From: Candidatus Methanoperedens sp. | GTDB taxonomy: Archaea; Halobacteriota; Methanosarcinia; Methanosarcinales; Methanoperedenaceae | DNA: 32,000 nucleotides | Assembly (NCBI GenBank): GCA_027460535.1 | Contig: JAPZAR010000018.1 | Span: forward strand, 30,001 to 62,000 | Direction of reading: 5' to 3' | Part shown: positions 1 through 32,000 of the stretch, in pieces | Layout: each line of letters opens with the position of its first letter | Position numbering within the stretch: the first letter of the stretch is position 1 | Notes under the pieces: model-generated | Databases searched by the model: none | Told to the model about the DNA's origin: nothing | Seen by the model: only the letters and a program-made list of their open reading frames with translations | Program-made: the position numbers and the translations under genes

Positions 1-2417
1 TTCACATAATCGCGAACAGTTGCGAGTATTTCAGGTTTCAGGGATTGCGGAGGAATTACGCACGCCGAATCCCCTGAATGTATCCCTGCTTCCTCTATAT
101 GCTCCATTATTGCGCCGATGAGCACTTCTTTGCCGTCGCATATTGCATCCACGTCTATTTCCGTGGCGTTATCAAGAAAATCATCGATAAGCACCGGATG
201 CTCATTCGATACCCTGACTGCCTCTTTCAGGTAGCGCTCAAGGTCGCGCTCATCATAGACTATCTCCATTGCGCGCCCCCCGAGCACGTATGACGGGCGC
301 ACAAGCACAGGATACCCGATCCTTTTTGCTTCATTGATGGCTTCGCTGTAATTAGTGGCGCATCCTGCTTCAGGCTGAAGAATTCCAAGTTTTTTCATCA
401 TGGCATTGAAGCGCCCCCTGTCCTCAGCAATATCCATATTATCCGGTGTCGTTCCAAGGATGACAGTATTCAGGTCAGTCCTGCGGTCAAGTTCTCTTTT
501 TAGAGGTATTGCAAGATTCACCGAAGTCTGCCCTCCAAACTGAACCATCACGCCGTAAGGACGCTCCCTGTCTATCACGTTCATGACATCCTCAAGCGTC
601 AGCGGTTCAAAGAAAAGCTTGTCTGACGTATCGTAGTCTGTCGAGACGGTTTCGGGATTGTTGTTAATTATATGTGTCTCAATACCTTCCTCCCGCAGCG
701 CTGTCACCGCATGCACAGTGCAGTAGTCGAACTCTATTCCCTGCCCGATGCGGATGGGGCCTGAGCCGATGATAAGGACTTTCTTCTTATTGGAAGGAGT
801 AGCCTCGCACTGATCTTCATAAGTTGAATAATAATATGGCGTAGCAGCAGCGAATTCTGCAGCGCAGGTATCCACCATCTTATAAGTGGGAATAATCCCG
901 TTCTGCCTTCGAACATCGTTTATCTCTTCACGTGATCTTCCACATAAGAACGCTATTCTTTCATCGCTTAATCCCATTCTCTTTGCTTTCCGAAGATTAT
1001 CCATAGAGAGTTCGATCTTTATCGATTCCTCGATATCAATGATGTTCTCGATCTTCCGAATAAAGAAAGGATCAATATTAGTAATCCTGCAAATCTCATC
1101 TGATGGCATCCCGTTACGTAATGCCTGGTATATGACGAACAACCGCTCATGTGTAGGATGGCGCAGGATGTCAATTATTTCATCGCTGCTCCATTCCCTG
1201 AACCCGAAGAACATATCTACTTCCAGCGAGCGGACAGCTTTCTGCAGCGCCTCTTCTATCGTTCTCCCTATCGCCATCACCTCGCCCGTGCTCTTCATCG
1301 CCGTCGTGAGATGCTTGTCCGCTGTCACGAATTTATCGAAAGGCCAGCGCGGGATTTTGACAACCGTGTAGTCGATGGTGGGCTCAAAAGAGGCAGGCGT
1401 TTTTTTGGTGATGTCATTCATGATCTCATCAAGCGTCATGCCAATAGCGATCTTTGCCGTGACGCGCGCTATCGGATAGCCAGTGGCTTTGGATGCAAGG
1501 GCTGAGGAGCGCGAGACCCTTGGGTTGACCTCAACGATCCTGACCTCGTCTTCTCGCACGGCGAACTGGATATTGCATCCTCCTTCAATACCGAGTGCCC
1601 TTATTATTTTTATCGAAGTGCTGCGGAGCCTCTGGTGATCGACATCCGATAAAGTCTGCGAAGGTGTAACCACGATGGACTCGCCCGTATGTATGCCCAT
1701 TGGGTCGATGTTCTCCATGTTGCATATGACGATGCACGTATCGTTCTTGTCACGCATGACCTCGTACTCGAATTCTTTCCATCCGATGATGCTCTCTTCG
1801 ATGAGTACCTGGTGTATCCGGGAGCGTTCAAGTCCCCGCTCTGTTATCTCAACGAGCTGCTCACGCGTATATGCTATGCCGCCGCCTGCACCGCCCAGTG
1901 TATATGCCGGGCGTATGATAAGCGGGAGGCCAAGTTCCTCGATCAGCGCCTCGGCTTCATGAAGTGAATTCACGGCTTTTGAGCGCGGCACCTTTTCGCC
2001 AATGCTAAGCATCTTTTTCTTGAAGAGATCGCGATCCTCAGAATCGCTTATCGCCTGCAGTGAGGTACCCAGGAGCTTTACCCCGAATTTGTCAAGCACG
2101 CCCATCTCGCCAAGCTCGGTGGTTATATTTAGCCCTGTCTGGCCGCCAAGACCTGCAATGATTCCATCAGGCCGCTCTTTTTCGATGATCTTTGCCACTA
2201 TCTCGGGCTCGAGGGGTTCGATATAGATGGCGTCTGCCATGTCTGTGTCCGTCATTATTGTAGCGGGATTACTGTTGACAAGAACGACTTTGATCCCTTC
2301 CTCCCGGAGTGAGCGGCATGCCTGGCTGCCTGAAAAATCAAACTCTGCAGCCTGGCCTATCATGATCGGGCCTGAGCCTATCAGAAGGACTTTCTTGATG
2401 TCGGGTCTTTTTGGCAT
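1..2417 (-). CDS. carB: carbamoyl-phosphate synthase large subunit (N-terminal ~800 codons; runs off the left window edge)
   Basis: Absent from the ORF track because there is no stop in the window. Minus-strand translation from the ATG at 2417-2415 reads MPKRPDIKKVLLIGSGPIMIGQAAEFDFSGSQACRSLREEGIKVVLVNSNPATIMTD, a canonical CarB N-terminus. In the same frame, around 1500-1805 it reads LIEESIIGWKEFEYEVMRDKNDTCIVICNMENIDPMGIHTGESIVVTPSQTL...VEVNPRVSRSSA. Near position 1 it reads VLIDDFLDNATEIDVDAICDGKEVLIGAIMEHIEEAGIHSGDSACVIPPQ (second ATP-grasp half). The plus-strand ORFs at 78-2445 are antisense shadows. Confidence 0.93.
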   Translation of the reverse strand, partial: MPKRPDIKKVLLIGSGPIMIGQAAEFDFSGSQACRSLREEGIKVVLVNSNPATIMTDTDMADAIYIEPLEPEIVAKIIEKERPDGIIAGLGGQTGLNITTELGEMGVLDKFGVKLLGTSLQAISDSEDRDLFKKKMLSIGEKVPRSKAVNSLHEAEALIEELGLPLIIRPAYTLGGAGGGIAYTREQLVEITERGLERSRIHQVLIEESIIGWKEFEYEVMRDKNDTCIVICNMENIDPMGIHTGESIVVTPSQTLSDVDHQRLRSTSIKIIRALGIEGGCNIQFAVREDEVRIVEVNPRVSRSSALASKATGYPIARVTAKIAIGMTLDEIMNDITKKTPASFEPTIDYTVVKIPRWPFDKFVTADKHLTTAMKSTGEVMAIGRTIEEALQKAVRSLEVDMFFGFREWSSDEIIDILRHPTHERLFVIYQALRNGMPSDEICRITNIDPFFIRKIENIIDIEESIKIELSMDNLRKAKRMGLSDERIAFLCGRSREEINDVRRQNGIIPTYKMVDTCAAEFAAATPYYYSTYEDQCEATPSNKKKVLIIGSGPIRIGQGIEFDYCTVHAVTALREEGIETHIINNNPETVSTDYDTSDKLFFEPLTLEDVMNVIDRERPYGVMVQFGGQTSVNLAIPLKRELDRRTDLNTVILGTTPDNMDIAEDRGRFNAMMKKLGILQPEAGCATNYSEAINEAKRIGYPVLVRPSYVLGGRAMEIVYDERDLERYLKEAVRVSNEHPVLIDDFLDNATEIDVDAICDGKEVLIGAIMEHIEEAGIHSGDSACVIPPQSLKPEILATVRDYV

Positions 2418-2558
2418 TCTAACTCGAGTCTCTTTTTCTGCCTAAAATGTCATATCCTGTTATTAATTCTATCCATTGATTTTATTATATTGACTTTTAT
2501 GAATAAAAATCTGGAAAGCAAAGACTTATTACGTTTAATTCAGATTGCAGGAAGCATT

Positions 2559-2846
2559 ATGATCACCAGAAAAGACCTTGAGCACATTGGGTGGCTTGCG
2601 CGCATTGAGCTGGGCGAGGAGGATAAGGAAAAATACACCCCCAAGCTCAATTCTATTCTTGATTATTTCAGCGAGCTTGATAAGGTGGATACCGATGGGA
2701 TCGAGCCCACGTATCACGTCCTGCCCCTTAGCAACGTGTTCCGGGAGGACGAACCCGCTGTCTCAGGATCCCTCTCGCAGGAAGAGGCGCTATCCAATGC
2801 TCCGAAGAGGCAGGACGGGTTTTTCAAGGCGCCGAGGATGATGTGA
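2559..2846 (+). CDS. gatC: Asp/Glu-tRNA amidotransferase subunit C
   Basis: The track ORF is 2490..2846. I prefer the internal ATG at 2559 (MITRKDLEHIGWLARIELGEEDKEKY...), which gives a 95-aa product of normal GatC size. The 2490 ATG begins at the last base of an AT-rich TATA-like box (tttattatat, 2481-2490) in the divergent carB/gatC intergenic region. The stop codon abuts the gatA ATG at 2847. Confidence 0.85.
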   Translation: MITRKDLEHIGWLARIELGEEDKEKYTPKLNSILDYFSELDKVDTDGIEPTYHVLPLSNVFREDEPAVSGSLSQEEALSNAPKRQDGFFKAPRMM

Positions 2847-4268
2847 ATGTGGGCGAGTATCAACGAGCTCAGGGAAAGGATCCATGCGGAGTCCTCTGAA
2901 GAGATCATTGCCGAATACTTTGAAAGGATCGAAGCCAGCAAGCTGAATGCTTTCATCACAGTTTCAAAAGAAAGCGCAATATCGAGGGCCAGAGAGATAG
3001 ATTCAGAAGGTCACGAAGGCACCCTTGCAGGCATTCCGATCGCTATCAAAGACAATATTTCCACAAAGGGCATCCCGACCACCTGCGCCTCAAAGATCCT
3101 GACCGGGTATGTTCCTCCATACGACGCCCATGTAATTGAAAGACTAAAAGAAGCTGGCGCAGTTATCATCGGTAAGACCAACATGGACGAGTTTGCAATG
3201 GGCACTTCCACGGAGACAAGCTACTATGGGGCCACAAGGAATCCCTGGGATTCTGGCAGGGTACCCGGCGGATCATCAGGGGGAAGCGCCGCCTCAGTGG
3301 CTGGAGGCGAAGTTCCGCTCTCGTTAGGTTCTGATACAGGCGGTTCAGTGCGCTGTCCCGCTTCTTTCTGCGGAGTAGTGGGTTTGAAACCTACATACGG
3401 CGTGATATCACGTTACGGGCTTATTTCGTATGCCAACTCGCTTGAGCAGATAGGGCCGTTCGCCACGAACGTTCGTGATGTGGCAACTCTATTTGATGTC
3501 ATAGCAGGCTATGACCCGCGCGATTCAACATCGGTTCAAATCGAGGCAAATTATTCGTCGGCGCTTAAAAACGATGTGAAAGGTTTGAAGATAGGTGTCC
3601 CGGAGGAATATTTCGGGGAAGGAACGGATGAAAAAGTGGAAAAGTCGGTGAGGAATGCAATCCAAACGCTGGAAGACCTGGGCGCGAGAAGCACCAGCGT
3701 AACGATGCCTCACACAAAATATGCTCTTTCGGCTTATTACATCATAGCCATGAGTGAAGCATCCTCTAACCTTGCCAGGTTCGACGGCATGAGATATGGC
3801 CTCCGAACGGAGGACTCCGACTGGCATACCACCTTCTCGCAGGTGAGGGCCGCAGGGTTCGGTGACGAAGTAAAGCGGCGCATCCTGCTTGGAACATATG
3901 CGCTATCTGCAGGATATCATGATAAATACTATTTGAAAGCCCTGAAAATCCGGACACTCATAAAGCAGGACTTTGAGCGCGCTTTCAGGGACGTGGACGT
4001 GTTGATCGCGCCCACGATGCCGTATCCTGCATTCAGGATAGGTGAAAAAATTGATGATCCGCTGTCGCTCTACCTTGCTGATGTGGATACGGTACCGATA
4101 AACCTCGCAGGCGTCCCTTCTATTTCCGTGCCATGCGGTTTTTCAGGCGGGCTACCTGTCGGGATGCAGGTGATAGGGAAGCATTTTGACGAAGCAACCG
4201 TTCTGCAGACTGCTTACACATTTGAAGAGAATACTGATTTTCATGAAAAAAGACCGGAGGGATTGTAA
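2847..4268 (+). CDS. gatA: Asp/Glu-tRNA amidotransferase subunit A (amidase signature family)
   Basis: 473 aa with the amidase signature GGSSGGSAASVAGGEVPLSLGSDTGGSVRCPASFCGVVGLKPTYG. It lies between gatC and gatB, and its stop overlaps the gatB start (TAATG at 4266-4270). Confidence 0.95.
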   Translation: MWASINELRERIHAESSEEIIAEYFERIEASKLNAFITVSKESAISRAREIDSEGHEGTLAGIPIAIKDNISTKGIPTTCASKILTGYVPPYDAHVIERLKEAGAVIIGKTNMDEFAMGTSTETSYYGATRNPWDSGRVPGGSSGGSAASVAGGEVPLSLGSDTGGSVRCPASFCGVVGLKPTYGVISRYGLISYANSLEQIGPFATNVRDVATLFDVIAGYDPRDSTSVQIEANYSSALKNDVKGLKIGVPEEYFGEGTDEKVEKSVRNAIQTLEDLGARSTSVTMPHTKYALSAYYIIAMSEASSNLARFDGMRYGLRTEDSDWHTTFSQVRAAGFGDEVKRRILLGTYALSAGYHDKYYLKALKIRTLIKQDFERAFRDVDVLIAPTMPYPAFRIGEKIDDPLSLYLADVDTVPINLAGVPSISVPCGFSGGLPVGMQVIGKHFDEATVLQTAYTFEENTDFHEKRPEGL

Positions 4269-5683
4269 TGTACGATAATCCTGACGGCGTAATGATCGGT
4301 CTTGAAGTCCATGTCCAGTTAAACAAACTCAAGACCAAGGTATTCTGCGGATGCACCACTGATTATCACAACGACCCTCCGAACTCGCATGCATGTCCTG
4401 TGTGCCTCGGGCTTCCCGGTTCCATGCCCGTGATCAATAAAAAGGCAGTGGAAGCAGCAATAAAAGTAGGGCTTGCCCTGAACTGCAAGGTTGAAGAGCA
4501 TACGCAGTTTTACAGGAAGAACTACTACTATCCCGATCTTCCGAAAGGCTTCCAGATAACGCAATATGACTTTCCCATTTCAAGCGGCGGTTACATCATT
4601 ATCGAAGGTGAGGACGGGGAGCACAGAGTCAGGATAACGAGGGCTCACATGGAAGAAGACCCCGGAAGGCTCGTGCACGAGGGCACAATAGACAAATCAA
4701 AGTACACGCTTATCGATTATAACCGTTCAGGAATGGCGCTGCTTGAGATAGTGAGCGAGCCCGATTTGAGGAGCCCGAAAGAGGCACGGCGCTATCTCGA
4801 CAAACTGCGCAATATCCTTGAATACCTTGATGTGTTTGACGGAAACCTGGAGGGCGCTCTCAGAGTGGACGCCAATATCTCCATAATGGGAGGACAGCGC
4901 GCCGAGATCAAGAACATTTCCTCGCATAAGGGCGCTGAGCGTGCGCTTCTCTATGAGATCGTGCGACAGAAGAACGTGCTGCGCCGCGGCGGCGTTGTGG
5001 TGCTGGAGACGCGCCATTTTGACGAGGCGCGAGAGATCACGCTCTCCATGCGTTCTAAGGAAGAGGCCCACGATTACCGCTATTTTCCTGAACCTGACCT
5101 TGTGCCTCTGAAGATATCAGGATGGGCGCCGGCTATAAAGGAGACGCTGCCTGAGCTGCCTGATGCCAGACGCATTCGCTTCGTGGAGCAGTATGGTGTC
5201 AAGGATGACCATGCCAAGGCGCTGACATCGGAGCTGAAACTTGCGATTTTCTACGAAGATGTGGCAAAAAAAGCCGATCCAAGAATGGCTGCTGTCTGGA
5301 TATGCGATGTGCTGAAAGGAGAGTTGAATTACCGCGACCTCACTGTAGATGCTTTCAGGAAAGAGCATATGCTCTCGGTGCTTGAGCTTCTCGCAGGCAA
5401 GAGGATAACAGAGGACGGCGCCGTGGATATTATCAGAACGCTTCTTGATAAAGGTGGCTCACCTGAAGAAATCATCAAAGAGAAAGGGCTCGTTATAGTC
5501 GAAGGGGATATCGTTGAGACTGCGGCGCTTGAAGCGATAAAGGAGAACCCGCAGGCTGTGGCAGATTTCAAAGCCGGGAAGGAAAAGGCGCTCAACTCGC
5601 TTGTGGGTGCGGTGATGAAGAAGACGAAGGGCAGGGCGGATGCGAAGGCGGCGAGGGAGGTATTGCTGGGGAAGTTGGGGTAG
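4268..5683 (+). CDS. gatB: Asp/Glu-tRNA amidotransferase subunit B
   Basis: 471 aa with GatB motifs MIGLEVHVQLN, CGC...CPVCLGLPGSMPV, YYYPDLPKGFQITQYD and AHMEEDPGRL. It is translationally coupled to gatA. Confidence 0.95.
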   Translation: MYDNPDGVMIGLEVHVQLNKLKTKVFCGCTTDYHNDPPNSHACPVCLGLPGSMPVINKKAVEAAIKVGLALNCKVEEHTQFYRKNYYYPDLPKGFQITQYDFPISSGGYIIIEGEDGEHRVRITRAHMEEDPGRLVHEGTIDKSKYTLIDYNRSGMALLEIVSEPDLRSPKEARRYLDKLRNILEYLDVFDGNLEGALRVDANISIMGGQRAEIKNISSHKGAERALLYEIVRQKNVLRRGGVVVLETRHFDEAREITLSMRSKEEAHDYRYFPEPDLVPLKISGWAPAIKETLPELPDARRIRFVEQYGVKDDHAKALTSELKLAIFYEDVAKKADPRMAAVWICDVLKGELNYRDLTVDAFRKEHMLSVLELLAGKRITEDGAVDIIRTLLDKGGSPEEIIKEKGLVIVEGDIVETAALEAIKENPQAVADFKAGKEKALNSLVGAVMKKTKGRADAKAAREVLLGKLG

Positions 5684-5780
5684 AATTTGGTTCAACTTTT
5701 AAATTCAATGTAGTTCTTCCTCATCGATTGGCTTTAAGTACCCGCATAGCATTTAGCTGAAACTTGGCGAAGGTGATTCC

Positions 5781-6764
5781 ATGTCTCTGGCAGAACTTTC
5801 TTTCAGCATACTCGCAATAATCTTACTCATGGTTGCCTCCATATTCTTCAGCCTGACCGAGACATCGATACTATCCCTTAATAAGATCCGACTGAAAGGA
5901 TACCTGGAAAAAGGCCGGAAGAACGCCGATGCAATAAAGGAAATGCTGAACGCTCCCGAGAATTTCCTGGCCGCTATCCTGATAGGCAACAATATTGTTA
6001 ATATAACGATCTCGGTACTGATAACCATAGTTGTGTTGCAGGTTTTCGGTGAGGGTGCGGCAACTCTTGCGACGGTGATCGCTGCATTCCTGATAGTAGC
6101 CTTTGCAGAAATAACACCAAAAGCCTATGCTGCAAGGAATCCCGAGATCGCCTATAAGCTTGCAGGCTTGATGAGACTCATAATCAGGATCCTAAAACCA
6201 TTGATCATCTTTTTTACAAGATTTACTAACTTTCTCCTGAAACTGATTCACGTGCGCTCATCCCCAAAAGAGCCAATCTTCCTTCGCGAAGACCTGCGCC
6301 ACCTGATCGAAATGGGAGAAGAAGAGGGCGTAATTCACAAGAGAGAGAAACATCTTCTCAAATCGGCTCTGGATTTTTCCCAGATAAAAGCAAGCGATGT
6401 AGTGATACCTATGGAAAAAGTTACGAGCATAGATATTAATTCAACACTTGAATACGCTGTAAATGTAGTTAATTCAGAGGGATTCGCAAGGATGCCGCTT
6501 CTTGCCGATGGCAAAATACTGGGATATGTGCACATCAAAGATATCCTTAATAACCTCCAGGATAGGAAGAAGTCGATAAAGGATTTGGCTCGCCCGGCTC
6601 TCTTCGTTTCACCAAATACTTCCCTTCTCGAACTGGTAGAACTGATCAAGGACAGGCAGTCCAGTATGTGTTTCGTGATTGACGGGCAGGGAAATCCACT
6701 CGGACTTATAACGCTTGGCTTATTACTTGAGAAAATAATAGGTGAGATCAAGCACGTGGAATAA
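5781..6764 (+). CDS. DUF21/CNNM-type transporter with CBS-domain pair (HlyC/CorC-like, lacking the CorC_HlyC C-terminal domain)
   Basis: 327 aa. The N-terminal hydrophobic region has the DUF21-type start (...IFFSLTETSILSLNKIRLKG) and ITPKAYA. Two CBS-like modules follow (ASDVVIPMEKVTSID... and PALFVSPNTSLLELVELIKD...GLITLGLLLEKIIGEI). GGTGA lies just upstream of the ATG. Confidence 0.8.
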   Translation: MSLAELSFSILAIILLMVASIFFSLTETSILSLNKIRLKGYLEKGRKNADAIKEMLNAPENFLAAILIGNNIVNITISVLITIVVLQVFGEGAATLATVIAAFLIVAFAEITPKAYAARNPEIAYKLAGLMRLIIRILKPLIIFFTRFTNFLLKLIHVRSSPKEPIFLREDLRHLIEMGEEEGVIHKREKHLLKSALDFSQIKASDVVIPMEKVTSIDINSTLEYAVNVVNSEGFARMPLLADGKILGYVHIKDILNNLQDRKKSIKDLARPALFVSPNTSLLELVELIKDRQSSMCFVIDGQGNPLGLITLGLLLEKIIGEIKHVE

Positions 6765-6776
6765 GGGATTATTTAG

Positions 6777-7469
6777 ATGAAACTTCTGAACAAGGTCGCA
6801 GTTGTGACTGGCGGCGGGCGGGGCATTGGTAGGGAGATAGCGCTGGCGCTTGCACGCGAGGGGGCTGATATTGCAGTCGCCGCGCGTACGGATAGAGAGA
6901 TAGGCGTCGTGGCAGCTGAGATAGAAAAGCTGGGAAGGCGCAGCCTTGCGGTACCCATGGATGTGAGGTCAATCCAGGCTGTAAAGAACCTCGTCAGGAG
7001 AACAAAAGCCGTTTTGGGAGGCATTGACATTCTTGTGAACGACGCAGGCATCGCCTTCAGAAAAACCCTAGCTGAGACTTCGAATGGAGAGTGGGATATG
7101 ATCATGGATACGAACCTGAAAGGGACTTTCCTGTGCTGCCGCGAGGTCCTTCCGGTTTTGACCAAAGGCGGTGTTATAGTCAACATCTCCTCCGGGGCTG
7201 GAAAAAGCGGTATCCCCGAGCTTTCGGCTTACTGCGCCTCCAAATTCGGCGTGATCGGCCTCACAGAATCACTGGCATATGAGGTTGCCAAAAAAGGCAT
7301 CCGGGTTTATGCTGTGTGCCCGGGTGGAGTGGATACCGGTATGCACCGCTCCCTTTACCCGGAGGATGTATCCTCGCTCCTGCGACCCGAGCATGTGGCA
7401 GCGCAAGTTCTTGAGTTGTGCCTCCCCGAATGCAGGATCGTGAGCGGCTCTTCAGTGGAGATAGCTTAA
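6777..7469 (+). CDS. short-chain dehydrogenase/reductase (FabG-like SDR)
   Basis: 230 aa with the Rossmann motif VTGGGRGIGREIALALAREGA, NISS and catalytic YCASK (YxxxK). The substrate cannot be assigned from sequence. Confidence 0.85.
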   Translation: MKLLNKVAVVTGGGRGIGREIALALAREGADIAVAARTDREIGVVAAEIEKLGRRSLAVPMDVRSIQAVKNLVRRTKAVLGGIDILVNDAGIAFRKTLAETSNGEWDMIMDTNLKGTFLCCREVLPVLTKGGVIVNISSGAGKSGIPELSAYCASKFGVIGLTESLAYEVAKKGIRVYAVCPGGVDTGMHRSLYPEDVSSLLRPEHVAAQVLELCLPECRIVSGSSVEIA

Positions 7470-7915
7470 TCTTCCTTTTCTTTGGGTATCCCGCAAACTT
7501 TGCACTCCGTTTTGTCTGAAAGTTTGATTTTTTCAGAATCCATCGCCCGTGTGCCCTCGGCAAGCACTGCTGCGTTGGAAAGCGAGCCCGCGATCAGGAT
7601 AGCATCAAATATTTCTTCCTTTGTCACCCCAAGGCGCTGGGCCACCCGGATATGCATTTTCAGGCAGTGGTCGCAGCGAAGCGCCGCAGACACCCCTATC
7701 GAGATCAATTCTATGGTTTTCTGATCAAGGCGCTTAAATTCCCGTATTATCGCATTTTCATAAAGAACCTTGGTGACAAGCAGCTCTGGCGATTGTTTCA
7801 TGAAGTTCAGAATGTATGGTACTTCACCGTATGCTTTCTCGACCTCTTTCAATAATTCCTCGGCCGCTTCATCCGGCTCTTTTTTTAAGATCTTTTCAAT
7901 CTTGTGTAGTTCCAT
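7466..7915 (-). CDS. carboxymuconolactone decarboxylase / AhpD-like family protein
   Basis: 149 aa with the AhpD-core CxxC in SAALRCDHCLKMHIRVAQRLG and an extra C-terminal CKVC. It is convergent with the SDR gene, and the two stop codons overlap (7466-7469). Confidence 0.75.
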   Translation of the reverse strand: MELHKIEKILKKEPDEAAEELLKEVEKAYGEVPYILNFMKQSPELLVTKVLYENAIIREFKRLDQKTIELISIGVSAALRCDHCLKMHIRVAQRLGVTKEEIFDAILIAGSLSNAAVLAEGTRAMDSEKIKLSDKTECKVCGIPKEKED

Positions 7916-8041
7916 GTATTAAAACGATTTTAATCCTATACTAAATAAAGATTTGCTTATAATTTTTTGTTGCTTCTTATTTGAATTTTTTGCATTTTTG
8001 TAGATGTAAAATCCTTTTGGTGTTATGATGTACAGAACCAC

Positions 8042-8418
8042 TGATGAACGGATATAAACGCGGATACGCTATCACAAATCTGTGTTCATCAAGGCCGAAA
8101 CCCTGCGGGTTCTCAGACCGAAACCTAACGGTTCTCGACTCCCAAACAACACGTATGCCCTGGGGGGATATCGCATAGCGATATCCACGTATGGCGGAGC
8201 CATACGTCAAGGGTTGCGCCCCTTGAGGACGCGTCCACGTATGCCAGTACGCTGGCATACGTGTGCACGGCGTCAACTGACGTGACGGTTGTGCGACGTC
8301 AACTGGCGCAACGGTTGACGTGGATGCGCCGCTCCGAAACCCTGCGGGTTCTCGACTCCGCACACGCATATGGCAACGCCATATGCGGATACGCCCTCCC
8401 GAGGCGCGACTCGGGAGG
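8042..8418. repeat. GC-rich cluster of at least 10 short, mostly perfect stem-loops plus direct repeats (candidate structured RNA or palindromic-element cluster)
   Basis: Stems read directly from the sequence: 8042-8049/8084-8091 (8 bp); 8166-8174/8178-8186 (9 bp, loop ATA); 8187-8195/8199-8207 (9 bp, loop GGA); 8208-8213/8220-8225 (6 bp); 8236-8247/8252-8263 (12 bp, loop TACG); 8296-8303/8314-8321 (8 bp); 8365-8374/8378-8387 (10 bp, loop AAC); 8395-8403/8410-8418 (9 bp). The perfect 20-nt direct repeat ccgaaaccctgcgggttctc occurs at 8095-8114 and 8334-8353, with a variant copy at 8118-8142. Each copy is itself an imperfect hairpin. A 26-nt tandem duplication spans 8271-8322. Confidence 0.7.
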
Positions 8419-8582
8419 CTCGTGACTCTGGGCGCCATTATCTGCGGTTTCCTGACAAGGATTTCATGATAGCCTGCAACACCAAACTTTTTTACAGTCC
8501 CGCATTTTTAAGAAACTGTGTTTTGAATTTAACAGTTGTTAAATGAAGAAAATATCCCATTTTTCTGATATAATTTCATCGA

Positions 8583-8834
8583 TCACAATGCCCGGATATC
8601 ACCGCTTTCAACCACATCCGTTGGTACTCCATCAAGTTCCCCGGGCACGATGTCCTCCTCTCTTAGCTCTCTCTTTGGTTTTTTTTTCATCACATAACAT
8701 ATGATGGCGGGCTTATTTGACTTCCTGCCGCCAATGACCTTGTATCCGGTAGCGCAACCCACCACTCCTTTCTTTTTTAAAAGAGCGGATTCATACTTGT
8801 TCTTTATCCTCTTTGCTTCTTCGATTGTAGCCAT
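8583..8834 (-). CDS. small protein paralogous to the N-terminal (pro-domain-like) region of the adjacent S1 protease
   Basis: 83 aa. GVVGCATGYKVIGGRKSNKPAIICYVMKKK...IVPGELDGVPTDVVESGDIRAL aligns with residues about 18-79 of the upstream 336-aa protease (NVVGVMTGYKIRGEEKTRELSIICMVEKKV...IPKKIDDAVTDVIEVGKIRAL). It stops exactly at the shared IRAL boundary. Confidence 0.7.
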   Translation of the reverse strand: MATIEEAKRIKNKYESALLKKKGVVGCATGYKVIGGRKSNKPAIICYVMKKKPKRELREEDIVPGELDGVPTDVVESGDIRAL

Positions 8835-8860
8835 TGTTTCATCTCGATGTCGCCATCATG

Positions 8861-9871
8861 CTAACCAGTGACAAGATCTGCATTGAGAAGGTCAAGATAT
8901 TTCTGTATGTGGTTAGCTATCGTTATTGTGTCGCTTCCTGCGAAAAGCTTACCTACAGCATAGCCCTCCATATCGAGGATAAGGCTTCCGCTGTCACCAC
9001 CTGCTGAGAACCCAGGCTGGCCCACAATTATCTGATCTTTGAAAATACCTGTCCGCCCCCCGTCGTAATCGACGCTTACGGTGGCATCCACTGCTGTTAT
9101 AGGACCGTCCCTTGTAAGACCCGTGGTCCTTCCGGATTTCTGGACGTGCATATCGAGCTGTGCCGTTCTTGTTCCATTTGGAATACCAATCTCCAATATC
9201 TCCGCTTTGGCATCTCTTTCATTGTTCAACTCGATGATGGCGCCATCCACATAGTTATCCTCTGGTACCTGCACTACCGACATGAGCCTTGTCCTGCGGC
9301 TTGCTGCGCTGGCGGGGACATTGTAGAGTCCGCTCCAGAGCTTTCCGACCGGGCATTCGCTTGGAACGCCGCTGAGGTTCAAATGCACAAAGCGCAGGAG
9401 CCTGCCTATCTCATCATTTGGCCGCCTGCCGCCATCAATAGGTCCGGGCTGAAGATAGGGGTCGCCGATATTTACTTCATTGGAGTTGGCTCCCACATGG
9501 TTATTCGTGCCTATGCACAGCTTACCCGAGGCCCTGTCCCTGACCAGCTCCCCGTTTGTGCCTGCGGTTATCAGGTAATGTCCGCCGGATGTGCCCATGG
9601 GGCAGGGGCGAAGGCGCGACTTCCTGTCGACCTGCAGGGCCCTTATCTTCCCGACCTCTATGACGTCTGTAACCGCATCATCGATCTTTTTAGGAATGAG
9701 GTCACCTGATTTCAGCGCTGATACTTCGACTTTCTTTTCCACCATGCAGATTATACTCAGTTCCCTGGTCTTTTCTTCTCCTCTTATCTTATAGCCCGTC
9801 ATCACGCCGACGACATTTGCCTTCTGTAAGAGCATTTTTTCAGATTTTATTCTTATTTCTTCCAATTTCAT
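8861..9871 (-). CDS. trypsin/chymotrypsin-fold (S1, PA clan) serine protease with N-terminal pro-domain-like region
   Basis: 336 aa. Candidate triad contexts are GTNNHVGANS (His), NYVDGAIIEL (Asp) and FSAGGDSGSLILD (the GDSGS serine motif). KSGRTTGLT is also typical of this family. Confidence 0.8.
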   Translation of the reverse strand: MKLEEIRIKSEKMLLQKANVVGVMTGYKIRGEEKTRELSIICMVEKKVEVSALKSGDLIPKKIDDAVTDVIEVGKIRALQVDRKSRLRPCPMGTSGGHYLITAGTNGELVRDRASGKLCIGTNNHVGANSNEVNIGDPYLQPGPIDGGRRPNDEIGRLLRFVHLNLSGVPSECPVGKLWSGLYNVPASAASRRTRLMSVVQVPEDNYVDGAIIELNNERDAKAEILEIGIPNGTRTAQLDMHVQKSGRTTGLTRDGPITAVDATVSVDYDGGRTGIFKDQIIVGQPGFSAGGDSGSLILDMEGYAVGKLFAGSDTITIANHIQKYLDLLNADLVTG

Positions 9872-9913
9872 TTTTATTCCCCTTCATATACTCAATAACA
9901 CTTTACATCTTAC

Positions 9914-10270
9914 CTATTCAGGTATCTTGAAGAACAATGGCGGAATCAGCGTCCACAGGATAAGCACTATGGAGCCCATCCAGCTCTGGTACCAGCCCAT
10001 TGTAACAAAGGGCCCTCCTATTGCGAATACCCAGACCACGAATGAGATCGATGAAATTGCGTATTGCAACGGGTTCGTGACTCCCTGGAATTTTCGCAGA
10101 TACGGGGTTACCAGGATTAAAAGTACAGCTGATATCCCCCATAACCACATGGTATTTCCTGCCGGGATCAAACCTGCTATTGTAACATACGCAGCGATTA
10201 TCTCGCTGGGTATTAATTTCAGTAGTATCTTTGCATAGTCATCTGTTTCTACATTTATTGCTCTTGGCAT
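9914..10270 (-). CDS. small integral membrane protein, unknown function
   Basis: 118 aa with three to four hydrophobic helices (IIAAYVTIAGLIP, LWGISAVLLILVTPY, AISSISFVVWVFAIGGPFV, GSIVLILWTLIPPLFF). I recognise no motif. Confidence 0.6.
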   Translation of the reverse strand: MPRAINVETDDYAKILLKLIPSEIIAAYVTIAGLIPAGNTMWLWGISAVLLILVTPYLRKFQGVTNPLQYAISSISFVVWVFAIGGPFVTMGWYQSWMGSIVLILWTLIPPLFFKIPE

Positions 10271-10461
10271 TTTTTATTACCTCTTAATATAGTTTATTAT
10301 GTAAATTACTTTAAAAATGTGGTCAAAAAACCAGTGATATTTGTTTTCCGTAAATGCATTTTTCTTATTTCTTTCAGATATTTTCTATACCATTATTTTC
10401 CTCCTGTTGAGAATTCAAATTTATAAATCATTAAATATCGTGGATGAGACATTGAGCGAGC

Positions 10462-10644
10462 TTATTGCGCTCCTGACTTCATGAGCCTCTGCACAGCCTG
10501 GTTGCCTATAGTTCTTTGAAGAAAGAGAATTTGTTCAACAGGTGAACTGAGTGGCTGGCAGAAATTACCTTTCTGCACCTGTGATACCTGATTCTCTTTT
10601 TTTGTCTCGGGTGCTTTGACCGCTGTCTTGAAAGCTTCGCCCAT
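10462..10644 (-). pseudogene. orphan truncated effector leader (first 59 codons of the DUF4157-type leader, then loss of homology and a stop)
   Basis: MGEAFKTAVKAPETKKENQVSQVQKGNFCQPLSSPVEQILFLQRTIGNQAVQRLMKSGAQ* matches residues 1-59 of the 663/712-aa proteins. Nucleotide homology to the other copies ends at about 10465. Confidence 0.75.
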
Positions 10645-10731
10645 TTGTTATTTCCCTAAAAATTAAATGTTCATATATAGATTTATTAGCTCTTAACACT
10701 TCAAACTGCTAAGAAAATTGTAAAGACTATT

Positions 10732-10923
10732 CTATGGACTTCCAGCCTCTACTCCGTTTGATTTTAACTTTGAAATCGCATAAATTTTTTTGTTATCCTG
10801 AGACATCTTTTCAATCTTTTTCTGGTTAATGACCTTTGCCTCATAATCATTCCAAGCAAACCATTTTTGATTATTCTCGCAGTAAAACAAATTTAGGCTG
10901 GGTATAGGGTTAATTCTTACCAA
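10732..10923 (-). pseudogene. 3' fragment of a YkgJ-type Cys-cluster gene (remnant copy A)
   Basis: CENNQKWFAWNDYEAKVINQKKIEKMSQDNKKIYAISKLKSNG matches the C-terminus of the intact 218-aa gene at 15462..16118 (CENNQKWHVWNDYEAMVINQEMMEKISQDNSKIYAISKSKSNG). The upstream part of the ORF is unrelated sequence. Confidence 0.7.
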
Positions 10924-10965
10924 AATTTTTGCAAAATAGGAAGCAGCTCTAATTCGTTTAAGCTT

Positions 10966-13104
10966 TTACAAACCATCAAGGAATTCTAGTGCTATTCGCC
11001 TTCTTTCGACAAAATCAGGCAGATATGAACCTGGTATTAATCCTGTTATTTCATAGCGGTAACGAATAAAATCTTTATTCTGTCGCAAGAAATTTCTTAT
11101 CTCATCAATCCATTCTTCATGACCAGCTTCTCGATAAACTTGCGCATGGGCATCAAAAACGTCATTAATATCAAAGAATGTTTTTCTCGGAAGATGACTT
11201 GGTACTTCGGCAGAGAAGTAGGCATGATCGCCTGCCTCCAGAGCAACACTACGGCCTTTTGCCGTTGGGATTCCAAAATATTCCATTAACCTATCTTCAA
11301 GCAGATGGTGGGCTTCAATTGTACTTTCATCTATTCCACGCCGTCCTGTAAGTCCTGTTTCTCTTACATAATTGAGGACCTCATCGTAATTTCCAAATAT
11401 ATCTCCTTTAGGCCTTATCTCCACTGTTGGGTATCTAGCGTCAGGCCATATTGCTTTTGAAGGGCCCATTGGCTTATAACCAGCCTTTATTAGTTGTTCA
11501 TACATCGGCGAGAATGTCTCTCGAGCCGTTACCGCTACAGGTTCTACCTCTCGTACTCCAGCAGAGGCGAATTCATCCATGCGCCTTATTATGAGTTCTG
11601 CCTTGTTTAGCTCCTCTGCTGGAATTTCACCCCCCTGGCGTATTAAGAGAGTCCAACTTGAGATCCGACTTCTTTCTGCTTGAGTTAGATTTGAAGCAGC
11701 TTTAACAATATCTGCAATTTCGTCGGGGTGACGTCCAATTGATTTAGCTATACGTGTTGCTCCACGCAGGGCACCACCCCCTGCTAATGGAAGTAAAGCG
11801 CCAATTCCCATTAAAACTAAATCTGTTCCAGTTAAGGGTCGTCCCCATTTATCATAACCTTCAAAAATTCCATAAAAAAATTCTGCAATATCTGTGAGGT
11901 CACCTACTACAGGTATTAATCCTATGGCAGTGTCGGTGATTGCTTTTGCAAAAATTTGTTCATTTGGTTCATAGTAAGTCGCTTCAAAAGTTGTCAGTTG
12001 ACGCCCAACAGGCTTAATCGATGTCCCTTGAACAGGCACTTGAGTAACACTAGGAACCTCATATACTTCTAAAATGGGATCCGCTAATTCAATGTTTCCC
12101 AATACAACTTCTTGCTTGGGGGTTTGAGCTTCTGTTGCTCTATTTACGAAAAATTTTGTGGAAGGTGTTTTTACTACTTTTATTATAGATACATTTTTAG
12201 GATAACTAAGAGCCAAAGGGTTAGCTGGAATCAATTCATAGGCGAAGCGAGCCGTGCCCAAAAAACTTGGTGCTGTGATTTCAAATACATCCCCTGAAGC
12301 CGTGTGTATTATATCAATCCCATCAGGGCGTTTCTTGACAACAAGAGGAGGAGGACCTGCTACTCCGTAAACAGGTTGCATTCCTACATAATGTGATGGA
12401 ATTACTGGATCTCCCTGAAGTGGAACAAGTGCAGGGTCTTGGACGCGATAAATTTCAAGTGATGGATACTTGGGACCTAAAATACATAACTCTGGATAAC
12501 CTTCTGTCCGAATTGAAACCCCTGGTGCAACTACTAACCGAATGATTGGATAATCCCTTTTTTCAAACGAAGTTAAGAATTGATAAGCAAATGGTGCTTT
12601 TGCGATTCTCACTTCAGGACTTACTTCTAAAATCACGCGTATTTCAGAAGTAAAATATCTATAAATTAATGTACCGCCCGATGGAGATACCCTGGCATCA
12701 AAAGAGTATTCTGTTGGTATTGTATATATAGCGGTCTCGGTTCCTTCTTCTTTTATCGGTTGCCGCTTCAGTTCATCATTTTCACATTTCGGGCATGCCC
12801 TCTGAATGCTGGGTGTACCGCTGGATACTGCCTGCGGCTGCGGCATCCTCATCACCGCATCCGCTACCCTGTCAGCTTCCCGCTCATAAACATCGCCGGG
12901 CGCGCCTATCCTGAGCTTTGCCTGTAGCGCTCCTGACTTCATGAGCCTCTGCACAGCCTGGTTGCCGATGGTTCTTTGAAGAAAGAGAATTTGTTCAACA
13001 GGTGAACTGAGTGGCTTGTATAAATTACCTTTCCGCACCTGCGAAACCTGATTCTCTATTTTTTTCTCAGGCGCTTTTACCGTTGTCCTGATTGCCTCAC
13101 TCAT
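10966..13104 (-). CDS. polymorphic-toxin-like effector: shared N-terminal leader, tandem beta-rich domains, pre-toxin TG-like domain and a C-terminal module with an AHH motif
   Basis: 712 aa. Residues 1-120 share the leader (LFLQRTIGNQAVQRLMKSG, EREADRVADAVMRM, CPKCENDELKRQPIKEE), but the HExxH DUF4157 core is missing. LIPVVGDLTDIAEFFYGIFEGYDKWGRPLTGTDLVLMGIGALLPLAGGG resembles the PT-TG pre-toxin domain. IEAHHLLEDR lies in the C-terminal module. AGGAGA Shine-Dalgarno 6 nt upstream of the ATG. Confidence 0.8.
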   Translation of the reverse strand: MSEAIRTTVKAPEKKIENQVSQVRKGNLYKPLSSPVEQILFLQRTIGNQAVQRLMKSGALQAKLRIGAPGDVYEREADRVADAVMRMPQPQAVSSGTPSIQRACPKCENDELKRQPIKEEGTETAIYTIPTEYSFDARVSPSGGTLIYRYFTSEIRVILEVSPEVRIAKAPFAYQFLTSFEKRDYPIIRLVVAPGVSIRTEGYPELCILGPKYPSLEIYRVQDPALVPLQGDPVIPSHYVGMQPVYGVAGPPPLVVKKRPDGIDIIHTASGDVFEITAPSFLGTARFAYELIPANPLALSYPKNVSIIKVVKTPSTKFFVNRATEAQTPKQEVVLGNIELADPILEVYEVPSVTQVPVQGTSIKPVGRQLTTFEATYYEPNEQIFAKAITDTAIGLIPVVGDLTDIAEFFYGIFEGYDKWGRPLTGTDLVLMGIGALLPLAGGGALRGATRIAKSIGRHPDEIADIVKAASNLTQAERSRISSWTLLIRQGGEIPAEELNKAELIIRRMDEFASAGVREVEPVAVTARETFSPMYEQLIKAGYKPMGPSKAIWPDARYPTVEIRPKGDIFGNYDEVLNYVRETGLTGRRGIDESTIEAHHLLEDRLMEYFGIPTAKGRSVALEAGDHAYFSAEVPSHLPRKTFFDINDVFDAHAQVYREAGHEEWIDEIRNFLRQNKDFIRYRYEITGLIPGSYLPDFVERRRIALEFLDGL

Positions 13105-13117
13105 TTGTTATCTCCTT

Positions 13118-13344
13118 GAAATTAATCGCATAAATCTTCCTTTTATCTTGATTGATAATTTCCTGGTTAATCACCTTTGCCTCATAGTCATTCCAGACAT
13201 GCCATTTTTGATTATTCTCGCAGGTAAAACCCCTGCACGGCACAGGGTGGTGGTCGCAATGCGCAGCGGTAGGTCTTCCTGTCTATATGAACGCAGTAGC
13301 CATCAGTATCGTGTGCGATAAGATATGGTCTTCCGAACTCCCAT
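13118..13344 (-). pseudogene. decayed fragment of the YkgJ-type gene (remnant copy B, frameshifted, terminal codons and intergenic region deleted)
   Basis: The nucleotide sequence aligns with 15486-15722 (for example gccatttttgattattctcgcaggtaaaacccctgcacggcacaggg). A small deletion relative to the intact copy shifts the frame (...gcattgcgaccaccaccctg versus ...acagtgcgcgaccaccgccctg). The track shows no ORF here. Confidence 0.7.
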
Positions 13345-13368
13345 CCTGCCTGACTGACTCAAAACAAG

Positions 13369-15360
13369 TCAATAATGTTGTTTGGGTATGAAATCTCCTG
13401 TTGCAGCTTTGGCGGCTTCATTTCGACCAATCACGTCTTTCTTGTAAATTTTAGCATCCGTCCCCGATCCATTATATGCTTCTATGGCAGCGTCCCAATC
13501 CTTAACTCCGTTTCTTTTTTCAAACAACCACCGAACTGCCGTGCGAATCCAGTAGTCATAATCGAGATTTCGGGCTTTGGTCGTTTCAGTAAAGAATTCC
13601 TCAACTGCTGATTCCCATCGCGTGTCCGTGGTGAAGAAAACGTTCCAGCGATCGCCGTTTTTAGATCGAGAATTGATCGTATCCAATTCCGACTTTTCCG
13701 CGGGCGTTATTGATTTGCCTTTTGCTACAAGTTTTTTTCTGCGTGCTTGAGCATCAAACATATCTTTAGTTACCTGATCGAGATTGTGTTTGATCGCGAT
13801 AGCTGGACTTATTTCCTTGATCATCAAAATTTGCTGATCTCCAGAGCTATCAATAGCCTGACCTATATTGAAACGGGTCATCCGTTGCCCTTTCGTATAT
13901 GGTGGAAGTTTGAGGAAATCTCCCAGTGTCCCCATGTGGGACTCCTGATACAACATTGATTTCACCAGGCTGGCATCCAATGCAAGCCATTTCTTTGGCG
14001 AACCGATGTTCTTATTGTAAAACGCTACCCATTTTACAATACTTGCATCGAAAGCATTGAACATGGTTTCTTCTATCAAAGCTTTGTTCAGTAATGTGCT
14101 TTGTGGGATGATGGGAATTTTTATTCCATCTGCTTCTATTTTCAAATATTCGGGAAGTGTAGCAGAGGTGTATCCTTCTCCCGTCAACTTGTATTTCAAA
14201 TCTTTAAGTTCGGTTTGCTTCACATTCATCTGGCGCTGCCATTCGGCTTTTCCATTGTCGGTCGTATACTTTTTTTCCTCTGCCTTCCAATCAGACACTA
14301 CTTTTTCCTGATCGCTGATTTTCTTTTCGAGTACGGCATATTTTTTTTCTATGCTCGCAACACCTGCATGGTATTGAGATAAGCCCGATTTGGTGTCGCC
14401 TGCTGGAACCAGAATATTTTTCTCGATAGTGACGGAGGTAACTTTACTGCCTGATGTGAAATTGGCAGTGACTGAGGTTTTGGTGTTCGACCATGCAGTA
14501 ATGACCACACTGCTTCCTTTGGGAAGAGTAAGGTCAGAAACCTTCAACTCTTTGTTGAGTATAAACATTTTCCCGATCATCTCTTCCACGGCATCTTCGG
14601 GTAGGAATCGCTGAACAATTCCAAGGCTCGATAGTCCTTGTTGCACAACATGCGTAAGCTCATGTGCCAGCAACTGCCGCCCATCAAGCGTTCCGGGCGC
14701 ATACTGCCCGGCTCCAAAGGCCACATCCTTGCCTACTGTAAATGCGAGTGCATTCAAATCCCTCGCAGACTTTGCAGCCCTTTCGTCTGTATGCAACCTC
14801 ACCTTAGTGAAGTCATGACCGAATCGTGGCTCGAAAAAGGCGCGGTCGTTTTCTGATAAAGACTGCCCTCCACCCTTGAGGGACTGGATTTTTGATTCAA
14901 TATCAGGATTTATTTCAGAGATACCACCAGAAGTTGTCTTCCCCTGAAGCTCTTCCTCCTCTTCTTCGACTGGTTTCCTTTGCAGCTTCTCCTCTTCGTC
15001 TTCTTCTTTTATCGGTTGCCGCTTCAGTTCATCAATTTCACATTTCGGGCACATCCTCTGGATGGAAGGTGTACCACCGGATAACGCCTGCGTCTGCGGC
15101 ATCCGCATCACTGCATCCGCTACTCTGTCAGCCTCCTGCTCGTAAACATCGCCTGGCGCGCCTATCCTGAGCTTGGCCTGCAGCGCTCCCGACTTCATGA
15201 GTTTCTGAACAGCCTGGTTGCCTATAGTTCTTTGAAGAAAGAGAATTTGTTCAACTGGTGAACTGAGTGGCTGGTAGAAATTACCTTTCTGCACCTGTGA
15301 AATCTGATTCTCTTTTTTTGTCTCTGGTGCTTTGACCGCTGTCTTGACTGCTTCGCCCAT
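13369..15360 (-). CDS. DUF4157-type effector: shared leader, acidic linker, HExxH DUF4157 domain, coiled coil and a C-terminal lysozyme/SLT-like domain
   Basis: 663 aa. Leader as above, then RAFFEPRFGHDFTKVRLHTDERAAKSARDLNALAFTVGKDVAFGAGQYAPGTLDGRQLLAHELTHVVQQG (DUF4157-type core). The C-terminal region carries SMLYQESHMG, NIGQAID and AIEAYNGSG, which resemble lytic-transglycosylase motifs I-III. Confidence 0.85.
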   Translation of the reverse strand: MGEAVKTAVKAPETKKENQISQVQKGNFYQPLSSPVEQILFLQRTIGNQAVQKLMKSGALQAKLRIGAPGDVYEQEADRVADAVMRMPQTQALSGGTPSIQRMCPKCEIDELKRQPIKEEDEEEKLQRKPVEEEEEELQGKTTSGGISEINPDIESKIQSLKGGGQSLSENDRAFFEPRFGHDFTKVRLHTDERAAKSARDLNALAFTVGKDVAFGAGQYAPGTLDGRQLLAHELTHVVQQGLSSLGIVQRFLPEDAVEEMIGKMFILNKELKVSDLTLPKGSSVVITAWSNTKTSVTANFTSGSKVTSVTIEKNILVPAGDTKSGLSQYHAGVASIEKKYAVLEKKISDQEKVVSDWKAEEKKYTTDNGKAEWQRQMNVKQTELKDLKYKLTGEGYTSATLPEYLKIEADGIKIPIIPQSTLLNKALIEETMFNAFDASIVKWVAFYNKNIGSPKKWLALDASLVKSMLYQESHMGTLGDFLKLPPYTKGQRMTRFNIGQAIDSSGDQQILMIKEISPAIAIKHNLDQVTKDMFDAQARRKKLVAKGKSITPAEKSELDTINSRSKNGDRWNVFFTTDTRWESAVEEFFTETTKARNLDYDYWIRTAVRWLFEKRNGVKDWDAAIEAYNGSGTDAKIYKKDVIGRNEAAKAATGDFIPKQHY

Positions 15361-15722
15361 TGTTATTTTCCTAAATTAAATATTCTCATATGTATATAAT
15401 AACTTTTAACATCTCAAACTGCCAAGAAAATTGCATGACTATTCTATGTACTTCCAACCTCTCATCCATTTGATTTTGACTTTGAAATCGCATAAATTTT
15501 ACTGTTATCCTGAGATATCTTTTCCATCATTTCCTGGTTAATGACCATTGCCTCATAATCATTCCAAACATGCCATTTTTGATTATTCTCGCAGGTAAAA
15601 CCCCTGCACGGCACAGGGCGGTGGTCGCGCACTGTGCAGTGGTATGTATTCCTGTCCATATGAACGCAGTAGCCATCAGAATCATGTGCGATAAGATACG
15701 GTCTTCCGAACTCCCAGCGGAT
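14626..15722 (-). repeat. reference copy (C) of the dispersed effector-junction repeat: ykgJ-like 3' end, intergenic region, leader, acidic linker and DUF4157 core
   Basis: Its parts recur at 10462-10925 (copy A), 12745-13344 (copy B) and 17641-18375 (copy D, without the ykgJ part). Long stretches are near-identical at nucleotide level, for example ggttgcc-nnn-gttctttgaagaaagagaatttgttcaac and ttcttttatcggttgccgcttcagttcatca. Confidence 0.85.
15361..15461 (-). promoter_or_regulatory. conserved AT-rich intergenic region with a TATA-like box upstream of the effector leader
   Basis: Read on the minus strand: ...aaaagttattatatacatatgagaatatttaatttaggaaaataacaATG. A homologous copy precedes the orphan leader (10645-10731). 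The segment is deleted upstream of the 712-aa gene (13104). A promoter role is inferred only from the AT box and position. Confidence 0.3.
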
Positions 15723-16118
15723 GATGCCCTCATCCACATCCTGTTTAGACAGGGCAAAAGGAAATTTGCAGCACATAGCCTTGCATGTATGCAGCCTGCT
15801 CTCGCAGTCCACTTGGGTTTCATGTTCGAACGTGTATTTGTCTTCCTCCGGATCCTGATACATAAGTCCCATGCCACTCTCTACGAACTTCTTTACCAGC
15901 CGCTCTGCGACCTGATTTTTCCGCTTGTCCAGTTCCTCGATCGAGATCAATCCCTTTTCGCTGAGCAGTTCGATGACTGCATAGAGGAATGAGGTTGATT
16001 CTAAGGTTTTTTTGGTATTGGAATTGATGCGGGTGTGGGTGTAGAGCAGACCTTCGGCTAATTCCTTGTGTTCTTCACGCAATAGCTCTTTATTTCTAAT
16101 TTGAGTTTCTGTTTGCAT
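15462..16118 (-). CDS. YkgJ/UPF0153-family Cys-cluster (CxxCxxCC-type) putative Zn/Fe-binding protein
   Basis: 218 aa. VDCESRLHTCKAMCCKF...DSDGYCVHMDRNTYHCTVRDHRPVPCRGFTC fits the YkgJ pattern (C..C..CC ... dG.C ... C.i...RP..Cr). Its 3' end is duplicated at 10732-10923 and 13118-13344. Confidence 0.75.
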   Translation of the reverse strand: MQTETQIRNKELLREEHKELAEGLLYTHTRINSNTKKTLESTSFLYAVIELLSEKGLISIEELDKRKNQVAERLVKKFVESGMGLMYQDPEEDKYTFEHETQVDCESRLHTCKAMCCKFPFALSKQDVDEGIIRWEFGRPYLIAHDSDGYCVHMDRNTYHCTVRDHRPVPCRGFTCENNQKWHVWNDYEAMVINQEMMEKISQDNSKIYAISKSKSNG

Positions 16119-16482
16119 AAATATCTTTTTTCCAATTAAATTGCTTAATGAACTTTTTAAGAAAGGAATTTAATGTGGCAAATTACGAAAGGATTAATCA
16201 ACGCATTGCATTATAGGCATTAAAGCGGAAACTTCTACAAAACAAAATGCGGCCGATCTCTTGCATGCACGGATGAGTAAGTTCAACATCCATCCTGCTC
16301 ATACTCACTTACCGCATTCTCTTCACGATACCGGAAATATAGTTGATCGATGGAGCTACAAGTCCCCGGCCTTTTGCGGGCATACGGACTTCAAAAGGGG
16401 TCGACCTGGCCCAAGAATGAAAACATCAAAGCCCCCAGAATAACTATTCCTGGAATGTGCGATAAATTAGCCATTTGGCTTT

Positions 16483-18375
16483 TTAATAATGCCCCAGCTC
16501 AGCCTTGGGTAAATCGAGCTCATTAATGAAAGGCACATTTCCAGACCGCCTATGTTGCAAGACCCAAAAAGCAATGAGTGCCGGTGAATACAAATCGGTT
16601 GTGTCAACTCCGAAATCATCACAAATAAGATACTGGAGTTCTATGTCATAGATGCGCAAGCTGAGATTGATACTAAAACGCGTAATACGGATACTTAAGC
16701 CCTGGGTTCCACCGATGATAGCTTTCAACGCCGTGCTGTCTGAGAAACCAAAGCTAACAGCAGGAACTCCCGCCGTGGGTAGAGTGATAGCGTTGCAATC
16801 GATCACTCCCGCAGCATCCATGCTAGTCAGCTGACGTTCGATTTCCCGGATCACGCTAGCGTGCAAGCGCGAGAAAGTCCCTGAAACAAGCGCATCCGCG
16901 CCCAGTGTACTGGAACTGTCATGAGTAAGCTTGGTTCCCGTGCCACCAGAGAAATGGGTCACCATCCTCAACCCCTCCGCACCAGCTAGTCCGCCCAGTT
17001 CCAGGCGCATGCGGTTACGTAACTGGAAATCGAGAGTAAGGTGGTCAGCCTCCCATACAGCTGCCTGTTGTGCAACATTAGTACCTTTTAGTGGAGGAAA
17101 ATCATTAGATCTAAAATCTGCATCCGCACCACAAGCTCCACGGTTAAAGATCTCTCTGGGCATAGCAGTACAGGGAATAACCCTAGTCTGTATCGGCCTT
17201 GGCGGAATCAGATTAGGAGAGCCTCCTCGCATCTGTATGGAGACACGTCGGTTTGGAGAATATGATGCTGCAAATTCAGAGGTTTCGCCATGGGCAAACA
17301 TTTCTATATCGGAGGCAGGTATACCAAGTCCTCCGCTCGCCGGGCTCATAAGTGCGTTTTTGACAGCCATGGCGCGGTTGCACGAGAGAGTCCAGTTGAG
17401 GGAATCGGTACCTTCGGGGCTGGCGTAACCATCAAGACGTAAATTCTCGTTAGCGCCAGAAGCGTGCCAATTGTTAACAAAGTTGTCGATGGCAGTCTCG
17501 TCACTGGAGCTCAGGTTAGCACTGTTTACTCGGAATATGATGTCTAGATTAGAGACACCAGGAGAGTCATGCGCGATTGGGCAGGCAAGACCACTGGGTA
17601 ATTGGCTTGGATCACCTATGCGCTGAATTTGCGGTTGCACCAAGCCACCACTTTGTTGCACCGCATGCGTCAACTCATGCGCAATTAACCGCTGTCCCTC
17701 GATCGTTCTAGGTGTATACTCCCCCGCTCCGAAAACCATATCGCTGCCGATAGTGAACGCCCGCGCATTCACCGCTCGAGCCATTTCAGCCGCCCGTGTA
17801 TCTATGTGCAAACGCACCTGGCCGAAATCCTGGCCAAAACGCGGCTCGAAAAAGGCGCGTTCGTTTTCTGATAAAGGCATGCCTCCTCCTTTGAGAGACT
17901 GGATATTTGATTCGATATCAGGATTTAATTCAGAGATACTACCTGATGTTGCTTTCGCCTGAAGCCCTTCCTCCTCTTCTTCTACTGGTTTCCTTTGCAG
18001 CTTTTCTTCTTCGTCTTCTTCTTTTATCGGTTGCCGCTTCAGTTCATCATTTTCACATTTCGGGCAAGCTCTCTCGATGTTGGGTATACCACTGGATGAT
18101 GCCTGCGGCTCAGACATCCTCATCACTGCATCCGCCACCCTGTCAGCCTCCTGTTCGTAAACATCGCCGGGCGCGCCTATCCTAAGCTTAGCCTGCAGTA
18201 CACCGGATTTCATGAGCTTCTGGACAGCCTGGTTGCCAATCGTTCTTTGAAGAAATAGAACTCTATCAACCGGTGAAATTCTGGTTTTTGAACAACATGG
18301 CTTTCTGGTCTTTGATACAAAATTCTGACTATTTGCCTCATGCTTTTTAACTTCTATTCTAGATATATTGCCCAT
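16483..18375 (-). CDS. DUF4157-type effector: shared leader, acidic linker, HExxH DUF4157 domain, OmpA-like peptidoglycan-binding domain and an unknown C-terminal domain
   Basis: 630 aa. RAFFEPRFGQDFGQVRLHIDTRAAEMARAVNARAFTIGSDMVFGAGEYTPRTIEGQRLIAHELTHAVQQSG is the DUF4157-type core. IIFRVNSANLSSSDETAIDNF...LRLDGYASPEGTDSLNWTLSCNRAMAVKNAL...IEMFAHGETSEF...PNRRVSIQM is OmpA_C-like. GGGAGG lies 5 nt upstream of the ATG. Confidence 0.88.
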   Translation of the reverse strand: MGNISRIEVKKHEANSQNFVSKTRKPCCSKTRISPVDRVLFLQRTIGNQAVQKLMKSGVLQAKLRIGAPGDVYEQEADRVADAVMRMSEPQASSSGIPNIERACPKCENDELKRQPIKEEDEEEKLQRKPVEEEEEGLQAKATSGSISELNPDIESNIQSLKGGGMPLSENERAFFEPRFGQDFGQVRLHIDTRAAEMARAVNARAFTIGSDMVFGAGEYTPRTIEGQRLIAHELTHAVQQSGGLVQPQIQRIGDPSQLPSGLACPIAHDSPGVSNLDIIFRVNSANLSSSDETAIDNFVNNWHASGANENLRLDGYASPEGTDSLNWTLSCNRAMAVKNALMSPASGGLGIPASDIEMFAHGETSEFAASYSPNRRVSIQMRGGSPNLIPPRPIQTRVIPCTAMPREIFNRGACGADADFRSNDFPPLKGTNVAQQAAVWEADHLTLDFQLRNRMRLELGGLAGAEGLRMVTHFSGGTGTKLTHDSSSTLGADALVSGTFSRLHASVIREIERQLTSMDAAGVIDCNAITLPTAGVPAVSFGFSDSTALKAIIGGTQGLSIRITRFSINLSLRIYDIELQYLICDDFGVDTTDLYSPALIAFWVLQHRRSGNVPFINELDLPKAELGHY

Positions 18376-18663
18376 GGTGCCTCCCTGATGATCTATCTTT
18401 ATACTCCTTTATATTTTTAAGAAATATATTTAAGCCTCATTCGTAACCTCTATCCCTCACCTGTTCAAAATTCCTGTATCTTCATTCGCGATGTCCATGA
18501 CTTTCAACCTCCAGTCCCTACAGGGTGATTTCGTTTTAATTTTTCTACAGCTTTAATCTGCTTTTCGATAAGTTTTACTATTTTTACTCCTCCTTAATTG
18601 ATCTTATATTCTACTCAGGCACAAGGCTATGATTTGGAAGTGATGGCATCTGTTGTCCAGATT

Positions 18664-19647
18664 CTATTTTCTTCTCATTAAAAAATATACTATCAAGATT
18701 ACAATAACAAATCCAAGAATAAATACAAGAGTAAATTCAAACATTGGGGACTTTTTCAATGTTGGATCCAATTTATATGCTATGTTAAGTGCTTCTTCTC
18801 CTTCTTCTGTTCTACCTAAGTTATTAAGAACAATCCCTTTTCTATACCATGCATTTGCATACTCCGGTTCTATCGCCAGCGCCTTATTATAACTTTCCAG
18901 CTCTTCTTCATATCGTCCTAAATTACCCAGGGCAAATCCTTTGTTATACCATGCAGAAGCTGATTGCGGGTCGATTTCCAGCGCCCTATCAAAACTTCTT
19001 ATGGCATCTTCATGTCTTCCTGAACTATCTAGGGCAATTCCTTTATTTTTCCATGCATTGGCATTCTTTGGATCTATCTTCAACGTCTTATCAAAATATT
19101 CTATTGATTCATTATATTTATTAAGACTTGAAAGAGATAATCCTTTTAAAAATAATGCATCAGTGTCATCTGGATTTATTTCCAGTGCTCTATCATAACT
19201 GCTTATGGCATCTTCGTGTTTTCCCCATTTAGCAAACGTTATTCCTTTCATAAGCCATGCAGAATTATCCTCTTGATTTATCTTCAATGCTTCTTCATAA
19301 CTTTTTATTGCTTCTTCATATCTCCCCAAATTACCAAGGGCGATTCCTCTCTTATCCCATGCAACAGTTAATTTCGGGTTTAATTCCAATGCTTTATCAT
19401 AGCTTTCCAACTCCTCTTTATGTCTTCCTAATTCACCAAGGGTAGTGCCCATGTTATACCATGCATTCGCGAACTGTGGATCAAGCTGAATAGCATTGCT
19501 AAAAGCTTCAAGCGCCCCCTCATAATTTCCGGCCTTTTCTAAAGTAATACCCTCTCGGTTCCAGTCAGATGCAGTTTTTGCACCAACTGCTGATATCATC
19601 AGCGACAATACGATAGACAATAAAATAATTCTTAAAATTTTGTTCAT
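18664..19647 (-). CDS. secreted tetratricopeptide-repeat protein (8 TPRs) with a C-terminal PEF/PGF-CTERM-like anchor
   Basis: 327 aa. The signal peptide is MNKILRIILLSIVLSLMISAVGA. Eight consecutive 34-aa TPR units follow (AxAWxxKGxALxxLGRxEEAxxSYxxALExxP). The C-terminus SPMFEFTLVFILGFVIVILIVYFLMRRK combines a motif, a TM helix and a basic tail. Confidence 0.85.
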   Translation of the reverse strand: MNKILRIILLSIVLSLMISAVGAKTASDWNREGITLEKAGNYEGALEAFSNAIQLDPQFANAWYNMGTTLGELGRHKEELESYDKALELNPKLTVAWDKRGIALGNLGRYEEAIKSYEEALKINQEDNSAWLMKGITFAKWGKHEDAISSYDRALEINPDDTDALFLKGLSLSSLNKYNESIEYFDKTLKIDPKNANAWKNKGIALDSSGRHEDAIRSFDRALEIDPQSASAWYNKGFALGNLGRYEEELESYNKALAIEPEYANAWYRKGIVLNNLGRTEEGEEALNIAYKLDPTLKKSPMFEFTLVFILGFVIVILIVYFLMRRK

Positions 19648-19812
19648 ATTACTCCATAGCTTATCGAGATTTCTCTAATATTATCTGCTCTCTTTATTTT
19701 CTATAAGTTTTTGATTTTTTGTATCGCTAACTGTAATGCATTCACTAACCATTGTATCCTGCTCCAGCGCAGGAGTAAAATGGGTAGATTACCGTGTAGG
19801 TCACTGAATTTT

Positions 19813-21546
19813 TCATGAAAATGAATAGATTGCCCACGGATACAAATTTTGCTGGCAATTGGGACAATTTCGTCGAAAGACTGAAAAGTCTATTTTATCG
19901 TTACAACTGGGACATGACAATTTTTTATCTTTGATTTTAATAAAAATATAAGTTACACATGAAAAAACAAAGAAAAAAACCATCGTAAGTGGTTTATTAT
20001 TAAGAGTTTCAATTGCATAGAATCTGATTAAGATATACAAGAATGATGATAGAATCGAAACAAATATGAAATTTTTTACTGCTTCTTTTTTATTAAAACT
20101 TCTCCGTATCAGAATTGATGAAAAAATCAGAATGTATAGCAATACAATTGAAAAATAGAGAGCATGCCAGAACCATGCTTTCGCTATATCTAGGAGATTG
20201 CTCATTATAGTATTAATTTCATAAAGGGAAATAATTGCGGGAAAATAAATTAATTCATTGGTCAACCATCCTAAACTGAATGCCATTGAAAATTTTATTA
20301 GATTTGAAATAGTAGTGGACGAAAAATAGTTCTTCTTTTCAATAAAAGTATCTCTTAATATCGATTTATGAAAACTAAGGCTTACAGGCAGCATCAGAAC
20401 AGGAACGATGAAAACAGAGATAATAGCTCTAAGACCAATATATATCTCTCCACTTGATTGATAGTTCTCATTTGCCATTGCAGCCCATTCAGAAGAAGAC
20501 AATGAAAAAATCTGATTGAAAAAAGGCAACGATAACTCAATTAAACCGTAGAAAAAACCAATACTAAATGCAATCCATAGACTTGGATCAAACAGGCTCA
20601 GATTATTTTTAAGGATCTGAATTCTTTCGTTTATATTCGGGTGAAATTTTTTTAGTAATTCAAATTTCGAGTACTGCTCTCCGCCACTTTCTTCCAGAGT
20701 TTTTACAATATTTTCAGGAGATCTTTCCCATTCAACAACTCTTGCATCTGCATAAAACTCTCTAATACGGATTATCTGGTTTCGCAATACATAGATAACT
20801 CCTAAAAAAATTATAAAATAAATAATGATCCCTCCATATAATGCCACTCTTTTTCCAATATCCATTTTAGAGATTATATAATCCATATCATATCCTGCGA
20901 GATTCCCCAAGTAAAATATGCTTAACGCAAGATATATTTCATATAATAGAAAAATTCCAAGCGGTACTGACAGGGTCAGGAAAAGCGACCGCCATGTAGA
21001 ATTCGCCAGATAAGTTTTTTCAACATCTCTGTTAACTATATGACCCATTTCATGAAGGAAAATCGTTTTGAAACCATTGAGATTTTCCCGAAACATTTTG
21101 ATCAGCCCGCCAGGAATACCAATGTACATATGATTTTTCGTACCAAAAGTAAAAGCGGACTTTGATGCATCCAGTGGTTGAACCATCAGCACAGGTTTTT
21201 TCTCTCTCGAAAAGTATTCACTATGTAGCTTTTCAATGTATTCATGGTGTTCTGGATACTTTTTTGGGTCAAACTCCTTCAATTTTGATTCTTTTTCAAT
21301 TTTTCCTGTAGATTTTTTATAATCCCTGTAAATCAAAATGGGGATAAATAAGAAAATCGGAATCACAATCAATAATCGGAGAATAAGCGTTATCTCAGCG
21401 CCGGCCATCACATAAAAAATAACAATCGCAAATATCAGAGCCCATAAAGATGGAACGATAATGCCAATTAAGACCATTAAGTAAAATCGAATATCGGTCT
21501 CCGAGATATACACGAAAGGATTTAAACGGATATCATTTTCGTTCAT
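19813..21546 (-). CDS. polytopic membrane M48-like (HtpX/Ste24-type) zinc metalloprotease with a C-terminal zinc ribbon
   Basis: 577 aa. HEMGH lies at nt 21040-21054 (FLHEMGHIVNRD), and the downstream REFYADARV is the M48 third-ligand ExxAD pattern. There are many hydrophobic helices. The C-terminal CPSCNDKIDFSVFRRNCPNCQ forms a CxxC...CxxC ribbon. Confidence 0.8.
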   Translation of the reverse strand: MNENDIRLNPFVYISETDIRFYLMVLIGIIVPSLWALIFAIVIFYVMAGAEITLILRLLIVIPIFLFIPILIYRDYKKSTGKIEKESKLKEFDPKKYPEHHEYIEKLHSEYFSREKKPVLMVQPLDASKSAFTFGTKNHMYIGIPGGLIKMFRENLNGFKTIFLHEMGHIVNRDVEKTYLANSTWRSLFLTLSVPLGIFLLYEIYLALSIFYLGNLAGYDMDYIISKMDIGKRVALYGGIIIYFIIFLGVIYVLRNQIIRIREFYADARVVEWERSPENIVKTLEESGGEQYSKFELLKKFHPNINERIQILKNNLSLFDPSLWIAFSIGFFYGLIELSLPFFNQIFSLSSSEWAAMANENYQSSGEIYIGLRAIISVFIVPVLMLPVSLSFHKSILRDTFIEKKNYFSSTTISNLIKFSMAFSLGWLTNELIYFPAIISLYEINTIMSNLLDIAKAWFWHALYFSIVLLYILIFSSILIRRSFNKKEAVKNFIFVSILSSFLYILIRFYAIETLNNKPLTMVFFFVFSCVTYIFIKIKDKKLSCPSCNDKIDFSVFRRNCPNCQQNLYPWAIYSFS

Positions 21547-22007
21547 TGTATCCCCATGAGCGTCAATTTTCCAATTATAGAATCAGCATAAAAACCTGCT
21601 TTCTGCTCATCTATCCCCATGGATAAAGCATCCTTGAATACATAATCTCTTAAATCCTTGATTTTCGCATTTGATGTATGAACCTCTTTTCCCCCTATTT
21701 TTTCTTTGATCTTATCCTCTAAAGCCTTTGCACCCTCCTTTTTTAGGGATTCGACTCCGGCCTTACCGATATGTGCTATAACACCCCAGATAAGCGGAAG
21801 AATCGTAGTTGTAATGAATACTTCTCCAACTCCACCTCCAAAACCCAGCATTTTTTCTTTTTTCTTAGGATCTTTCTCCAGAAAAGCATCAGGATTTTTA
21901 AGATATTCTTCTTTTATATCGTCGAATAAATCCAGTTCATCAGGTGCCACTTCTTTTATAATTTCATACGAAAGGCGAGACGCCAATTCTTCACTATTTT
22001 TATCCAT
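21543..22007 (-). CDS. hypothetical protein, translationally coupled to the M48-like protease
   Basis: 154 aa. Its stop overlaps the downstream start (ATGA at 21543-21546). GGTGGTGA Shine-Dalgarno upstream. It has one central hydrophobic segment (VFITTTILPLIWGVIAHIG) and Lys/Glu-rich flanks. I recognise no motif. Confidence 0.6.
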   Translation of the reverse strand: MDKNSEELASRLSYEIIKEVAPDELDLFDDIKEEYLKNPDAFLEKDPKKKEKMLGFGGGVGEVFITTTILPLIWGVIAHIGKAGVESLKKEGAKALEDKIKEKIGGKEVHTSNAKIKDLRDYVFKDALSMGIDEQKAGFYADSIIGKLTLMGIQ

Positions 22008-22184
22008 TTTTTCACCACCTTAAATCACATAATCAGATTTGGTTTTTAATGTACAGACCTCTTACTTGAAAGTCCAGAGGTATCAGTGTTAGTTCTGTCA
22101 ATTTTTTGGGATTTCTATAGTCTACCTGATCTTTTTGATTTGATTCAGGCGCGGGTACGGAATTGAATAATAATGAATATTTAC

Positions 22185-22988
22185 TCAGATGATATTGGTG
22201 TCAGTAAGCCACATATCCATCGTTGAAGTAAATTTATCGTAAAGGCCACCACCGGTAAAGACCGAAGTTCCAGAACGATAGAAGCCACCGAATCCAATAT
22301 GTGGCAGGTAATATTCGCGCACAATATAATCGTGGGATTGATCATCACATGTTTCCACACCCGCAGTTATCTGACACATCGGTTTATAATAACGTTCGGA
22401 AATTACTACTGCGGGACGATTGTTGATTGTGGTCTCGCCTATAGATTTCTTACGATTCAGCGGAAAAATAACCTATGAAACCTTCATCGTCATGTGAGTC
22501 AAACAGTCTAGCTGCCCTATGGTTAGTGCCATCATATTAACCGATATAAATGACTCCATCTCTTGAAGCCAAATATTTCACTTTGTTAATAGATAATGGA
22601 TAACTATCACCGGACAGCGTGTATTTGATGCGATGAAAGGTTATTTCACCCAAATCAGTCATGTCCCAAATTTCAGAATCGGTCAATTCTATAATTAAGG
22701 TTCCAGATATTGTGGGGTCACCAGAAGAAGCATACTCCCACGAATATTTCCAGTAGGCACCCTTAAATAATTTGATATCATCAAAACCTTTGTAAAGGAA
22801 AGTAGGTGACTTGCTGGTAGGGGTCTCAGTTATAGTTGGAGTGTTCCCTCTCTTGTATGATGTTGTAGTTGGTTGAGTTTCTTTATCGTTTCATTCCATA
22901 CAGCTTTTTCTTGCACACAGCCACTTATAAAAACAACTACACTCGTCAATAATCCCAAGAACATTATCATTCTTAATTTATTAATCAT
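22185..22988 (-). pseudogene. decayed lipoprotein gene (two frameshifts plus an in-frame stop)
   Basis: The ATG at 22988 gives MINKLRMIMFLGLLTSVVVFISGC (signal peptide plus lipobox Cys), and that frame stops at 22830-22832. The coding signal continues one frame over from about 22890 (NDKETQPTTTSYKRGNTPTITETPTSKSPTFLYKGFDD...ASRDGVIYIG). It is interrupted by TAA at 22537-22539 and continues (YDGTNHRAARLFDSHDDEGFIGYF). It then shifts frame again near a T5 run at about 22470 (...NRKKSIGETTINNRPAVVISERYYKPMCQITAGVETCDD...TDTNII*, ending at 22185). The 22185..22379 track ORF is only the last piece. Confidence 0.55.
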
Positions 22989-23122
22989 ATTCCCACCATC
23001 ATTTTAATTATATTACCTAAGTAAATATTTTTCGAAAGATAAAAGCGCGTTAAGAGCAAAGTGGAATATTATTTTTGAGAGAAATGAAATATAGTTTCCT
23101 ATACGTCAATAATCCAATTTCT

Positions 23123-23353
23123 TCACTCTGTTATTGGCTCAGATTTAGGAATTCTTTCTAACTGGCTTGTGCTAACCGACTCTATCTGCCTCTCTTTCAC
23201 CAGTTCCTCTTCAAGCACCTGGATCGCACCACTGATGCGCAGCAGTGTGTTCCTCAGGTTCGCCTGTTTAATTTCCAAGTCGGAGAGTGCTTTTTGACCT
23301 GATTCGAATTCGGTTCTCAGTTCTTTGAGACGATGCTCTAATCGTTCTTTCAT
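23123..23353 (-). CDS. small coiled-coil protein downstream of the tail fibre (possible fibre accessory or chaperone)
   Basis: 76 aa with heptad-like, Leu/Glu/Lys-rich sequence (LKELRTEFESGQKALSDLEIKQANLRNTLLRISGAIQVLEEEL). A strong AGGAGG lies 7 nt upstream of the ATG, 13 nt after the tail-fibre stop. Confidence 0.6.
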   Translation of the reverse strand: MKERLEHRLKELRTEFESGQKALSDLEIKQANLRNTLLRISGAIQVLEEELVKERQIESVSTSQLERIPKSEPITE

Positions 23354-23366
23354 AATTCAACCTCCT

Positions 23367-26300
23367 TCAACTTGAATATACGAATATATCGATAACCCCT
23401 TTTCCTGACTCATGCCTATCAAGGGCTTTTCCTATAATCGTTCCTGGTCGAAATAATTCTTCACCTTTAATTTTTATAGGACTGGCTTTCATAGCATGAC
23501 CAGGGATTGAAGAAGATGTTAATAAATTTCCCCTTTTTATCGGACCATTTTCATCAACAACTTTACAGGGAACACGACCACACAGGGCAACAGGAAATAC
23601 CTTTTCACCGTCACGCTTTGTATTTAACAAGAATCCAGGTGCAGTCGATATAACTCCGAGGACTAAACAGTCATCCGGCTTTTCCGATATGATGATTCTA
23701 TCCTCGTCCTGGTCCAAACGAACAACATCTCCAGGTTCAAGATCCATATCTGAAGAATAGTTCTCAGCTAGGTCGCCAACCAAACCGGTTTTGAAACCAT
23801 AACTTGAATACATTGTTCCCTCTGCTTGCACATCACCTGCAACATGCAGCGCGCATACTGGGTCCGTTGTCATGATGCCGACGTAGCCTTTATTATAGTA
23901 AATACGCCCGGCGATAGAACCATCAATCCATTTGCTTGCGCCAAAAATATTTTTTAATCCTGAGCCATCGCCAACAAACGCATCCGCCTTAACTGTACCG
24001 ATGACTTCTAATTCTTTTGATGGCGTTATCGTACCGATGCCGACATTTCCTTTATCGTAATAGATACCGCCAGCAGCATCAGACCATTTGCCTGCGCCTG
24101 TTAACTGTGAGCCATCGCCTATGAATTTCGTTGCGCTGACAGTTCCATTAACTGATAAATCGCTGGCAGCATAAGCGTTCCCCACGAAGATATTGCCATT
24201 AATATCAATTCTCATTTTCTCTTTACCGTTTATCCTAAACTCCAGACCTTGAGAATTGCCTTTGACATCAATGTATGAAGTATCATCGTTATCTCCCTTG
24301 ATATCCAGACAGATTTCTCCCTCATCACCGAGACGCAGATGGCTACCGTTCCAACGCCTTCCGAGTAGCGTTAAAGAAGGATAACCATTGCCGATGATTA
24401 AAAGCCCTTCCTTATCATAATCATCTGGAACATATTGATCTTCGCCTGCATAAGTAAATTCGCCAATCTGGAGCTTTCCTGATGGGCTCTTTGTACCGAT
24501 GCCGACGATGCCATTATAAAAAATACTATCAGGGACTGCACCATCTGACCATTTGCCTTCATTGATACCTGTTAATCCTGATCCATCGCCTATGAACTTA
24601 TCTGCCTTAATGGTGCCTATAACAGATAGTCTATCGGTTGCAGATGGTGGTGTCCCGATACCCACGTTGTTCTTATAATAAATCCCGGCAGGGTCGCCGA
24701 GCCATTGGGTTTTACCGGTTAACTTCGAGCCGTCACCTATGAACTCCTTGGCTTTGACAGGGCCGTCAACGTATAAATTACCTAATAATTCCACATTACC
24801 CTTTCCATCAATACTGATTCTGATCAATTCCCGGGTCATGAGATAAATAGAATTGGACCCACCCATCGAGTTAATTTGCAGGCCACCTCCACCAGTACCT
24901 TCAGCCTGAATCCTGATATCGCTGTTTGTATCCTCAGTCGAAAGCCTTAATGCGTAACCGTCATTGCTTTTCACATCTAACCCATAACCTGGCGTGGATG
25001 TGCCAATGCCAACATTGCCTTTATCATAATAAATCCCGGCAGGGTCATTGAGCCATTGGCTGGCTCCTGTTAACTGCGAACCATCACCTAAGAACACATC
25101 TGCTTTAACAGTGCCGGCGACCTCTAATTCATTTGACGGCTTATCCGTCCCGATACCGACATAGCCGCCATTACGGTTTATATAAGTATTTGCAGCGCTA
25201 TTATTTATTAACAAGGCTTCAAGCTCTTTTGACCAGAGAATATCCGCTTTCTGTGTGCCATCTTCATAGAAAGATATCACCGGGTCGGGTATGAATTCTG
25301 CCAGCATTGGTACGGGGGCCGGACTGGAACCATGGATCCTGACATAATCACCTGACATAGAATCAATCGGTTGAACAAGAAGATCCCCGTTCCTTACTTC
25401 AAGTTTTGATTCCGGATTCAGCGTCCCAATACCGACATTCCCCATAATCTCGGCATTTTCGGCTAAATTCAATGTATCTCCTGAGAATCCAGATGCATTA
25501 ATGTTAGTGGCTTTAACTGTGCCATTAACGTGCAGTAGTTTTTCAGATGGTTCATCGATACCTATGCCAACATTGCCATCGTTATCAACAATCAGGGCAG
25601 GGTCAGGAGAGCCGTCTGAACCCACGAGTTTGCTGTGCTTATGGAGTTCATCTGCAATTGAAGCATCGGTCAATTTAAGCACATTGTCACCGTAAACTAA
25701 ATCTAACAAATTATTTTCAAGACCGATTTTCCATTTGCTATTTTTCTCAATAGCCTCCTCTCGCCATATTATCTGGGCATTTGGTGCTGTCCCACCCCGA
25801 TAAACCTCTAAACCGCCATCACCAATAAGCGGTTTTTTATTCCCGGGGGGTGGATAATCATGTACTGTAATGATATTGTCTGAAATTACTACTCCTTCTT
25901 TCCGGGTCCCTTTGACTGTAAGATTACCATCAATCGTACAATTACCATCGACTGCCAGATTTTTATCACCCGGATCAGATGTGCCTCCGATGTGCAGACC
26001 GCCGGGCATCCCGCTTTTTACCTCAAGCGTCCCATTAACAGTGCAATTGCCATCTACGACCAGATTTTTATCACCCGGCTCAGACGTGCTTCCGATACGA
26101 AGACCGCCTGTGAAATTCGTTAAAGGAGAATTGATTTGAATCCCGTTTTCAGCATCAAACTTCTTTCCCTCGATAGAAAGTGCGCTTTCTTCCCCATCCA
26201 CAGATAGCGCCAGTTTACCGTAGGCTCCAGCATAAATGCGGTCTTCATTTTCGATATGGACATGTCCATCTATCAATTTGACCTTTGCCAGTATGATATG

Positions 26301-26771
26301 ACTTTCATTGTCAGGTTTATTTTCAGGTTTAACTGCAATTAATTCAACTTTGGCTGTTTCCAGCCAGTTGATTTCTTCACTCCCCCCCTTCGACTCATCA
26401 GTATAGTTTTTTTCCTCAAACCGATAAATATAAAAATAGACTCCATCACCTTCAGCTGCAGTGCCTTTGAGTTCGATATCATCTGTCTCAGCAAAAAGAA
26501 TGATCTCCTGACTTACATCATCTTCATTTGCTGCTTTCACCTTATTGAGCGCCATGCCCGGCTTTATTTTTACACTTGTGGGATTGGATCCCTCTACTAC
26601 CTCCAGTCCCCATACTATCCCGTGGCTGTGCAGATGCCCGTTATGAAGCCGCCGCATCCTGATATGATAATTCTGGTCAAGCACGAACTCTTCCTGTTTC
26701 AGGAACAGTTCATTAAAGTATCGCATCCTTCTGACTTCTTTCATTTTCTCAATGTCATCCAACGTTATCAT
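23367..26771 (-). CDS. eCIS/phage tail-fibre-like protein with repeated GNVGIGT...FIGDGSxLTG units
   Basis: The track ORF is 23367..26825. I prefer the ATG at 26771 (MITLDDIEKM...) because GGAGGT lies 6 nt upstream. At least six repeat units of the form IYYxKGNVGIGTxxPxxxLEVxGTVKAxxFIGDGSxLTG occur between nt 23826 and 25583. A tandem ~33-aa duplication (G-T/S-SxPGDKNLxVDGNCT) lies at 25908-26111. The non-repetitive C-terminal domain is about 150 aa. Confidence 0.85.
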   Translation of the reverse strand: MITLDDIEKMKEVRRMRYFNELFLKQEEFVLDQNYHIRMRRLHNGHLHSHGIVWGLEVVEGSNPTSVKIKPGMALNKVKAANEDDVSQEIILFAETDDIELKGTAAEGDGVYFYIYRFEEKNYTDESKGGSEEINWLETAKVELIAVKPENKPDNESHIILAKVKLIDGHVHIENEDRIYAGAYGKLALSVDGEESALSIEGKKFDAENGIQINSPLTNFTGGLRIGSTSEPGDKNLVVDGNCTVNGTLEVKSGMPGGLHIGGTSDPGDKNLAVDGNCTIDGNLTVKGTRKEGVVISDNIITVHDYPPPGNKKPLIGDGGLEVYRGGTAPNAQIIWREEAIEKNSKWKIGLENNLLDLVYGDNVLKLTDASIADELHKHSKLVGSDGSPDPALIVDNDGNVGIGIDEPSEKLLHVNGTVKATNINASGFSGDTLNLAENAEIMGNVGIGTLNPESKLEVRNGDLLVQPIDSMSGDYVRIHGSSPAPVPMLAEFIPDPVISFYEDGTQKADILWSKELEALLINNSAANTYINRNGGYVGIGTDKPSNELEVAGTVKADVFLGDGSQLTGASQWLNDPAGIYYDKGNVGIGTSTPGYGLDVKSNDGYALRLSTEDTNSDIRIQAEGTGGGGLQINSMGGSNSIYLMTRELIRISIDGKGNVELLGNLYVDGPVKAKEFIGDGSKLTGKTQWLGDPAGIYYKNNVGIGTPPSATDRLSVIGTIKADKFIGDGSGLTGINEGKWSDGAVPDSIFYNGIVGIGTKSPSGKLQIGEFTYAGEDQYVPDDYDKEGLLIIGNGYPSLTLLGRRWNGSHLRLGDEGEICLDIKGDNDDTSYIDVKGNSQGLEFRINGKEKMRIDINGNIFVGNAYAASDLSVNGTVSATKFIGDGSQLTGAGKWSDAAGGIYYDKGNVGIGTITPSKELEVIGTVKADAFVGDGSGLKNIFGASKWIDGSIAGRIYYNKGYVGIMTTDPVCALHVAGDVQAEGTMYSSYGFKTGLVGDLAENYSSDMDLEPGDVVRLDQDEDRIIISEKPDDCLVLGVISTAPGFLLNTKRDGEKVFPVALCGRVPCKVVDENGPIKRGNLLTSSSIPGHAMKASPIKIKGEELFRPGTIIGKALDRHESGKGVIDIFVYSS

Positions 26772-26843
26772 ATTTTTACCTCCTTGTTTTATTATAATCA
26801 TTTCTCTTAATATCTTTAAACTCACTCGATTTCCATTGACAGA

Positions 26844-27860
26844 TCATGCCTCCGTGCTTTCGCGGATCAAGCTTCCAAGCAGTGTATCCACCCCGATTTT
26901 TGAATGTACTCCTATTTGCATGGTGGGTGCCTCAGTAATCAGATAATAATATGTGTGAGCCGGTTTTTCAAGATTGATGATGTTCCTTATGACGCGCCTC
27001 CTCTTTTCCAGTATCTCCCGACTCGCTGTGGGCAGCTCGATATATACCTGGAAATAATAGGGGCGTCCTTCCCGTATCGCTGTATTCGTTCCGATCGTGG
27101 AACTGACGCCTATCTGTAATGTCTCCAGGAACTCATTTATTGATATCTTGACATCTTCGCCCACATAGATCCGGATGAACTTTCGCAGTCCGTCAAGCGT
27201 TCCTCGCCTCTGGTACAGCGGGATTATCTTCGCAATAAGATCGCGCTTTTTCGCAGCGTTATTCTCATTCCATTCATCCTCTTCTCTCGGAACAAGGGCC
27301 ATCCAGCCTGCAAGCCAGGGAAGGAACTCAAGAGGCATATTAAGAGGTTCGAAATAGATATGGATCTGGTCAATTATTTCCTCTATACCTTTTCTTTGAG
27401 TTACTTCATAAGGGAACGCTTCTACCAGAAGCATCATGTTCAGGCGGATGAGGTCATTACCGACCGGATTTTTTTCAAGAAGCTCTGCGGTTTCAGGAGA
27501 TAATTTTATCCTCTGGAAGCGGTTTTTTTCATATATCGAATTTCCAAGGAGCAGGTTCTTGAATTCTTCATTCAGGGCTTTTTGAAGGGCTTCTGACGGC
27601 TGACTTGCATTCATGAACTCATCCAGAATCCGCCTGTTCTCTTGTGAAAATCTATCCTTAATGAAAACGGACAGGGGATTATTAGCATCAAGCAATTTGT
27701 ACGCCAGACCAGCCGGATCTTTGATCTCCACGCGGAACAGTGAGTATTTTGAAAGGATGTTCTCAAATACTTTCAGGAACCTTTCAAGAAAGCCATCTTT
27801 TTCTATCTGATAGATGGCAGGCAAATACCGAAGATAATTTCTGTCGTTATTGTCATTCAT
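26844..27860 (-). CDS. phage P2 gpI-like baseplate wedge / tail protein (eCIS Afp12/Pvc12-like position)
   Basis: 338 aa. YLRYLPAIYQ...FLERFLKVFENIL, EFLPWLAGWMAL, IIPLYQRRGTLDGL and NLEKPAHTYYYL match the conserved blocks of the phage-tail-protein-I (TIGR02242-type) family. The start overlaps the upstream gene by 8 nt. Confidence 0.8.
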   Translation of the reverse strand: MNDNNDRNYLRYLPAIYQIEKDGFLERFLKVFENILSKYSLFRVEIKDPAGLAYKLLDANNPLSVFIKDRFSQENRRILDEFMNASQPSEALQKALNEEFKNLLLGNSIYEKNRFQRIKLSPETAELLEKNPVGNDLIRLNMMLLVEAFPYEVTQRKGIEEIIDQIHIYFEPLNMPLEFLPWLAGWMALVPREEDEWNENNAAKKRDLIAKIIPLYQRRGTLDGLRKFIRIYVGEDVKISINEFLETLQIGVSSTIGTNTAIREGRPYYFQVYIELPTASREILEKRRRVIRNIINLEKPAHTYYYLITEAPTMQIGVHSKIGVDTLLGSLIRESTEA

Positions 27861-29712
27861 ATTTCACCGTTTCTATGTCGAATTTCTCCAATGCGATCAG
27901 CTGGTGCTTCTCGATCGCAAGTGTCGAAGCATTTTCAACATCGTTTATCCAGATTTTAGCGACATAGTCTACGCCGTTGATATTTTCCAGCAGGTTGTAC
28001 ACTTCAGAGCGGTAGATATGCCTGCCCATGGGCCAGCCAGTTCCCTCCGGTCCGCCTGAGATCGGATTGAAATATTCTTTAATCCTTCTTTCAGCCTCAG
28101 ATATCACTTCGGCTTGCTTAATATTTTCTTTAATGGCAAGCTGCACTCTCAGCTTCACATTTGCATAAACAGGACTCACCACATGCACACGTGTCGTGAT
28201 CAATCTCCTCGCATCCAGATATGCTTTGATCTCTTCCAGCAACAGATCTGAAGGTTTTCCCTCTTCTTTGCAATATCTGGAAATCTCGTATATATTTAGA
28301 ATACTATTTTCTTTTATAGCATTAAGCGCAAAGGTGCAACCATCATCGATTTTCAGGTTCACAATGGTTTTCGTATCATTAAGTTTTAGAGAAAGAGTTT
28401 TTTCTTCAGTAGATACATTTATTGTCCTACCATTATCGATTTTTTCAATTTTTGCTATTTTTGCCAAATCAATACCATATTTCTGTTCCAGAAATTCTGC
28501 GAGTTTCCCATTATCGTTTCCCGGGATTTCATCCCATCTGAACAAATATGAATCTTCTACTCCGCGTGGAATAATGATCACAGAAACATGTCCTGGAAGC
28601 TCCTCATTTACCCCATATTCTTCAATTCCCTTGCTGTATAATAGTTTCCGGTTGGTCATGCAGACAGCCCTTCCCGGAGGGTCTTTTTGCAGCAGGATTT
28701 TCATACAATCCTGTGCTCTTTTTTTATAATCTTCTGACGTGATGGCCCTGTACATGGATTCCATGAATTCAACGGGAGCCTGTTTGATTTCCGAGATGCT
28801 CTTCTTTTTTCCATCATTGATTTCGACCAAGAAATTGAGAAGATTTTTATAAGCTCCGTCCAGATCAGGCATATTATATATGTTCAATCCTCCATTTTCT
28901 TTTATGGAATGCAGGTAGCGCACCTTACAGCCATTGATATTGAGATTTCCTTTTCCCTCAATTTCATCCACTTTTATTTCTATCCACTTTTTGCCTGAGG
29001 AAATATTGAGAGTCTTAATTGAAGGATTATATACGTTAAGTTTGTCTTCTCCTTCCATCAAAACGAATTCATCGGTTCTACCATCATCGGTTATCAGCCT
29101 TACCTTCTTTTCCTCTTTTTTAAGTCCAAGAGAGACAAATTTATCTCCTGAAGATAGTTTTATGGTTTCATCATATGTGTCATCATGATAATTTTTAACT
29201 ATTATTGATTTTTCCACCCAATCAATACCAAATCTCATTTTTAAAAATGATGTGAGTATTTTGTCATCGTTTCCTGGTACATCGTTCCAGGAAAAAAAAT
29301 ATGATTGATCGTGCTTTATGATCTTCGCATTATCATAATTTGTTACCCAATCTAAACCGAGTTCGGTCTTCAGGAAATTCCGTAATCTGATCTCACCATC
29401 CGGTTTAAAATCATTCCAGTCAAATAAATACGTGCTTTCAAGTATTTTCTCGAGATCGTCTTTATTCTGTGTTCCTGCGATGAGCTTCAGGAAGTTGGTA
29501 TAGGATTCTACAGTGACCTGGTTCATCCTGTACATTACCATTTCGCTGAGCCATGCGAAAAGTTCAAGGAGCGTTATTCCAGGATCTGATGGATTGTGGT
29601 TTGTCCAGTCCCTGTCATAATTAAGGATAAGCGATCGCGCCTCTTTCATCAGGTCATCGAAACGTCTGTCATCCAGATTAGGTATTGGTAAATTCGATAT
29701 AGGTACGGACAT
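27853..29712 (-). CDS. baseplate J-like assembly protein (gpJ/gp6/Afp11-like) with an inserted novel repeat module
   Basis: 619 aa. The N-terminus is NLDDRRFDDLMKEARSLILNYDRDWTNHNPSDPGITLLELFAWLSEMVMYRMNQV. The C-terminal J-domain blocks are YRAITSEDYKKRA, HVSVIIIPRG, RRLITTRVHVVSPVY and GGPEGTGWPMGRHIYRSEVYNLLENINGVDYV. The region between them is occupied by the repeats described in the findings. Confidence 0.85.
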   Translation of the reverse strand: MSVPISNLPIPNLDDRRFDDLMKEARSLILNYDRDWTNHNPSDPGITLLELFAWLSEMVMYRMNQVTVESYTNFLKLIAGTQNKDDLEKILESTYLFDWNDFKPDGEIRLRNFLKTELGLDWVTNYDNAKIIKHDQSYFFSWNDVPGNDDKILTSFLKMRFGIDWVEKSIIVKNYHDDTYDETIKLSSGDKFVSLGLKKEEKKVRLITDDGRTDEFVLMEGEDKLNVYNPSIKTLNISSGKKWIEIKVDEIEGKGNLNINGCKVRYLHSIKENGGLNIYNMPDLDGAYKNLLNFLVEINDGKKKSISEIKQAPVEFMESMYRAITSEDYKKRAQDCMKILLQKDPPGRAVCMTNRKLLYSKGIEEYGVNEELPGHVSVIIIPRGVEDSYLFRWDEIPGNDNGKLAEFLEQKYGIDLAKIAKIEKIDNGRTINVSTEEKTLSLKLNDTKTIVNLKIDDGCTFALNAIKENSILNIYEISRYCKEEGKPSDLLLEEIKAYLDARRLITTRVHVVSPVYANVKLRVQLAIKENIKQAEVISEAERRIKEYFNPISGGPEGTGWPMGRHIYRSEVYNLLENINGVDYVAKIWINDVENASTLAIEKHQLIALEKFDIETVKYE

Positions 29713-29733
29713 GTGTTGCCTCGAAAGAAAAAA

Positions 29734-32000
29734 TCAGCGTTTAGACAATTCAGCTCCAAAACACCATCTGCAGTAATCGTATACATTGGTCATATCAAGA
29801 TCATCATAATTTCTGATGAACTTTCTATGCCCAAGTCTTATATCAGGAAGATGGCAGTTCTTCTTCCAGTTATTCAATTTATGGACCTCCCGGGTGTTTG
29901 TATTAATAAGATAAGGGAATTCAGGAAGTTTTCCGTTATGTACCAGATTATATATTTCATCGATTTTGACATCGGGTAATCCCTCCTCCTCCTCACTCTT
30001 ATTTATCACATGTGTACCGGAATAAACAAGATAGTTATCATCTATGAAAATGGTTTCAACCTTATCACTTATTTCTTTTATCTGTGAAGAATCAATCTTA
30101 GTTGGATCATCCCTGAGCCCGAGGAACAATTTATCACTTATCTCAAGTGGCGCTACCTTGAGATTAATGATGTCGCTATTCGCAGGCACACCTTCGGTAA
30201 TGAATGACTTAATTCTCTTATCAAATGTTTCCACGACGCTCCAAGGAGGGAATCCAGTTTCAGATCGTACGGATTCACATTCAAGGATGTCACCCTTAAT
30301 ATTATGAGACACGGAACTAACAACAAGAAGTTTCCTGTTTTCGCCATCTCTGAGGATAATATTGTCTCCTTCTTTAAAACCCACTACAGTAAGAGTATCA
30401 GTTCCTTCAAGTGGAAGTCGTTCAGCCAGAGAGAATATTGCTCTGTCATAGATTTTCGTTTTGTCCTTTGCAACCAATTCATCGGTCCTGATGTTATCGA
30501 TTGTGAGGATCAGCCTTGTTGGATCATCATCAAATCTGATCGAAACCGTGTTATTGACGATCTTATTGTAAGTGTATATGTTTAGCTTATTATTCTCGAC
30601 CTTCGCCTCGAATTTATCGGTCCTGTGGTCAGTTGAGATCGAAAGGTCTGCTTTGGTTTTTGTAGCGTCGAGCCTGATCAGAATATAGTTTTGATTCAAA
30701 GGTGGCCATACAAAAGGACCTTTGATTTTCAGGGTTATGCCATTGTCAATTTTTCTAACTATCGAAAAAACTTGATCTAACCAGTCCAAACCAAATTCTT
30801 CTCTTAGATATGTAATAAGTTTATATTTTTCTTTTCCCGGTACTTCCTCAGTATCGGCAACCTCTTCCCAGCTGAACAAATATTTATTATATATGTGATT
30901 ATATGTGTACACATATATGACATTCTTGGTTTTTTCAATCGTTTCTCCCTTCTCAAAGTCAATGCCAAAATTCTGTGTCAGATAAGCTTTCAAATTTTTT
31001 GAATCTTTTCCCGGAATTTCATCCCAGTCAAATAGGAATTTCTTACCTATCGACACAATACTGCGCTCTGGATAAACAACCGATGGAGTTATTTCATTGA
31101 TTTTCAATTTATAAATCTGTATCGAAGCATTAAGATACAGCTGATCCACATAGTCCACACCATCCGTATTCTTGATGACTTTATAAACTTCCGATATATA
31201 AACATCCCTTCCGAAATCCCGTCCTTTATTGTCTGTACCCCCGTGCAGCGGGTGAAAGAACTCATTCAGTCTTTTAATGATCCTGCCTTCAATGGTCTTT
31301 GCCTCGGGGATCGAAGTGAACTGGACAGAAGCTACCACTCCCACCTTGATATAACCCGGACCTATCATATTGATCTGGGAACGGTCTATGAGATGGGTCG
31401 ATGTCTTTTTTTCAATATCATCTTTAATGCTATCTATTAATTCCTGGGTCGGAAGAGGTTTGTGATCGTCGCTTTCCGGGACTATGATCACCGTGACCCA
31501 GCCGGATTTTGTCCTCTGGGTGGGATCTTTGACTGGCAGGCATTTTGCTTTTGCTACTTTTGGGGATGCCCTGACCAGCCACTCATAGTCCTCTAAAGTG
31601 ACTGCTCTTTCATGGTGTTTGATAGTCTGAGGTCCTCTTTCTTCAGCACTTTCCAGGGTCTCCTTATCCCATCCGCCATCTGCATCCGCGTGATTCGTGA
31701 CTGACTTGACAAATGGAAAAGCGGTCTTTAGTTTTGTTATGGAGTATGCCCTGGCATTATTTCCATCATTTCCCCCTCCATACCGATAGCTGCACACGAT
31801 ATTATTTTTTCCAGCTGGAGGGATCATCCCTCTTACTCCGTCGCCAAAGGTTATTGTCCCATTAATCCTGTCTATAATATAGTGCCTGCTATGGGGTCCA
31901 GAAGAGAAGAAATGGCTTACCTCATGCCATCGAACCCGGTAACCTGTGATGTTGCCTGCATCATCCTTAAGATCTTTGACTGCTGCCTTATCGTTTTTTT
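29734..32000 (-). CDS. baseplate J-like assembly protein, 5'-truncated by the window edge, with a C-terminal repeat-module extension and a Cys/His knuckle
   Basis: The track ORF starts at the Met at 31827, but the same frame is open to 32000 (...GYRVRWHEVSHFFSSGPHSRHYIIDRINGTITFGDGVRGMIPPAGKNNIVCSYRYGGGNDGN). That stretch is the conserved mid-section of baseplate-J-family proteins, so the true start lies beyond the window. The J-domain blocks are ERAVTLEDYEWLV, WVTVIIVPES and GGTDNKGRDFGRDVYISEVYKVIKNTDGVDYV. Confidence 0.85.
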   Translation of the reverse strand, partial: KNDKAAVKDLKDDAGNITGYRVRWHEVSHFFSSGPHSRHYIIDRINGTITFGDGVRGMIPPAGKNNIVCSYRYGGGNDGNNARAYSITKLKTAFPFVKSVTNHADADGGWDKETLESAEERGPQTIKHHERAVTLEDYEWLVRASPKVAKAKCLPVKDPTQRTKSGWVTVIIVPESDDHKPLPTQELIDSIKDDIEKKTSTHLIDRSQINMIGPGYIKVGVVASVQFTSIPEAKTIEGRIIKRLNEFFHPLHGGTDNKGRDFGRDVYISEVYKVIKNTDGVDYVDQLYLNASIQIYKLKINEITPSVVYPERSIVSIGKKFLFDWDEIPGKDSKNLKAYLTQNFGIDFEKGETIEKTKNVIYVYTYNHIYNKYLFSWEEVADTEEVPGKEKYKLITYLREEFGLDWLDQVFSIVRKIDNGITLKIKGPFVWPPLNQNYILIRLDATKTKADLSISTDHRTDKFEAKVENNKLNIYTYNKIVNNTVSIRFDDDPTRLILTIDNIRTDELVAKDKTKIYDRAIFSLAERLPLEGTDTLTVVGFKEGDNIILRDGENRKLLVVSSVSHNIKGDILECESVRSETGFPPWSVVETFDKRIKSFITEGVPANSDIINLKVAPLEISDKLFLGLRDDPTKIDSSQIKEISDKVETIFIDDNYLVYSGTHVINKSEEEEGLPDVKIDEIYNLVHNGKLPEFPYLINTNTREVHKLNNWKKNCHLPDIRLGHRKFIRNYDDLDMTNVYDYCRWCFGAELSKR

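Follow-up and report, generated by a model that had tools for sequence, protein, structure and literature searches.

A modular array of probable effectors on a shared leader beside a contractile injection system in Candidatus Methanoperedens

PVC-type toxins combine a constant N-terminus with a variable C-terminus, occur in several copies per genome, archaea included, and often come without immunity genes (PMC3482391); among their architectures, Zhang, Aravind et al. 2012 listed a 'Tox-OmpA with PVC-metallopeptidase' (PMC3482391). DUF4157 is known as the core marker of extracellular contractile injection systems (eCIS), located N-terminal to the toxins at the operon 3′-end (PMC8213781), and cargo loading into AlgoCIS requires the N-terminal domain of the cargo, with DUF4157 being dispensable (bioRxiv 10.64898/2026.05.27.728243). 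The class of system is thus already described (Zhang 2012; Geller 2021; AlgoCIS Cgo1/Cgo2), and the array reported here, from the methane-oxidizing archaeon Candidatus Methanoperedens, is a well-preserved example of it, not a new kind. It consists of three large genes (E1, 630 aa; E2, 663 aa; E3, 712 aa) and a 60-codon stub, all located on the minus strand of the window, by which we mean the whole stretch of 32,000 nucleotides analyzed (Table 1). The findings support effectors that were built on one 5′ module and swapped by recombination near a contractile injection system (CIS).

Table 1. Features of the effector array and of the neighboring CIS genes in the window
Feature	Position	Strand	Details
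Large baseplate-J-like gene, C-terminal part	29734-31827	-	Pfam
Second baseplate-J-like gene	27853-29712	-	Pfam
Tail_P2_I-like gene	26844-27860	-	Pfam Tail_P2_I, E 7e-12
Fibre-like gene	23367-26825	-	1152 aa; CIS structural block spans 23367-31827
E1	16483-18375	-	630-aa cargo protein; own N-terminus at codons 1-33
E1 shared leader core	~18016-18276		codons 34-120; acidic linker follows
E1 DUF4157/eCIS_core	17644-17877	-	aa 167-244; PF13699, E 5.6e-30
E1 OmpA-like peptidoglycan-binding domain	17245-17535	-	aa 281-377; PF00691, E 2.7e-10
E1 C-terminal domain		-	~250 aa, conserved; 43 homologues
YkgJ-like Cys-rich gene, intact	15462-16118	-	218 aa; PF03692 CxxCxxCC, E 4e-4, under gathering threshold
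AT-rich intergenic region, YkgJ-like gene to E2	15361-15461	-	part of repeated junction; alignment
E2	13369-15360	-	663-aa cargo protein
E2 leader	15001-15360		acidic linker follows
E2 DUF4157	14635-14859	-	aa 168-242; PF13699, E 5e-30
E2 C-terminal region	13372-14631		420 aa
YkgJ remnant 1	13124-13343	-	YkgJ nt 403-633; BLASTN 86% to 15486-15716
Junction leftover, abutting E3 start codon	13105-13125	-	21 nt; BLASTN and alignment
E3	10966-13104	-	712-aa cargo protein without DUF4157
E3 leader	12745-13104		
E3 pre-toxin-like module	11572-12729		aa 126-511; conserved
E3 C-terminal domain	10969 to ~11571	-	~190 aa; conserved
YkgJ remnant 2	10732-10908	-	last ~50 codons, inside 63-codon ORF; tblastn aa 168-218
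AT-rich intergenic region, second copy	10645-10731	-	alignment
Leader stub	10462-10644	-	59 leader codons, then TAA at homology breakpoint (10467)

The CIS genes of the window gave Pfam matches, among them two to Baseplate_J (E 3e-12 and 6e-8); there is also a weak CIS13-family N-terminal match. The region upstream of them on this contig encodes CIS_tube, Phage_base_V, PAAR and GPW_gp25. The array is located about 5 kb downstream of these genes; it does not follow the fibre gene directly, as a first-pass annotation of this DNA had it, since the interval is occupied by four genes, whose products are two proteins of 76 aa and 154 aa, an M48-like protein (577 aa) and a TPR protein (327 aa). At the other end of the array, an AT-rich spacer of about 190 nt separates the leader stub from the next gene.

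Protein alignment showed that aa 1-120 are common to E1, E2 and E3, which, together with the stub, bore out almost to the base the positions first assigned to a shared leader of about 120 aa. The leader is not the same throughout at the DNA level, as codons 1-33 of E1 have no homology to the other leaders (46% identity). Self-BLASTN returned repeat matches far above chance level: 14638-15262 with 17653-18277 (80%, E 9e-165), 10467-10888 with 15183-15601 (89%, E 5e-155), 12744-13125 with 15000-15379 (87%, E 1e-130), 13124-13343 with 15486-15716 (86%), and 10467-10666 with 12927-13125 (88%). 'Nearly identical', the earlier wording, overstates an identity of 80-94%, in which blocks of 30-50 nt are identical. 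Repeats that are just 80-94% identical are easily resolved in assembly, and although the sequence was assembled from short metagenomic reads and contains repeats of 0.2-0.6 kb, a chimeric join or repeat expansion has next to no chance of explaining the array: two further ENA assemblies, which fully cover the repeats, match it at 100% identity along 15.1 kb and 10.8 kb, the whole array included, a related genome (L015) has the same layout, and an NCBI MAG record with an identical E3 protein, assigned to Candidatus Methanoperedens, also exists. To the extent that these data permit, an assembly artefact is therefore excluded.

The module boundaries are sharp. E3 departs from E1 and E2 right after ...KRQPIKEE, at nt 12744/12743, where the end of homology had been noticed at about 12745. 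The 52 nt ahead of this breakpoint hold one mismatch across the three leader copies, and codons 111-120 are 100% identical, with identity beyond the breakpoint falling to 40% and then 23%. The homology of E1 and E2 extends through the acidic linker and the PF13699 domain, which the HMM search found in both (E ~5e-30 each) with HELTH motifs, and ends at about aa 243 (previously put at about 245). The dN/dS of 0.14-0.19 indicates purifying selection on the leader. Between E1 and E2, synonymous divergence is 0.43-0.52 in leader and linker and 1.54 in DUF4157, and this much higher value identifies the pair as a mosaic.

Beyond these boundaries the payloads are unrelated, as had been proposed: neither BLASTP nor hhalign of the C-terminal domains alone (probabilities ≤0.8%) found a relationship among the C-terminal regions of E1, E2 and E3. 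Instead, each region belongs to a separate set of homologues from other loci, in many of which it is joined to DUF4157. The E1 family comprises archaeal and bacterial homologues, and the E2 family 35 homologues, with DUF4157 fusions in most members of both. The AlphaFold2 model of E2 (pLDDT 93.4) shows, besides an SH3-like barrel, a helical hairpin and a helical domain, and Foldseek gave no match to it at E≤1e-3 in PDB or BFVD. No Pfam family was found in E3, which has the leader only, without PF13699; its residues 126-511 are 40% identical to residues 459-846 of P0002, a protein with DUF4157, and its tail matched 74 representative clusters, always at the extreme C-terminus, with PF13699 in four of nine long members of the family. 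Adjacent, co-oriented genes with a common 5′ region could suggest plain tandem paralogues, the products of duplication and later divergence with no cassette exchange. However, one or two codons are enough for identity to drop from 100% to the random level, profile similarity between the C-terminal regions is absent, and each of these regions is nearer to proteins of other organisms, including bacteria, than to its neighbors, so that we regard this explanation as refuted, its residual probability being very slight.

The same turnover is found in relatives. The leader family yielded 535 matches, and most of those listed combine PF13699 with varied C-terminal domains, namely OmpA, VanY, PG_binding_1, YkuD, M23, CHAP with GH24 lysozyme, and Ntox. 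Among the 119 listed relatives, 12 are without a recorded PF13699 match, most of these being leader-matched and six having been found via the E3 C-terminal module instead. L015 (~85% identical) has the E1-YkgJ-leader-DUF4157 framework too, but another C-terminal region, of 846 aa, stands behind it; homology to the array stops at E2 codon 240, and the last effector is followed by an orthologous remnant-plus-stub (84-codon ORF). In L003, the stretch from the YkgJ-like gene through the intergenic region into the leader is 89.4% identical to that of the array over 1036 nt, after which the sequences diverge. Altogether, 14 complete effectors located directly after a YkgJ-like gene fall into 13 unrelated C-terminal groups, which supports cassette exchange behind the YkgJ-leader-DUF4157 module. 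Exchange at the 5′ module thus stands, but the unequal crossover first invoked is inseparable from import by homologous recombination or decay of the YkgJ-like gene; leader copies are no closer to each other within the genome (88-92%) than between genomes (85-90%), which does not point to recent unequal crossover in this genome.

The junctions ahead of the later leaders agree with the three states described before, intact, truncated, and deleted with a frameshift. The copy at 15361-16118 is intact, and that before the stub begins at about 10888-10908 (YkgJ codon ~168-172). Remnant 1, which tblastn recovered as two pieces in different frames, lacks 2 nt (the cause of its frameshift), 9 nt and about 106 nt. 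The largest of these deletions extends across the 3′-end of the gene and the greater part of the intergenic region, so that only the short junction is left before E3. Most likely, the YkgJ-like gene before type-A leaders was carried along and survives as truncated or frameshifted remnants. Alternatively, its product could be a functional partner (adaptor, chaperone or modifying enzyme) of these leaders, with a parallel in T6SS adaptors encoded upstream of their own effectors, and the junction repeat would then be the duplication of a two-gene unit. A leader follows within 300 nt at 30 of 61 YkgJ 3′-ends, co-oriented and at a distance of 28-175 nt, and the two stay linked in the window, L003, L005 and L015 although their place with respect to the CIS operon differs. 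The orthologues in L003, L015 and L005 are 92%, 87% and 81% identical, each directly upstream of a DUF4157 effector, and conservation at 92% while the payload behind changes fits recognition of the leader rather than the payload; a dN/dS of 0.17-0.18 also indicates strong purifying selection. Nevertheless, in two species (L011 and L012) the gene stands solitary among housekeeping genes (MCM, IleRS), the nearest 6-7 kb being free of effectors, many effectors, E1 among them, have none upstream, extra copies are easily lost through frameshifts and deletions, and the weak Pfam match indicates nothing chaperone-like. Therefore, a partner role seems unlikely but deserves consideration, while the leader linkage in about half of the cases leaves a pure hitchhiker not proven.

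Based on these findings, we propose with good confidence that the locus is a modular cargo array on a shared leader beside an eCIS, remodelled by recombination at module boundaries. Each gene begins with a leader of about 120 aa, whose short head (codons 1-33) varies and whose core (codons 34-120) is conserved; it continues with an acidic linker and, optionally, DUF4157/PVC-metallopeptidase, and ends in an unrelated payload. Recombination would have occurred at codons 33/34, at codons 120/121 and at the DUF4157 end. In view of the parallel with AlgoCIS Cgo1/Cgo2 and PVC payloads, the leader could be a tube-loading signal, DUF4157 an accessory or processing domain, and the C-terminal region a toxin. 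A bacterial target seems likely for E1 at least, since it carries a peptidoglycan-binding domain and the archaeal producer itself would have no such target, although an OmpA-like domain alone is no proof of the target. The YkgJ remnants and the terminal stub form direct repeats of 0.2-0.7 kb flanking the cargo slot, which may serve as homology arms for exchange.

Likeness to polymorphic toxin loci, as initially suggested, holds for the PVC/eCIS type (PMC3482391) only. As in CDI/Rhs orphan arrays, alternative toxin modules are built up in tandem via conserved-region recombination, with conserved fragments providing the homology, and the constant N-terminus, variable C-terminus, recombination scars and distal truncated copy would suit a classical kin-competition locus of that type, with one expressed toxin, its immunity gene, and silent swappable orphan cassettes downstream. 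However, the array has the opposite polarity, with its conserved part at the 5′ side; displaced copies all retain a start codon and the entire leader and are therefore complete genes rather than orphans; and the leftover stub stems from the 5′ end, unlike a 3′ toxin/immunity cassette. No plausible immunity ORF was found behind any effector among the ORFs of the array gaps (364, 25 and 43-77 nt), which hold only short out-of-frame ORFs, and such absence is common in PVC-type toxins (PMC3482391). With neither immunity genes nor 3′ orphan cassettes, a CDI/Rhs-type locus is improbable.

The modular eCIS cargo array closely resembles the PVC-type toxins (PMC3482391), which likewise have an HExxH constant N-terminal region, several genes per genome, also in euryarchaea, and adjoining phage-tail-like secretion genes, and E1 matches their Tox-OmpA plus PVC-metallopeptidase architecture (PMC3482391). 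In contrast to them, the shared module that recombines here is made up of leader and linker and precedes the metallopeptidase, which E3 has lost, and DNA-level scars (YkgJ remnants, leader stub) are retained. The array also resembles the DUF4157-marked EATs (Geller 2021, PMC8213781; Danov 2024, PMC11297309) in its position at the eCIS operon 3′-end and in having DUF4157 N-terminal to the toxin or in an adjoining gene, E3 being a case of DUF4157 in the neighboring gene only; several EATs were noted in archaeal methanogen relatives, and the three payload families are predicted cargo. With AlgoCIS Cgo1/Cgo2 (Xu 2022, PMC8894135; bioRxiv 10.64898/2026.05.27.728243) it shares, in architecture, the order of N-terminal domain, DUF4157 and variable C-terminal domain, and the similarity in the N-terminal domain among the cargo proteins of one system, but it differs in its archaeal host, in its three full genes and stub, and in the interspersed Cys-rich gene. 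Modestly new are the recurring YkgJ-remnant/leader repeats around the cargo slot, the bacterial cell-wall-binding domains on the cargo of an archaeon, and a cargo with the leader but without DUF4157, E3, a natural leader-only form with which the dispensability of DUF4157 for AlgoCIS loading is consistent.

Based on the analysis of this locus, the view that the effectors are built on one 5′ module, swapped by recombination, and placed beside a contractile injection system (CIS) is supported, with qualifications. Two Baseplate_J-like genes, a Tail_P2_I-like gene and a fibre-like gene represent the structural part of an extracellular CIS (eCIS) in the window, and of the further components the CIS_tube, Phage_base_V, PAAR and gp25 (GPW_gp25) genes lie upstream of it on the same contig. 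Sheath and AAA+ genes were found only in two related loci (L005 and L007) and are absent from the contig stretch examined here. The large baseplate-J-like gene has a called product of 1686 aa, of which a 697-aa ORF is the portion in the window. The cargo array is encoded on the strand of the fibre gene and lies some 5 kb further downstream, that is, in the position of eCIS toxins near the operon 3′ end, and a protein identical to the cargo protein E3 is assigned by NCBI to Candidatus Methanoperedens sp. An Rfam search found no RNA families in the window.

Genes and gene remnants of the cargo array and its surroundings
Feature	Position	Strand	Remarks
Baseplate-J-like genes (two)	29734-31827 and 27853-29712	minus	Baseplate_J match
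Tail_P2_I-like gene	26844-27860	minus	Tail_P2_I match
Fibre-like gene	23367-26825	minus	1152 aa
Coiled-coil ORF	23123-23353	minus	76 aa; annotated gene in other assemblies
154-aa ORF	between fibre-like gene and E1	minus	
M48-like polytopic membrane protein	19813-21546	minus	577 aa
TPR protein	18664-19647	minus	
E1, cargo gene	16483-18375	minus	630 aa
YkgJ-like gene	15462-16118	minus	218 aa
E2, cargo gene	13369-15360	minus	663 aa
YkgJ remnant before E3	13124-13343	minus	
E3, cargo gene	10966-13104	minus	712 aa
Second YkgJ remnant	~10732-10908	minus	
Leader stub	10462-10644	minus	60 codons
Membrane protein	3′ of array, before Nal1-like protease		118 aa
Nal1-like protease	8861-9871		3′ of array; serine-protease-like, weak Nal1 N- and C-terminal domain matches
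Housekeeping genes	beyond Nal1-like protease		gatCAB, others

The repeats of the window were mapped by self-BLASTN (E 1e-17 to 1e-165). Protein alignment confirmed that a leader of ~120 aa is common to E1, E2 and E3, the stub holding its first 59 codons, as the first-pass annotation had claimed in outline, and upheld its finer statements, namely that E1 and E2 remain homologous through an acidic linker and the DUF4157 domain (PF13699, E ~5e-30 in both, with HELTH motifs) to about residue 243, and that the homology of E3 ends right after KRQPIKEE. In nucleotide terms, E3 breaks away at 12744/12743, with one mismatch among the three copies in the 52 nt before it; in 30-nt windows, identity is 100% over codons 111-120, and 40% and then 23% beyond. 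Codons 1-33 of E1 share 46% DNA identity with the other leaders, which is about random, and E1 enters the common block at about codon 34-41. In L015, a relative's locus with ~85% nucleotide identity to the window, the E1 orthologue has, unlike E1 of the window, a type-A 5′ end, the form preceded by a YkgJ-like gene; therefore codon 33/34 is a further exchange point. The modules are bounded at codons 33/34, at codons 120/121 and where DUF4157 ends.

The three YkgJ junctions were as first described, except that the copy before E3 additionally lacks ~106 nt, a stretch that covers the 3′ terminus of YkgJ and the greater part of the intergenic region, and 21 nt of the junction are left before the E3 start codon. 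The stub homology stops at 10467, immediately followed by TAA and then by ~190 nt of AT-rich spacer. The array recurs with 100% identity in two additional ENA assemblies, which makes an assembly artefact very unlikely.

Comparison with relatives supports an exchange of cargo. The order in L015 is the E1 orthologue, YkgJ, and a leader-DUF4157 unit whose homology to the window stops at E2 codon 240 and which continues into a different 846-aa C-terminal region, behind which come a remnant of YkgJ and a leader stub of 84 codons; thus the slot is flanked by the same repeats and holds other cargo. In another relative's locus (L003), YkgJ, intergenic region and leader are 89.4% identical over 1036 nt and the sequence then diverges, and in L007 a 21-codon YkgJ remnant precedes an effector. 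A metagenome scan for the YkgJ-like protein gave 55 loci, and of the 61 YkgJ 3′ ends behind which the sequence was long enough, 30 have a leader start within 300 nt. The complete effectors (at least 400 aa) following YkgJ, 14 in number (11 from the scan plus window E2, L015 and L005), represent 13 C-terminal groups that are unrelated to one another. Within the window, the E1-E2 pair has a synonymous divergence of 0.52 for the leader core, 0.43 for the linker and 1.54 for DUF4157; therefore, these segments have different histories. Concerted evolution or recent within-genome unequal crossover is not indicated here, because leader copies are no closer within this genome (88-92%) than to copies in other genomes (85-90%); as far as these identities tell, old duplications or import from relatives would fit equally well.

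Several observations on the surroundings of the array were also made. In two lineages diverged by ~15-19% (10462-10644; L015:6401-6655), the stub has an intact start codon and reading frame as well as its upstream region, and its cut points differ, with 59 codons in the window and ~75-83 in L015; the statistical power is low and does not distinguish between decay, a homology arm and an expressed peptide. In the more distant relative L014 (4009-4588 and 11046-11408), an E2 orthologue with 80% nucleotide identity has a YkgJ 5′ fragment (aa 31-144) behind it and another degraded YkgJ copy upstream, which suggests that complete effector-YkgJ units once alternated and later decayed. Downstream of the L015 stub, 7208-7358 is 79% identical in DNA to the region of the 76-aa coiled-coil ORF of the window, and this points to rearrangement around the array. 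The 1.36 kb of 22008-23366 hold no ORF longer than 76 aa. The M48-like membrane protein and the TPR protein occupy part of the interval from the fibre gene to E1, the array of L005 is flanked by an M48/M56-like gene plus PspA genes, and a small NAL1_N protein (83-aa ORF) adjoins the Nal1-like gene.

The label YkgJ-type for the gene at the junctions proved plausible, but its PF03692 (CxxCxxCC) match lies just under threshold (E 4e-4, 21.4 bits versus a cut-off of 23), and no NCBIfam match was found for the protein. In the reading that we favour, the remnants are mostly scars of segmental events in which the gene hitchhiked, because in two species the gene stands among housekeeping genes with no effector nearby, many effectors occur without it, and extra copies decay readily. 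The same observations make it rather doubtful that the protein serves the leader as an accessory, although the gene is well conserved (dN/dS 0.17-0.18) and is often found just upstream of type-A leaders.

The leader itself is under purifying selection (dN/dS 0.14-0.19), and 62% of its residues 1-120 are disorder-promoting, a figure that is a composition proxy only. Its motif at residues ~60-88 (IGxPxDxYEQEADRVA) also accompanies DUF4157 in homologues of the other cargo families, so this part is not system-specific; a literature search for the leader motif strings returned no match. In E1 and E2, DUF4157 stands N-terminal to the payload. Pfam searches found no PF13699 match in E3, which fits the eCIS-toxin class only via the common leader and its adjacency to DUF4157 genes. 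Loading signals of the AlgoCIS/PVC type are disordered, system-specific N-terminal stretches that are both required and enough for loading. In favour of the leader as a putative signal of this kind, it is common to all cargo of the array, it occurs without DUF4157 in E3 and also in a 325-aa gene of L005, and some of the leader relatives listed have no PF13699 match. Conversely, a 289-aa DUF4157 gene of L003 (8228-9097) begins exactly in the acidic linker (MKEEEEEKLQRKPVEEEEE...) without a leader; it is the mirror image of the E3 breakpoint and marks the linker as a boundary between modules. The linker contains no notable tandem repeats. In one population represented by L050-L064 (JGI Ga0255xxx metagenomes), the same post-YkgJ effector ranges from 202 to 301 aa and the spacing from leader match to DUF4157 match from 139 to 301 nt (for example, L050:1106-1840 versus L052:3581-4477); the linker looks hypervariable there, or the genes may be decaying.

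As the first-pass annotation had held, the C-terminal regions of E1, E2 and E3 are mutually unrelated, also in a sensitive profile comparison, with a best BLASTP E of ~1 and hhalign probabilities of at most 0.8%, the alignments being trimmed to these regions (untrimmed full-length alignments recovered only DUF4157 from the N-termini of homologues). The C-termini therefore vary among paralogues, and they vary among orthologous positions as well. The E1 payload consists of an OmpA-like peptidoglycan-binding domain (PF00691, E 2.7e-10) and then a conserved ~250-aa domain, and its C-terminal family comprises 43 homologues, mostly DUF4157-fused, in archaea and bacteria. The C-terminal family of E2 comprises 35 homologues, also mostly DUF4157-fused. 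An AlphaFold2 model of the E2 C-terminal region (13372-14631; pLDDT 93.4, pTM 0.89) comprises, besides an SH3-like barrel, a long helical hairpin and a helical domain, and a Foldseek search of PDB and BFVD gave nothing at E<=1e-3; judged from this model, the region may be a new toxin fold. The weaker Foldseek matches covered the small SH3-like barrel only, and the large helical domain had none at that threshold. SLT-like motifs (QES, IGQ, AYNGSG, Y) are invariant in the E2 payload family; an assignment as an SLT-type lytic transglycosylase was rejected, there being no Pfam match, no profile match to PDB sequences and no Foldseek match at E<=1e-3.

E3 is itself a mosaic. Its residues 126-511 correspond, at 40% identity, to a module that follows DUF4157 in a 966-aa protein (P0002) and stands directly at the N-terminus in a Thermomonospora protein; a DUF4112/PT-TG-like motif in this module is weak. 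The ~190 residues at the end of E3 make up a separate domain, which occurs in 74 representative clusters and in every case closes the protein at its C-terminus; these proteins are 66-1715 aa long, and several of them carry DUF4157. In this tail (10969-11571), E597, H599, H600, H627, Y657 and E664 are invariant or nearly so (EAHHLLED...EH); an AHH/HNH-type nuclease, suggested by EAHH...H, found no Pfam or PDB support. The E3 structure model is poor (pLDDT 58) and Foldseek matches from it are meaningless. The payloads offer three candidate toxin domains, so far uncharacterised: the tail of E1, the helical domain of E2 and the tail of E3. Among leader-bearing relatives, VanY, M23, YkuD and CHAP/lysozyme domains are found, and the VanY-bearing protein (P0085) is from Methanoperedens according to NCBI.

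A bolder, joint reading, which we regard as unlikely as a whole, would combine three parts. First, the repeats that combine a leader with intergenic region and YkgJ remnant, the terminal stub among them, would be homology arms of an integrase-free cassette capture, letting Methanoperedens swap and stack eCIS cargo, and not debris. Second, the intact YkgJ-like Cys-rich protein would be a dedicated accessory that adapts or modifies cargo bearing type-A leaders. Third, the cargo pool would be aimed at bacterial cell walls, and such cargo, if this were true, would be an archaeal injection weapon against bacteria. Bacterial targeting by archaeal contractile injection systems has been called untested (PMC12352652), and the OmpA-like peptidoglycan-binding domain of E1, together with the wall domains of relatives, bears on this question. 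The locus is in any case a clean, base-resolved natural example of how an eCIS cargo repertoire is assembled, and it provides testable cargo candidates in an environmentally important methane oxidiser.

By analogy with known systems, we propose that the leader would be a loading signal recognised in particle assembly, that DUF4157 would act as an accessory or self-processing peptidase, and that the C-terminal region would be the toxin; E3 is probably co-transcribed with E2, because it lacks an upstream region of its own. No credible ORF for an immunity gene was found in the gaps after E1, E2 and E3, which is understandable if the targets, e.g. peptidoglycan, are absent from the archaeal producer, as the envelopes of Methanosarcinales lead one to expect for peptidoglycan. 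In the CDI/Rhs type, a cognate immunity gene lies directly downstream of the toxin, and 3′ orphan toxin/immunity cassettes lack the N-terminal trafficking region, whereas here the downstream array copies all have a start codon and the full leader, and the sole fragment is a 5′ stub. Therefore, with neither immunity genes nor 3′ orphan cassettes, the array is not of the classical CDI/Rhs type.

PVC-type polymorphic toxins have already been described, with immunity genes frequently missing and autoproteolytic release by the PVC-metallopeptidase, the DUF4157 domain, proposed (Zhang et al.; PMC3482391). In AlgoCIS, deletion of the N-terminal domain abolishes loading and deletion of DUF4157 does not, and two cargo proteins are similar in the N-terminal domain (bioRxiv 10.64898/2026.05.27.728243). 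E3, with a leader and no DUF4157, fits this recent experimental finding that the N-terminal region by itself suffices to direct loading, and by this analogy suggests that ~120 aa might be a minimal tag for engineering archaeal or related eCIS. Likewise, eCIS-associated toxins with DUF4157 (PMC8213781, PMC11297309) and AlgoCIS Cgo1/Cgo2 (PMC8894135, bioRxiv 10.64898/2026.05.27.728243) have been described, and CIS loci in ANME archaea and Methanoperedens are on record (PMC12180501, PMC13444090). To these systems the present locus makes modest additions, namely (i) base-resolved module boundaries, (ii) a natural leader-only cargo, E3, (iii) YkgJ-remnant and leader-stub repeats that bracket a cargo slot and recur across Methanoperedens, (iv) three uncharacterised payload families, and (v) putative bacterial cell-wall-directed cargo in an archaeal eCIS, for which the support is computational.

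Follow-up and report, generated by a model that had tools for sequence, protein, structure and literature searches.

In a MAG of Candidatus Methanoperedens, a methane-oxidising archaeon, three minus-strand toxin-like genes close the 3' end of a locus for a phage-tail-like extracellular contractile injection system (eCIS). The ~120-aa leader that forms their common N-terminus is probably an N-terminal particle-association (cargo-loading) tag of DUF4157-type eCIS effectors, the DUF4157 core being accessory to it. The choice of cargo by eCIS and its loading are poorly understood, which limits the use of these particles as programmable protein injectors. A sequence-only reading of this DNA had put the leader forward as a packaging or recognition tag; its natural fusion to other cargo in the 712-aa protein, the strong constraint on its helical core, its linkage to eCIS genes and the parallel with the AlgoCIS NTD are all consistent with such a role, from which we infer a function in loading.

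The window, i.e. the whole stretch of 32,000 nucleotides analysed (contig JAPZAR010000018.1, positions 30,001 to 62,000), contains three full leaders, in proteins of 630, 663 and 712 aa (p630, p663 and p712), and a 60-aa remnant. Translation bore out the four positions proposed earlier, which are as follows, together with the parts of the p712 copy.

12745..13104, minus strand: leader of p712 (aa 1-120), from translation; repeat family D1
13015-13104, minus strand: variable Lys-rich start of the p712 leader (aa 1-30)
12841-13014, minus strand: conserved two-helix core of the p712 leader (aa 31-88), from AF2 and dN/dS against p663
12745-12840, minus strand: spacer and CPKC knuckle of the p712 leader (aa 89-120)
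15001..15360, minus strand: leader of p663, from translation and repeat comparison
18016..18375, minus strand: leader of p630 with divergent first 30 aa, from translation and repeat comparison
10462..10644, minus strand: 60-aa leader remnant (leader aa 1-59, then a stop) with AT-rich DNA beyond, from translation and 92% nt identity to p663

The full copies share 68-86% of their amino acids, a similarity far above chance. Over the 360 nt, identities amount to 87.5% (nt) and 85.8% (aa) between p712 and p663, 75.6% and 71.7% between p712 and p630, and 74.4% and 67.5% between p663 and p630, while the remnant matches the p663 leader at 91.8% (nt) and 90% (aa). The three copies are roughly equidistant beyond nt 120 and no mosaic or gene-conversion pattern is claimed inside the leader. 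Its motif blocks read LQRTIGNQAV...GDVYEQEADRVADAVMRM, followed by a Ser/Gly/Pro spacer and CPKCE-x-DELKRQPIKEE, and include two conserved amphipathic helices, LFLQRTIGNQAVQ+L.KSGALQAKL and GD.YEQEADRVA..VMRM. All four parts first ascribed to the leader (Lys-rich start, motif block, spacer and knuckle) are present in the window, but among its motifs only the two helices, preceded by a disordered start, are universal across the family, the Cys knuckle and the acidic linker being optional and the junctions falling at three different places. Tripeptides of the form [LIVM]QR are over-represented and flank each module.

The genes carrying the full leaders differ in what follows it.

10966..13104, minus strand: p712 gene, leader-only effector of 712 aa, the same as NCBI O8C66_14255 of Candidatus Methanoperedens sp.
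11944..12744, minus strand: conserved cargo body of p712 (aa 121-387), by BLASTP against P0265-P0271
11761..11943, minus strand: PT-TG-like (pre-toxin) segment of p712 (aa 388-448), by alignment to the PT-TG region of P0272
10969..11760, minus strand: C-terminal region of p712 (aa 449-712), its last ~190 aa unique, homologues reaching only aa ~510-550
13369..15360, minus strand: p663 gene, 663 aa, with leader, acidic linker, DUF4157/eCIS_core and unannotated C-terminal cargo
14881-15000, minus strand: acidic linker of p663
14635-14859, minus strand: DUF4157/eCIS_core of p663 (aa 168-242), PF13699, E 5e-30
16483..18375, minus strand: p630 gene, 630 aa, with leader, acidic linker, DUF4157/eCIS_core, OmpA-like domain and unannotated C-terminus
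17644-17877, minus strand: DUF4157/eCIS_core of p630, PF13699, E 5.6e-30
17245-17535, minus strand: OmpA-like domain of p630, PF00691, E 2.7e-10

Both p663 and p630 contain HELTH and score 103.9 and 103.8 bits against PF13699 (cut-off 22), making them DUF4157 members, and the p663 core is modelled by AF2 at a pLDDT of ~90; no Pfam support was obtained for SLT/lysozyme at the p663 C-terminus. p712, on the other hand, lacks an HExxH motif, as had been noted from its sequence, and any PF13699 match, and hence lies outside the DUF4157/eCIS_core family. The whole protein is without a match in Pfam or NCBIfam; its gene is intact, with an identical copy in several assemblies. Its homology to p663 ends exactly after PIKEE and an unrelated cargo body begins 5 residues further on. 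Together with independent leader-only fusions elsewhere, this confirms that the leader is separable from the core and can be fused to unrelated cargo. As a recombination or processing site, the acidic linker is at most a tentative candidate, there being a single breakpoint in the window.

From aa 126 on, the p712 body is homologous to P0265-P0271 (30-40% identity, E down to 1e-84, BLASTP), and these homologues share a common body with differing C-termini. The PT-TG region of P0272, with which p712 residues 339-455 align, scores 30.9 bits against PF14449 (cut-off 23.5); P0266 is a weak match and p712 itself stays below the Pfam threshold. The p712 cargo thus resembles, at the level of sequence, a polymorphic-toxin-like body with a PT-TG region, the last ~190 aa presumably being the variable toxin end. 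As in polymorphic toxins with PT-TG (PF14449), an apparent N-terminal trafficking module precedes a body, a PT-TG-like segment and a variable C-terminus; p712 would differ from them in its score below the PF14449 threshold and in a probable delivery by eCIS instead of T5SS, T6SS or T7SS. No Pfam or PDB match was found for its C-terminal region, and an AHH nuclease assignment of the C-terminus was dropped because Pfam did not support it. The same type of body is found behind a leader and DUF4157 in P0265, from an array of six eCIS_core genes, as well as in L084, which lies inside an eCIS directly after Pvc16_N and an AAA ATPase. An apparently free-standing body in the "leaderless" P0266 was rejected, this being a frameshifted long-read assembly with leader motifs and a DUF4157 core upstream in other frames; some leader-only or leaderless ORFs from metagenomes are frameshift artefacts of this kind.

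The comparison of p712 with p663 shows strong purifying selection on the two-helix core of the leader even though p712 has no DUF4157 core in cis. Over codons 31-88, dN is 0.015 and dS 0.451, giving a dN/dS of 0.034, while in the leader flanks outside these codons the ratio reaches 0.36 and 0.44. Such a value implies protein-level selection and not just recent copying, and therefore a leader that is maintained in p712 although the core is missing. In the AF2 model of the p712 leader, residues 1-27 have a pLDDT <50, helices at 35-57, 59-64 and 72-86 are predicted with a pLDDT of 71-84 and residues ~90-120 form a low-confidence coil, so the leader is modelled as partly disordered with an ordered, recognition-like core. 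Neither the AF2 model of the leader nor that of leader plus core had a meaningful match in the PDB by Foldseek, and sequence searches of the PDB with the leader profile, p663 and p712 gave no match at all.

A leader profile, a check that the sequence-only reading had suggested, detected further leader-tagged ORFs, leader-only fusions included. At E<=1e-3 it matched 23,976 representative clusters and at E<=1e-10 7,164 (clusters being 50%-identity representatives), from Methanosarcinales, Methanoperedens, Bathyarchaeia and >15 bacterial phyla. The leader is N-terminal, nearly all of the best 150 matches starting at residue 1, and archaeal and distant bacterial leaders remain ~60% identical in aa. 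Neither Pfam nor NCBIfam has a model of it or yields a match, and its motif strings returned zero papers in a full-text literature search. Leader genes of Cytophagales and Bacteroidota retain motif 2 as well as the knuckle, helix 1 being mostly missing. A first homologue search returned only proteins of <=208 aa, which reflects its length window of ~1.75x the query and not biology.

How tightly leader and core belong together can be read from the same collection. The core is present in 124 of the best 150 representatives and absent from 16 of ~140 full-length ones, in which Pfam confirmed the absence of PF13699 and the presence of other cargo; at 78 loci in reference genomes, 136 of 172 leader ORFs carry the core and 11/172 are long leader-only fusions. 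Overall, ~80% (79-83%) of leader proteins carry the core, and in ~6-11% the leader is followed directly by other cargo; consequently the two modules are not fully independent. It could thus be argued that leader and core form one unit, in which the leader, above all through helix 2 and its CxxC knuckle, is a pro-segment or docking helix, p712 either relying on paralogue cores in trans or decaying. Besides the frequency of the core, many proteins of ~250 aa consist of leader plus core only, and in P0265 motif 2 is placed after the core, as if only nearness were needed. Modelled with the core, helix 2 rises to a pLDDT of 88-90 compared with the leader alone while helix 1 falls to ~55, which hints that helix 2 docks on the DUF4157 core rather than on an external partner. 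DUF4157 has also been proposed to act in cis or in trans (Danov et al. 2024, PMC11297309). Nevertheless, the p712 gene is intact and identical in several assemblies, with a leader held at the low dN/dS given above. Fusions of the leader alone are found repeatedly in unrelated lineages, their cargo including LysM plus deacetylase, VanY, PG-binding and ankyrin-like domains, and both helices score equally in leader-only and core-bearing proteins. In AlgoCIS, moreover, loading into the tube lumen depends on the NTD that precedes DUF4157, DUF4157 itself and the CTD being dispensable (10.64898/2026.05.27.728243). Taken together, these observations make the one-unit explanation rather unlikely and favour a loading tag to which the core is an accessory.

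The leader genes are strongly eCIS-linked. In the window they follow the 3' part of a structural operon, in the same-strand order Baseplate_J, Tail_P2_I, fibre, M48, TPR and three leader genes, and beyond the window the contig carries gp25, PAAR, spike, YQBQ and CIS_tube (locus L003).

23367..32000, minus strand: 3' part of the eCIS structural operon, by Pfam
23367-26825, minus strand: fibre-like 1152-aa protein of the eCIS operon
26844-27860, minus strand: Tail_P2_I, by Pfam
27853-29712, minus strand: baseplate 619-aa protein of the eCIS operon
29734 onward, past the window end, minus strand: Baseplate_J, by Pfam

Neither the window nor a further 7.7 kb of the same contig revealed an AAA+ ATPase, no immunity gene is evident downstream of p712 and Rfam and tRNA scans of the window gave no RNA genes. 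Among 35 leader loci of >=16 kb, 25 have eCIS genes within +-10 kb of the leader and 10 have none. At least 7 loci of different phyla show the succession cap, AAA+ ATPase, leader gene(s), tube, spike, baseplate. In 11 related loci an ATPase gene is found up to 10 kb to either side of leader genes, and in at least 7 of these it directly precedes a leader-family gene. In studies of DUF4157 effectors (EATs), DUF4157 serves as the marker and the N-terminus is scored by composition only; EATs that lack DUF4157 but have DUF4157 genes as neighbours have been described (Geller et al. 2021, PMC8213781; Danov et al. 2024, PMC11297309). [quoted passage not shown] What distinguishes the present case from these studies is a sequence-conserved leader upstream of the core and, in p712, an effector outside PF13699.

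As a working mechanism, the tag would consist of the ~30-aa disordered Lys-rich start and the two amphipathic helices, with the CxxC knuckle and acidic repeats as optional additions. A conserved machine component, for which the AAA+ ATPase or a spike/tube-initiator hub are candidates, would recognise it, and the tagged protein would thereby be loaded into the lumen of the tube for later injection. The zincin-like DUF4157 core would be an accessory module (processing, chaperoning or adapting) dispensable in cis, p712 possibly being the natural example in which the leader is set directly on a polymorphic-toxin-like body. In PVC, an N-terminal tag, disordered for the most part, is enough for heterologous proteins to be loaded, and their association is mediated by the AAA+ ATPase Pvc15 (Jiang et al. 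2022, PMC9054023; PMC11495950). Leader genes likewise come directly after a Pvc15-like ATPase in relatives of the Methanoperedens locus; PVC payloads differ from most leader proteins in lacking DUF4157, and no sequence similarity between PVC signal peptides and the leader was detected or expected. The receptor may nonetheless be other than the ATPase, because DUF4157 proteins of Streptomyces bind the spike complex as adaptors: the effectors there, Tme and the Sle1/Sle2 pair, include a long tape-measure-like protein with DUF4157 at its N-terminus and conserved synteny, as well as a small DUF4157 protein that binds the complex and bridges DUF4157-less cargo (PMC11126660, PMC13277306). In several leader loci a very long leader-plus-core protein is the first gene after the ATPase, which resembles the Streptomyces CIS, although the latter belong to another lineage and have an intracellular mode of action.

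The closest parallel is AlgoCIS, whose Cgo1 and Cgo2 have a common NTD plus DUF4157 and different CTDs (Xu et al. 2022, PMC8894135), the same order of NTD, DUF4157 and variable CTD in an eCIS cluster as in p663 and p630, a likeness of architecture. p712 can be regarded as the natural counterpart of the AlgoCIS delta-DUF4157 construct, and as a natural leader-only fusion it agrees with the AlgoCIS deletion experiments. Loading sequences have been described as disordered and not conserved between systems (PROCIS preprint 10.64898/2026.05.27.728243), whereas the two helices of the leader are strongly conserved from archaea to many bacterial phyla, and its host here, unlike that of AlgoCIS, is an archaeon. 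The concept of an N-terminal loading signal is already published (AlgoCIS preprint) and was shown experimentally in 2026, hence the gain here is incremental, the increment being a leader family defined by sequence.

It is also conceivable that the leader acts after injection, in membrane translocation or targeting in the recipient, and not during loading in the producer. Its helices are amphipathic and conserved, and the Streptomyces effectors Tme and Sle1 have membrane-active parts (PMC11126660, PMC13277306). However, the leader contains no hydrophobic or transmembrane segment in the p712, p663 and p630 translations, it stands in front of cargo for very different targets (peptidoglycan enzymes, PT-TG toxin, ankyrin repeats) and the analogous AlgoCIS NTD is needed for loading (10.64898/2026.05.27.728243), leaving a role in the recipient very improbable.

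The leader would be a candidate loading tag for the large and mostly uncharacterised DUF4157-type systems, archaeal ones included, and its profile would be a simple finder of effectors missed by the DUF4157 marker. A wider proposal, to which we give only tentative credence, is that the helices are a near-universal cargo tag of DUF4157-type systems in archaea and bacteria, read by one conserved reader, and that [LIVM]QR marks the sites at which a DUF4157 zincin, in cis or as a paralogue in trans, frees the cargo. One leader HMM would then be enough to recover all effectors of these systems, DUF4157-less members included, and the helices would provide a transferable loading tag.

At the DNA level, the repeat extends upstream of the leader. 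The remaining features of the array involve p218, a gene between p630 and p663.

15462..16118, minus strand: p218, 218-aa CxxCxxCC-like gene, PF03692 at E 4e-4, below cut-off
13124..13343, minus strand: decayed copy of the p218 3' part immediately upstream of p712, repeats D4, D6 and D7, 78-94% identity to 15486-15716
10725..10916, minus strand: second decayed p218 3' copy upstream of the leader remnant, repeat D5 (89%) plus D4 and D7

The array thus reads p218 with p663, p218 remnant with p712, and p218 remnant with leader remnant, and the repeated unit is the leader plus the 3' end of the upstream gene p218. Consequently, the earlier proposal of the leader as the portable unit holds as far as its separation from the core is concerned, but the duplicated DNA also takes in the 3' end of p218. 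Such an array with decaying copies, and homology that breaks exactly at module borders, would be expected if the leader were mainly a DNA-level recombination handle, a constant 5' region that is not itself recognised and allows toxin cassettes to be swapped by homologous recombination, as happens in Rhs, CDI and further polymorphic toxin loci; the gene fragments, transposases and TA genes found in arrays at other loci point the same way. Yet dS between p712 and p663 is high (0.45) with the protein almost unchanged, and the ~60% aa identity between archaea and distant bacteria is beyond what DNA homology alone could explain. A handle without a protein-level role is therefore improbable, and the two are not mutually exclusive. 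Homologues of p218 adjoin leader genes in 8 other loci.

Translations and pairwise identities confirm that three minus-strand proteins of 630, 663 and 712 residues (p630, p663 and p712) have near-identical starts of about 120 residues, and that a 60-residue partial copy exists, as the sequence-only reading had claimed. This shared leader comprises a Lys-rich start, a two-helix core (residues 31-88), a spacer and a CPKC knuckle ending in PIKEE, and is distributed as follows:

16483-18375, minus strand: p630 gene, 630 aa, leader at its start
15462-16118: p218, CxxCxxCC-like gene (PF03692, sub-threshold), 218 aa, between leader genes p630 and p663
13369-15360, minus strand: p663 gene, 663 aa, leader at its start
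13124-13343: decayed copy of the 3' part of p218, intergenic, upstream of p712
10966-13104, minus strand: p712 gene, 712 aa, leader at its start
10725-10916: decayed copy of the 3' part of p218, intergenic, upstream of the leader remnant
10462-10644, minus strand: leader remnant ORF, 60 aa, leader residues 1-59 followed by a stop

Over their first 360 nt, p712 and p663 share 87.5% nucleotide and 85.8% amino acid identity, p712 and p630 75.6% and 71.7%, and p663 and p630 74.4% and 67.5% respectively, while the remnant is 91.8% (nucleotide) and 90% (amino acid) identical to p663. In p663 and p630 the leader is followed by an acidic linker and then by the PF13699 core (DUF4157, now "eCIS_core") with an HELTH motif (E ~5e-30), an OmpA-like domain being also present in p630. 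The earlier claim that p712 has the leader without the HExxH core holds, since no HExxH motif, no PF13699 and no other Pfam or NCBIfam match was found in it and its homology with p663 stops exactly after PIKEE. Comparison of leader codons 31-88 of p712 and p663 gave 14 synonymous and 2 non-synonymous changes (dN 0.015, dS 0.451, dN/dS 0.034). Thus, selection preserves the leader even where the protein is devoid of the core.

The repeated DNA exceeds the leader, the decayed p218 copies being 66-94% identical to p218. Downstream of p630 the array reads p218 and p663, p218 remnant and p712, then p218 remnant and leader remnant, an order which indicates that a unit of two genes was duplicated in tandem and that its copies later exchanged cargo and decayed. 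Homologues of p218 adjoin leader genes in eight other loci (L059, L005 twice, L006, L025, L048, L012 and L037), one of them gammaproteobacterial, and p218 may have a dedicated role as their accessory or partner.

The profile search proposed earlier was run with 16 leaders and returned thousands of further leader-bearing clusters, namely 23,976 representative clusters at 50% identity with E<=1e-3, 7,164 with E<=1e-10 and 525 with E<=1e-30. The match started at residue 1 in nearly all of the 150 best representatives. When species-representative genomes were scanned, at least 547 leader loci were confirmed (closest 74% identical), distributed among Methanosarcina, Methanoperedens, Methanotrichaceae and Bathyarchaeia as well as over 15 bacterial phyla. 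The residues that hardly vary are L42, Q43, R44, T45, G47, N48, Q49, A50 and V51, together with Q61, K63, L64, I66, G67, P69, D71, Y73, E74, E76, A77, D78, R79, V80 and A81. Neither Pfam, NCBIfam nor the PDB has an entry for the leader, and a full-text literature search with its motif strings returned zero papers. AF2 with 104 sequences predicted helices at residues 35-57, 59-64 and 72-86 (pLDDT 71-84), a disordered segment at 1-27 (pLDDT below 50) and a low-confidence tail.

The possibility of fusing the leader to unrelated cargo without the core is corroborated by p712 and by 11 long leader-only fusions in 78 genome loci, at least two leader genes being present in 47 of these. The 78 loci hold 172 leader ORFs, 136 of them with the core and 25 being short fragments, a count to be taken with caution since frameshifts such as those in L084 mimic short leader-only ORFs. 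On that long-read metagenome contig (L084, 8938-10253), leader motifs, DUF4157 core and cargo body lie in three different frames, and a 184-aa "leader-only" and a 665-aa "leaderless" ORF were accordingly rejected as frameshift artefacts. Among the best 150 representatives the core is present in 124 and absent in 26, of which 16 are at least 240 aa long; the absence of PF13699 was borne out by Pfam, which identified Polysacc_deac_1 with LysM, VanY and PG_binding_1 as other cargo behind core-less leaders. The cargo of leader-only proteins begins at one of three points: directly behind MRMPEP, behind the Cys knuckle (p712 being an example) or behind acidic repeats. Therefore, of the four-part leader previously regarded as the portable unit, the start and the two helices are universal, the knuckle and acidic linker being optional. 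In Bacteroidota, most versions retain motif 2, knuckle and acidic repeats, and most lack helix 1. Both helices score equally in leader-only and core-bearing proteins, in a set biased by its choice for high leader score. Relative to the model of the isolated leader, an AF2 model of leader plus core (p663 residues 1-256, window 14593-15360; m0e33d86a6f95) raised helix 72-86 to pLDDT 88-90 and lowered helix 35-56 to ~55. Helix 2 may pack on the core, and these modelled shifts hint at a role of the leader within its own molecule.

Residues 126 to ~511 of p712 show 30-40% identity to a body present in eight other proteins. In P0265 (966 aa), the sixth of six arrayed eCIS_core genes, this body follows a divergent leader and a PF13699 core. 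Consequently, the core is present in some members of a single cargo family and missing in others, and p712 joins one module precisely to another. Within the body, P0272 passes PF14449 in a PT-TG-like segment where p712 is below threshold, and the extreme C-termini of the homologues are dissimilar, as in polymorphic toxins. P0266, located in an eCIS (extracellular contractile injection system) locus directly after Pvc16_N and an AAA+ ATPase, was rejected as a leaderless body, leader motifs and DUF4157 core being found upstream of it, out of frame, in what is a long-read assembly. In Thermomonospora echinospora (L083, P0270) a body homologue without leader lies beside genes for Trypco1 and VWA, no eCIS gene being located within 10 kb of it, and the p712-type body may also be used by another system. 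Peptidoglycan-directed cargo is frequent behind the leader (OmpA-like, LysM with deacetylase, VanY, PG_binding_1, YkuD and M23; p630 at 16483-18375, P0151, P0182, P0254, P0280 and P0363), which, given the archaeal host, suggests bacteria as targets of its leader effectors.

The window sequence lies within ENA contig ERZ27247940:k141_291425 (44.9 kb), and p712 is identical to an NCBI protein from a Candidatus Methanoperedens MAG. Upstream of the leader genes, on the same strand, are TPR, M48 peptidase, a fibre-like 1152-aa protein, Tail_P2_I and two Baseplate_J-type genes; gp25, PAAR, spike, YQBQ and CIS_tube follow past the window end, and below position 8000 are housekeeping genes including CMD, SDR, CNNM and GatCAB. 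The leader genes form the effector-bearing 3' end of an eCIS locus. The low-GC region 18664-22007 (0.32-0.38), which lies between effector array and fibre gene, encodes the TPR protein, the M48 (HtpX-like) peptidase (577 aa) and a protein of 154 aa, the last two with no counterpart among the 78 related loci. The adjoining ~1.1 kb (22007-23123), bounded by the 154-aa gene and by a 76-aa gene that follows the fibre, has no ORF above 64 aa and no Rfam or tRNA match. Weak NAL1_N, Nal1_C and trypsin-like matches were given by a 336-aa protein and an adjoining 83-aa ORF (8583-9871), just downstream of the array and of a 118-aa membrane-like protein (9914-10270).

With jackhmmer seeds taken from the structural genes of this contig and Pfam-labelled genes of L084, eCIS genes were detected within 10 kb on either side of the leader in 25 of the 35 loci that reach 16 kb or more, and in 34 of the 78 overall. 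These are minimum counts, given the length of effector arrays and the small number of seeds. A recurrent order of cap (Pvc16_N), AAA+ ATPase, leader-plus-core gene(s), tube, YQBQ, spike, gp25 and baseplate (L047, L051, L080, L010, L014, L078 and L075) spans Acidobacteriota, Verrucomicrobiota, Methanosarcinales, Methanotrichaceae, Cytophagales and others. Often the leader gene that comes first behind the ATPase is of great length (720-1752 aa), which recalls Tme, the DUF4157-bearing tape-measure-like effector of Streptomyces. Three more metagenomic contexts, with precomputed Pfam labels, display eCIS_core arrays with gene fragments, transposase remnants and TA genes.

The best-supported reading, drawn by analogy, is that of the leader as a candidate tag associating cargo with the particle. 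Cgo1 and Cgo2, cargo proteins of AlgoCIS, have a common N-terminal region and DUF4157 with distinct C-terminal regions, and both fill the tube lumen (PMC8894135). According to a May 2026 preprint, deletion of the N-terminal region abolishes loading, a step that the AAA+ protein Alg15 mediates, while deletion of DUF4157 or of the C-terminal region does not (10.64898/2026.05.27.728243); N-terminal signals and Pvc15 are described for PVC (PMC9054023; PMC11495950). The leader would likewise join cargo to the eCIS particle, with p712, which resembles a natural counterpart of the AlgoCIS delta-DUF4157 construct, as a putative natural cargo of that kind. Adjacency in related loci favours the AAA+ ATPase as candidate leader receptor, and the binding of Streptomyces DUF4157 proteins to the spike complex (PMC11126660, PMC13277306) would, by analogy, favour the baseplate hub.

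An N-terminal loading signal separable from DUF4157 is already published (10.64898/2026.05.27.728243), as are DUF4157 as an eCIS marker and eCIS-associated effectors without DUF4157 beside DUF4157 genes (PMC8213781; PMC11297309). According to that preprint, loading sequences are not conserved among the three characterised systems, whereas the present leader, whose loading role is proposed by analogy, is strongly conserved across archaea and bacteria. Undescribed so far, it appears, are the pre-core region as a strongly conserved, sequence-definable two-helix module and its common occurrence in archaea and bacteria, sometimes fused straight to cargo.

Finally, the N-terminal regions that precede the core in leader proteins (for example window 14600-15360 and 17620-18375; representatives P0121-P0263) contain 1.99 [LIVM]QR tripeptides per 100 aa, ~13-fold the 0.15 expected from composition, against 0.12 in cargo regions. 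Of 120 proteins, 45 also have such a tripeptide no more than 40 aa past the core, p663 (IVQRF) and p630 (QIQRI) among them. The tripeptides could, speculatively, be processing/cleavage or recognition sites.

Follow-up and report, generated by a model that had tools for sequence, protein, structure and literature searches.

Toxins carried by eCIS are marked by the domain DUF4157 (PMC8213781). In AlgoCIS, the N-terminal domain (NTD) of the cargos Cgo1 and Cgo2 is necessary for loading, and cargo with the layout NTD-DUF4157-CTD sits in the lumen of the tube (bioRxiv 10.64898/2026.05.27.728243). Danov et al. 2024 noted a peptidoglycan-binding domain in 68 predicted toxins, and nothing more specific; in the eCIS literature we found no demonstrated delivery of a native cargo into the bacterial periplasm for any system. 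A second relevant domain, DUF3289, is toxic to E. coli from the periplasm and makes the cells round up; homology to colicin M has been proposed for it, and it is a genuine T6SS effector (PMC11148199, PMC12135965). Such T6SS effectors include T6EC1, with a DUF943 immunity protein (PMC11148199), and an effector of Aeromonas jandaei (PMC12135965). The active-site motif of colicin M itself is DxYD(x5)HR (PMC8469651). Injection-system loci are common in ANME archaea, where the roles proposed for them are syntrophy or consortium defence (PMC9012536), and archaeal peptidoglycan hydrolases are able to kill bacteria (PMC12352652).

We analysed a 32,000-nt stretch of DNA (the window) that carries, on the minus strand, an intact gene for a 630-aa protein (ORF 16483..18375) made up of a leader, a DUF4157 domain, an OmpA-like domain and a toxin domain. 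This protein is likely to be a contractile-injection-system cargo of Ca. Methanoperedens whose payload would work in the periplasm of bacteria, with lipid II as its probable substrate. The features of the locus are as follows.

10966..13104, minus strand: third cargo-like gene, 712 aa, with the same leader and without DUF4157; its C-terminus is unlike that of the 630-aa cargo
13369..15360, minus strand: second cargo gene, 663 aa, with the same leader and DUF4157 and a different C-terminus
15462..16118, minus strand: accessory gene, 218 aa, Cys-rich (CxxCxxCC-like), downstream of the cargo gene
16486..17226, minus strand: C-terminal toxin domain of the 630-aa protein, aa 384-630 (247 aa), DUF3289-related, with a predicted colicin M-like fold
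16546..16620, minus strand: most conserved motif block and candidate active site, D586-D-F-G-V-D591-x-x-D594-L-Y596 ... L-Q607-H608-R-R610
17245..17535, minus strand: OmpA-like peptidoglycan-binding domain, aa 281-377 (PF00691)
17644..17877, minus strand: DUF4157/eCIS_core domain, aa 167-244 (PF13699)
17896..18375, minus strand: N-terminal leader, aa 1-~160, presumed to direct loading and including an acidic run (KEEDEEEK...)
23367..31827, minus strand: genes for CIS baseplate and fibre proteins, upstream of the cargo gene and in the same orientation (by Pfam, two Baseplate_J and one Tail_P2_I, besides a 1152-aa protein)

The gene for the 630-aa cargo lies downstream of the CIS structural genes, on the same strand as the two Baseplate_J genes and the Tail_P2_I gene at 26844-31827. 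Sheath, tube and spike genes were not found within the 32,000-nt window, and a tRNA scan for an integration site detected no tRNA genes. The initial annotation had assigned the DNA to a Methanosarcinales-type archaeon, and this assignment held when a bacterial host was considered: the GatB encoded in the window shares 88-95% identity with GatB of Methanoperedens. The exact 630-aa protein occurs on three independent contigs. In one of them (L008), the order of genes agrees all the way from the cargo genes to the housekeeping genes SDR and CNNM; this shared boundary of array and housekeeping region, together with the 95% identity of GatB to that of Methanoperedens, led us to reject a chimeric contig or a bacterial host. 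Related cargo arrays in Methanoperedens and Methanobacteriota MAGs also count against both. Judged by these comparisons, the host is archaeal, Ca. Methanoperedens.

The initial annotation described the protein as an OmpA-like domain followed by a C-terminal domain; the OmpA part was correct, and an N-terminal DUF4157/eCIS_core domain had been overlooked. PF13699 matches aa 167-244 with an E value of 5.6e-30 (103.8 bits against a 22-bit cut-off), and the matched region includes an HExxH motif, H233-E-L-T-H237 (aa 233-237). By this profile match, the domain is the defining mark of the 630-aa protein as injection-system cargo. The leader and DUF4157 region (aa 1-250) is 70% identical to the 663-aa neighbour, and the leader alone (aa 1-120) is 67% identical to the 712-aa neighbour; beyond aa ~250 and aa ~120 respectively, neither neighbour has any similarity to the 630-aa protein. 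A family of DNA direct repeats, D1, is present in three copies in the cargo-gene leaders. The locus thus resembles the DUF4157-type eCIS toxins (Geller et al. 2021) and AlgoCIS Cgo1/Cgo2 in its layout of NTD, DUF4157 and variable CTD, in its location at the 3' end of the structural operon, and in having an NTD common to several cargos of one locus. By analogy with Cgo1/2, the leader presumably has a role in loading. The locus differs from these systems in its archaeal host and in its payload of OmpA plus a DUF3289-like domain, for which we found no counterpart in the eCIS literature.

An OmpA_C-like domain had been proposed at 17227-17544, and every peptide quoted in the initial annotation is present in the 630-aa translation. 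PF00691 matches aa 281-377 with an E value of 2.7e-10 (40.9 bits against a 27.2-bit cut-off); this match covers nt 17245-17535, and the proposed location is therefore correct. Weaker sequence support came from solved OmpA-like domains in the PDB, including PA0833-PD, and from sub-threshold matches to the NCBIfam OmpA/Pal/YfiB/YiaD models. The characteristic residues of the domain are G316-Y-A-S319-P-E-G, R334 and N375-R-R-V. In structures of A. baumannii OmpA/Pal, the Asp of GxTD and the Arg of LSxxRA touch diaminopimelate. Alignment to PA0833-PD and other solved OmpA-like domains showed that the canonical Arg is retained as R334, and that the Asp of GxTD is replaced by Ser319; this 'AS' variant is likewise conserved among the OmpA domains of homologues. 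Because Ser319 replaces a diaminopimelate-contacting Asp, binding of peptidoglycan by the OmpA-like domain is not assured.

The C-terminal domain had been described as of unknown type, a description that no longer applies. Searches with the C-terminal 247 aa alone gave no match in Pfam, NCBIfam or PDB sequences, and the 630-aa protein does not match Pfam DUF3289 (PF11692; 25-bit cut-off) even at an E value of 10. The link to DUF3289 emerged from a structure search and a family-profile search only, direct sequence searches having given none. The domain has 36 close homologues, and a profile search reaches 819 cluster representatives; stand-alone homologues of 174 aa correspond to a minimal core at ~aa 456-630. 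When the AF2 (AlphaFold) model of the domain (pLDDT 94.4) was searched with Foldseek, the best match was 9jdi_A, the C-terminal domain of BtpeA (E 8.9e-9, probability 1.0, TMq 0.56, 219 columns). This structure was deposited as a 'DUF3289 family protein', and BtpeA is a T6SS effector of Bacteroides fragilis (BtpeA/Bfe5). The family profile also detected 9jdi_A among PDB sequences, at an E value of 2.9e-6, through the block DxFG[VL]D...DL...LQHxR...PFI: the family sequence DDFGVDesDL...FWVLQHeR...PFI aligns with DHFGLDapDL...FILQHFR...PFI in 9jdi. In one set of 37 family members, Pfam DUF3289 matched 19; in a set of 100, it matched 24 at E <= 1e-3 (best 1.1e-7). The columns of the motif block are invariant in alignments A1, A2 and A3, and A2 contains 23 invariant columns over 21 trimmed sequences; the 630-aa protein keeps every family-invariant residue. 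By profile and predicted structure, the domain is divergently related to DUF3289, the colicin M-like antibacterial toxin domain that acts in the periplasm. A phage structural protein was also considered, and was dropped because a search of the BFVD viral structure library gave no meaningful match.

The Foldseek matches ranked 2-11 were syringacin M, ColM, pectocin M and PaeM, all weak (E 0.03-0.3, TM 0.18-0.33). The toxin family lacks the colicin M motif in its strict form, DxYD(x5)HR, and has DxFGVDxxDLY...(x10)...QHxR instead. We therefore do not file the 630-aa protein in the colicin M family. The likeness to colicin M bacteriocins (ColM, PaeM, syringacin M and pectocins M) consists of a weak yet consistent similarity in catalytic-domain structure, a conserved Asp/His/Arg set, and a predicted attack on a cell-wall precursor at the periplasmic face. 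The 630-aa protein differs from them in having no TonB-dependent receptor-binding or translocation domains, and its predicted mode of entry is injection, not import. The 819-representative clade joins T6SS DUF3289 effectors, colicin M bacteriocins and eCIS cargo.

An antibacterial cargo acting in the periplasm might instead use a chemistry other than that of colicin M, such as membrane disruption, hydrolysis of peptidoglycan or sequestration of a wall-synthesis component, with no cleavage of lipid II. The lack of the strict motif and the weak similarity of the colicin M structures fit such a chemistry, as does the phenotypic nature of the DUF3289 evidence in the papers covered, which consists of periplasmic toxicity and cell rounding only; we found no biochemical proof of lipid II cleavage in the DUF3289 literature, with the BtpeA study (Li et al., Cell Host Microbe 2025) outside our coverage. 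However, the invariant residues D586, D594, H608 and R610 resemble the acidic/His/Arg catalytic set of colicin M, and the structures ranked directly below BtpeA all belong to the colicin M family. We consider a different chemistry unlikely, and lipid II remains our preferred substrate.

Among 100 representatives of the toxin domain, DUF4157 was found in 39, OmpA in 23, PG_binding_1 in 16 and LysM in three. The toxin domain is thus recurrently fused to three unrelated types of peptidoglycan-binding domain. A Thalassomonas homologue is flanked by two DUF4157 genes and by DUF6519/DUF4815 genes, and the named homologues outside the Methanoperedens group are all bacterial (Thalassomonas, Thioploca, Conexibacter and Anaerolineae). 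The combination of OmpA with a toxin domain of ~195-245 aa is a two-domain payload module that circulates in bacteria too.

Since colicin M-type enzymes attack a lipid-PP linkage and not a peptide, the target could in principle be another archaeon, with cleavage of the polyprenyl- or dolichyl-pyrophosphate-linked glycan carriers used for S-layer N-glycosylation or of pseudomurein precursors, in competition between archaea. Repeated joining of the toxin domain to the murein binders OmpA, PG_binding_1 and LysM argues against such a target, as does the bacterial origin of all the named homologues outside the Methanoperedens group. An immunity gene would also be expected if close relatives were attacked, and none was found. 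In the 364-nt spacer by the cargo gene, the ORFs on either strand are all <=60 aa and there is no adjacent immunity-like gene; nor did we find a DUF943 gene or a gene for a small membrane protein adjoining the cargo gene. The product of the 218-aa gene is Cys-rich and cytoplasmic-looking, and matches PF03692 below the cut-off (E 4.2e-4). At L010, a cargo homologue (83% identical) is followed by a gene 87% identical to the 218-aa gene. At L002, a PF03692 gene also trails a DUF4157 gene with a different C-terminus; as related CxxCxxCC genes trail cargos with other C-termini, the 218-aa gene was rejected as a toxin-specific immunity gene. An archaeal target is, on this evidence, highly improbable. 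If the target is bacterial, as we favour, the producer would need no immunity protein, because the archaeon has neither peptidoglycan nor lipid II.

The nearest non-archaeal relatives of the protein are bacterial, with about 60% identity, as might be expected if the OmpA-toxin module were a recently captured bacterial cassette, unused or decaying in its present host. However, the ORF is intact, its leader matches those of the other cargos at the locus, and two further Methanoperedens-type variants exist (83% and 87% identity). The dN/dS ratio of the C-terminal toxin domain, measured against a natural variant 91% identical, is 0.32, and the family-invariant residues are all kept. A related alternative is that the module serves non-lethal adhesion or modulation of a partner, in line with the proposal that ANME injection systems act in syntrophic partner interactions (PMC9012536). 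We regard this pair of explanations as quite improbable, and a functional antibacterial cargo as the better account of the gene.

Base composition bears on the origin of the C-terminal domain, which the initial annotation had singled out as GC-rich. Its GC content (0.502) is indeed higher than that of the other island genes (0.325-0.456), but not higher than those of its own gene (0.496 overall, with 0.511 in the OmpA part and 0.548 in the DUF4157 part) or of the chromosomal housekeeping genes in the window (0.44-0.55). Because its own gene and these housekeeping genes are equally GC-rich, GC content does not single out the C-terminal domain. A foreign, GC-rich C-terminal domain was therefore rejected, GC being flat over the DUF4157, OmpA and toxin parts and equal to that of host core genes. 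An SLT-like neighbour had also been reported; Pfam, PDB sequence and profile searches with this protein gave no match, and Foldseek on its AF2 model (pLDDT 91.8) gave SH3-like matches only. A weak SLT match came from just one of its 38 homologues (E 0.048), and the SLT assignment was not confirmed. The remaining resemblance to SLT is at the level of motifs only (YQES, NIGQ and AYNGSG).

The analysis shows which domains the protein contains, how it is related by homology and fold, where its gene lies and which host encodes it. For loading, delivery compartment, substrate and killing, we infer the following steps. The leader would target the 630-aa protein into the particle, and firing would carry the cargo across the outer membrane of a neighbouring bacterium. 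The OmpA-like domain would then hold the cargo on the peptidoglycan layer, where, in the manner of colicin M, the toxin domain would degrade a membrane-bound wall precursor, most likely lipid II or some other intermediate linked to undecaprenyl pyrophosphate. With its wall synthesis blocked, the target bacterium would lyse. The antibacterial effector of a wall-less archaeon put forward in the initial annotation is supported, and much strengthened, by the host, the OmpA domain, the predicted relationship to DUF3289 and the fusions to murein binders.

With the DUF3289 T6SS effectors, the protein shares the fold of BtpeA (Foldseek E 8.9e-9), the C-terminal motif block and a presumed antibacterial, periplasm-directed role. 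It differs from them in falling below the Pfam threshold, in having an eCIS-type scaffold of leader and DUF4157 in place of PAAR, VgrG or Hcp, in its fused peptidoglycan-binding domain, in the lack of a DUF943-type or other immunity gene at the cargo locus, and in its archaeal producer. Like the archaeal peptidoglycan hydrolases, it is an archaeal protein whose only sensible substrate would be the bacterial cell wall or its synthesis. Unlike them, its predicted target is a lipid-linked precursor and not the polymer, and its predicted route is a contractile injection system and not Sec/Tat secretion.

We suggest, tentatively, that ANME-2d may use phage-tail-like injection systems as an inter-domain weapon, placing a peptidoglycan-anchored, lipid II-destroying enzyme in the bacterial periplasm. 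If so, this would be the first cargo-to-target logic identified for an archaeal contractile injection system aimed at bacteria, and it would define a large clade of toxins, colicin M-like and linked to eCIS, that Pfam misses. The toxin clade may also serve as payload for engineered bacteria-directed injection systems. Both payload domains would be sensible only against a murein-containing cell, and so give a concrete prediction, cheap to test, about the targets of ANME injection systems. The locus thereby offers concrete, testable evidence bearing on antagonism of bacteria by archaea.

The peptides quoted in the initial annotation were all found in the translation of a 630-aa open reading frame, and its OmpA_C-like domain was borne out by a Pfam match well above the cut-off of 27.2 bits. 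The strongest match in the protein, to DUF4157, had however gone unmentioned.

16483..18375, minus strand: cargo ORF, 630 aa (ORF list)
aa 167-244: PF13699 (DUF4157, now 'eCIS core domain'), E 5.6e-30
aa 281-377, nt 17245-17535, minus strand: OmpA domain, Pfam E 2.7e-10, 40.9 bits

The PF13699 domain includes H233-E-L-T-H237. Weaker matches over the same residues 281-377 were given by the NCBIfam YfiB, YiaD and Pal models and by solved OmpA-like domains. The conserved Arg (R334) and NRRV are retained, while Ser319 replaces the canonical Asp of GxTD, as it does in the OmpA domains of homologues; peptidoglycan binding by the predicted OmpA-like anchor is therefore plausible, if unproven. The C-terminal domain had also been singled out as GC-rich. 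Its GC content (0.502) does exceed that of the other island genes (0.325-0.456), but the OmpA part (0.511) and the DUF4157 part (0.548) are equally high or higher, and the housekeeping genes at the left of the window span 0.44-0.55. GC content therefore does not single out this domain.

Residues 384-630 gave no match of their own in Pfam, NCBIfam or PDB sequences, so the statement that they match nothing recognisable held for direct searches; it failed for comparison by structure and by family profile. A word-indexed search with the domain recovered 36 homologues, including hypothetical proteins of Thalassomonas, Thioploca and Conexibacter. In the homologue alignment the toxin domain is immediately preceded by an OmpA-like region, which has a precomputed Pfam annotation in 7 of the 36; several homologues consist of the domain alone (174 aa), and in one a DUF4157-type leader is present but OmpA is not. 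An exhaustive profile search yielded 819 cluster representatives at E <= 1e-3, of which 304 passed <= 1e-10 and 103 passed <= 1e-30. The invariant or near-invariant residues (630-aa numbering) are I554-G-G-T-Q558, D586, F588-G589, D591, D594-L-Y596, F603-W-V-L-Q607-H608, R610 and P615.

An AlphaFold2 model of the domain, run on the homologue alignment (pLDDT 94.4, pTM 0.87), had a single significant Foldseek match in the PDB, 9jdi_A (E 8.9e-9, probability 1.0, TMq 0.56). This is the C-terminal toxin domain of the Bacteroides fragilis T6SS effector BtpeA, solved with its immunity protein and labelled 'DUF3289 family protein' by its depositors. Ranks 2-11 were all colicin M family bacteriocins, matched weakly (E 0.03-0.3), and a viral structure library gave no match to the model. 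The family profile also found 9jdi among PDB sequences (E 2.9e-6), aligning DDFGVDesDL...FWVLQHeR...PFI of the family with DHFGLDapDL...FILQHFR...PFI. Pfam DUF3289 was matched by 19 of 37 and 24 of 100 family members (best E 1.1e-7), and not by the 630-aa protein itself. The profile match to 9jdi and the Pfam matches of family members indicate that the C-terminal domain is a divergent sister clade of DUF3289. Very large proteins (1,700-7,056 aa) contain the domain as well, and it is also found adjoining von Willebrand D domains (P0259, P0276, P0208, P0217, P0219 and P0233), so that it has polymorphic-toxin contexts besides eCIS.

DUF3289 is toxic in the E. coli periplasm, where it causes cell rounding and is neutralised by DUF943, and has been proposed as a colicin M homologue (PMC11148199); in Aeromonas jandaei it acts as a bona fide T6SS effector, its immunity gene lying downstream (PMC12135965). 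Colicin M cleaves lipid II by means of D226, Y228, D229, H235 and R236, in the motif DxYD(x5)HR (PMC8469651). The strict motif is absent from the C-terminal toxin domain, which holds an analogous invariant Asp/Asp/His/Arg set. A different toxin chemistry in the same compartment is unlikely, though to be kept in mind.

As to the compartment, the domains fused to the toxin in 100 representatives were DUF4157 (39), OmpA (23), PG_binding_1 (16) and LysM (3). That three unrelated murein-binding domains recur as its fusion partners is the strongest ground for placing the toxin's action beside peptidoglycan. In bacteria, too, the family is linked to eCIS: a Thalassomonas homologue lies between two DUF4157 genes and adjoins DUF6519/DUF4815 genes, and the same combination of DUF4157, OmpA and toxin is found in a protein of an Anaerolineae bacterium. 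In two metagenomic loci (L011 3130-5128, L012 1717-3715) DUF4157 (305 aa) and OmpA-toxin (363 aa) are encoded by two ORFs with an 11-nt overlap, either a natural split form of the fusion or a frameshift.

The 630-aa protein shares its N-terminal region with two neighbouring cargo proteins.

13369-15360, minus strand: second cargo, 663 aa; its C-terminus (aa 251-663) forms a DUF4157-linked family of its own, with 42 homologues including Aquimarina and Bacteroidia
10966-13104, minus strand: 712-aa protein with the cargo leader, lacking DUF4157 and any Pfam match

Identity to the 663-aa protein is 70% over aa 1-250, beyond which the two are unrelated; with the 712-aa protein only the first ~120 residues are shared (67%). 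GC3 is 0.30 in the 712-aa gene versus 0.46-0.47 in the other two. In DNA the leader forms a direct repeat in three copies (12744-13043, 15000-15299 and 18015-18314; 80-89% identity), which is likely to serve recombination events that exchange C-terminal payloads. Related archaeal loci carry DUF4157 genes with other C-termini (three in L003, one in L002), to whose products the 630-aa protein aligns only as far as residue ~262-303. Metalloprotease genes lie directly upstream of these arrays, M4 thermolysin-like and M36 fungalysin-like (L003 7668-9938; L002 8478-9989), with FTP propeptide domains in both loci and PepSY also in L003. The same layout of NTD, DUF4157 and variable CTD has been established experimentally for AlgoCIS cargo, in which the NTD is needed for tube-lumen loading and DUF4157 is dispensable (bioRxiv 10.64898/2026.05.27.728243), and the protein fits the link generally seen between DUF4157 and eCIS toxins (PMC8213781).

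The second cargo had been described as SLT-like. This was not upheld: Pfam gave DUF4157 only, PDB sequence and profile searches gave no match, and SLT appeared weakly in 1 of 38 homologues (E 0.048). Foldseek with a confident model (pLDDT 91.8) returned SH3-like matches only, to its N-terminal beta subdomain. In the confident AF2 model the C-terminus, which has no database annotation, comprises an SH3-like beta domain, a lengthy coiled coil and a helical part whose YQES motif bears an invariant Glu. The invariant positions of this C-terminus (YQ-E-S, N-x-x-Q and A-Y-N-G-S-G) look similar to the motifs of family-1 lytic transglycosylases, which is a lead.

Housekeeping genes occupy the left third of the window (gatA, gatB, a CNNM/CBS transporter, SDR and a CMD-family protein), and GatB is 88-95% identical to that of Candidatus Methanoperedens genomes. 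The exact 630-aa protein is present on three assembled contigs; on one of them, the independent contig L008, the genes from the cargo as far as SDR and CNNM are arranged in the same order, evidence against a chimeric contig. The injection-system genes lie on the other side.

Right side of window, same strand as cargo: two Baseplate_J, one Tail_P2_I and a 1152-aa protein (Pfam)

This cluster is the baseplate end of a contractile injection system, whose sheath, tube and spike genes are located beyond the window. Injection-system loci of this sort are common in ANME archaea including Methanoperedens (PMC9012536, PMC12246660, PMC12180501). Within the operon, 22007-23367 (1.3 kb) contains only ORFs of 76 aa or less. 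The interval from the baseplate genes to the cargo array also holds, at 18664-21546 (minus strand), genes for a TPR protein with a membrane anchor and for a multi-pass M48-peptidase-like protein, with the lowest GC in the window (0.33-0.36).

No immunity-like gene adjoins the cargo gene; the 364-nt spacer downstream holds only ORFs of <=60 aa, and is followed by a Cys-rich gene.

15462-16118, minus strand: Cys-rich gene, 218 aa, PF03692 match below threshold

A gene 87% identical to it follows an 83%-identical cargo in L010 (2036-2707). In L002 (12576-13208) a related gene comes after a DUF4157 gene whose C-terminus differs, and a role as specific antidote was therefore rejected; the protein may be a conserved accessory factor of archaeal cargo arrays. 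In three archaeal loci a DUF4157 cargo gene is followed immediately by one for a CxxCxxCC-type (PF03692-like) protein of ~210-223 aa. Some 190 nt that separate the 663-aa gene from the 712-aa gene (13155-13343, part of the spacer) are 90-94% identical to the inside of the Cys-rich gene (15526-15716), and look like the remnant of a duplicated unit of cargo and Cys-rich gene.

Methanosarcinales have no murein, and a producer without murein or lipid II does not need immunity. Use against archaea, with dolichyl- or polyprenyl-PP-linked glycans as target, is most improbable, as both the lack of an immunity gene and the fusions to murein binders speak against it. That the gene is an unused bacterial cassette, or modulates a partner without killing, is very unlikely: the leader matches the other cargos of the locus, the invariant residues are retained, and the toxin domain is under purifying selection (dN 0.066, dS 0.206, dN/dS 0.32) relative to a natural variant, L009, with 87% protein and 91% DNA identity.

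The core of the anti-bacterial reading proposed initially is supported by far stronger evidence than that first offered, namely the cargo-type architecture, the OmpA-like domain, the DUF3289-related fold and motif, the murein-binder fusions and the archaeal host; the two side arguments, from GC content and from an SLT-like neighbour, do not hold. For this reading we infer a pathway in which the leader would put the cargo into the particle, firing would pierce the outer membrane of a bacterium, the OmpA-like domain would retain the payload at the sacculus, and the toxin domain would cut lipid II or a related C55-PP-linked precursor, halting wall synthesis. In the PROCIS work, AlgoCIS of wild-type length gave no cytoplasmic reporter response in E. 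coli whereas longer particles did (bioRxiv 10.64898/2026.05.27.728243), a result consistent with delivery by native-length particles mainly to the periplasm.

The 630-aa protein is a DUF4157 injection-system cargo bearing a DUF3289/colicin M-like toxin. It differs from known toxins of this kind in its archaeal producer, its fused putative murein anchor and a toxin clade not captured by Pfam, and from T6SS effectors and imported bacteriocins in its eCIS-type scaffold. The interest of this cargo is that it makes directly testable whether archaeal injection systems target bacteria.

What the first reader, a model, noticed from the sequence alone, without database searches (positions are those of the whole stretch)
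23123..32000. Distal half of a contractile injection system (eCIS-type) with two J-like paralogs, in a probable archaeal genome
The tightly packed minus-strand genes run in the order J-like (more than 755 aa, partial), J-like (619 aa), gpI-like, tail fibre, and a coiled-coil protein. There is an 8-nt overlap at 27853-27860 and a 21-nt gap at 29713-29733. This reproduces the Afp11-13/Pvc11-13 part of eCIS loci.

No capsid, portal, terminase, integrase or lysis genes occur in the 23 kb downstream. Toxin-like cargo with eCIS-associated DUF4157-type leaders follows instead, which favours an eCIS over a prophage.

The neighbouring core genes have an archaeal, Methanosarcinales-like character. The evidence is GatB with YYYPDLPKGFQITQYD, the PEF-CTERM-like anchor, and AT-box promoters. 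eCIS have been predicted in only a few archaea, and their targets are unknown.

The second J-like protein keeps only the N-terminal and C-terminal conserved blocks, an arrangement I have not seen described.
Basis: partly seen in the sequence, partly recalled or inferred. Interest (0 to 1): 0.7.

Follow-up and report, generated by a model that had tools for sequence, protein, structure and literature searches.

The report
Archaeal injection system riddled with mobile domain
This is the far end of a complete phage-tail-like injection machine in a methane-oxidising archaeon, a known kind of system, but two of its baseplate genes carry in-frame copies of a small jumping DNA element that encodes a folded 87-residue protein domain, and I found no description of that element.

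Summary
Window 23123-32000 (minus strand) encodes the C-terminal 754 codons of a 1686-aa Baseplate_J protein (Cis11a), a second 619-aa J-like protein (Cis11b), a P2-gpI/Cis12-like protein, a 1134-1152-aa tail fibre and a 76-aa protein. The 8-nt overlap and 21-nt gap are as stated.

Identical public contigs extend the locus upstream. They add gp25, PAAR, base-V spike, GPD hub, tube-LysM, a repeat-rich tape-measure-like protein, two gp19 tubes, sheath, Pvc16 cap and AAA+ ATPase. No capsid or terminase gene is present. All window proteins are exact matches to a Candidatus Methanoperedens (ANME-2d) MAG.

The eCIS-in-an-archaeon reading is therefore right, but it is not new. Such clusters are reported in ANME and Methanoperedens, and two cis11 genes are a described trait of archaeal CIS.

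The unexpected part is why the second J-like protein looks hollow. Its middle, and parts of Cis11a, consist of an 87-aa module. At least five copies are insertions of a 262-bp element with 14-bp terminal inverted repeats and an 8-bp target duplication (270 bp, 90 codons). The copies are often nested and are absent at the same sites in orthologues. The same element sits in frame in about 2,200 unrelated protein clusters.

The parts
29734..32000 (-). 3' part (754 codons) of cis11a / J-A. This is the large gp6-like baseplate wedge protein, 1686 aa in full; the gene continues past the window end.
   Evidence: The frame is open to 31998. Pfam Baseplate_J E=3.6e-12. The full protein matches TIGR02243 at 4e-71. 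The best PDB sequence match is Streptomyces CIS Cis11, 9gtp, at 5e-56. L001 is 100% identical to the window over 14,148 bp.
27853..29712 (-). cis11b / J-B, a second and shorter gp6-like wedge protein (619 aa). It has an N-terminal helical block (aa 1-79) and a C-terminal J domain. The space between is filled by module copies.
   Evidence: Baseplate_J 5.6e-08. TIGR02243 matches only profile positions 1-67 and the C-terminal block. 9gtp Cis11 2e-28. The AF2 model has pLDDT 80. Foldseek top hits, all at prob 1.0, are Cis11, Mu baseplate, T4 baseplate, AFP baseplate, PVC baseplate and pyocin PA0618. Module-free orthologue P0061 is 364 aa.
26844..27860 (-). cis12, a P2 gpI / gp7-like wedge protein (338 aa). 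It overlaps cis11b by 8 nt.
   Evidence: Tail_P2_I 7e-12. TIGR02242 3.5e-22 and CIS12_fam 7e-22. PDB matches are 9gtp chain E and pyocin PA0619.
23367..26825 (-). Tail-fibre-like protein (1152 aa from GTG; 1134 aa from ATG 26771). It has repeated GNVGIGT...L.V.G units.
   Evidence: PHROG tail fibre families 2.9e-16 and 1.7e-12. Its position after gpI matches related loci.
23123..23353 (-). 76-aa protein following the fibre. It may be a fibre assembly or accessory factor.
   Evidence: The ORF is conserved in position in L002 and L056. No family hit was found. The function is inferred from position only.
28280..28557 (-). Element copy B4 in cis11b. The 262-bp element occupies 28288-28549 and is flanked by target duplications GAAGATTC (28550-28557) and GAGATTTC (28280-28287).
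   Evidence: nhmmer E=3.5e-56 against a DNA model built from copies in unrelated genes. There is an exact 270-bp indel against orthologue P0003, whose empty site reads GTAGAAAATTCCAAG. Junctions were read.
29029..29301 (-). Element copy B2, nested inside the older module of cis11b.
   Evidence: Protein HMM positions 1-87, score 86. nhmmer 3.5e-35. It splits B1 (HMM 1-39) from B3 (HMM 41-87).
28876..29430 (-). Older, probably native cis11b module, split into B1 (29305-29430) and B3 (28876-29016) by B2.
   Evidence: The two halves have complementary HMM breakpoints, 39 and 41. The same divergent module sits at aa ~90 in Methanoperedens orthologues P0005-P0025.
30448..31038 (-). Nested pair in cis11a. 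The outer copy is A2 (30904-31038, HMM 1-47) plus A4 (30448-30555, HMM 49-87). It is split by inner copy A3 (30574-30882), whose 3' TIR GTATATGTTTAGCT is intact.
   Evidence: The whole block is absent from the module-free orthologue in L004, which reads ...ENGK|IIFLLAETLP. A further copy, A1, lies outside the window at L001:6653-6901.
16483..18375 (-). Putative effector 1 (630 aa). It combines a shared N-terminal leader, the eCIS_core/DUF4157 (HExxH) domain, an OmpA-like domain and an unknown C-terminus.
   Evidence: eCIS_core 5.6e-30 and OmpA 2.7e-10. It is 70% identical to effector 2 over the first 250 aa.
13369..15360 (-). Putative effector 2 (663 aa). It has the same leader and eCIS_core domain but an unrelated C-terminus.
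   Evidence: eCIS_core 5e-30. One search gives the comparison with effector 1. The C-terminus has no family hit.
10966..22007 (-). Variable accessory and cargo region. It holds a 154-aa protein, an M48 metalloprotease (19813-21546), a TPR protein (18664-19647), the two effectors above, a CxxCxxCC protein (15462-16118) and a 712-aa unknown protein (10966-13104).
   Evidence: The related locus L056 carries different genes here, an M4 peptidase and another eCIS_core protein. GC content is lower than in the housekeeping flank. That these genes belong to the system is inferred.

Best explanation
Window 23123-32000 is the 3' end of a complete Afp/PVC-type contractile injection system (CIS/PLTS) operon. 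It lies in the chromosome of a Candidatus Methanoperedens (ANME-2d) archaeon.

**Proposed mechanism (inferred from homologues).** The two gp6-like proteins, Cis11a (1686 aa) and Cis11b (619 aa), together with the gpI-like Cis12 most likely form the wedge heterotrimer. In single-J systems such as Streptomyces CIS, pyocin, T4 and T6SS that wedge is (J)2-I. Six wedges would surround the GPD/base-V/PAAR hub, gp25 would start the sheath, and the fibre would hang from the wedge periphery. Sheath contraction would then drive the tube and spike, with DUF4157-tagged effectors encoded just downstream, into a target. Whether the particle is released or fires from the cell envelope is unknown.

**Why the second J-like protein looks hollow.** Two reasons combine.
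1. The Cis11b lineage is naturally minimal. Module-free relatives are 364 aa, made of N-terminal helices and a C-terminal J domain.
2. In this genome both cis11 genes were expanded by in-frame copies of an 87-aa module.

At least five copies are insertions of a 262-bp non-autonomous transposon. Counting an outer copy and the inner copy nested in it separately, these are B2 and B4 in cis11b and A1, A2/A4 and A3 in cis11a. The element has 14-bp terminal inverted repeats (GTATTTGTTTAGCT / GTATATGTTTAGCT) and makes an 8-bp target duplication. Each insertion therefore adds exactly 270 bp, or 90 codons, and is read through as a compact helix plus beta-sheet domain.

**Shown versus inferred.** Shown here: the gene content, the host, the TIRs and target duplication, an empty/filled site pair, nesting, and spread to many protein families. 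Inferred: the wedge stoichiometry, the role of the effectors, that the module is translated, and the module's origin as a native Cis11b domain.
For: **The CIS cluster**
- The gene set on identical contigs includes ATPase, Pvc16_N cap, sheath, two gp19 tubes, CIS_tube, GPD, base V, PAAR, gp25, two J proteins and gpI.
- The related locus L004 has the same gene order.
- PDB entry 9gtp holds 12 Cis11 chains and 6 Cis12 chains. Its Cis11 is the best sequence match for both J-A and J-B.
- The J-B model matches gp6-class wedge proteins.

**The element**
- An HMM of the module finds [N-half][full][C-half] arrays with complementary breakpoints in both genes.
- The same pattern occurs in 24 further cases among 152 proteins, always within predicted loops.
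- The TIR matches at 12 of 13 positions.
- The 8-bp target duplication matches at 7 or more of 8 positions in 15 of 30 copies, against 1 of 300 controls. A G precedes TAT in 25 of 30 copies. Third-codon positions at the 3' end are 0.91 conserved against 0.69 in the interior.
- There is an exact 270-bp presence/absence difference between window cis11b and orthologue P0003, which carries its own independent insertion elsewhere.
- The insertions are absent from module-free orthologues of cis11a and cis11b.
- 2,188 representative proteins carry the module. Among 78 hosts, 58 different Pfam families are represented.
- AF2 folds the module at pLDDT 92.
- dN/dS between copies is 0.25-0.6, and no copy has an internal stop.
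Against: - The wedge heterotrimer is an analogy. No complex was modelled, and AFP/PVC/tCIS baseplates are described as Cis11-Cis12 heterodimers (PMC8894136).
- No autonomous transposase with the same TIRs was found in 433 kb of fetched loci.
- Unlike ordinary MITEs, no copy is intergenic or antisense: 63 of 67 hits lie in a spanning sense-frame ORF.
- The open antisense frame is never seen in proteins, although that is a weak word-index negative.
- The seed 20-mer used to collect copies lies in coding sequence and biases the sample.
- Divergent tandem arrays of the module occur in Bacillota-labelled Cis11b-like proteins. Some copies could therefore have arisen by ordinary duplication.
- There is no expression, proteomic or particle evidence.
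Confidence: 0.8

Rival explanations
1. The cluster is the tail module of a myovirus prophage or a tailocin, not a dedicated injection system.
For: Every structural gene is phage-tail-derived. The fibre and chaperone hit PHROG tail families. The region's GC content is lower than that of the housekeeping flank.
Against: No capsid, portal, terminase, integrase or lysis family appears in the 32-kb window or in the sequenced upstream extension, about 16 kb beyond the window end on the 45-kb ENA contig. The locus carries CIS hallmarks that phages and pyocins lack: an AAA+ ATPase with a WHD domain, a Pvc16_N cap, PAAR and DUF4157/eCIS_core proteins.
Confidence: 0.03
2. The machine is not extracellular. 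It is anchored to the cytoplasmic membrane and fires on contact, like the haloarchaeal T6SS-type CIS, or it acts inside the cell as in Streptomyces.
For: The only experimentally studied archaeal CIS (Halogeometricum) has two cis11 genes and a T6SS mode of action (PMC11566945). The closest solved homologue of both J proteins is the cytoplasmic Streptomyces CIS. Methanoperedens grows in tight aggregates.
Against: No homologue of the six-TM anchor was seen, but only about 400 bp upstream of the cluster was available and I did not search for it. A long fibre and DUF4157 cargo are typical of eCIS loci. Sequence alone cannot settle this.
Confidence: 0.4
3. The 87-aa modules in the two J-like proteins are ordinary domain repeats made by tandem duplication and recombination. 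No mobile DNA element is involved.
For: Bacillota-labelled and other Cis11b-like proteins carry 8-10 divergent tandem modules at the same N-terminal position. All copies are translated in frame under some purifying selection. No transposase partner was found.
Against: Conserved 14-bp TIRs sit out of phase with the codons. The 8-bp flanking duplications are far above control. An exact 270-bp indel has a single-copy target at the empty site. Nested insertions have complementary breakpoints at many different loop positions. Near-identical DNA (75-85%) occurs in 58 or more unrelated protein families.
Confidence: 0.12
4. The inserted segments are removed after transcription or translation, as an archaeal BHB intron or an intein would be, so the mature baseplate proteins lack them.
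For: The TIRs could pair in RNA. The insertions are precise multiples of three and sit in loops.
Against: No copy has a stop codon and dN/dS is below 1, which implies the sequence is read. The module starts and ends with Tyr and has no Cys/Ser/Thr or His-Asn intein junctions. The folded strand does not pair its termini, z=-1.6. AF2 predicts an autonomous folded domain.
Confidence: 0.05

Closest known systems
Afp/PVC-like contractile injection systems (eCIS / PLTS), in particular the archaeal clusters of Methanomethylovorans hollandica, ANME archaea and Methanoperedens (PMC4122934, PMC9012536, PMC12180501, PMC12246660)
   Same: It has the same gene set and order: ATPase, cap, sheath, two tubes, tape measure, tube-LysM, split GPD and base V, PAAR, gp25, two Baseplate J genes, gpI and fibre, followed by DUF4157 cargo.
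   Different: Both cis11 genes are enlarged by in-frame mobile-element copies: 1686 aa against 1324 aa, and 619 aa against 364 aa in a module-free relative. The tape-measure-like gene has a 4x 303-bp repeat. The cargo set differs between close relatives.
Haloarchaeal T6SS-type CIS of Halogeometricum borinquense (two cis11 genes; PMC11566945)
   Same: It is an archaeal CIS with two cis11 paralogues, and its closest bacterial relatives are among Firmicutes.
   Different: The mode of action here is unknown. The conserved six-TM anchor gene was not seen or tested. The host is a methanotroph with a different envelope.
Streptomyces coelicolor CIS baseplate (PDB 9gtp): (Cis11)2-Cis12 wedges
   Same: It is the best sequence and fold match for both J-like proteins and for the gpI-like protein. 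Its 12:6 chain ratio is the basis for the proposed wedge.
   Different: Streptomyces uses one Cis11 in both positions. Here two diverged paralogues would each take one position, which is an inference.
Rickettsia palindromic elements (RPE) and other MITEs that insert in frame into genes (PMC10969869)
   Same: It is a short, multi-copy, non-autonomous element found inside unrelated protein-coding genes. It is read through as an extra peptide that sits on loops.
   Different: The host is an archaeon. It has TIRs and an 8-bp target duplication rather than a long palindrome. It encodes a confidently folded 87-aa domain rather than a short peptide. It nests inside itself. In the sample it is exclusively genic, sense and in frame. 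It is related to a domain of a baseplate protein.

Membership tests
Afp/PVC-type contractile injection system (CIS/PLTS) | Contractile sheath and gp19-type inner tube genes | tested here: met
   Phage_sheath_1/1C (617 aa) and two Phage_T4_gp19 genes lie on the identical contigs L006 and L007.
Afp/PVC-type contractile injection system (CIS/PLTS) | Baseplate set: tube-LysM (Afp7), hub and spike (GPD, base V), PAAR, gp25, Baseplate J and gpI | tested here: met
   CIS_tube 4e-23, YQBQ/GPD, Phage_base_V 5e-28, PAAR 1.5e-11 and GPW_gp25 4e-26. Baseplate_J twice and Tail_P2_I.
Afp/PVC-type contractile injection system (CIS/PLTS) | AAA+ ATPase (Afp15) and Pvc16/Afp16 cap, which are absent from phages and pyocins | tested here: met
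   WHD 1.7e-56 and AAA 3e-36. The Pvc16_N protein is 188 aa.
Afp/PVC-type contractile injection system (CIS/PLTS) | No head, packaging, integration or lysis genes in the locus | tested here: met
   No such family appears in the window or the upstream extension. Only about 400 bp beyond the ATPase-side end was available.
Afp/PVC-type contractile injection system (CIS/PLTS) | Tape-measure protein (Afp14) | tested here: inconclusive
   An 815-aa repeat-rich protein sits in the right position but has no family hit.
Extracellular CIS in the strict sense | Particles are released from the producer and act at a distance | not testable with these tools
   This needs particle purification or cryo-ET. 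The studied archaeal example is T6SS-like (PMC11566945).
Haloarchaeal T6SS-type CIS | Conserved six-TM membrane anchor gene (Hbor_38620 family) next to the cluster | not tested
   The upstream flank is almost absent on the contigs fetched. I ran no search with the anchor.
MITE (non-autonomous DNA transposon) | Terminal inverted repeats | tested here: met
   GTATTTGTTTAGCT against GTATATGTTTAGCT, conserved across copies.
MITE (non-autonomous DNA transposon) | Target-site duplication and empty/filled site polymorphism | tested here: met
   The 8-bp duplication matches at 7 or more of 8 positions in 15 of 30 copies against 1 of 300 controls. An exact 270-bp indel has a single target copy in orthologue P0003.
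MITE (non-autonomous DNA transposon) | Small, multi-copy, with no transposase of its own | tested here: met
   The element is 262 bp. 2,188 representative host proteins carry it. Its only reading frame is the 87-aa module.
MITE (non-autonomous DNA transposon) | An autonomous partner element sharing the TIRs | tested here: inconclusive
   None was found among 433 kb of fetched loci. No whole genome could be scanned.
MITE (non-autonomous DNA transposon) | Mostly intergenic location, as is usual for prokaryotic MITEs | tested here: not met
   63 of 67 hits lie inside a spanning sense-frame ORF, and none is clearly intergenic. The sample is biased by a coding-sequence seed.
Rickettsia palindromic element type | The element is a long palindrome able to form a hairpin over its whole length | tested here: not met
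   The DNA fold has z=-1.58 and the termini are not paired in the MFE structure.
Intein | Cys/Ser at the N-terminal junction, His-Asn at the C-terminal junction, and a Cys/Ser/Thr +1 residue | tested here: not met
   The module begins Y-L-F-S-W and ends L-N-I-Y in all 25 aligned copies.

The most novel reading that the evidence does not exclude
The 87-aa module is a transposable protein domain that originated in the CIS baseplate protein Cis11b, and its spread is not neutral. Copies are seen only in frame inside genes. This implies either integration that is selective for coding frames or a selected function. One such function would be homotypic docking of module-tagged proteins (STAND, KAP, SIR2, RAMP, pentapeptide and similar) to the module-bearing baseplate, which would make the element a mobile 'cargo address tag' for the injection system.
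Probability: 0.1. Interest if true: 0.9.

Novelty: new variant of a known kind. Interest (0 to 1): 0.6.

Why it matters
The injection system itself adds one more, fully delimited, example to the ANME/Methanoperedens CIS clusters. Their targets and mode of action are still unknown, and they may shape methane-oxidising consortia.

The more useful result concerns protein evolution. A 262-bp transposon delivers a ready-folded domain into surface loops of hundreds of unrelated proteins. It nests within itself and has remodelled the baseplate of a nanomachine between close relatives. If confirmed, it would be, to my knowledge, the first archaeal counterpart of the Rickettsia in-frame elements, and a natural model of domain insertion by transposition.

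There is also a practical consequence. Length and 'missing middle' differences among Cis11 homologues should not be read as functional divergence before such insertions are masked.

Tried and rejected
- **Own genome in GTDB representatives.** A genome-contig scan with the tube protein found only a distant Actinomycetota CIS (L003), so taxonomy had to come from exact protein look-ups.
- **RNA genes.** Rfam and tRNA scans of the window and L001 found nothing.
- **Fold of the module.** A search against PDB gave no match better than E=0.14.
- **Pfam PF27311.** This family (AF_1994_N) is only a faint precomputed hit and is not in the local library.
- **Antisense-frame peptide.** A search of 5.8 billion protein clusters found nothing, so there is no positive evidence for reverse-orientation insertions.
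- **Viral contigs.** The one 17-mer match was a chance hit, not an element.
- **Autonomous partner.** A search for TIR pairs at other spacings in 433 kb found none.
- **Whole-element hairpin as in RPE.** Rejected.
- **Other Pfam/PHROG scans.** No hits for the Cis11a C-terminal Cys/His tail, the effector C-termini, the 712-aa protein or the small cluster ORFs.
- **Literature.** Searches for a Methanoperedens or archaeal in-frame MITE found nothing relevant. The library lacks most subscription journals.
- **Prophage reading.** Considered and rejected (see rivals).
- **Not checked.** The PEF-CTERM anchor and AT-box promoters.


Full report
**1. Observation**

The leftmost frame is open from 29734 to the window edge, giving 754 in-window codons.

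Domain searches confirm the labels.
- Both large proteins hit Baseplate_J (E=3.6e-12 and 5.6e-08).
- The third hits Tail_P2_I (7e-12).
- The fourth hits PHROG tail-fibre families (3e-16).
- In NCBIfam, TIGR02243 ('putative baseplate assembly protein') scores 4e-71 on the first J-like protein.
- On the second it scores 3e-41 and matches only profile positions 1-67 and the C-terminal block.

Two downstream proteins carry eCIS_core/DUF4157 at 5e-30. They share a 70% identical 250-aa leader ahead of unrelated C-termini. No ORF between 1 and 23 kb hits a head, packaging, integration or lysis family. carB and gatCAB are present.

**2. Extending the locus**

An exact look-up of the 619-aa protein found public contigs that are 100% identical to the window over 14,148 bp. 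Walking upstream through the tube-LysM protein gave the whole cluster (Pfam; PHROG):

1. a 103-aa ORF
2. an AAA+ ATPase with WHD domain (717 aa)
3. a Pvc16_N cap
4. two small ORFs
5. sheath (617 aa)
6. gp19 tube
7. a 122-aa tail-chaperone-like protein
8. gp19 tube
9. an 815-aa repeat-rich tape-measure-like protein
10. CIS_tube/LysM
11. GPD-like hub
12. base-V spike
13. PAAR
14. gp25
15. Cis11a (1686 aa)
16. Cis11b (619 aa)
17. gpI-like protein
18. fibre
19. the 76-aa protein

A related 335-kb contig has the same order.

**3. Host**

The second J-like protein, the tube protein, GatA, GatB, the CNNM protein, gpI, both DUF4157 proteins, the M48 protease and the 712-aa protein are all exact matches to NCBI proteins. 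Those proteins come from a 'Candidatus Methanoperedens sp.' MAG on a 69,145-bp contig. One copy of the locus is in GCA_027460495.1. The 90% GatB cluster has 65 members, and those that carry an organism name are labelled Methanoperedens or Euryarchaeota.

**4. What is already known**

- CIS/PLTS clusters were reported in Methanomethylovorans and haloarchaea in 2014. That paper states that in Archaea, Cyanobacteria and Firmicutes the Baseplate J component is encoded by two genes, and that GPD and base V are split (PMC4122934).
- They are described in all ANME groups, including ANME-2d (PMC9012536), and in ANME-3 (PMC12180501).
[quoted passage not shown] - Haloarchaeal clusters have two cis11 genes, and the machine works as a membrane-anchored T6SS. 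That paper notes that the methanogen and ANME systems remain unexplored (PMC11566945).

So the archaeal CIS and its two J paralogues are not novel. 'Extracellular' remains an assumption.

**5. How the wedge probably works**

The best solved homologue of both J-like proteins is Streptomyces Cis11 in PDB 9gtp. That entry holds 12 Cis11 chains and 6 chains of the gpI-like Cis12. This is the (J)2-I trimer, which I know from established work to also build the wedges of T4, pyocin and T6SS.

The AF2 model of Cis11b (pLDDT 80) matches baseplate wedge proteins at probability 1.0. The hits are Cis11, Mu baseplate, T4 baseplate, AFP baseplate, PVC baseplate and pyocin PA0618.

Both paralogues keep the N-terminal helical block and the C-terminal J domain. 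The most economical model is a Cis11a-Cis11b-Cis12 heterotrimer, with each paralogue fixed in one of the two non-equivalent gp6 positions. This is an inference. AFP, PVC and the Anabaena system are described as Cis11-Cis12 heterodimers (PMC8894136), and I could not model a complex.

**6. Why the second J-like protein looks hollow**

Reading the sequences showed a recurring motif, YLFSWDEIPGND..L..FL...FGIDW...LNIY, in both J-like proteins.

*Occurrence outside baseplate proteins.* Homologue searches turned it up in unrelated proteins: a KAP NTPase, a GAF protein and a pentapeptide-repeat protein.

*Copies in this locus.* An HMM of the 87-aa module finds four stretches in each gene.
- In cis11b, an N-half (HMM positions 1-39), a full copy and a C-half (41-87) lie side by side, with another full copy further on.
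- In cis11a, an N-half (1-47), a full copy and a C-half (49-87) lie side by side, with one more copy upstream of the window.

*Nesting.* Complementary breakpoints mean one copy sits inside another. The same nesting occurs in 24 further cases among 152 proteins. The breakpoints differ between cases, and all fall in loops of the AF2 model. That model has pLDDT 92 and consists of one helix plus a six-stranded sheet. It has no PDB fold match.

*Distribution.* A profile search of 1.84 billion representative proteins finds the module in 2,188 of them. Seventy-eight hosts span 58 Pfam families. These include pentapeptide, TPR, pYEATS, Tail_P2_I, RAMP, S-layer, KAP, GAF, RFC, SIR2 and NB-ARC.

**7. 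The module is carried by a mobile DNA element**

- **Terminal inverted repeats.** Copies from different genes and samples are 75-85% identical in DNA. Their ends form inverted repeats, GTATTTGTTTAGCT and GTATATGTTTAGCT, out of phase with the codons. Third-codon positions in the last five codons are more conserved (0.91) than in the interior (0.69).
- **Target-site duplication.** Forty-three metagenome contigs holding the 5' 20-mer were fetched. Among 30 distinct full copies, the 8 bp on either side match at 7 or more positions in 15. Only 1 of 300 offset controls does so. The base before TAT is G in 25 of 30.
- **Length.** The element is 262 bp and the duplication 8 bp. Together that is 270 bp, or 90 codons.
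- **Empty and filled sites.** Window cis11b and its orthologue P0003 are 82% identical in DNA. The window has an exact 270-bp insertion, with the element at 28288-28549 and flanks GAAGATTC and GAGATTTC. P0003 reads GTAGAAAATTCCAAG at that site. P0003 in turn has an independent insertion in another place.
- **Absence from orthologues.** The module-free relatives of cis11a (1324 aa) and cis11b (364 aa) lack all these insertions at precisely definable sites.
- **Selection.** dN/dS between copies is 0.25-0.6, and about 1.3 for a 93%-identical nested pair. No copy has an internal stop. The segment is evidently translated and kept foldable.

**8. Origin of the module**

All Methanoperedens Cis11b orthologues carry one old, divergent module directly after the N-terminal block. 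Cis11b-like proteins from MAGs labelled Bacillota carry 8-10 divergent tandem modules at that position. A giant Altiarchaeales protein also carries the module.

Archaeal CIS are thought to share ancestry with Firmicutes CIS (PMC4122934, PMC11566945). The module was therefore probably a native Cis11b domain that later became flanked by TIRs and mobilised. The reverse order cannot be excluded.

**9. What does not fit**

Prokaryotic MITEs are mostly intergenic (PMC10969869). Here, 63 of 67 DNA hits in 433 kb lie in a spanning sense-frame ORF. The remaining four are cut by contig ends or carry an indel.

The antisense frame of the consensus is fully open. Even so, a search with that peptide found no protein, although this is a word-index search and so a weak negative. 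No autonomous partner was seen.

The coding-sequence seed and selection against a hydrophobic antisense peptide explain part of this bias. They do not explain the lack of intergenic copies. The element is also not a long palindrome like RPE, and it has no intein junction residues.

**10. Verdict**

The claimed rarity and the 'undescribed arrangement' are not novel as stated.

The real peculiarity is that both gp6-like baseplate genes have been expanded by an in-frame, domain-encoding, TIR/TSD-bounded element. That element has spread through thousands of proteins. I found no description of it in the searchable literature. The closest analogue is the Rickettsia palindromic element.

My confidence is about 0.95 in the CIS call, about 0.8 in the mobile-element reading, and about 0.5 in the heterotrimer wedge model.

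Noticed in passing
L006:7557-10004 (upstream of the window; repeat at L006:8322-9576): The 815-aa tape-measure-like gene contains a 303-bp tandem repeat of 4.1 copies at 81% matches. Its homologue in the module-free locus L004 is only 567 aa. This suggests tail length may differ between close relatives.
   Followed up: partly
window 29734-29994 (minus strand, C-terminus of cis11a): Cis11a ends with an extra ~87-aa tail that is absent from the L004 orthologue. The tail has a Cys/His pattern (NCHLPDIRLGHRKF...YDYCRWCFG) that looks like a small zinc-binding motif. It has no Pfam hit.
   Followed up: partly
window 13369-18375 and L056:8458-11404: The two DUF4157/eCIS_core proteins share a 70% identical 250-aa N-terminal leader that includes HELTH, but have unrelated C-termini. 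A close relative's locus carries an M4 peptidase and a different eCIS_core protein instead. This looks like a swappable cargo cassette.
   Followed up: partly
window 18000-23200: GC content falls to 0.32-0.39, against 0.48-0.51 around carB-gatCAB. An ORF-poor 1.1-kb gap lies at 22008-23122, between the fibre-side genes and the M48/TPR genes. Rfam finds nothing there.
   Followed up: no
P0248, P0050, P0250 (proteins from MAGs labelled Bacillota/Firmicutes): These Cis11b-like baseplate proteins carry 8-10 divergent tandem copies of the same 87-aa module directly after the N-terminal 76 residues. This hints that the module is an old, native baseplate domain.
   Followed up: partly
78 module-bearing host proteins (alignment A2): Hosts of the module are rich in conflict-system proteins (NB-ARC/STAND, KAP, SIR2, RAMP, pentapeptide, TPR, pYEATS). 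They also include replication factor C and an S-layer protein.
   Followed up: partly
L010 and L011 (precomputed Pfam): The module gives a faint precomputed hit to Pfam PF27311 (AF_1994_N), the N-terminal domain of an Archaeoglobus protein. That family is not in the local library, so the relationship could not be examined.
   Followed up: no
window 8583-9871 (minus strand): Two adjacent ORFs (83 aa and 336 aa) both hit the N-terminal domain of the plant NARROW LEAF 1 trypsin-like protease family. This may be a duplicated or split protease gene between the housekeeping genes and the cargo region.
   Followed up: no

Follow-up and report, generated by a model that had tools for sequence, protein, structure and literature searches.

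The repeat modules carried by two baseplate J-like wedge proteins of Candidatus Methanoperedens sp. are, with a probability of about 0.85, copies of a non-autonomous DNA transposon of the MITE type that is translated in frame as an 87-residue domain. The first-pass annotation of this DNA had taken the repeat for a mobile unit, which was borne out by terminal inverted repeats, target-site duplications, orthologues with empty sites and the nesting of copies. MITEs are recognized by such repeats, by duplications of fixed length and by empty sites, together with short length, absence of a transposase gene and dispersal of the copies, all of which the element shows.

Module copies in two wedge genes

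The window, i.e. the whole stretch of 32,000 nucleotides analysed, includes five elements, all of them in two genes of the minus strand. The first gene (27853..29712) is part of an eCIS operon and encodes a short baseplate-J/gp47-like wedge protein of 619 aa with matches to Pfam Baseplate_J and TIGR02243, whose AlphaFold2 (AF2) model matches wedge proteins of CIS, phages and pyocins (9gtp_1G, E 8e-12). The second gene (29734..32000) is represented by the C-terminal 754 codons of the 1686-aa protein CIS11 (baseplate J; TIGR02243 positions 388-658 matched). Its frame is open up to the window edge, past which the N-terminus is located; the full gene is found in L048, and an additional, sixth copy occupies residues 578-666 of its product, just outside the window.

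Translation of the seven ranges in which the first-pass annotation had placed repeat pieces returned every peptide it quoted, with significant matches to a protein HMM that was built from 25 copies found elsewhere and then run on the window proteins. Five copies of a part A and five of a part B had been described as separate units; these pieces turned out to be complementary halves of one 87-aa module, distributed over five elements. At the nucleotide level, a DNA profile (nhmmer) detected five of the seven pieces and gave no other match in the window.

The window copy nearest to the family consensus, M3 (28288..28549, minus strand), is a complete 262-bp element matching the full DNA model with 213 bits and the protein HMM with 1.3e-40. 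It comprises residues 389-475 of the 619-aa protein and lies inside the J domain, as had been noticed from the sequence, where it occupies a loop. Its target-site duplication consists of GAAGATTC on the 5’ side (28550..28557, minus strand) and GAGATTTC on the 3’ side (28280..28287, minus strand), read from the sequence and from the empty site in the close orthologue L005, which is GTA GAAAATTC C AAG compared to GTA GAAGATTC A[element] GAGATTTC C AGA in the window.

The other four copies, likewise on the minus strand, form two nested pairs. M2 (29029..29302; residues 138-228) is complete, matching HMM positions 1-87 with 1.2e-25 and the DNA profile with 119 bits, and is nested in M1, whose 5’ half (29303..29431; model positions 1 to ~40) matches HMM positions 1-37 (1.5e-7) at residues 95-131 and is complementary to the 3’ half (28876..29028; residues 233-279; HMM positions 41-87, 3.3e-6). 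In the 1686-aa protein, M5 (30574..30883; HMM positions 1-87, 7.1e-20; nhmmer 83 bits), complete with internal length changes, is nested in M4, which is split into a 5’ half (30884..31039; model positions 1-40; HMM 2.4e-13, nhmmer 45 bits) and a 3’ half (30448..30573; model positions ~49-81; HMM 4.2e-6, nhmmer 31 bits). The apparent succession of A-only, A-plus-B and B-only units is thus attributed to nesting of a new copy in an older one, and the same pattern of nested halves with complementary HMM parts was found in L011 and L028. In the flanks of M2, GATCAATC and AATCCTTC, 5 of 8 bases are identical, and M5 has a possible duplication, TATAATAA/TACAATAA, with a 3-nt offset. The duplications of M1 and M4 are degraded (2-3 of 8 bases agree), as are those of many older copies.

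These positions also revise the placement initially proposed. Without its three elements the 619-aa protein retains a core of 348 aa, the same size as module-free homologues of 340-440 aa, so that the modules do not replace a region of this protein. Similarly, the modules are not appended at the end of CIS11, since ~240 further residues follow them.

Termini, duplication and reading frame of the element

The element is 262 bp long and bounded by 14-bp terminal inverted repeats, GTATTTGTTTAGCT...AGCTAAACATATAC, with 13 of 14 bases able to pair in the consensus. In individual copies pairing averages 9.7 of 13 bases compared to 3.5 in controls. Rare synonymous codons have become fixed at the termini (TTG in 19 of 24, CTA in 16 of 21 and ATA in 21 of 21 copies). 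The 9 nt flanking the 261-nt module on either side share 51% identity, against 33% in controls (permutation p<5e-5); this signal is confined to one register and carried by the first 8 positions, while the ninth is mostly G. Concordantly, a DNA search with 23 nt, blind to strand and frame, yielded 11 full copies that are all preceded by G, and among these are perfect 8-bp duplications (CTTAATCT, GAACATTT and CTTTTCGT) and three more with 7 of 8 bases in agreement.

Element and 8-bp duplication add up to 270 bp. As this is exactly 90 codons, the reading frame of the host is never shifted. The sole ORF of the element is the 87-residue module, encoded by a single stop-free sense frame (YLFSWDEIPGND...KLNIY). 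Stops occur in the other two sense frames and in two of the three antisense frames; the in-phase antisense frame is free of them but hydrophobic, and its reading is essentially never seen (one protein from 3 candidates for the antisense peptide, 15 from 341 for the sense profile). Mobilisation would take place in trans by a putative DDE-type transposase. An autonomous second element type with matching inverted repeats was not found in ~420 kb of related loci.

We propose that each insertion, by duplicating 8 bp of target, would add 270 bp or 90 codons to the host gene. Where it occurred in the right phase, in sense orientation and in a surface loop or linker, the host protein would stay functional and the copy could persist, purifying selection thereafter keeping the peptide foldable. 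The two wedge proteins have been struck six times, five of these within the window, and on two occasions the new copy entered an older one.

Encoded domain, carriers and alternative explanations

Modelled alone by AlphaFold2, the module is predicted to be a compact alpha/beta domain (pLDDT 90.9, pTM 0.79) in which a strand and a helix are followed by six strands; the model of the full host protein shows this secondary structure as well. The 87-residue domain therefore probably folds independently, as had been surmised. The earlier failure to assign it to a known family was likewise confirmed: Pfam (in a release older than PF27311) and NCBIfam hold no family matching the module, and the PDB gave no match by sequence or fold (best E 0.14, TM-scores <=0.46). 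In a newer Pfam release, PF27311 (AF_1994_N) has precomputed hits, called faint and below significance, on the multi-copy carriers P0018 and P0021, which have only the module in common; single-copy carriers have no PF27311 hit on record. The module peptide is under purifying selection (dN/dS ~0.3-0.5): dN/dS is ~0.33 for copies against the consensus and 0.15-0.56 between orthologous copies, compared to 0.13-0.25 for host sequence.

A profile search (E<=1e-3) retrieved 2,290 protein clusters with the module, almost all of them from the methane-oxidising Methanoperedens and from Methanosarcinales related to it; a single protein can contain as many as 11 matched stretches. In a scan of 82 carriers, 47 Pfam families were hit; most have no relation to tails, and they include DNA primase large subunit, RFC, RAMP/Cas (Cas7/RAMP), ParA-like, TPR, HEAT and pentapeptide proteins. 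A Hel308 helicase is also a carrier. IMG/VR viral contigs yielded no copies. At 45 genome loci a copy lies in frame within unrelated ORFs of 135-1269 aa, with several copies per genome. Copies in unrelated flanks are 55-73% identical to the J-domain copy, and those of one subfamily are 90-94% identical to each other, a sequence similarity that points to recent activity.

Moreover, presence and absence of copies differ between close orthologues in both directions: besides lacking M3, L005 has an additional copy at a position unoccupied in the window, and L030 carries one where the window gene has none. The J-domain site is occupied in the distant orthologues L046 and P0164-P0173 and empty in the closest one, L005, which requires either repeated insertion into one loop or precise loss. 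Orthologues of the 619-aa wedge protein have one to eight copies each, in two recurrent regions.

The module had been suggested to be an adhesin or receptor-binding decoration of the baseplate periphery. As an ordinary functional domain of this kind (adhesin, receptor- or carbohydrate-binding), it would owe its place there to duplication and domain shuffling and to its service to the injection system; its well-folded prediction, its purifying selection and the repeated occupation of two wedge-protein regions, which could resemble adaptive decoration, are compatible with this. However, the ends of the copies are constant down to the single nucleotide and are marked by inverted repeats and 8-bp duplications, the copies come and go between close orthologues, the fold is unlike known binding domains, and the same module resides in replication, repair, Cas and many other proteins. 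We thus regard a baseplate role as very improbable; the presence of the module in the two wedge proteins is due to selfish DNA in permissive loops. Even less probable is removal of the insert before maturation, by intein-like protein splicing or as an archaeal bulge-helix-bulge type intron formed from the inverted repeats, so that it would be absent from the baseplate proteins. The inverted termini could pair in RNA, and an in-frame selfish insert that also enters housekeeping genes is reminiscent of inteins, but the module has no Hint-domain signature or Pfam hit, begins with Tyr (Y-L-F-S-W) and ends in L-N-I-Y followed by variable residues. Removal at the RNA level would need neither fixed frame and orientation nor peptide selection, yet copies are near-exclusively sense, in frame and selected. 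The peptide is presumably retained in the mature protein.

Co-option of the domain, e.g. as interaction tag, localisation signal or decoy, is compatible with a MITE origin and would mean that in-frame copies are positively retained instead of merely tolerated. In-frame genic copies exceed the prediction of a neutral model at least 10-fold, purifying selection continues after insertion, and the hydrophobic pattern is kept in old, degenerate copies such as M1, M2, M4 and M5 of the window. On the other hand, there is no functional relationship among the hosts, close orthologues lack a copy or have lost it while their aligned protein sequence is otherwise without visible change, dN/dS of the copies is 2-3 times that of host sequence, and the excess can be explained without function by deletion bias and genic copies being locked in place. 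This renders co-option unlikely, though less so than the two preceding explanations, and the domain probably lacks a function at host level.

The transposon reading has itself to account for the distribution of copies: random insertion followed by selection predicts a ratio of in-frame genic to intergenic copies of at most ~1:1, and as 77 of 82 DNA-level hits lie in frame in long ORFs, with one apparently intergenic, something more must be involved. Tentatively, and at somewhat less than even odds, we suggest an obligately intragenic transposon, the DNA-transposon counterpart of inteins, whose length, stop-free frame and fold were shaped at the level of the element. The 90-codon length, the open frame and an autonomous fold with putatively adjacent termini would allow it to hide in host proteins; imprecise deletion would be lethal to the gene, and in this way the element could have spread through a large part of the proteome of Methanoperedens. 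A lock-in effect or targeting of coding frames may underlie its near-absence from intergenic DNA.

Significance and relation to known systems

To our knowledge, the palindromic elements of Rickettsia (RPEs) are essentially the only known case of selfish DNA within protein-coding genes. The Methanoperedens element extends this idea to archaea, and in a much more extreme form, being a true transposon whose product is a complete domain, predicted to be folded, and whose copies reside in thousands of proteins, among them Cas proteins and enzymes of replication and repair. Its copies constitute a natural proteome-wide domain-insertion scan, each marking a loop that tolerates 90 to >270 extra residues, and the two permissive regions of the wedge protein are possible display sites on the contractile injection system. 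Furthermore, the element accounts for proteins of inflated length, seemingly novel repeat domains and small orphan ORFs in the genomes and metagenomes of Methanoperedens, and it raises the evolutionary question of how a foldable domain originated in a transposon and why copies are almost never intergenic. We found no description of this translated element in the literature, and such a mini-transposon of Methanoperedens appears not to have been described previously.

Classical prokaryotic MITEs include Correia, ERIC, BOX and Nezha as well as SM1-4 of Sulfolobus and the MITEs of Haloquadratum. They share with the Methanoperedens element small size, non-autonomy, inverted repeats, duplications, dispersed copies and empty-site polymorphism. 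However, they are mainly intergenic and their coding capacity is incidental, whereas the Methanoperedens element is as a rule translated in frame as a conserved folded domain and makes up, with its duplication, a multiple of three. Inteins excise themselves by means of the Hint fold with its conserved Cys/Ser and His-Asn residues. Like the Methanoperedens element, inteins and mini-inteins are selfish in-frame inserts that persist in essential proteins without destroying them, and like the predicted module they fold on their own and have to bring their ends together; in contrast, the module is devoid of the Hint residues, presumably stays in the mature protein, and owes its mobility to DNA transposition and not to homing.

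The closest known analogue are the RPEs, which are reportedly treated in Ogata et al. 2000 (Science 290:347) and Ogata et al. 2002 (Genome Res 12:808). In both cases short mobile repeats are inserted in frame in many unrelated genes, housekeeping ones included, and give rise on translation to an additional peptide regarded as compatible with the fold of the host protein. RPEs are palindromic bacterial elements of ~100-150 bp; according to a review (PMC10969869), roughly half of their copies are situated in ORFs. The analogy is a functional one only, and a relationship in sequence is not expected. The Methanoperedens element is archaeal, measures 262 bp, and has 14-bp inverted repeats and an 8-bp duplication; moreover, unlike RPEs it codes for an entire domain of 87 residues with a high-confidence structure prediction, nests within itself, and is almost exclusively intragenic.

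Nested module copies in two wedge proteins

The repeat is found on the minus strand, within the distal portion of an operon for an extracellular contractile injection system (eCIS). Baseplate_J and TIGR02243 are matched both by the 619-aa ORF (27853-29712, minus) and by the ORF upstream of it (from 29734, minus), whose frame stays open as far as the edge of the window. In L048, a longer copy of the same contig, the upstream ORF encodes the 1686-aa CIS11 protein and follows genes for tube, spike, PAAR and gp25. A Tail_P2_I/CIS12-like protein and a 1152-aa fibre are encoded 3' of the 619-aa gene. GatA and GatB at 2.8-5.7 kb point to a chromosomal location.

The first-pass annotation described seven pieces of an unrecognised repeat made of two parts, A and B. 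Translation of the seven coordinate ranges gives the quoted peptides in every case, and a protein HMM built from copies elsewhere matches every piece (i-E 1e-40 to 3e-6); a DNA profile recovers five of them and has no other match within the window. The pieces are therefore real, but they are not separate two-part units. In both window proteins the A-only piece covers positions 1 to ~40 of the 87-residue module and the B-only piece extends from ~41-49 to 87, and a complete copy lies between these complementary ends. The A/B pattern thus arises because module copies are nested within module copies, a layout also found in two related loci, L011 and L028, with break points located in predicted loops of the module. 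In L025 (3001-3315) one copy is lengthened by an internal insertion of 54 nt, which encodes ASCAHPDAWVCTGMEMDI and follows the conserved PGNDNG motif.

In line with the first-pass annotation, Pfam and NCBIfam searches with single modules and the consensus assigned the module to no family. In an AlphaFold2 prediction made from 11 sequences, a single module forms a compact domain in which one strand is followed by one helix and then six strands (pLDDT 90.9, pTM 0.79). The same pattern recurs in each copy of the full 619-aa model (pLDDT 80.7), in agreement with the suggested independent folding, and the core of this model resembles wedge proteins of CIS, phages and pyocins. A sequence-profile search of the PDB with the module returned nothing below E 0.1, and Foldseek found no significant PDB neighbour of the module model (best E 0.14, TM-scores ≤0.46). 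The only match in the family searches was to the LIC10124 lipoprotein model; it was marginal, with E 1e-3 to 2e-4 and 17-20 bits where the cutoff is 650, and, as it was missing with the consensus, was treated as chance. The newer Pfam family PF27311 (AF_1994_N) has faint precomputed matches on two multi-copy carriers and nothing stronger; literature on AF_1994 yielded unrelated accession numbers only.

Several neighbouring features were also recorded. The 1686-aa protein continues for ~240 residues after its modules, and its C-terminus (29734-29990) closes with a stretch rich in Cys and His (...NWKKNCHLPDIRLGHRKF...YDYCRWCFGAELSKR) that resembles a small metal-binding motif and showed no family match. 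The 338-aa Tail_P2_I/CIS12-like protein (26844-27860) has at residues ~45-155, a module site in the orthologues of L027 and L038, a different ~105-residue segment that is shared with L005 and loosely alignable to the module. A degenerate module copy there is unsupported by the HMM (E 0.8-1.8), and the segment may be either another kind of insertion or a copy that has degenerated very far. The 1152-aa fibre (23367-26825) contains many G-N-V-G-I-G-T-like repeats, with a weak match to a Chlorovirus glycoprotein repeat and a weak N-terminal match to CIS13, and no copies of the element. Downstream of it, a pair of paralogues of 663 and 630 aa (13369-15360 and 16483-18375, minus) carry eCIS_core (PF13699), the second with an additional OmpA domain, alongside genes for a TPR protein (18664-19647) and an M48 peptidase (19813-21546); these genes may provide the injection system with cargo or accessory functions. 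GC content is 0.32-0.40 between 18000 and 23000, a stretch spanning the TPR gene, the M48 gene and small ORFs within the eCIS cluster, compared to 0.44-0.51 in most of the remaining window.

A 262-bp transposon encoding the module

The module is encoded by a transposon. The 9-nt flanks of the 261-nt coding module are 51% identical, compared to 33% in controls, and this holds in that register only. The identity comes from the first eight positions, while the ninth base, directly before TATTTG, is mostly G; this places the element at 262 bp and its target-site duplication at 8 bp. The consensus termini GTATTTGTTTAGCT and AGCTAAACATATAC are complementary at 13 of 14 bases, and in single copies a mean of 9.7 of 13 bases pair, compared to 3.5 in internal controls. 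Moreover, the terminal codons of the module are fixed on rare synonymous codons.

As a strand- and frame-blind sample, a 23-nt exact DNA search of metagenomes returned 11 full copies, every one with G directly before. Duplications are perfect in three of them (CTTAATCT, GAACATTT, CTTTTCGT) and agree at 7 of 8 positions in three more; they share no consensus target motif and are merely AT-rich 8-mers. Within one subfamily copies in unrelated flanks share 90-94% identity, the mark of a fairly recent burst, whereas non-orthologous copies outside it reach at most 83%. No candidate parent IS emerged when the related loci were searched for the inverted-repeat sequence beyond the known copies. The element has all the properties of a MITE, save an identified parent IS.

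Insertion polymorphism is seen directly at empty sites. L005, which holds the closest orthologue of the 619-aa protein, lacks the J-domain copy (28288-28549) and reads GTA GAAAATTC C AAG TAT TGT where the window has GTA GAAGATTC A[element]GAGATTTC C AGA TAT TGC. Conversely, L005 has an extra canonical copy within the old 3' half, at a point where the window lacks one, and a site empty in the window is filled in the L030 orthologue of the 1686-aa protein. Wedge-protein modules group in two permissive regions, one following the N-terminal helices and the other a single loop of the J domain. This loop is occupied in distant orthologues and empty in the closest, which requires repeated insertion or precise loss. 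Among 117 homologues of the 619-aa protein, 61, with bacterial ones among them, are without the module and measure 340-440 aa, and the window protein minus its modules would measure 348 aa; Methanoperedens orthologues contain 1-8 modules each.

Spread among unrelated carriers

The first reading of the module as a decoration specific to baseplates did not hold, as it occurs in many unrelated proteins (primase, RFC, Hel308, RAMP, TPR). A profile of the window copies retrieves small proteins that share 55-73% identity with the J-domain copy and whose flanks are unrelated. When one genome per species was scanned, 45 loci emerged, nearly all from Candidatus Methanoperedens (ANME-2d) MAGs and a few from other Methanosarcinales (Methanothrix, ANME-3), with more than one copy in several genomes; at each locus the module is in frame within a different long ORF (135-1269 aa). 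An exhaustive profile search found 2,290 protein clusters (50% identity) with the module at E≤1e-3 and 534 at E≤1e-30, with up to 11 matched stretches per protein. Matches to 47 Pfam families were found for 82 carriers and include TPR, pentapeptide, ParA-like, DNA primase large subunit, RFC, RAMP, HEAT and AAA. No copies were found in IMG/VR viral contigs.

In a CRISPR-Cas locus (L002, 5307-6489) type I-D Csc2 bears one module at its C-terminal end, flanked by unusually long direct repeats of ~20 nt (gacaaaaaaaaggataaaaa / gacaaaaagaaggataaaaaa); this gene appears to have a frameshift in a run of A, possibly through an assembly error. In a Hel308-type helicase the module lies between the two helicase lobes (DEAD, Helicase_C). 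The latter contig (L021, JAIWAT010000004.1), which also encodes a KaiC-like ATPase, is the one carrier labelled Anaerolineales bacterium; its helicase is archaeal, and this is probably a misbinned archaeal contig and not evidence of a bacterial host. P0027 (775 aa), P0048 (887 aa), P0016 (1561 aa) and P0017 (1189 aa) carry 7-11 stretches, several directly head to tail, suggesting tandem duplication of inserted copies besides transposition.

Persistence in frame and related systems

Only the sense and the in-phase antisense frames of the element are free of stops, and element plus duplication amount to exactly 90 codons. The antisense-frame peptide is essentially absent from protein databases, and the one short protein found was taken as a shadow ORF. 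Variation between modules is greatest at third codon positions, and dN/dS is ~0.33 for copies compared to the consensus. Between orthologous copies it is 0.15-0.56, compared to 0.13-0.25 for host sequence, so that copies are constrained after insertion, less tightly than their hosts. The copies persist in frame under selection.

Of 82 DNA-level matches, 77 are in frame in long ORFs and one looks intergenic, with no antisense or out-of-frame copies among them, whereas under a neutral model the in-frame genic copies should at most equal the intergenic ones in number. Targeting or co-option may account for this excess; we prefer deletion bias combined with genic copies being locked in place. The element carries the hallmarks of cut-and-paste DNA transposition with target cuts staggered by 8 bp, and a DDE-type transposase acting in trans would mobilise it. 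The encoded domain would stay in the mature host proteins, probably without host-level function.

Searches combining Methanoperedens with MITE, in-frame or insertion, and for RPE-like elements in archaea, found no published description of the element. The module differs from inteins in lacking their defining properties. The closest known system is that of the Rickettsia palindromic elements (PMC10969869, citing Ogata 2000 and 2002).
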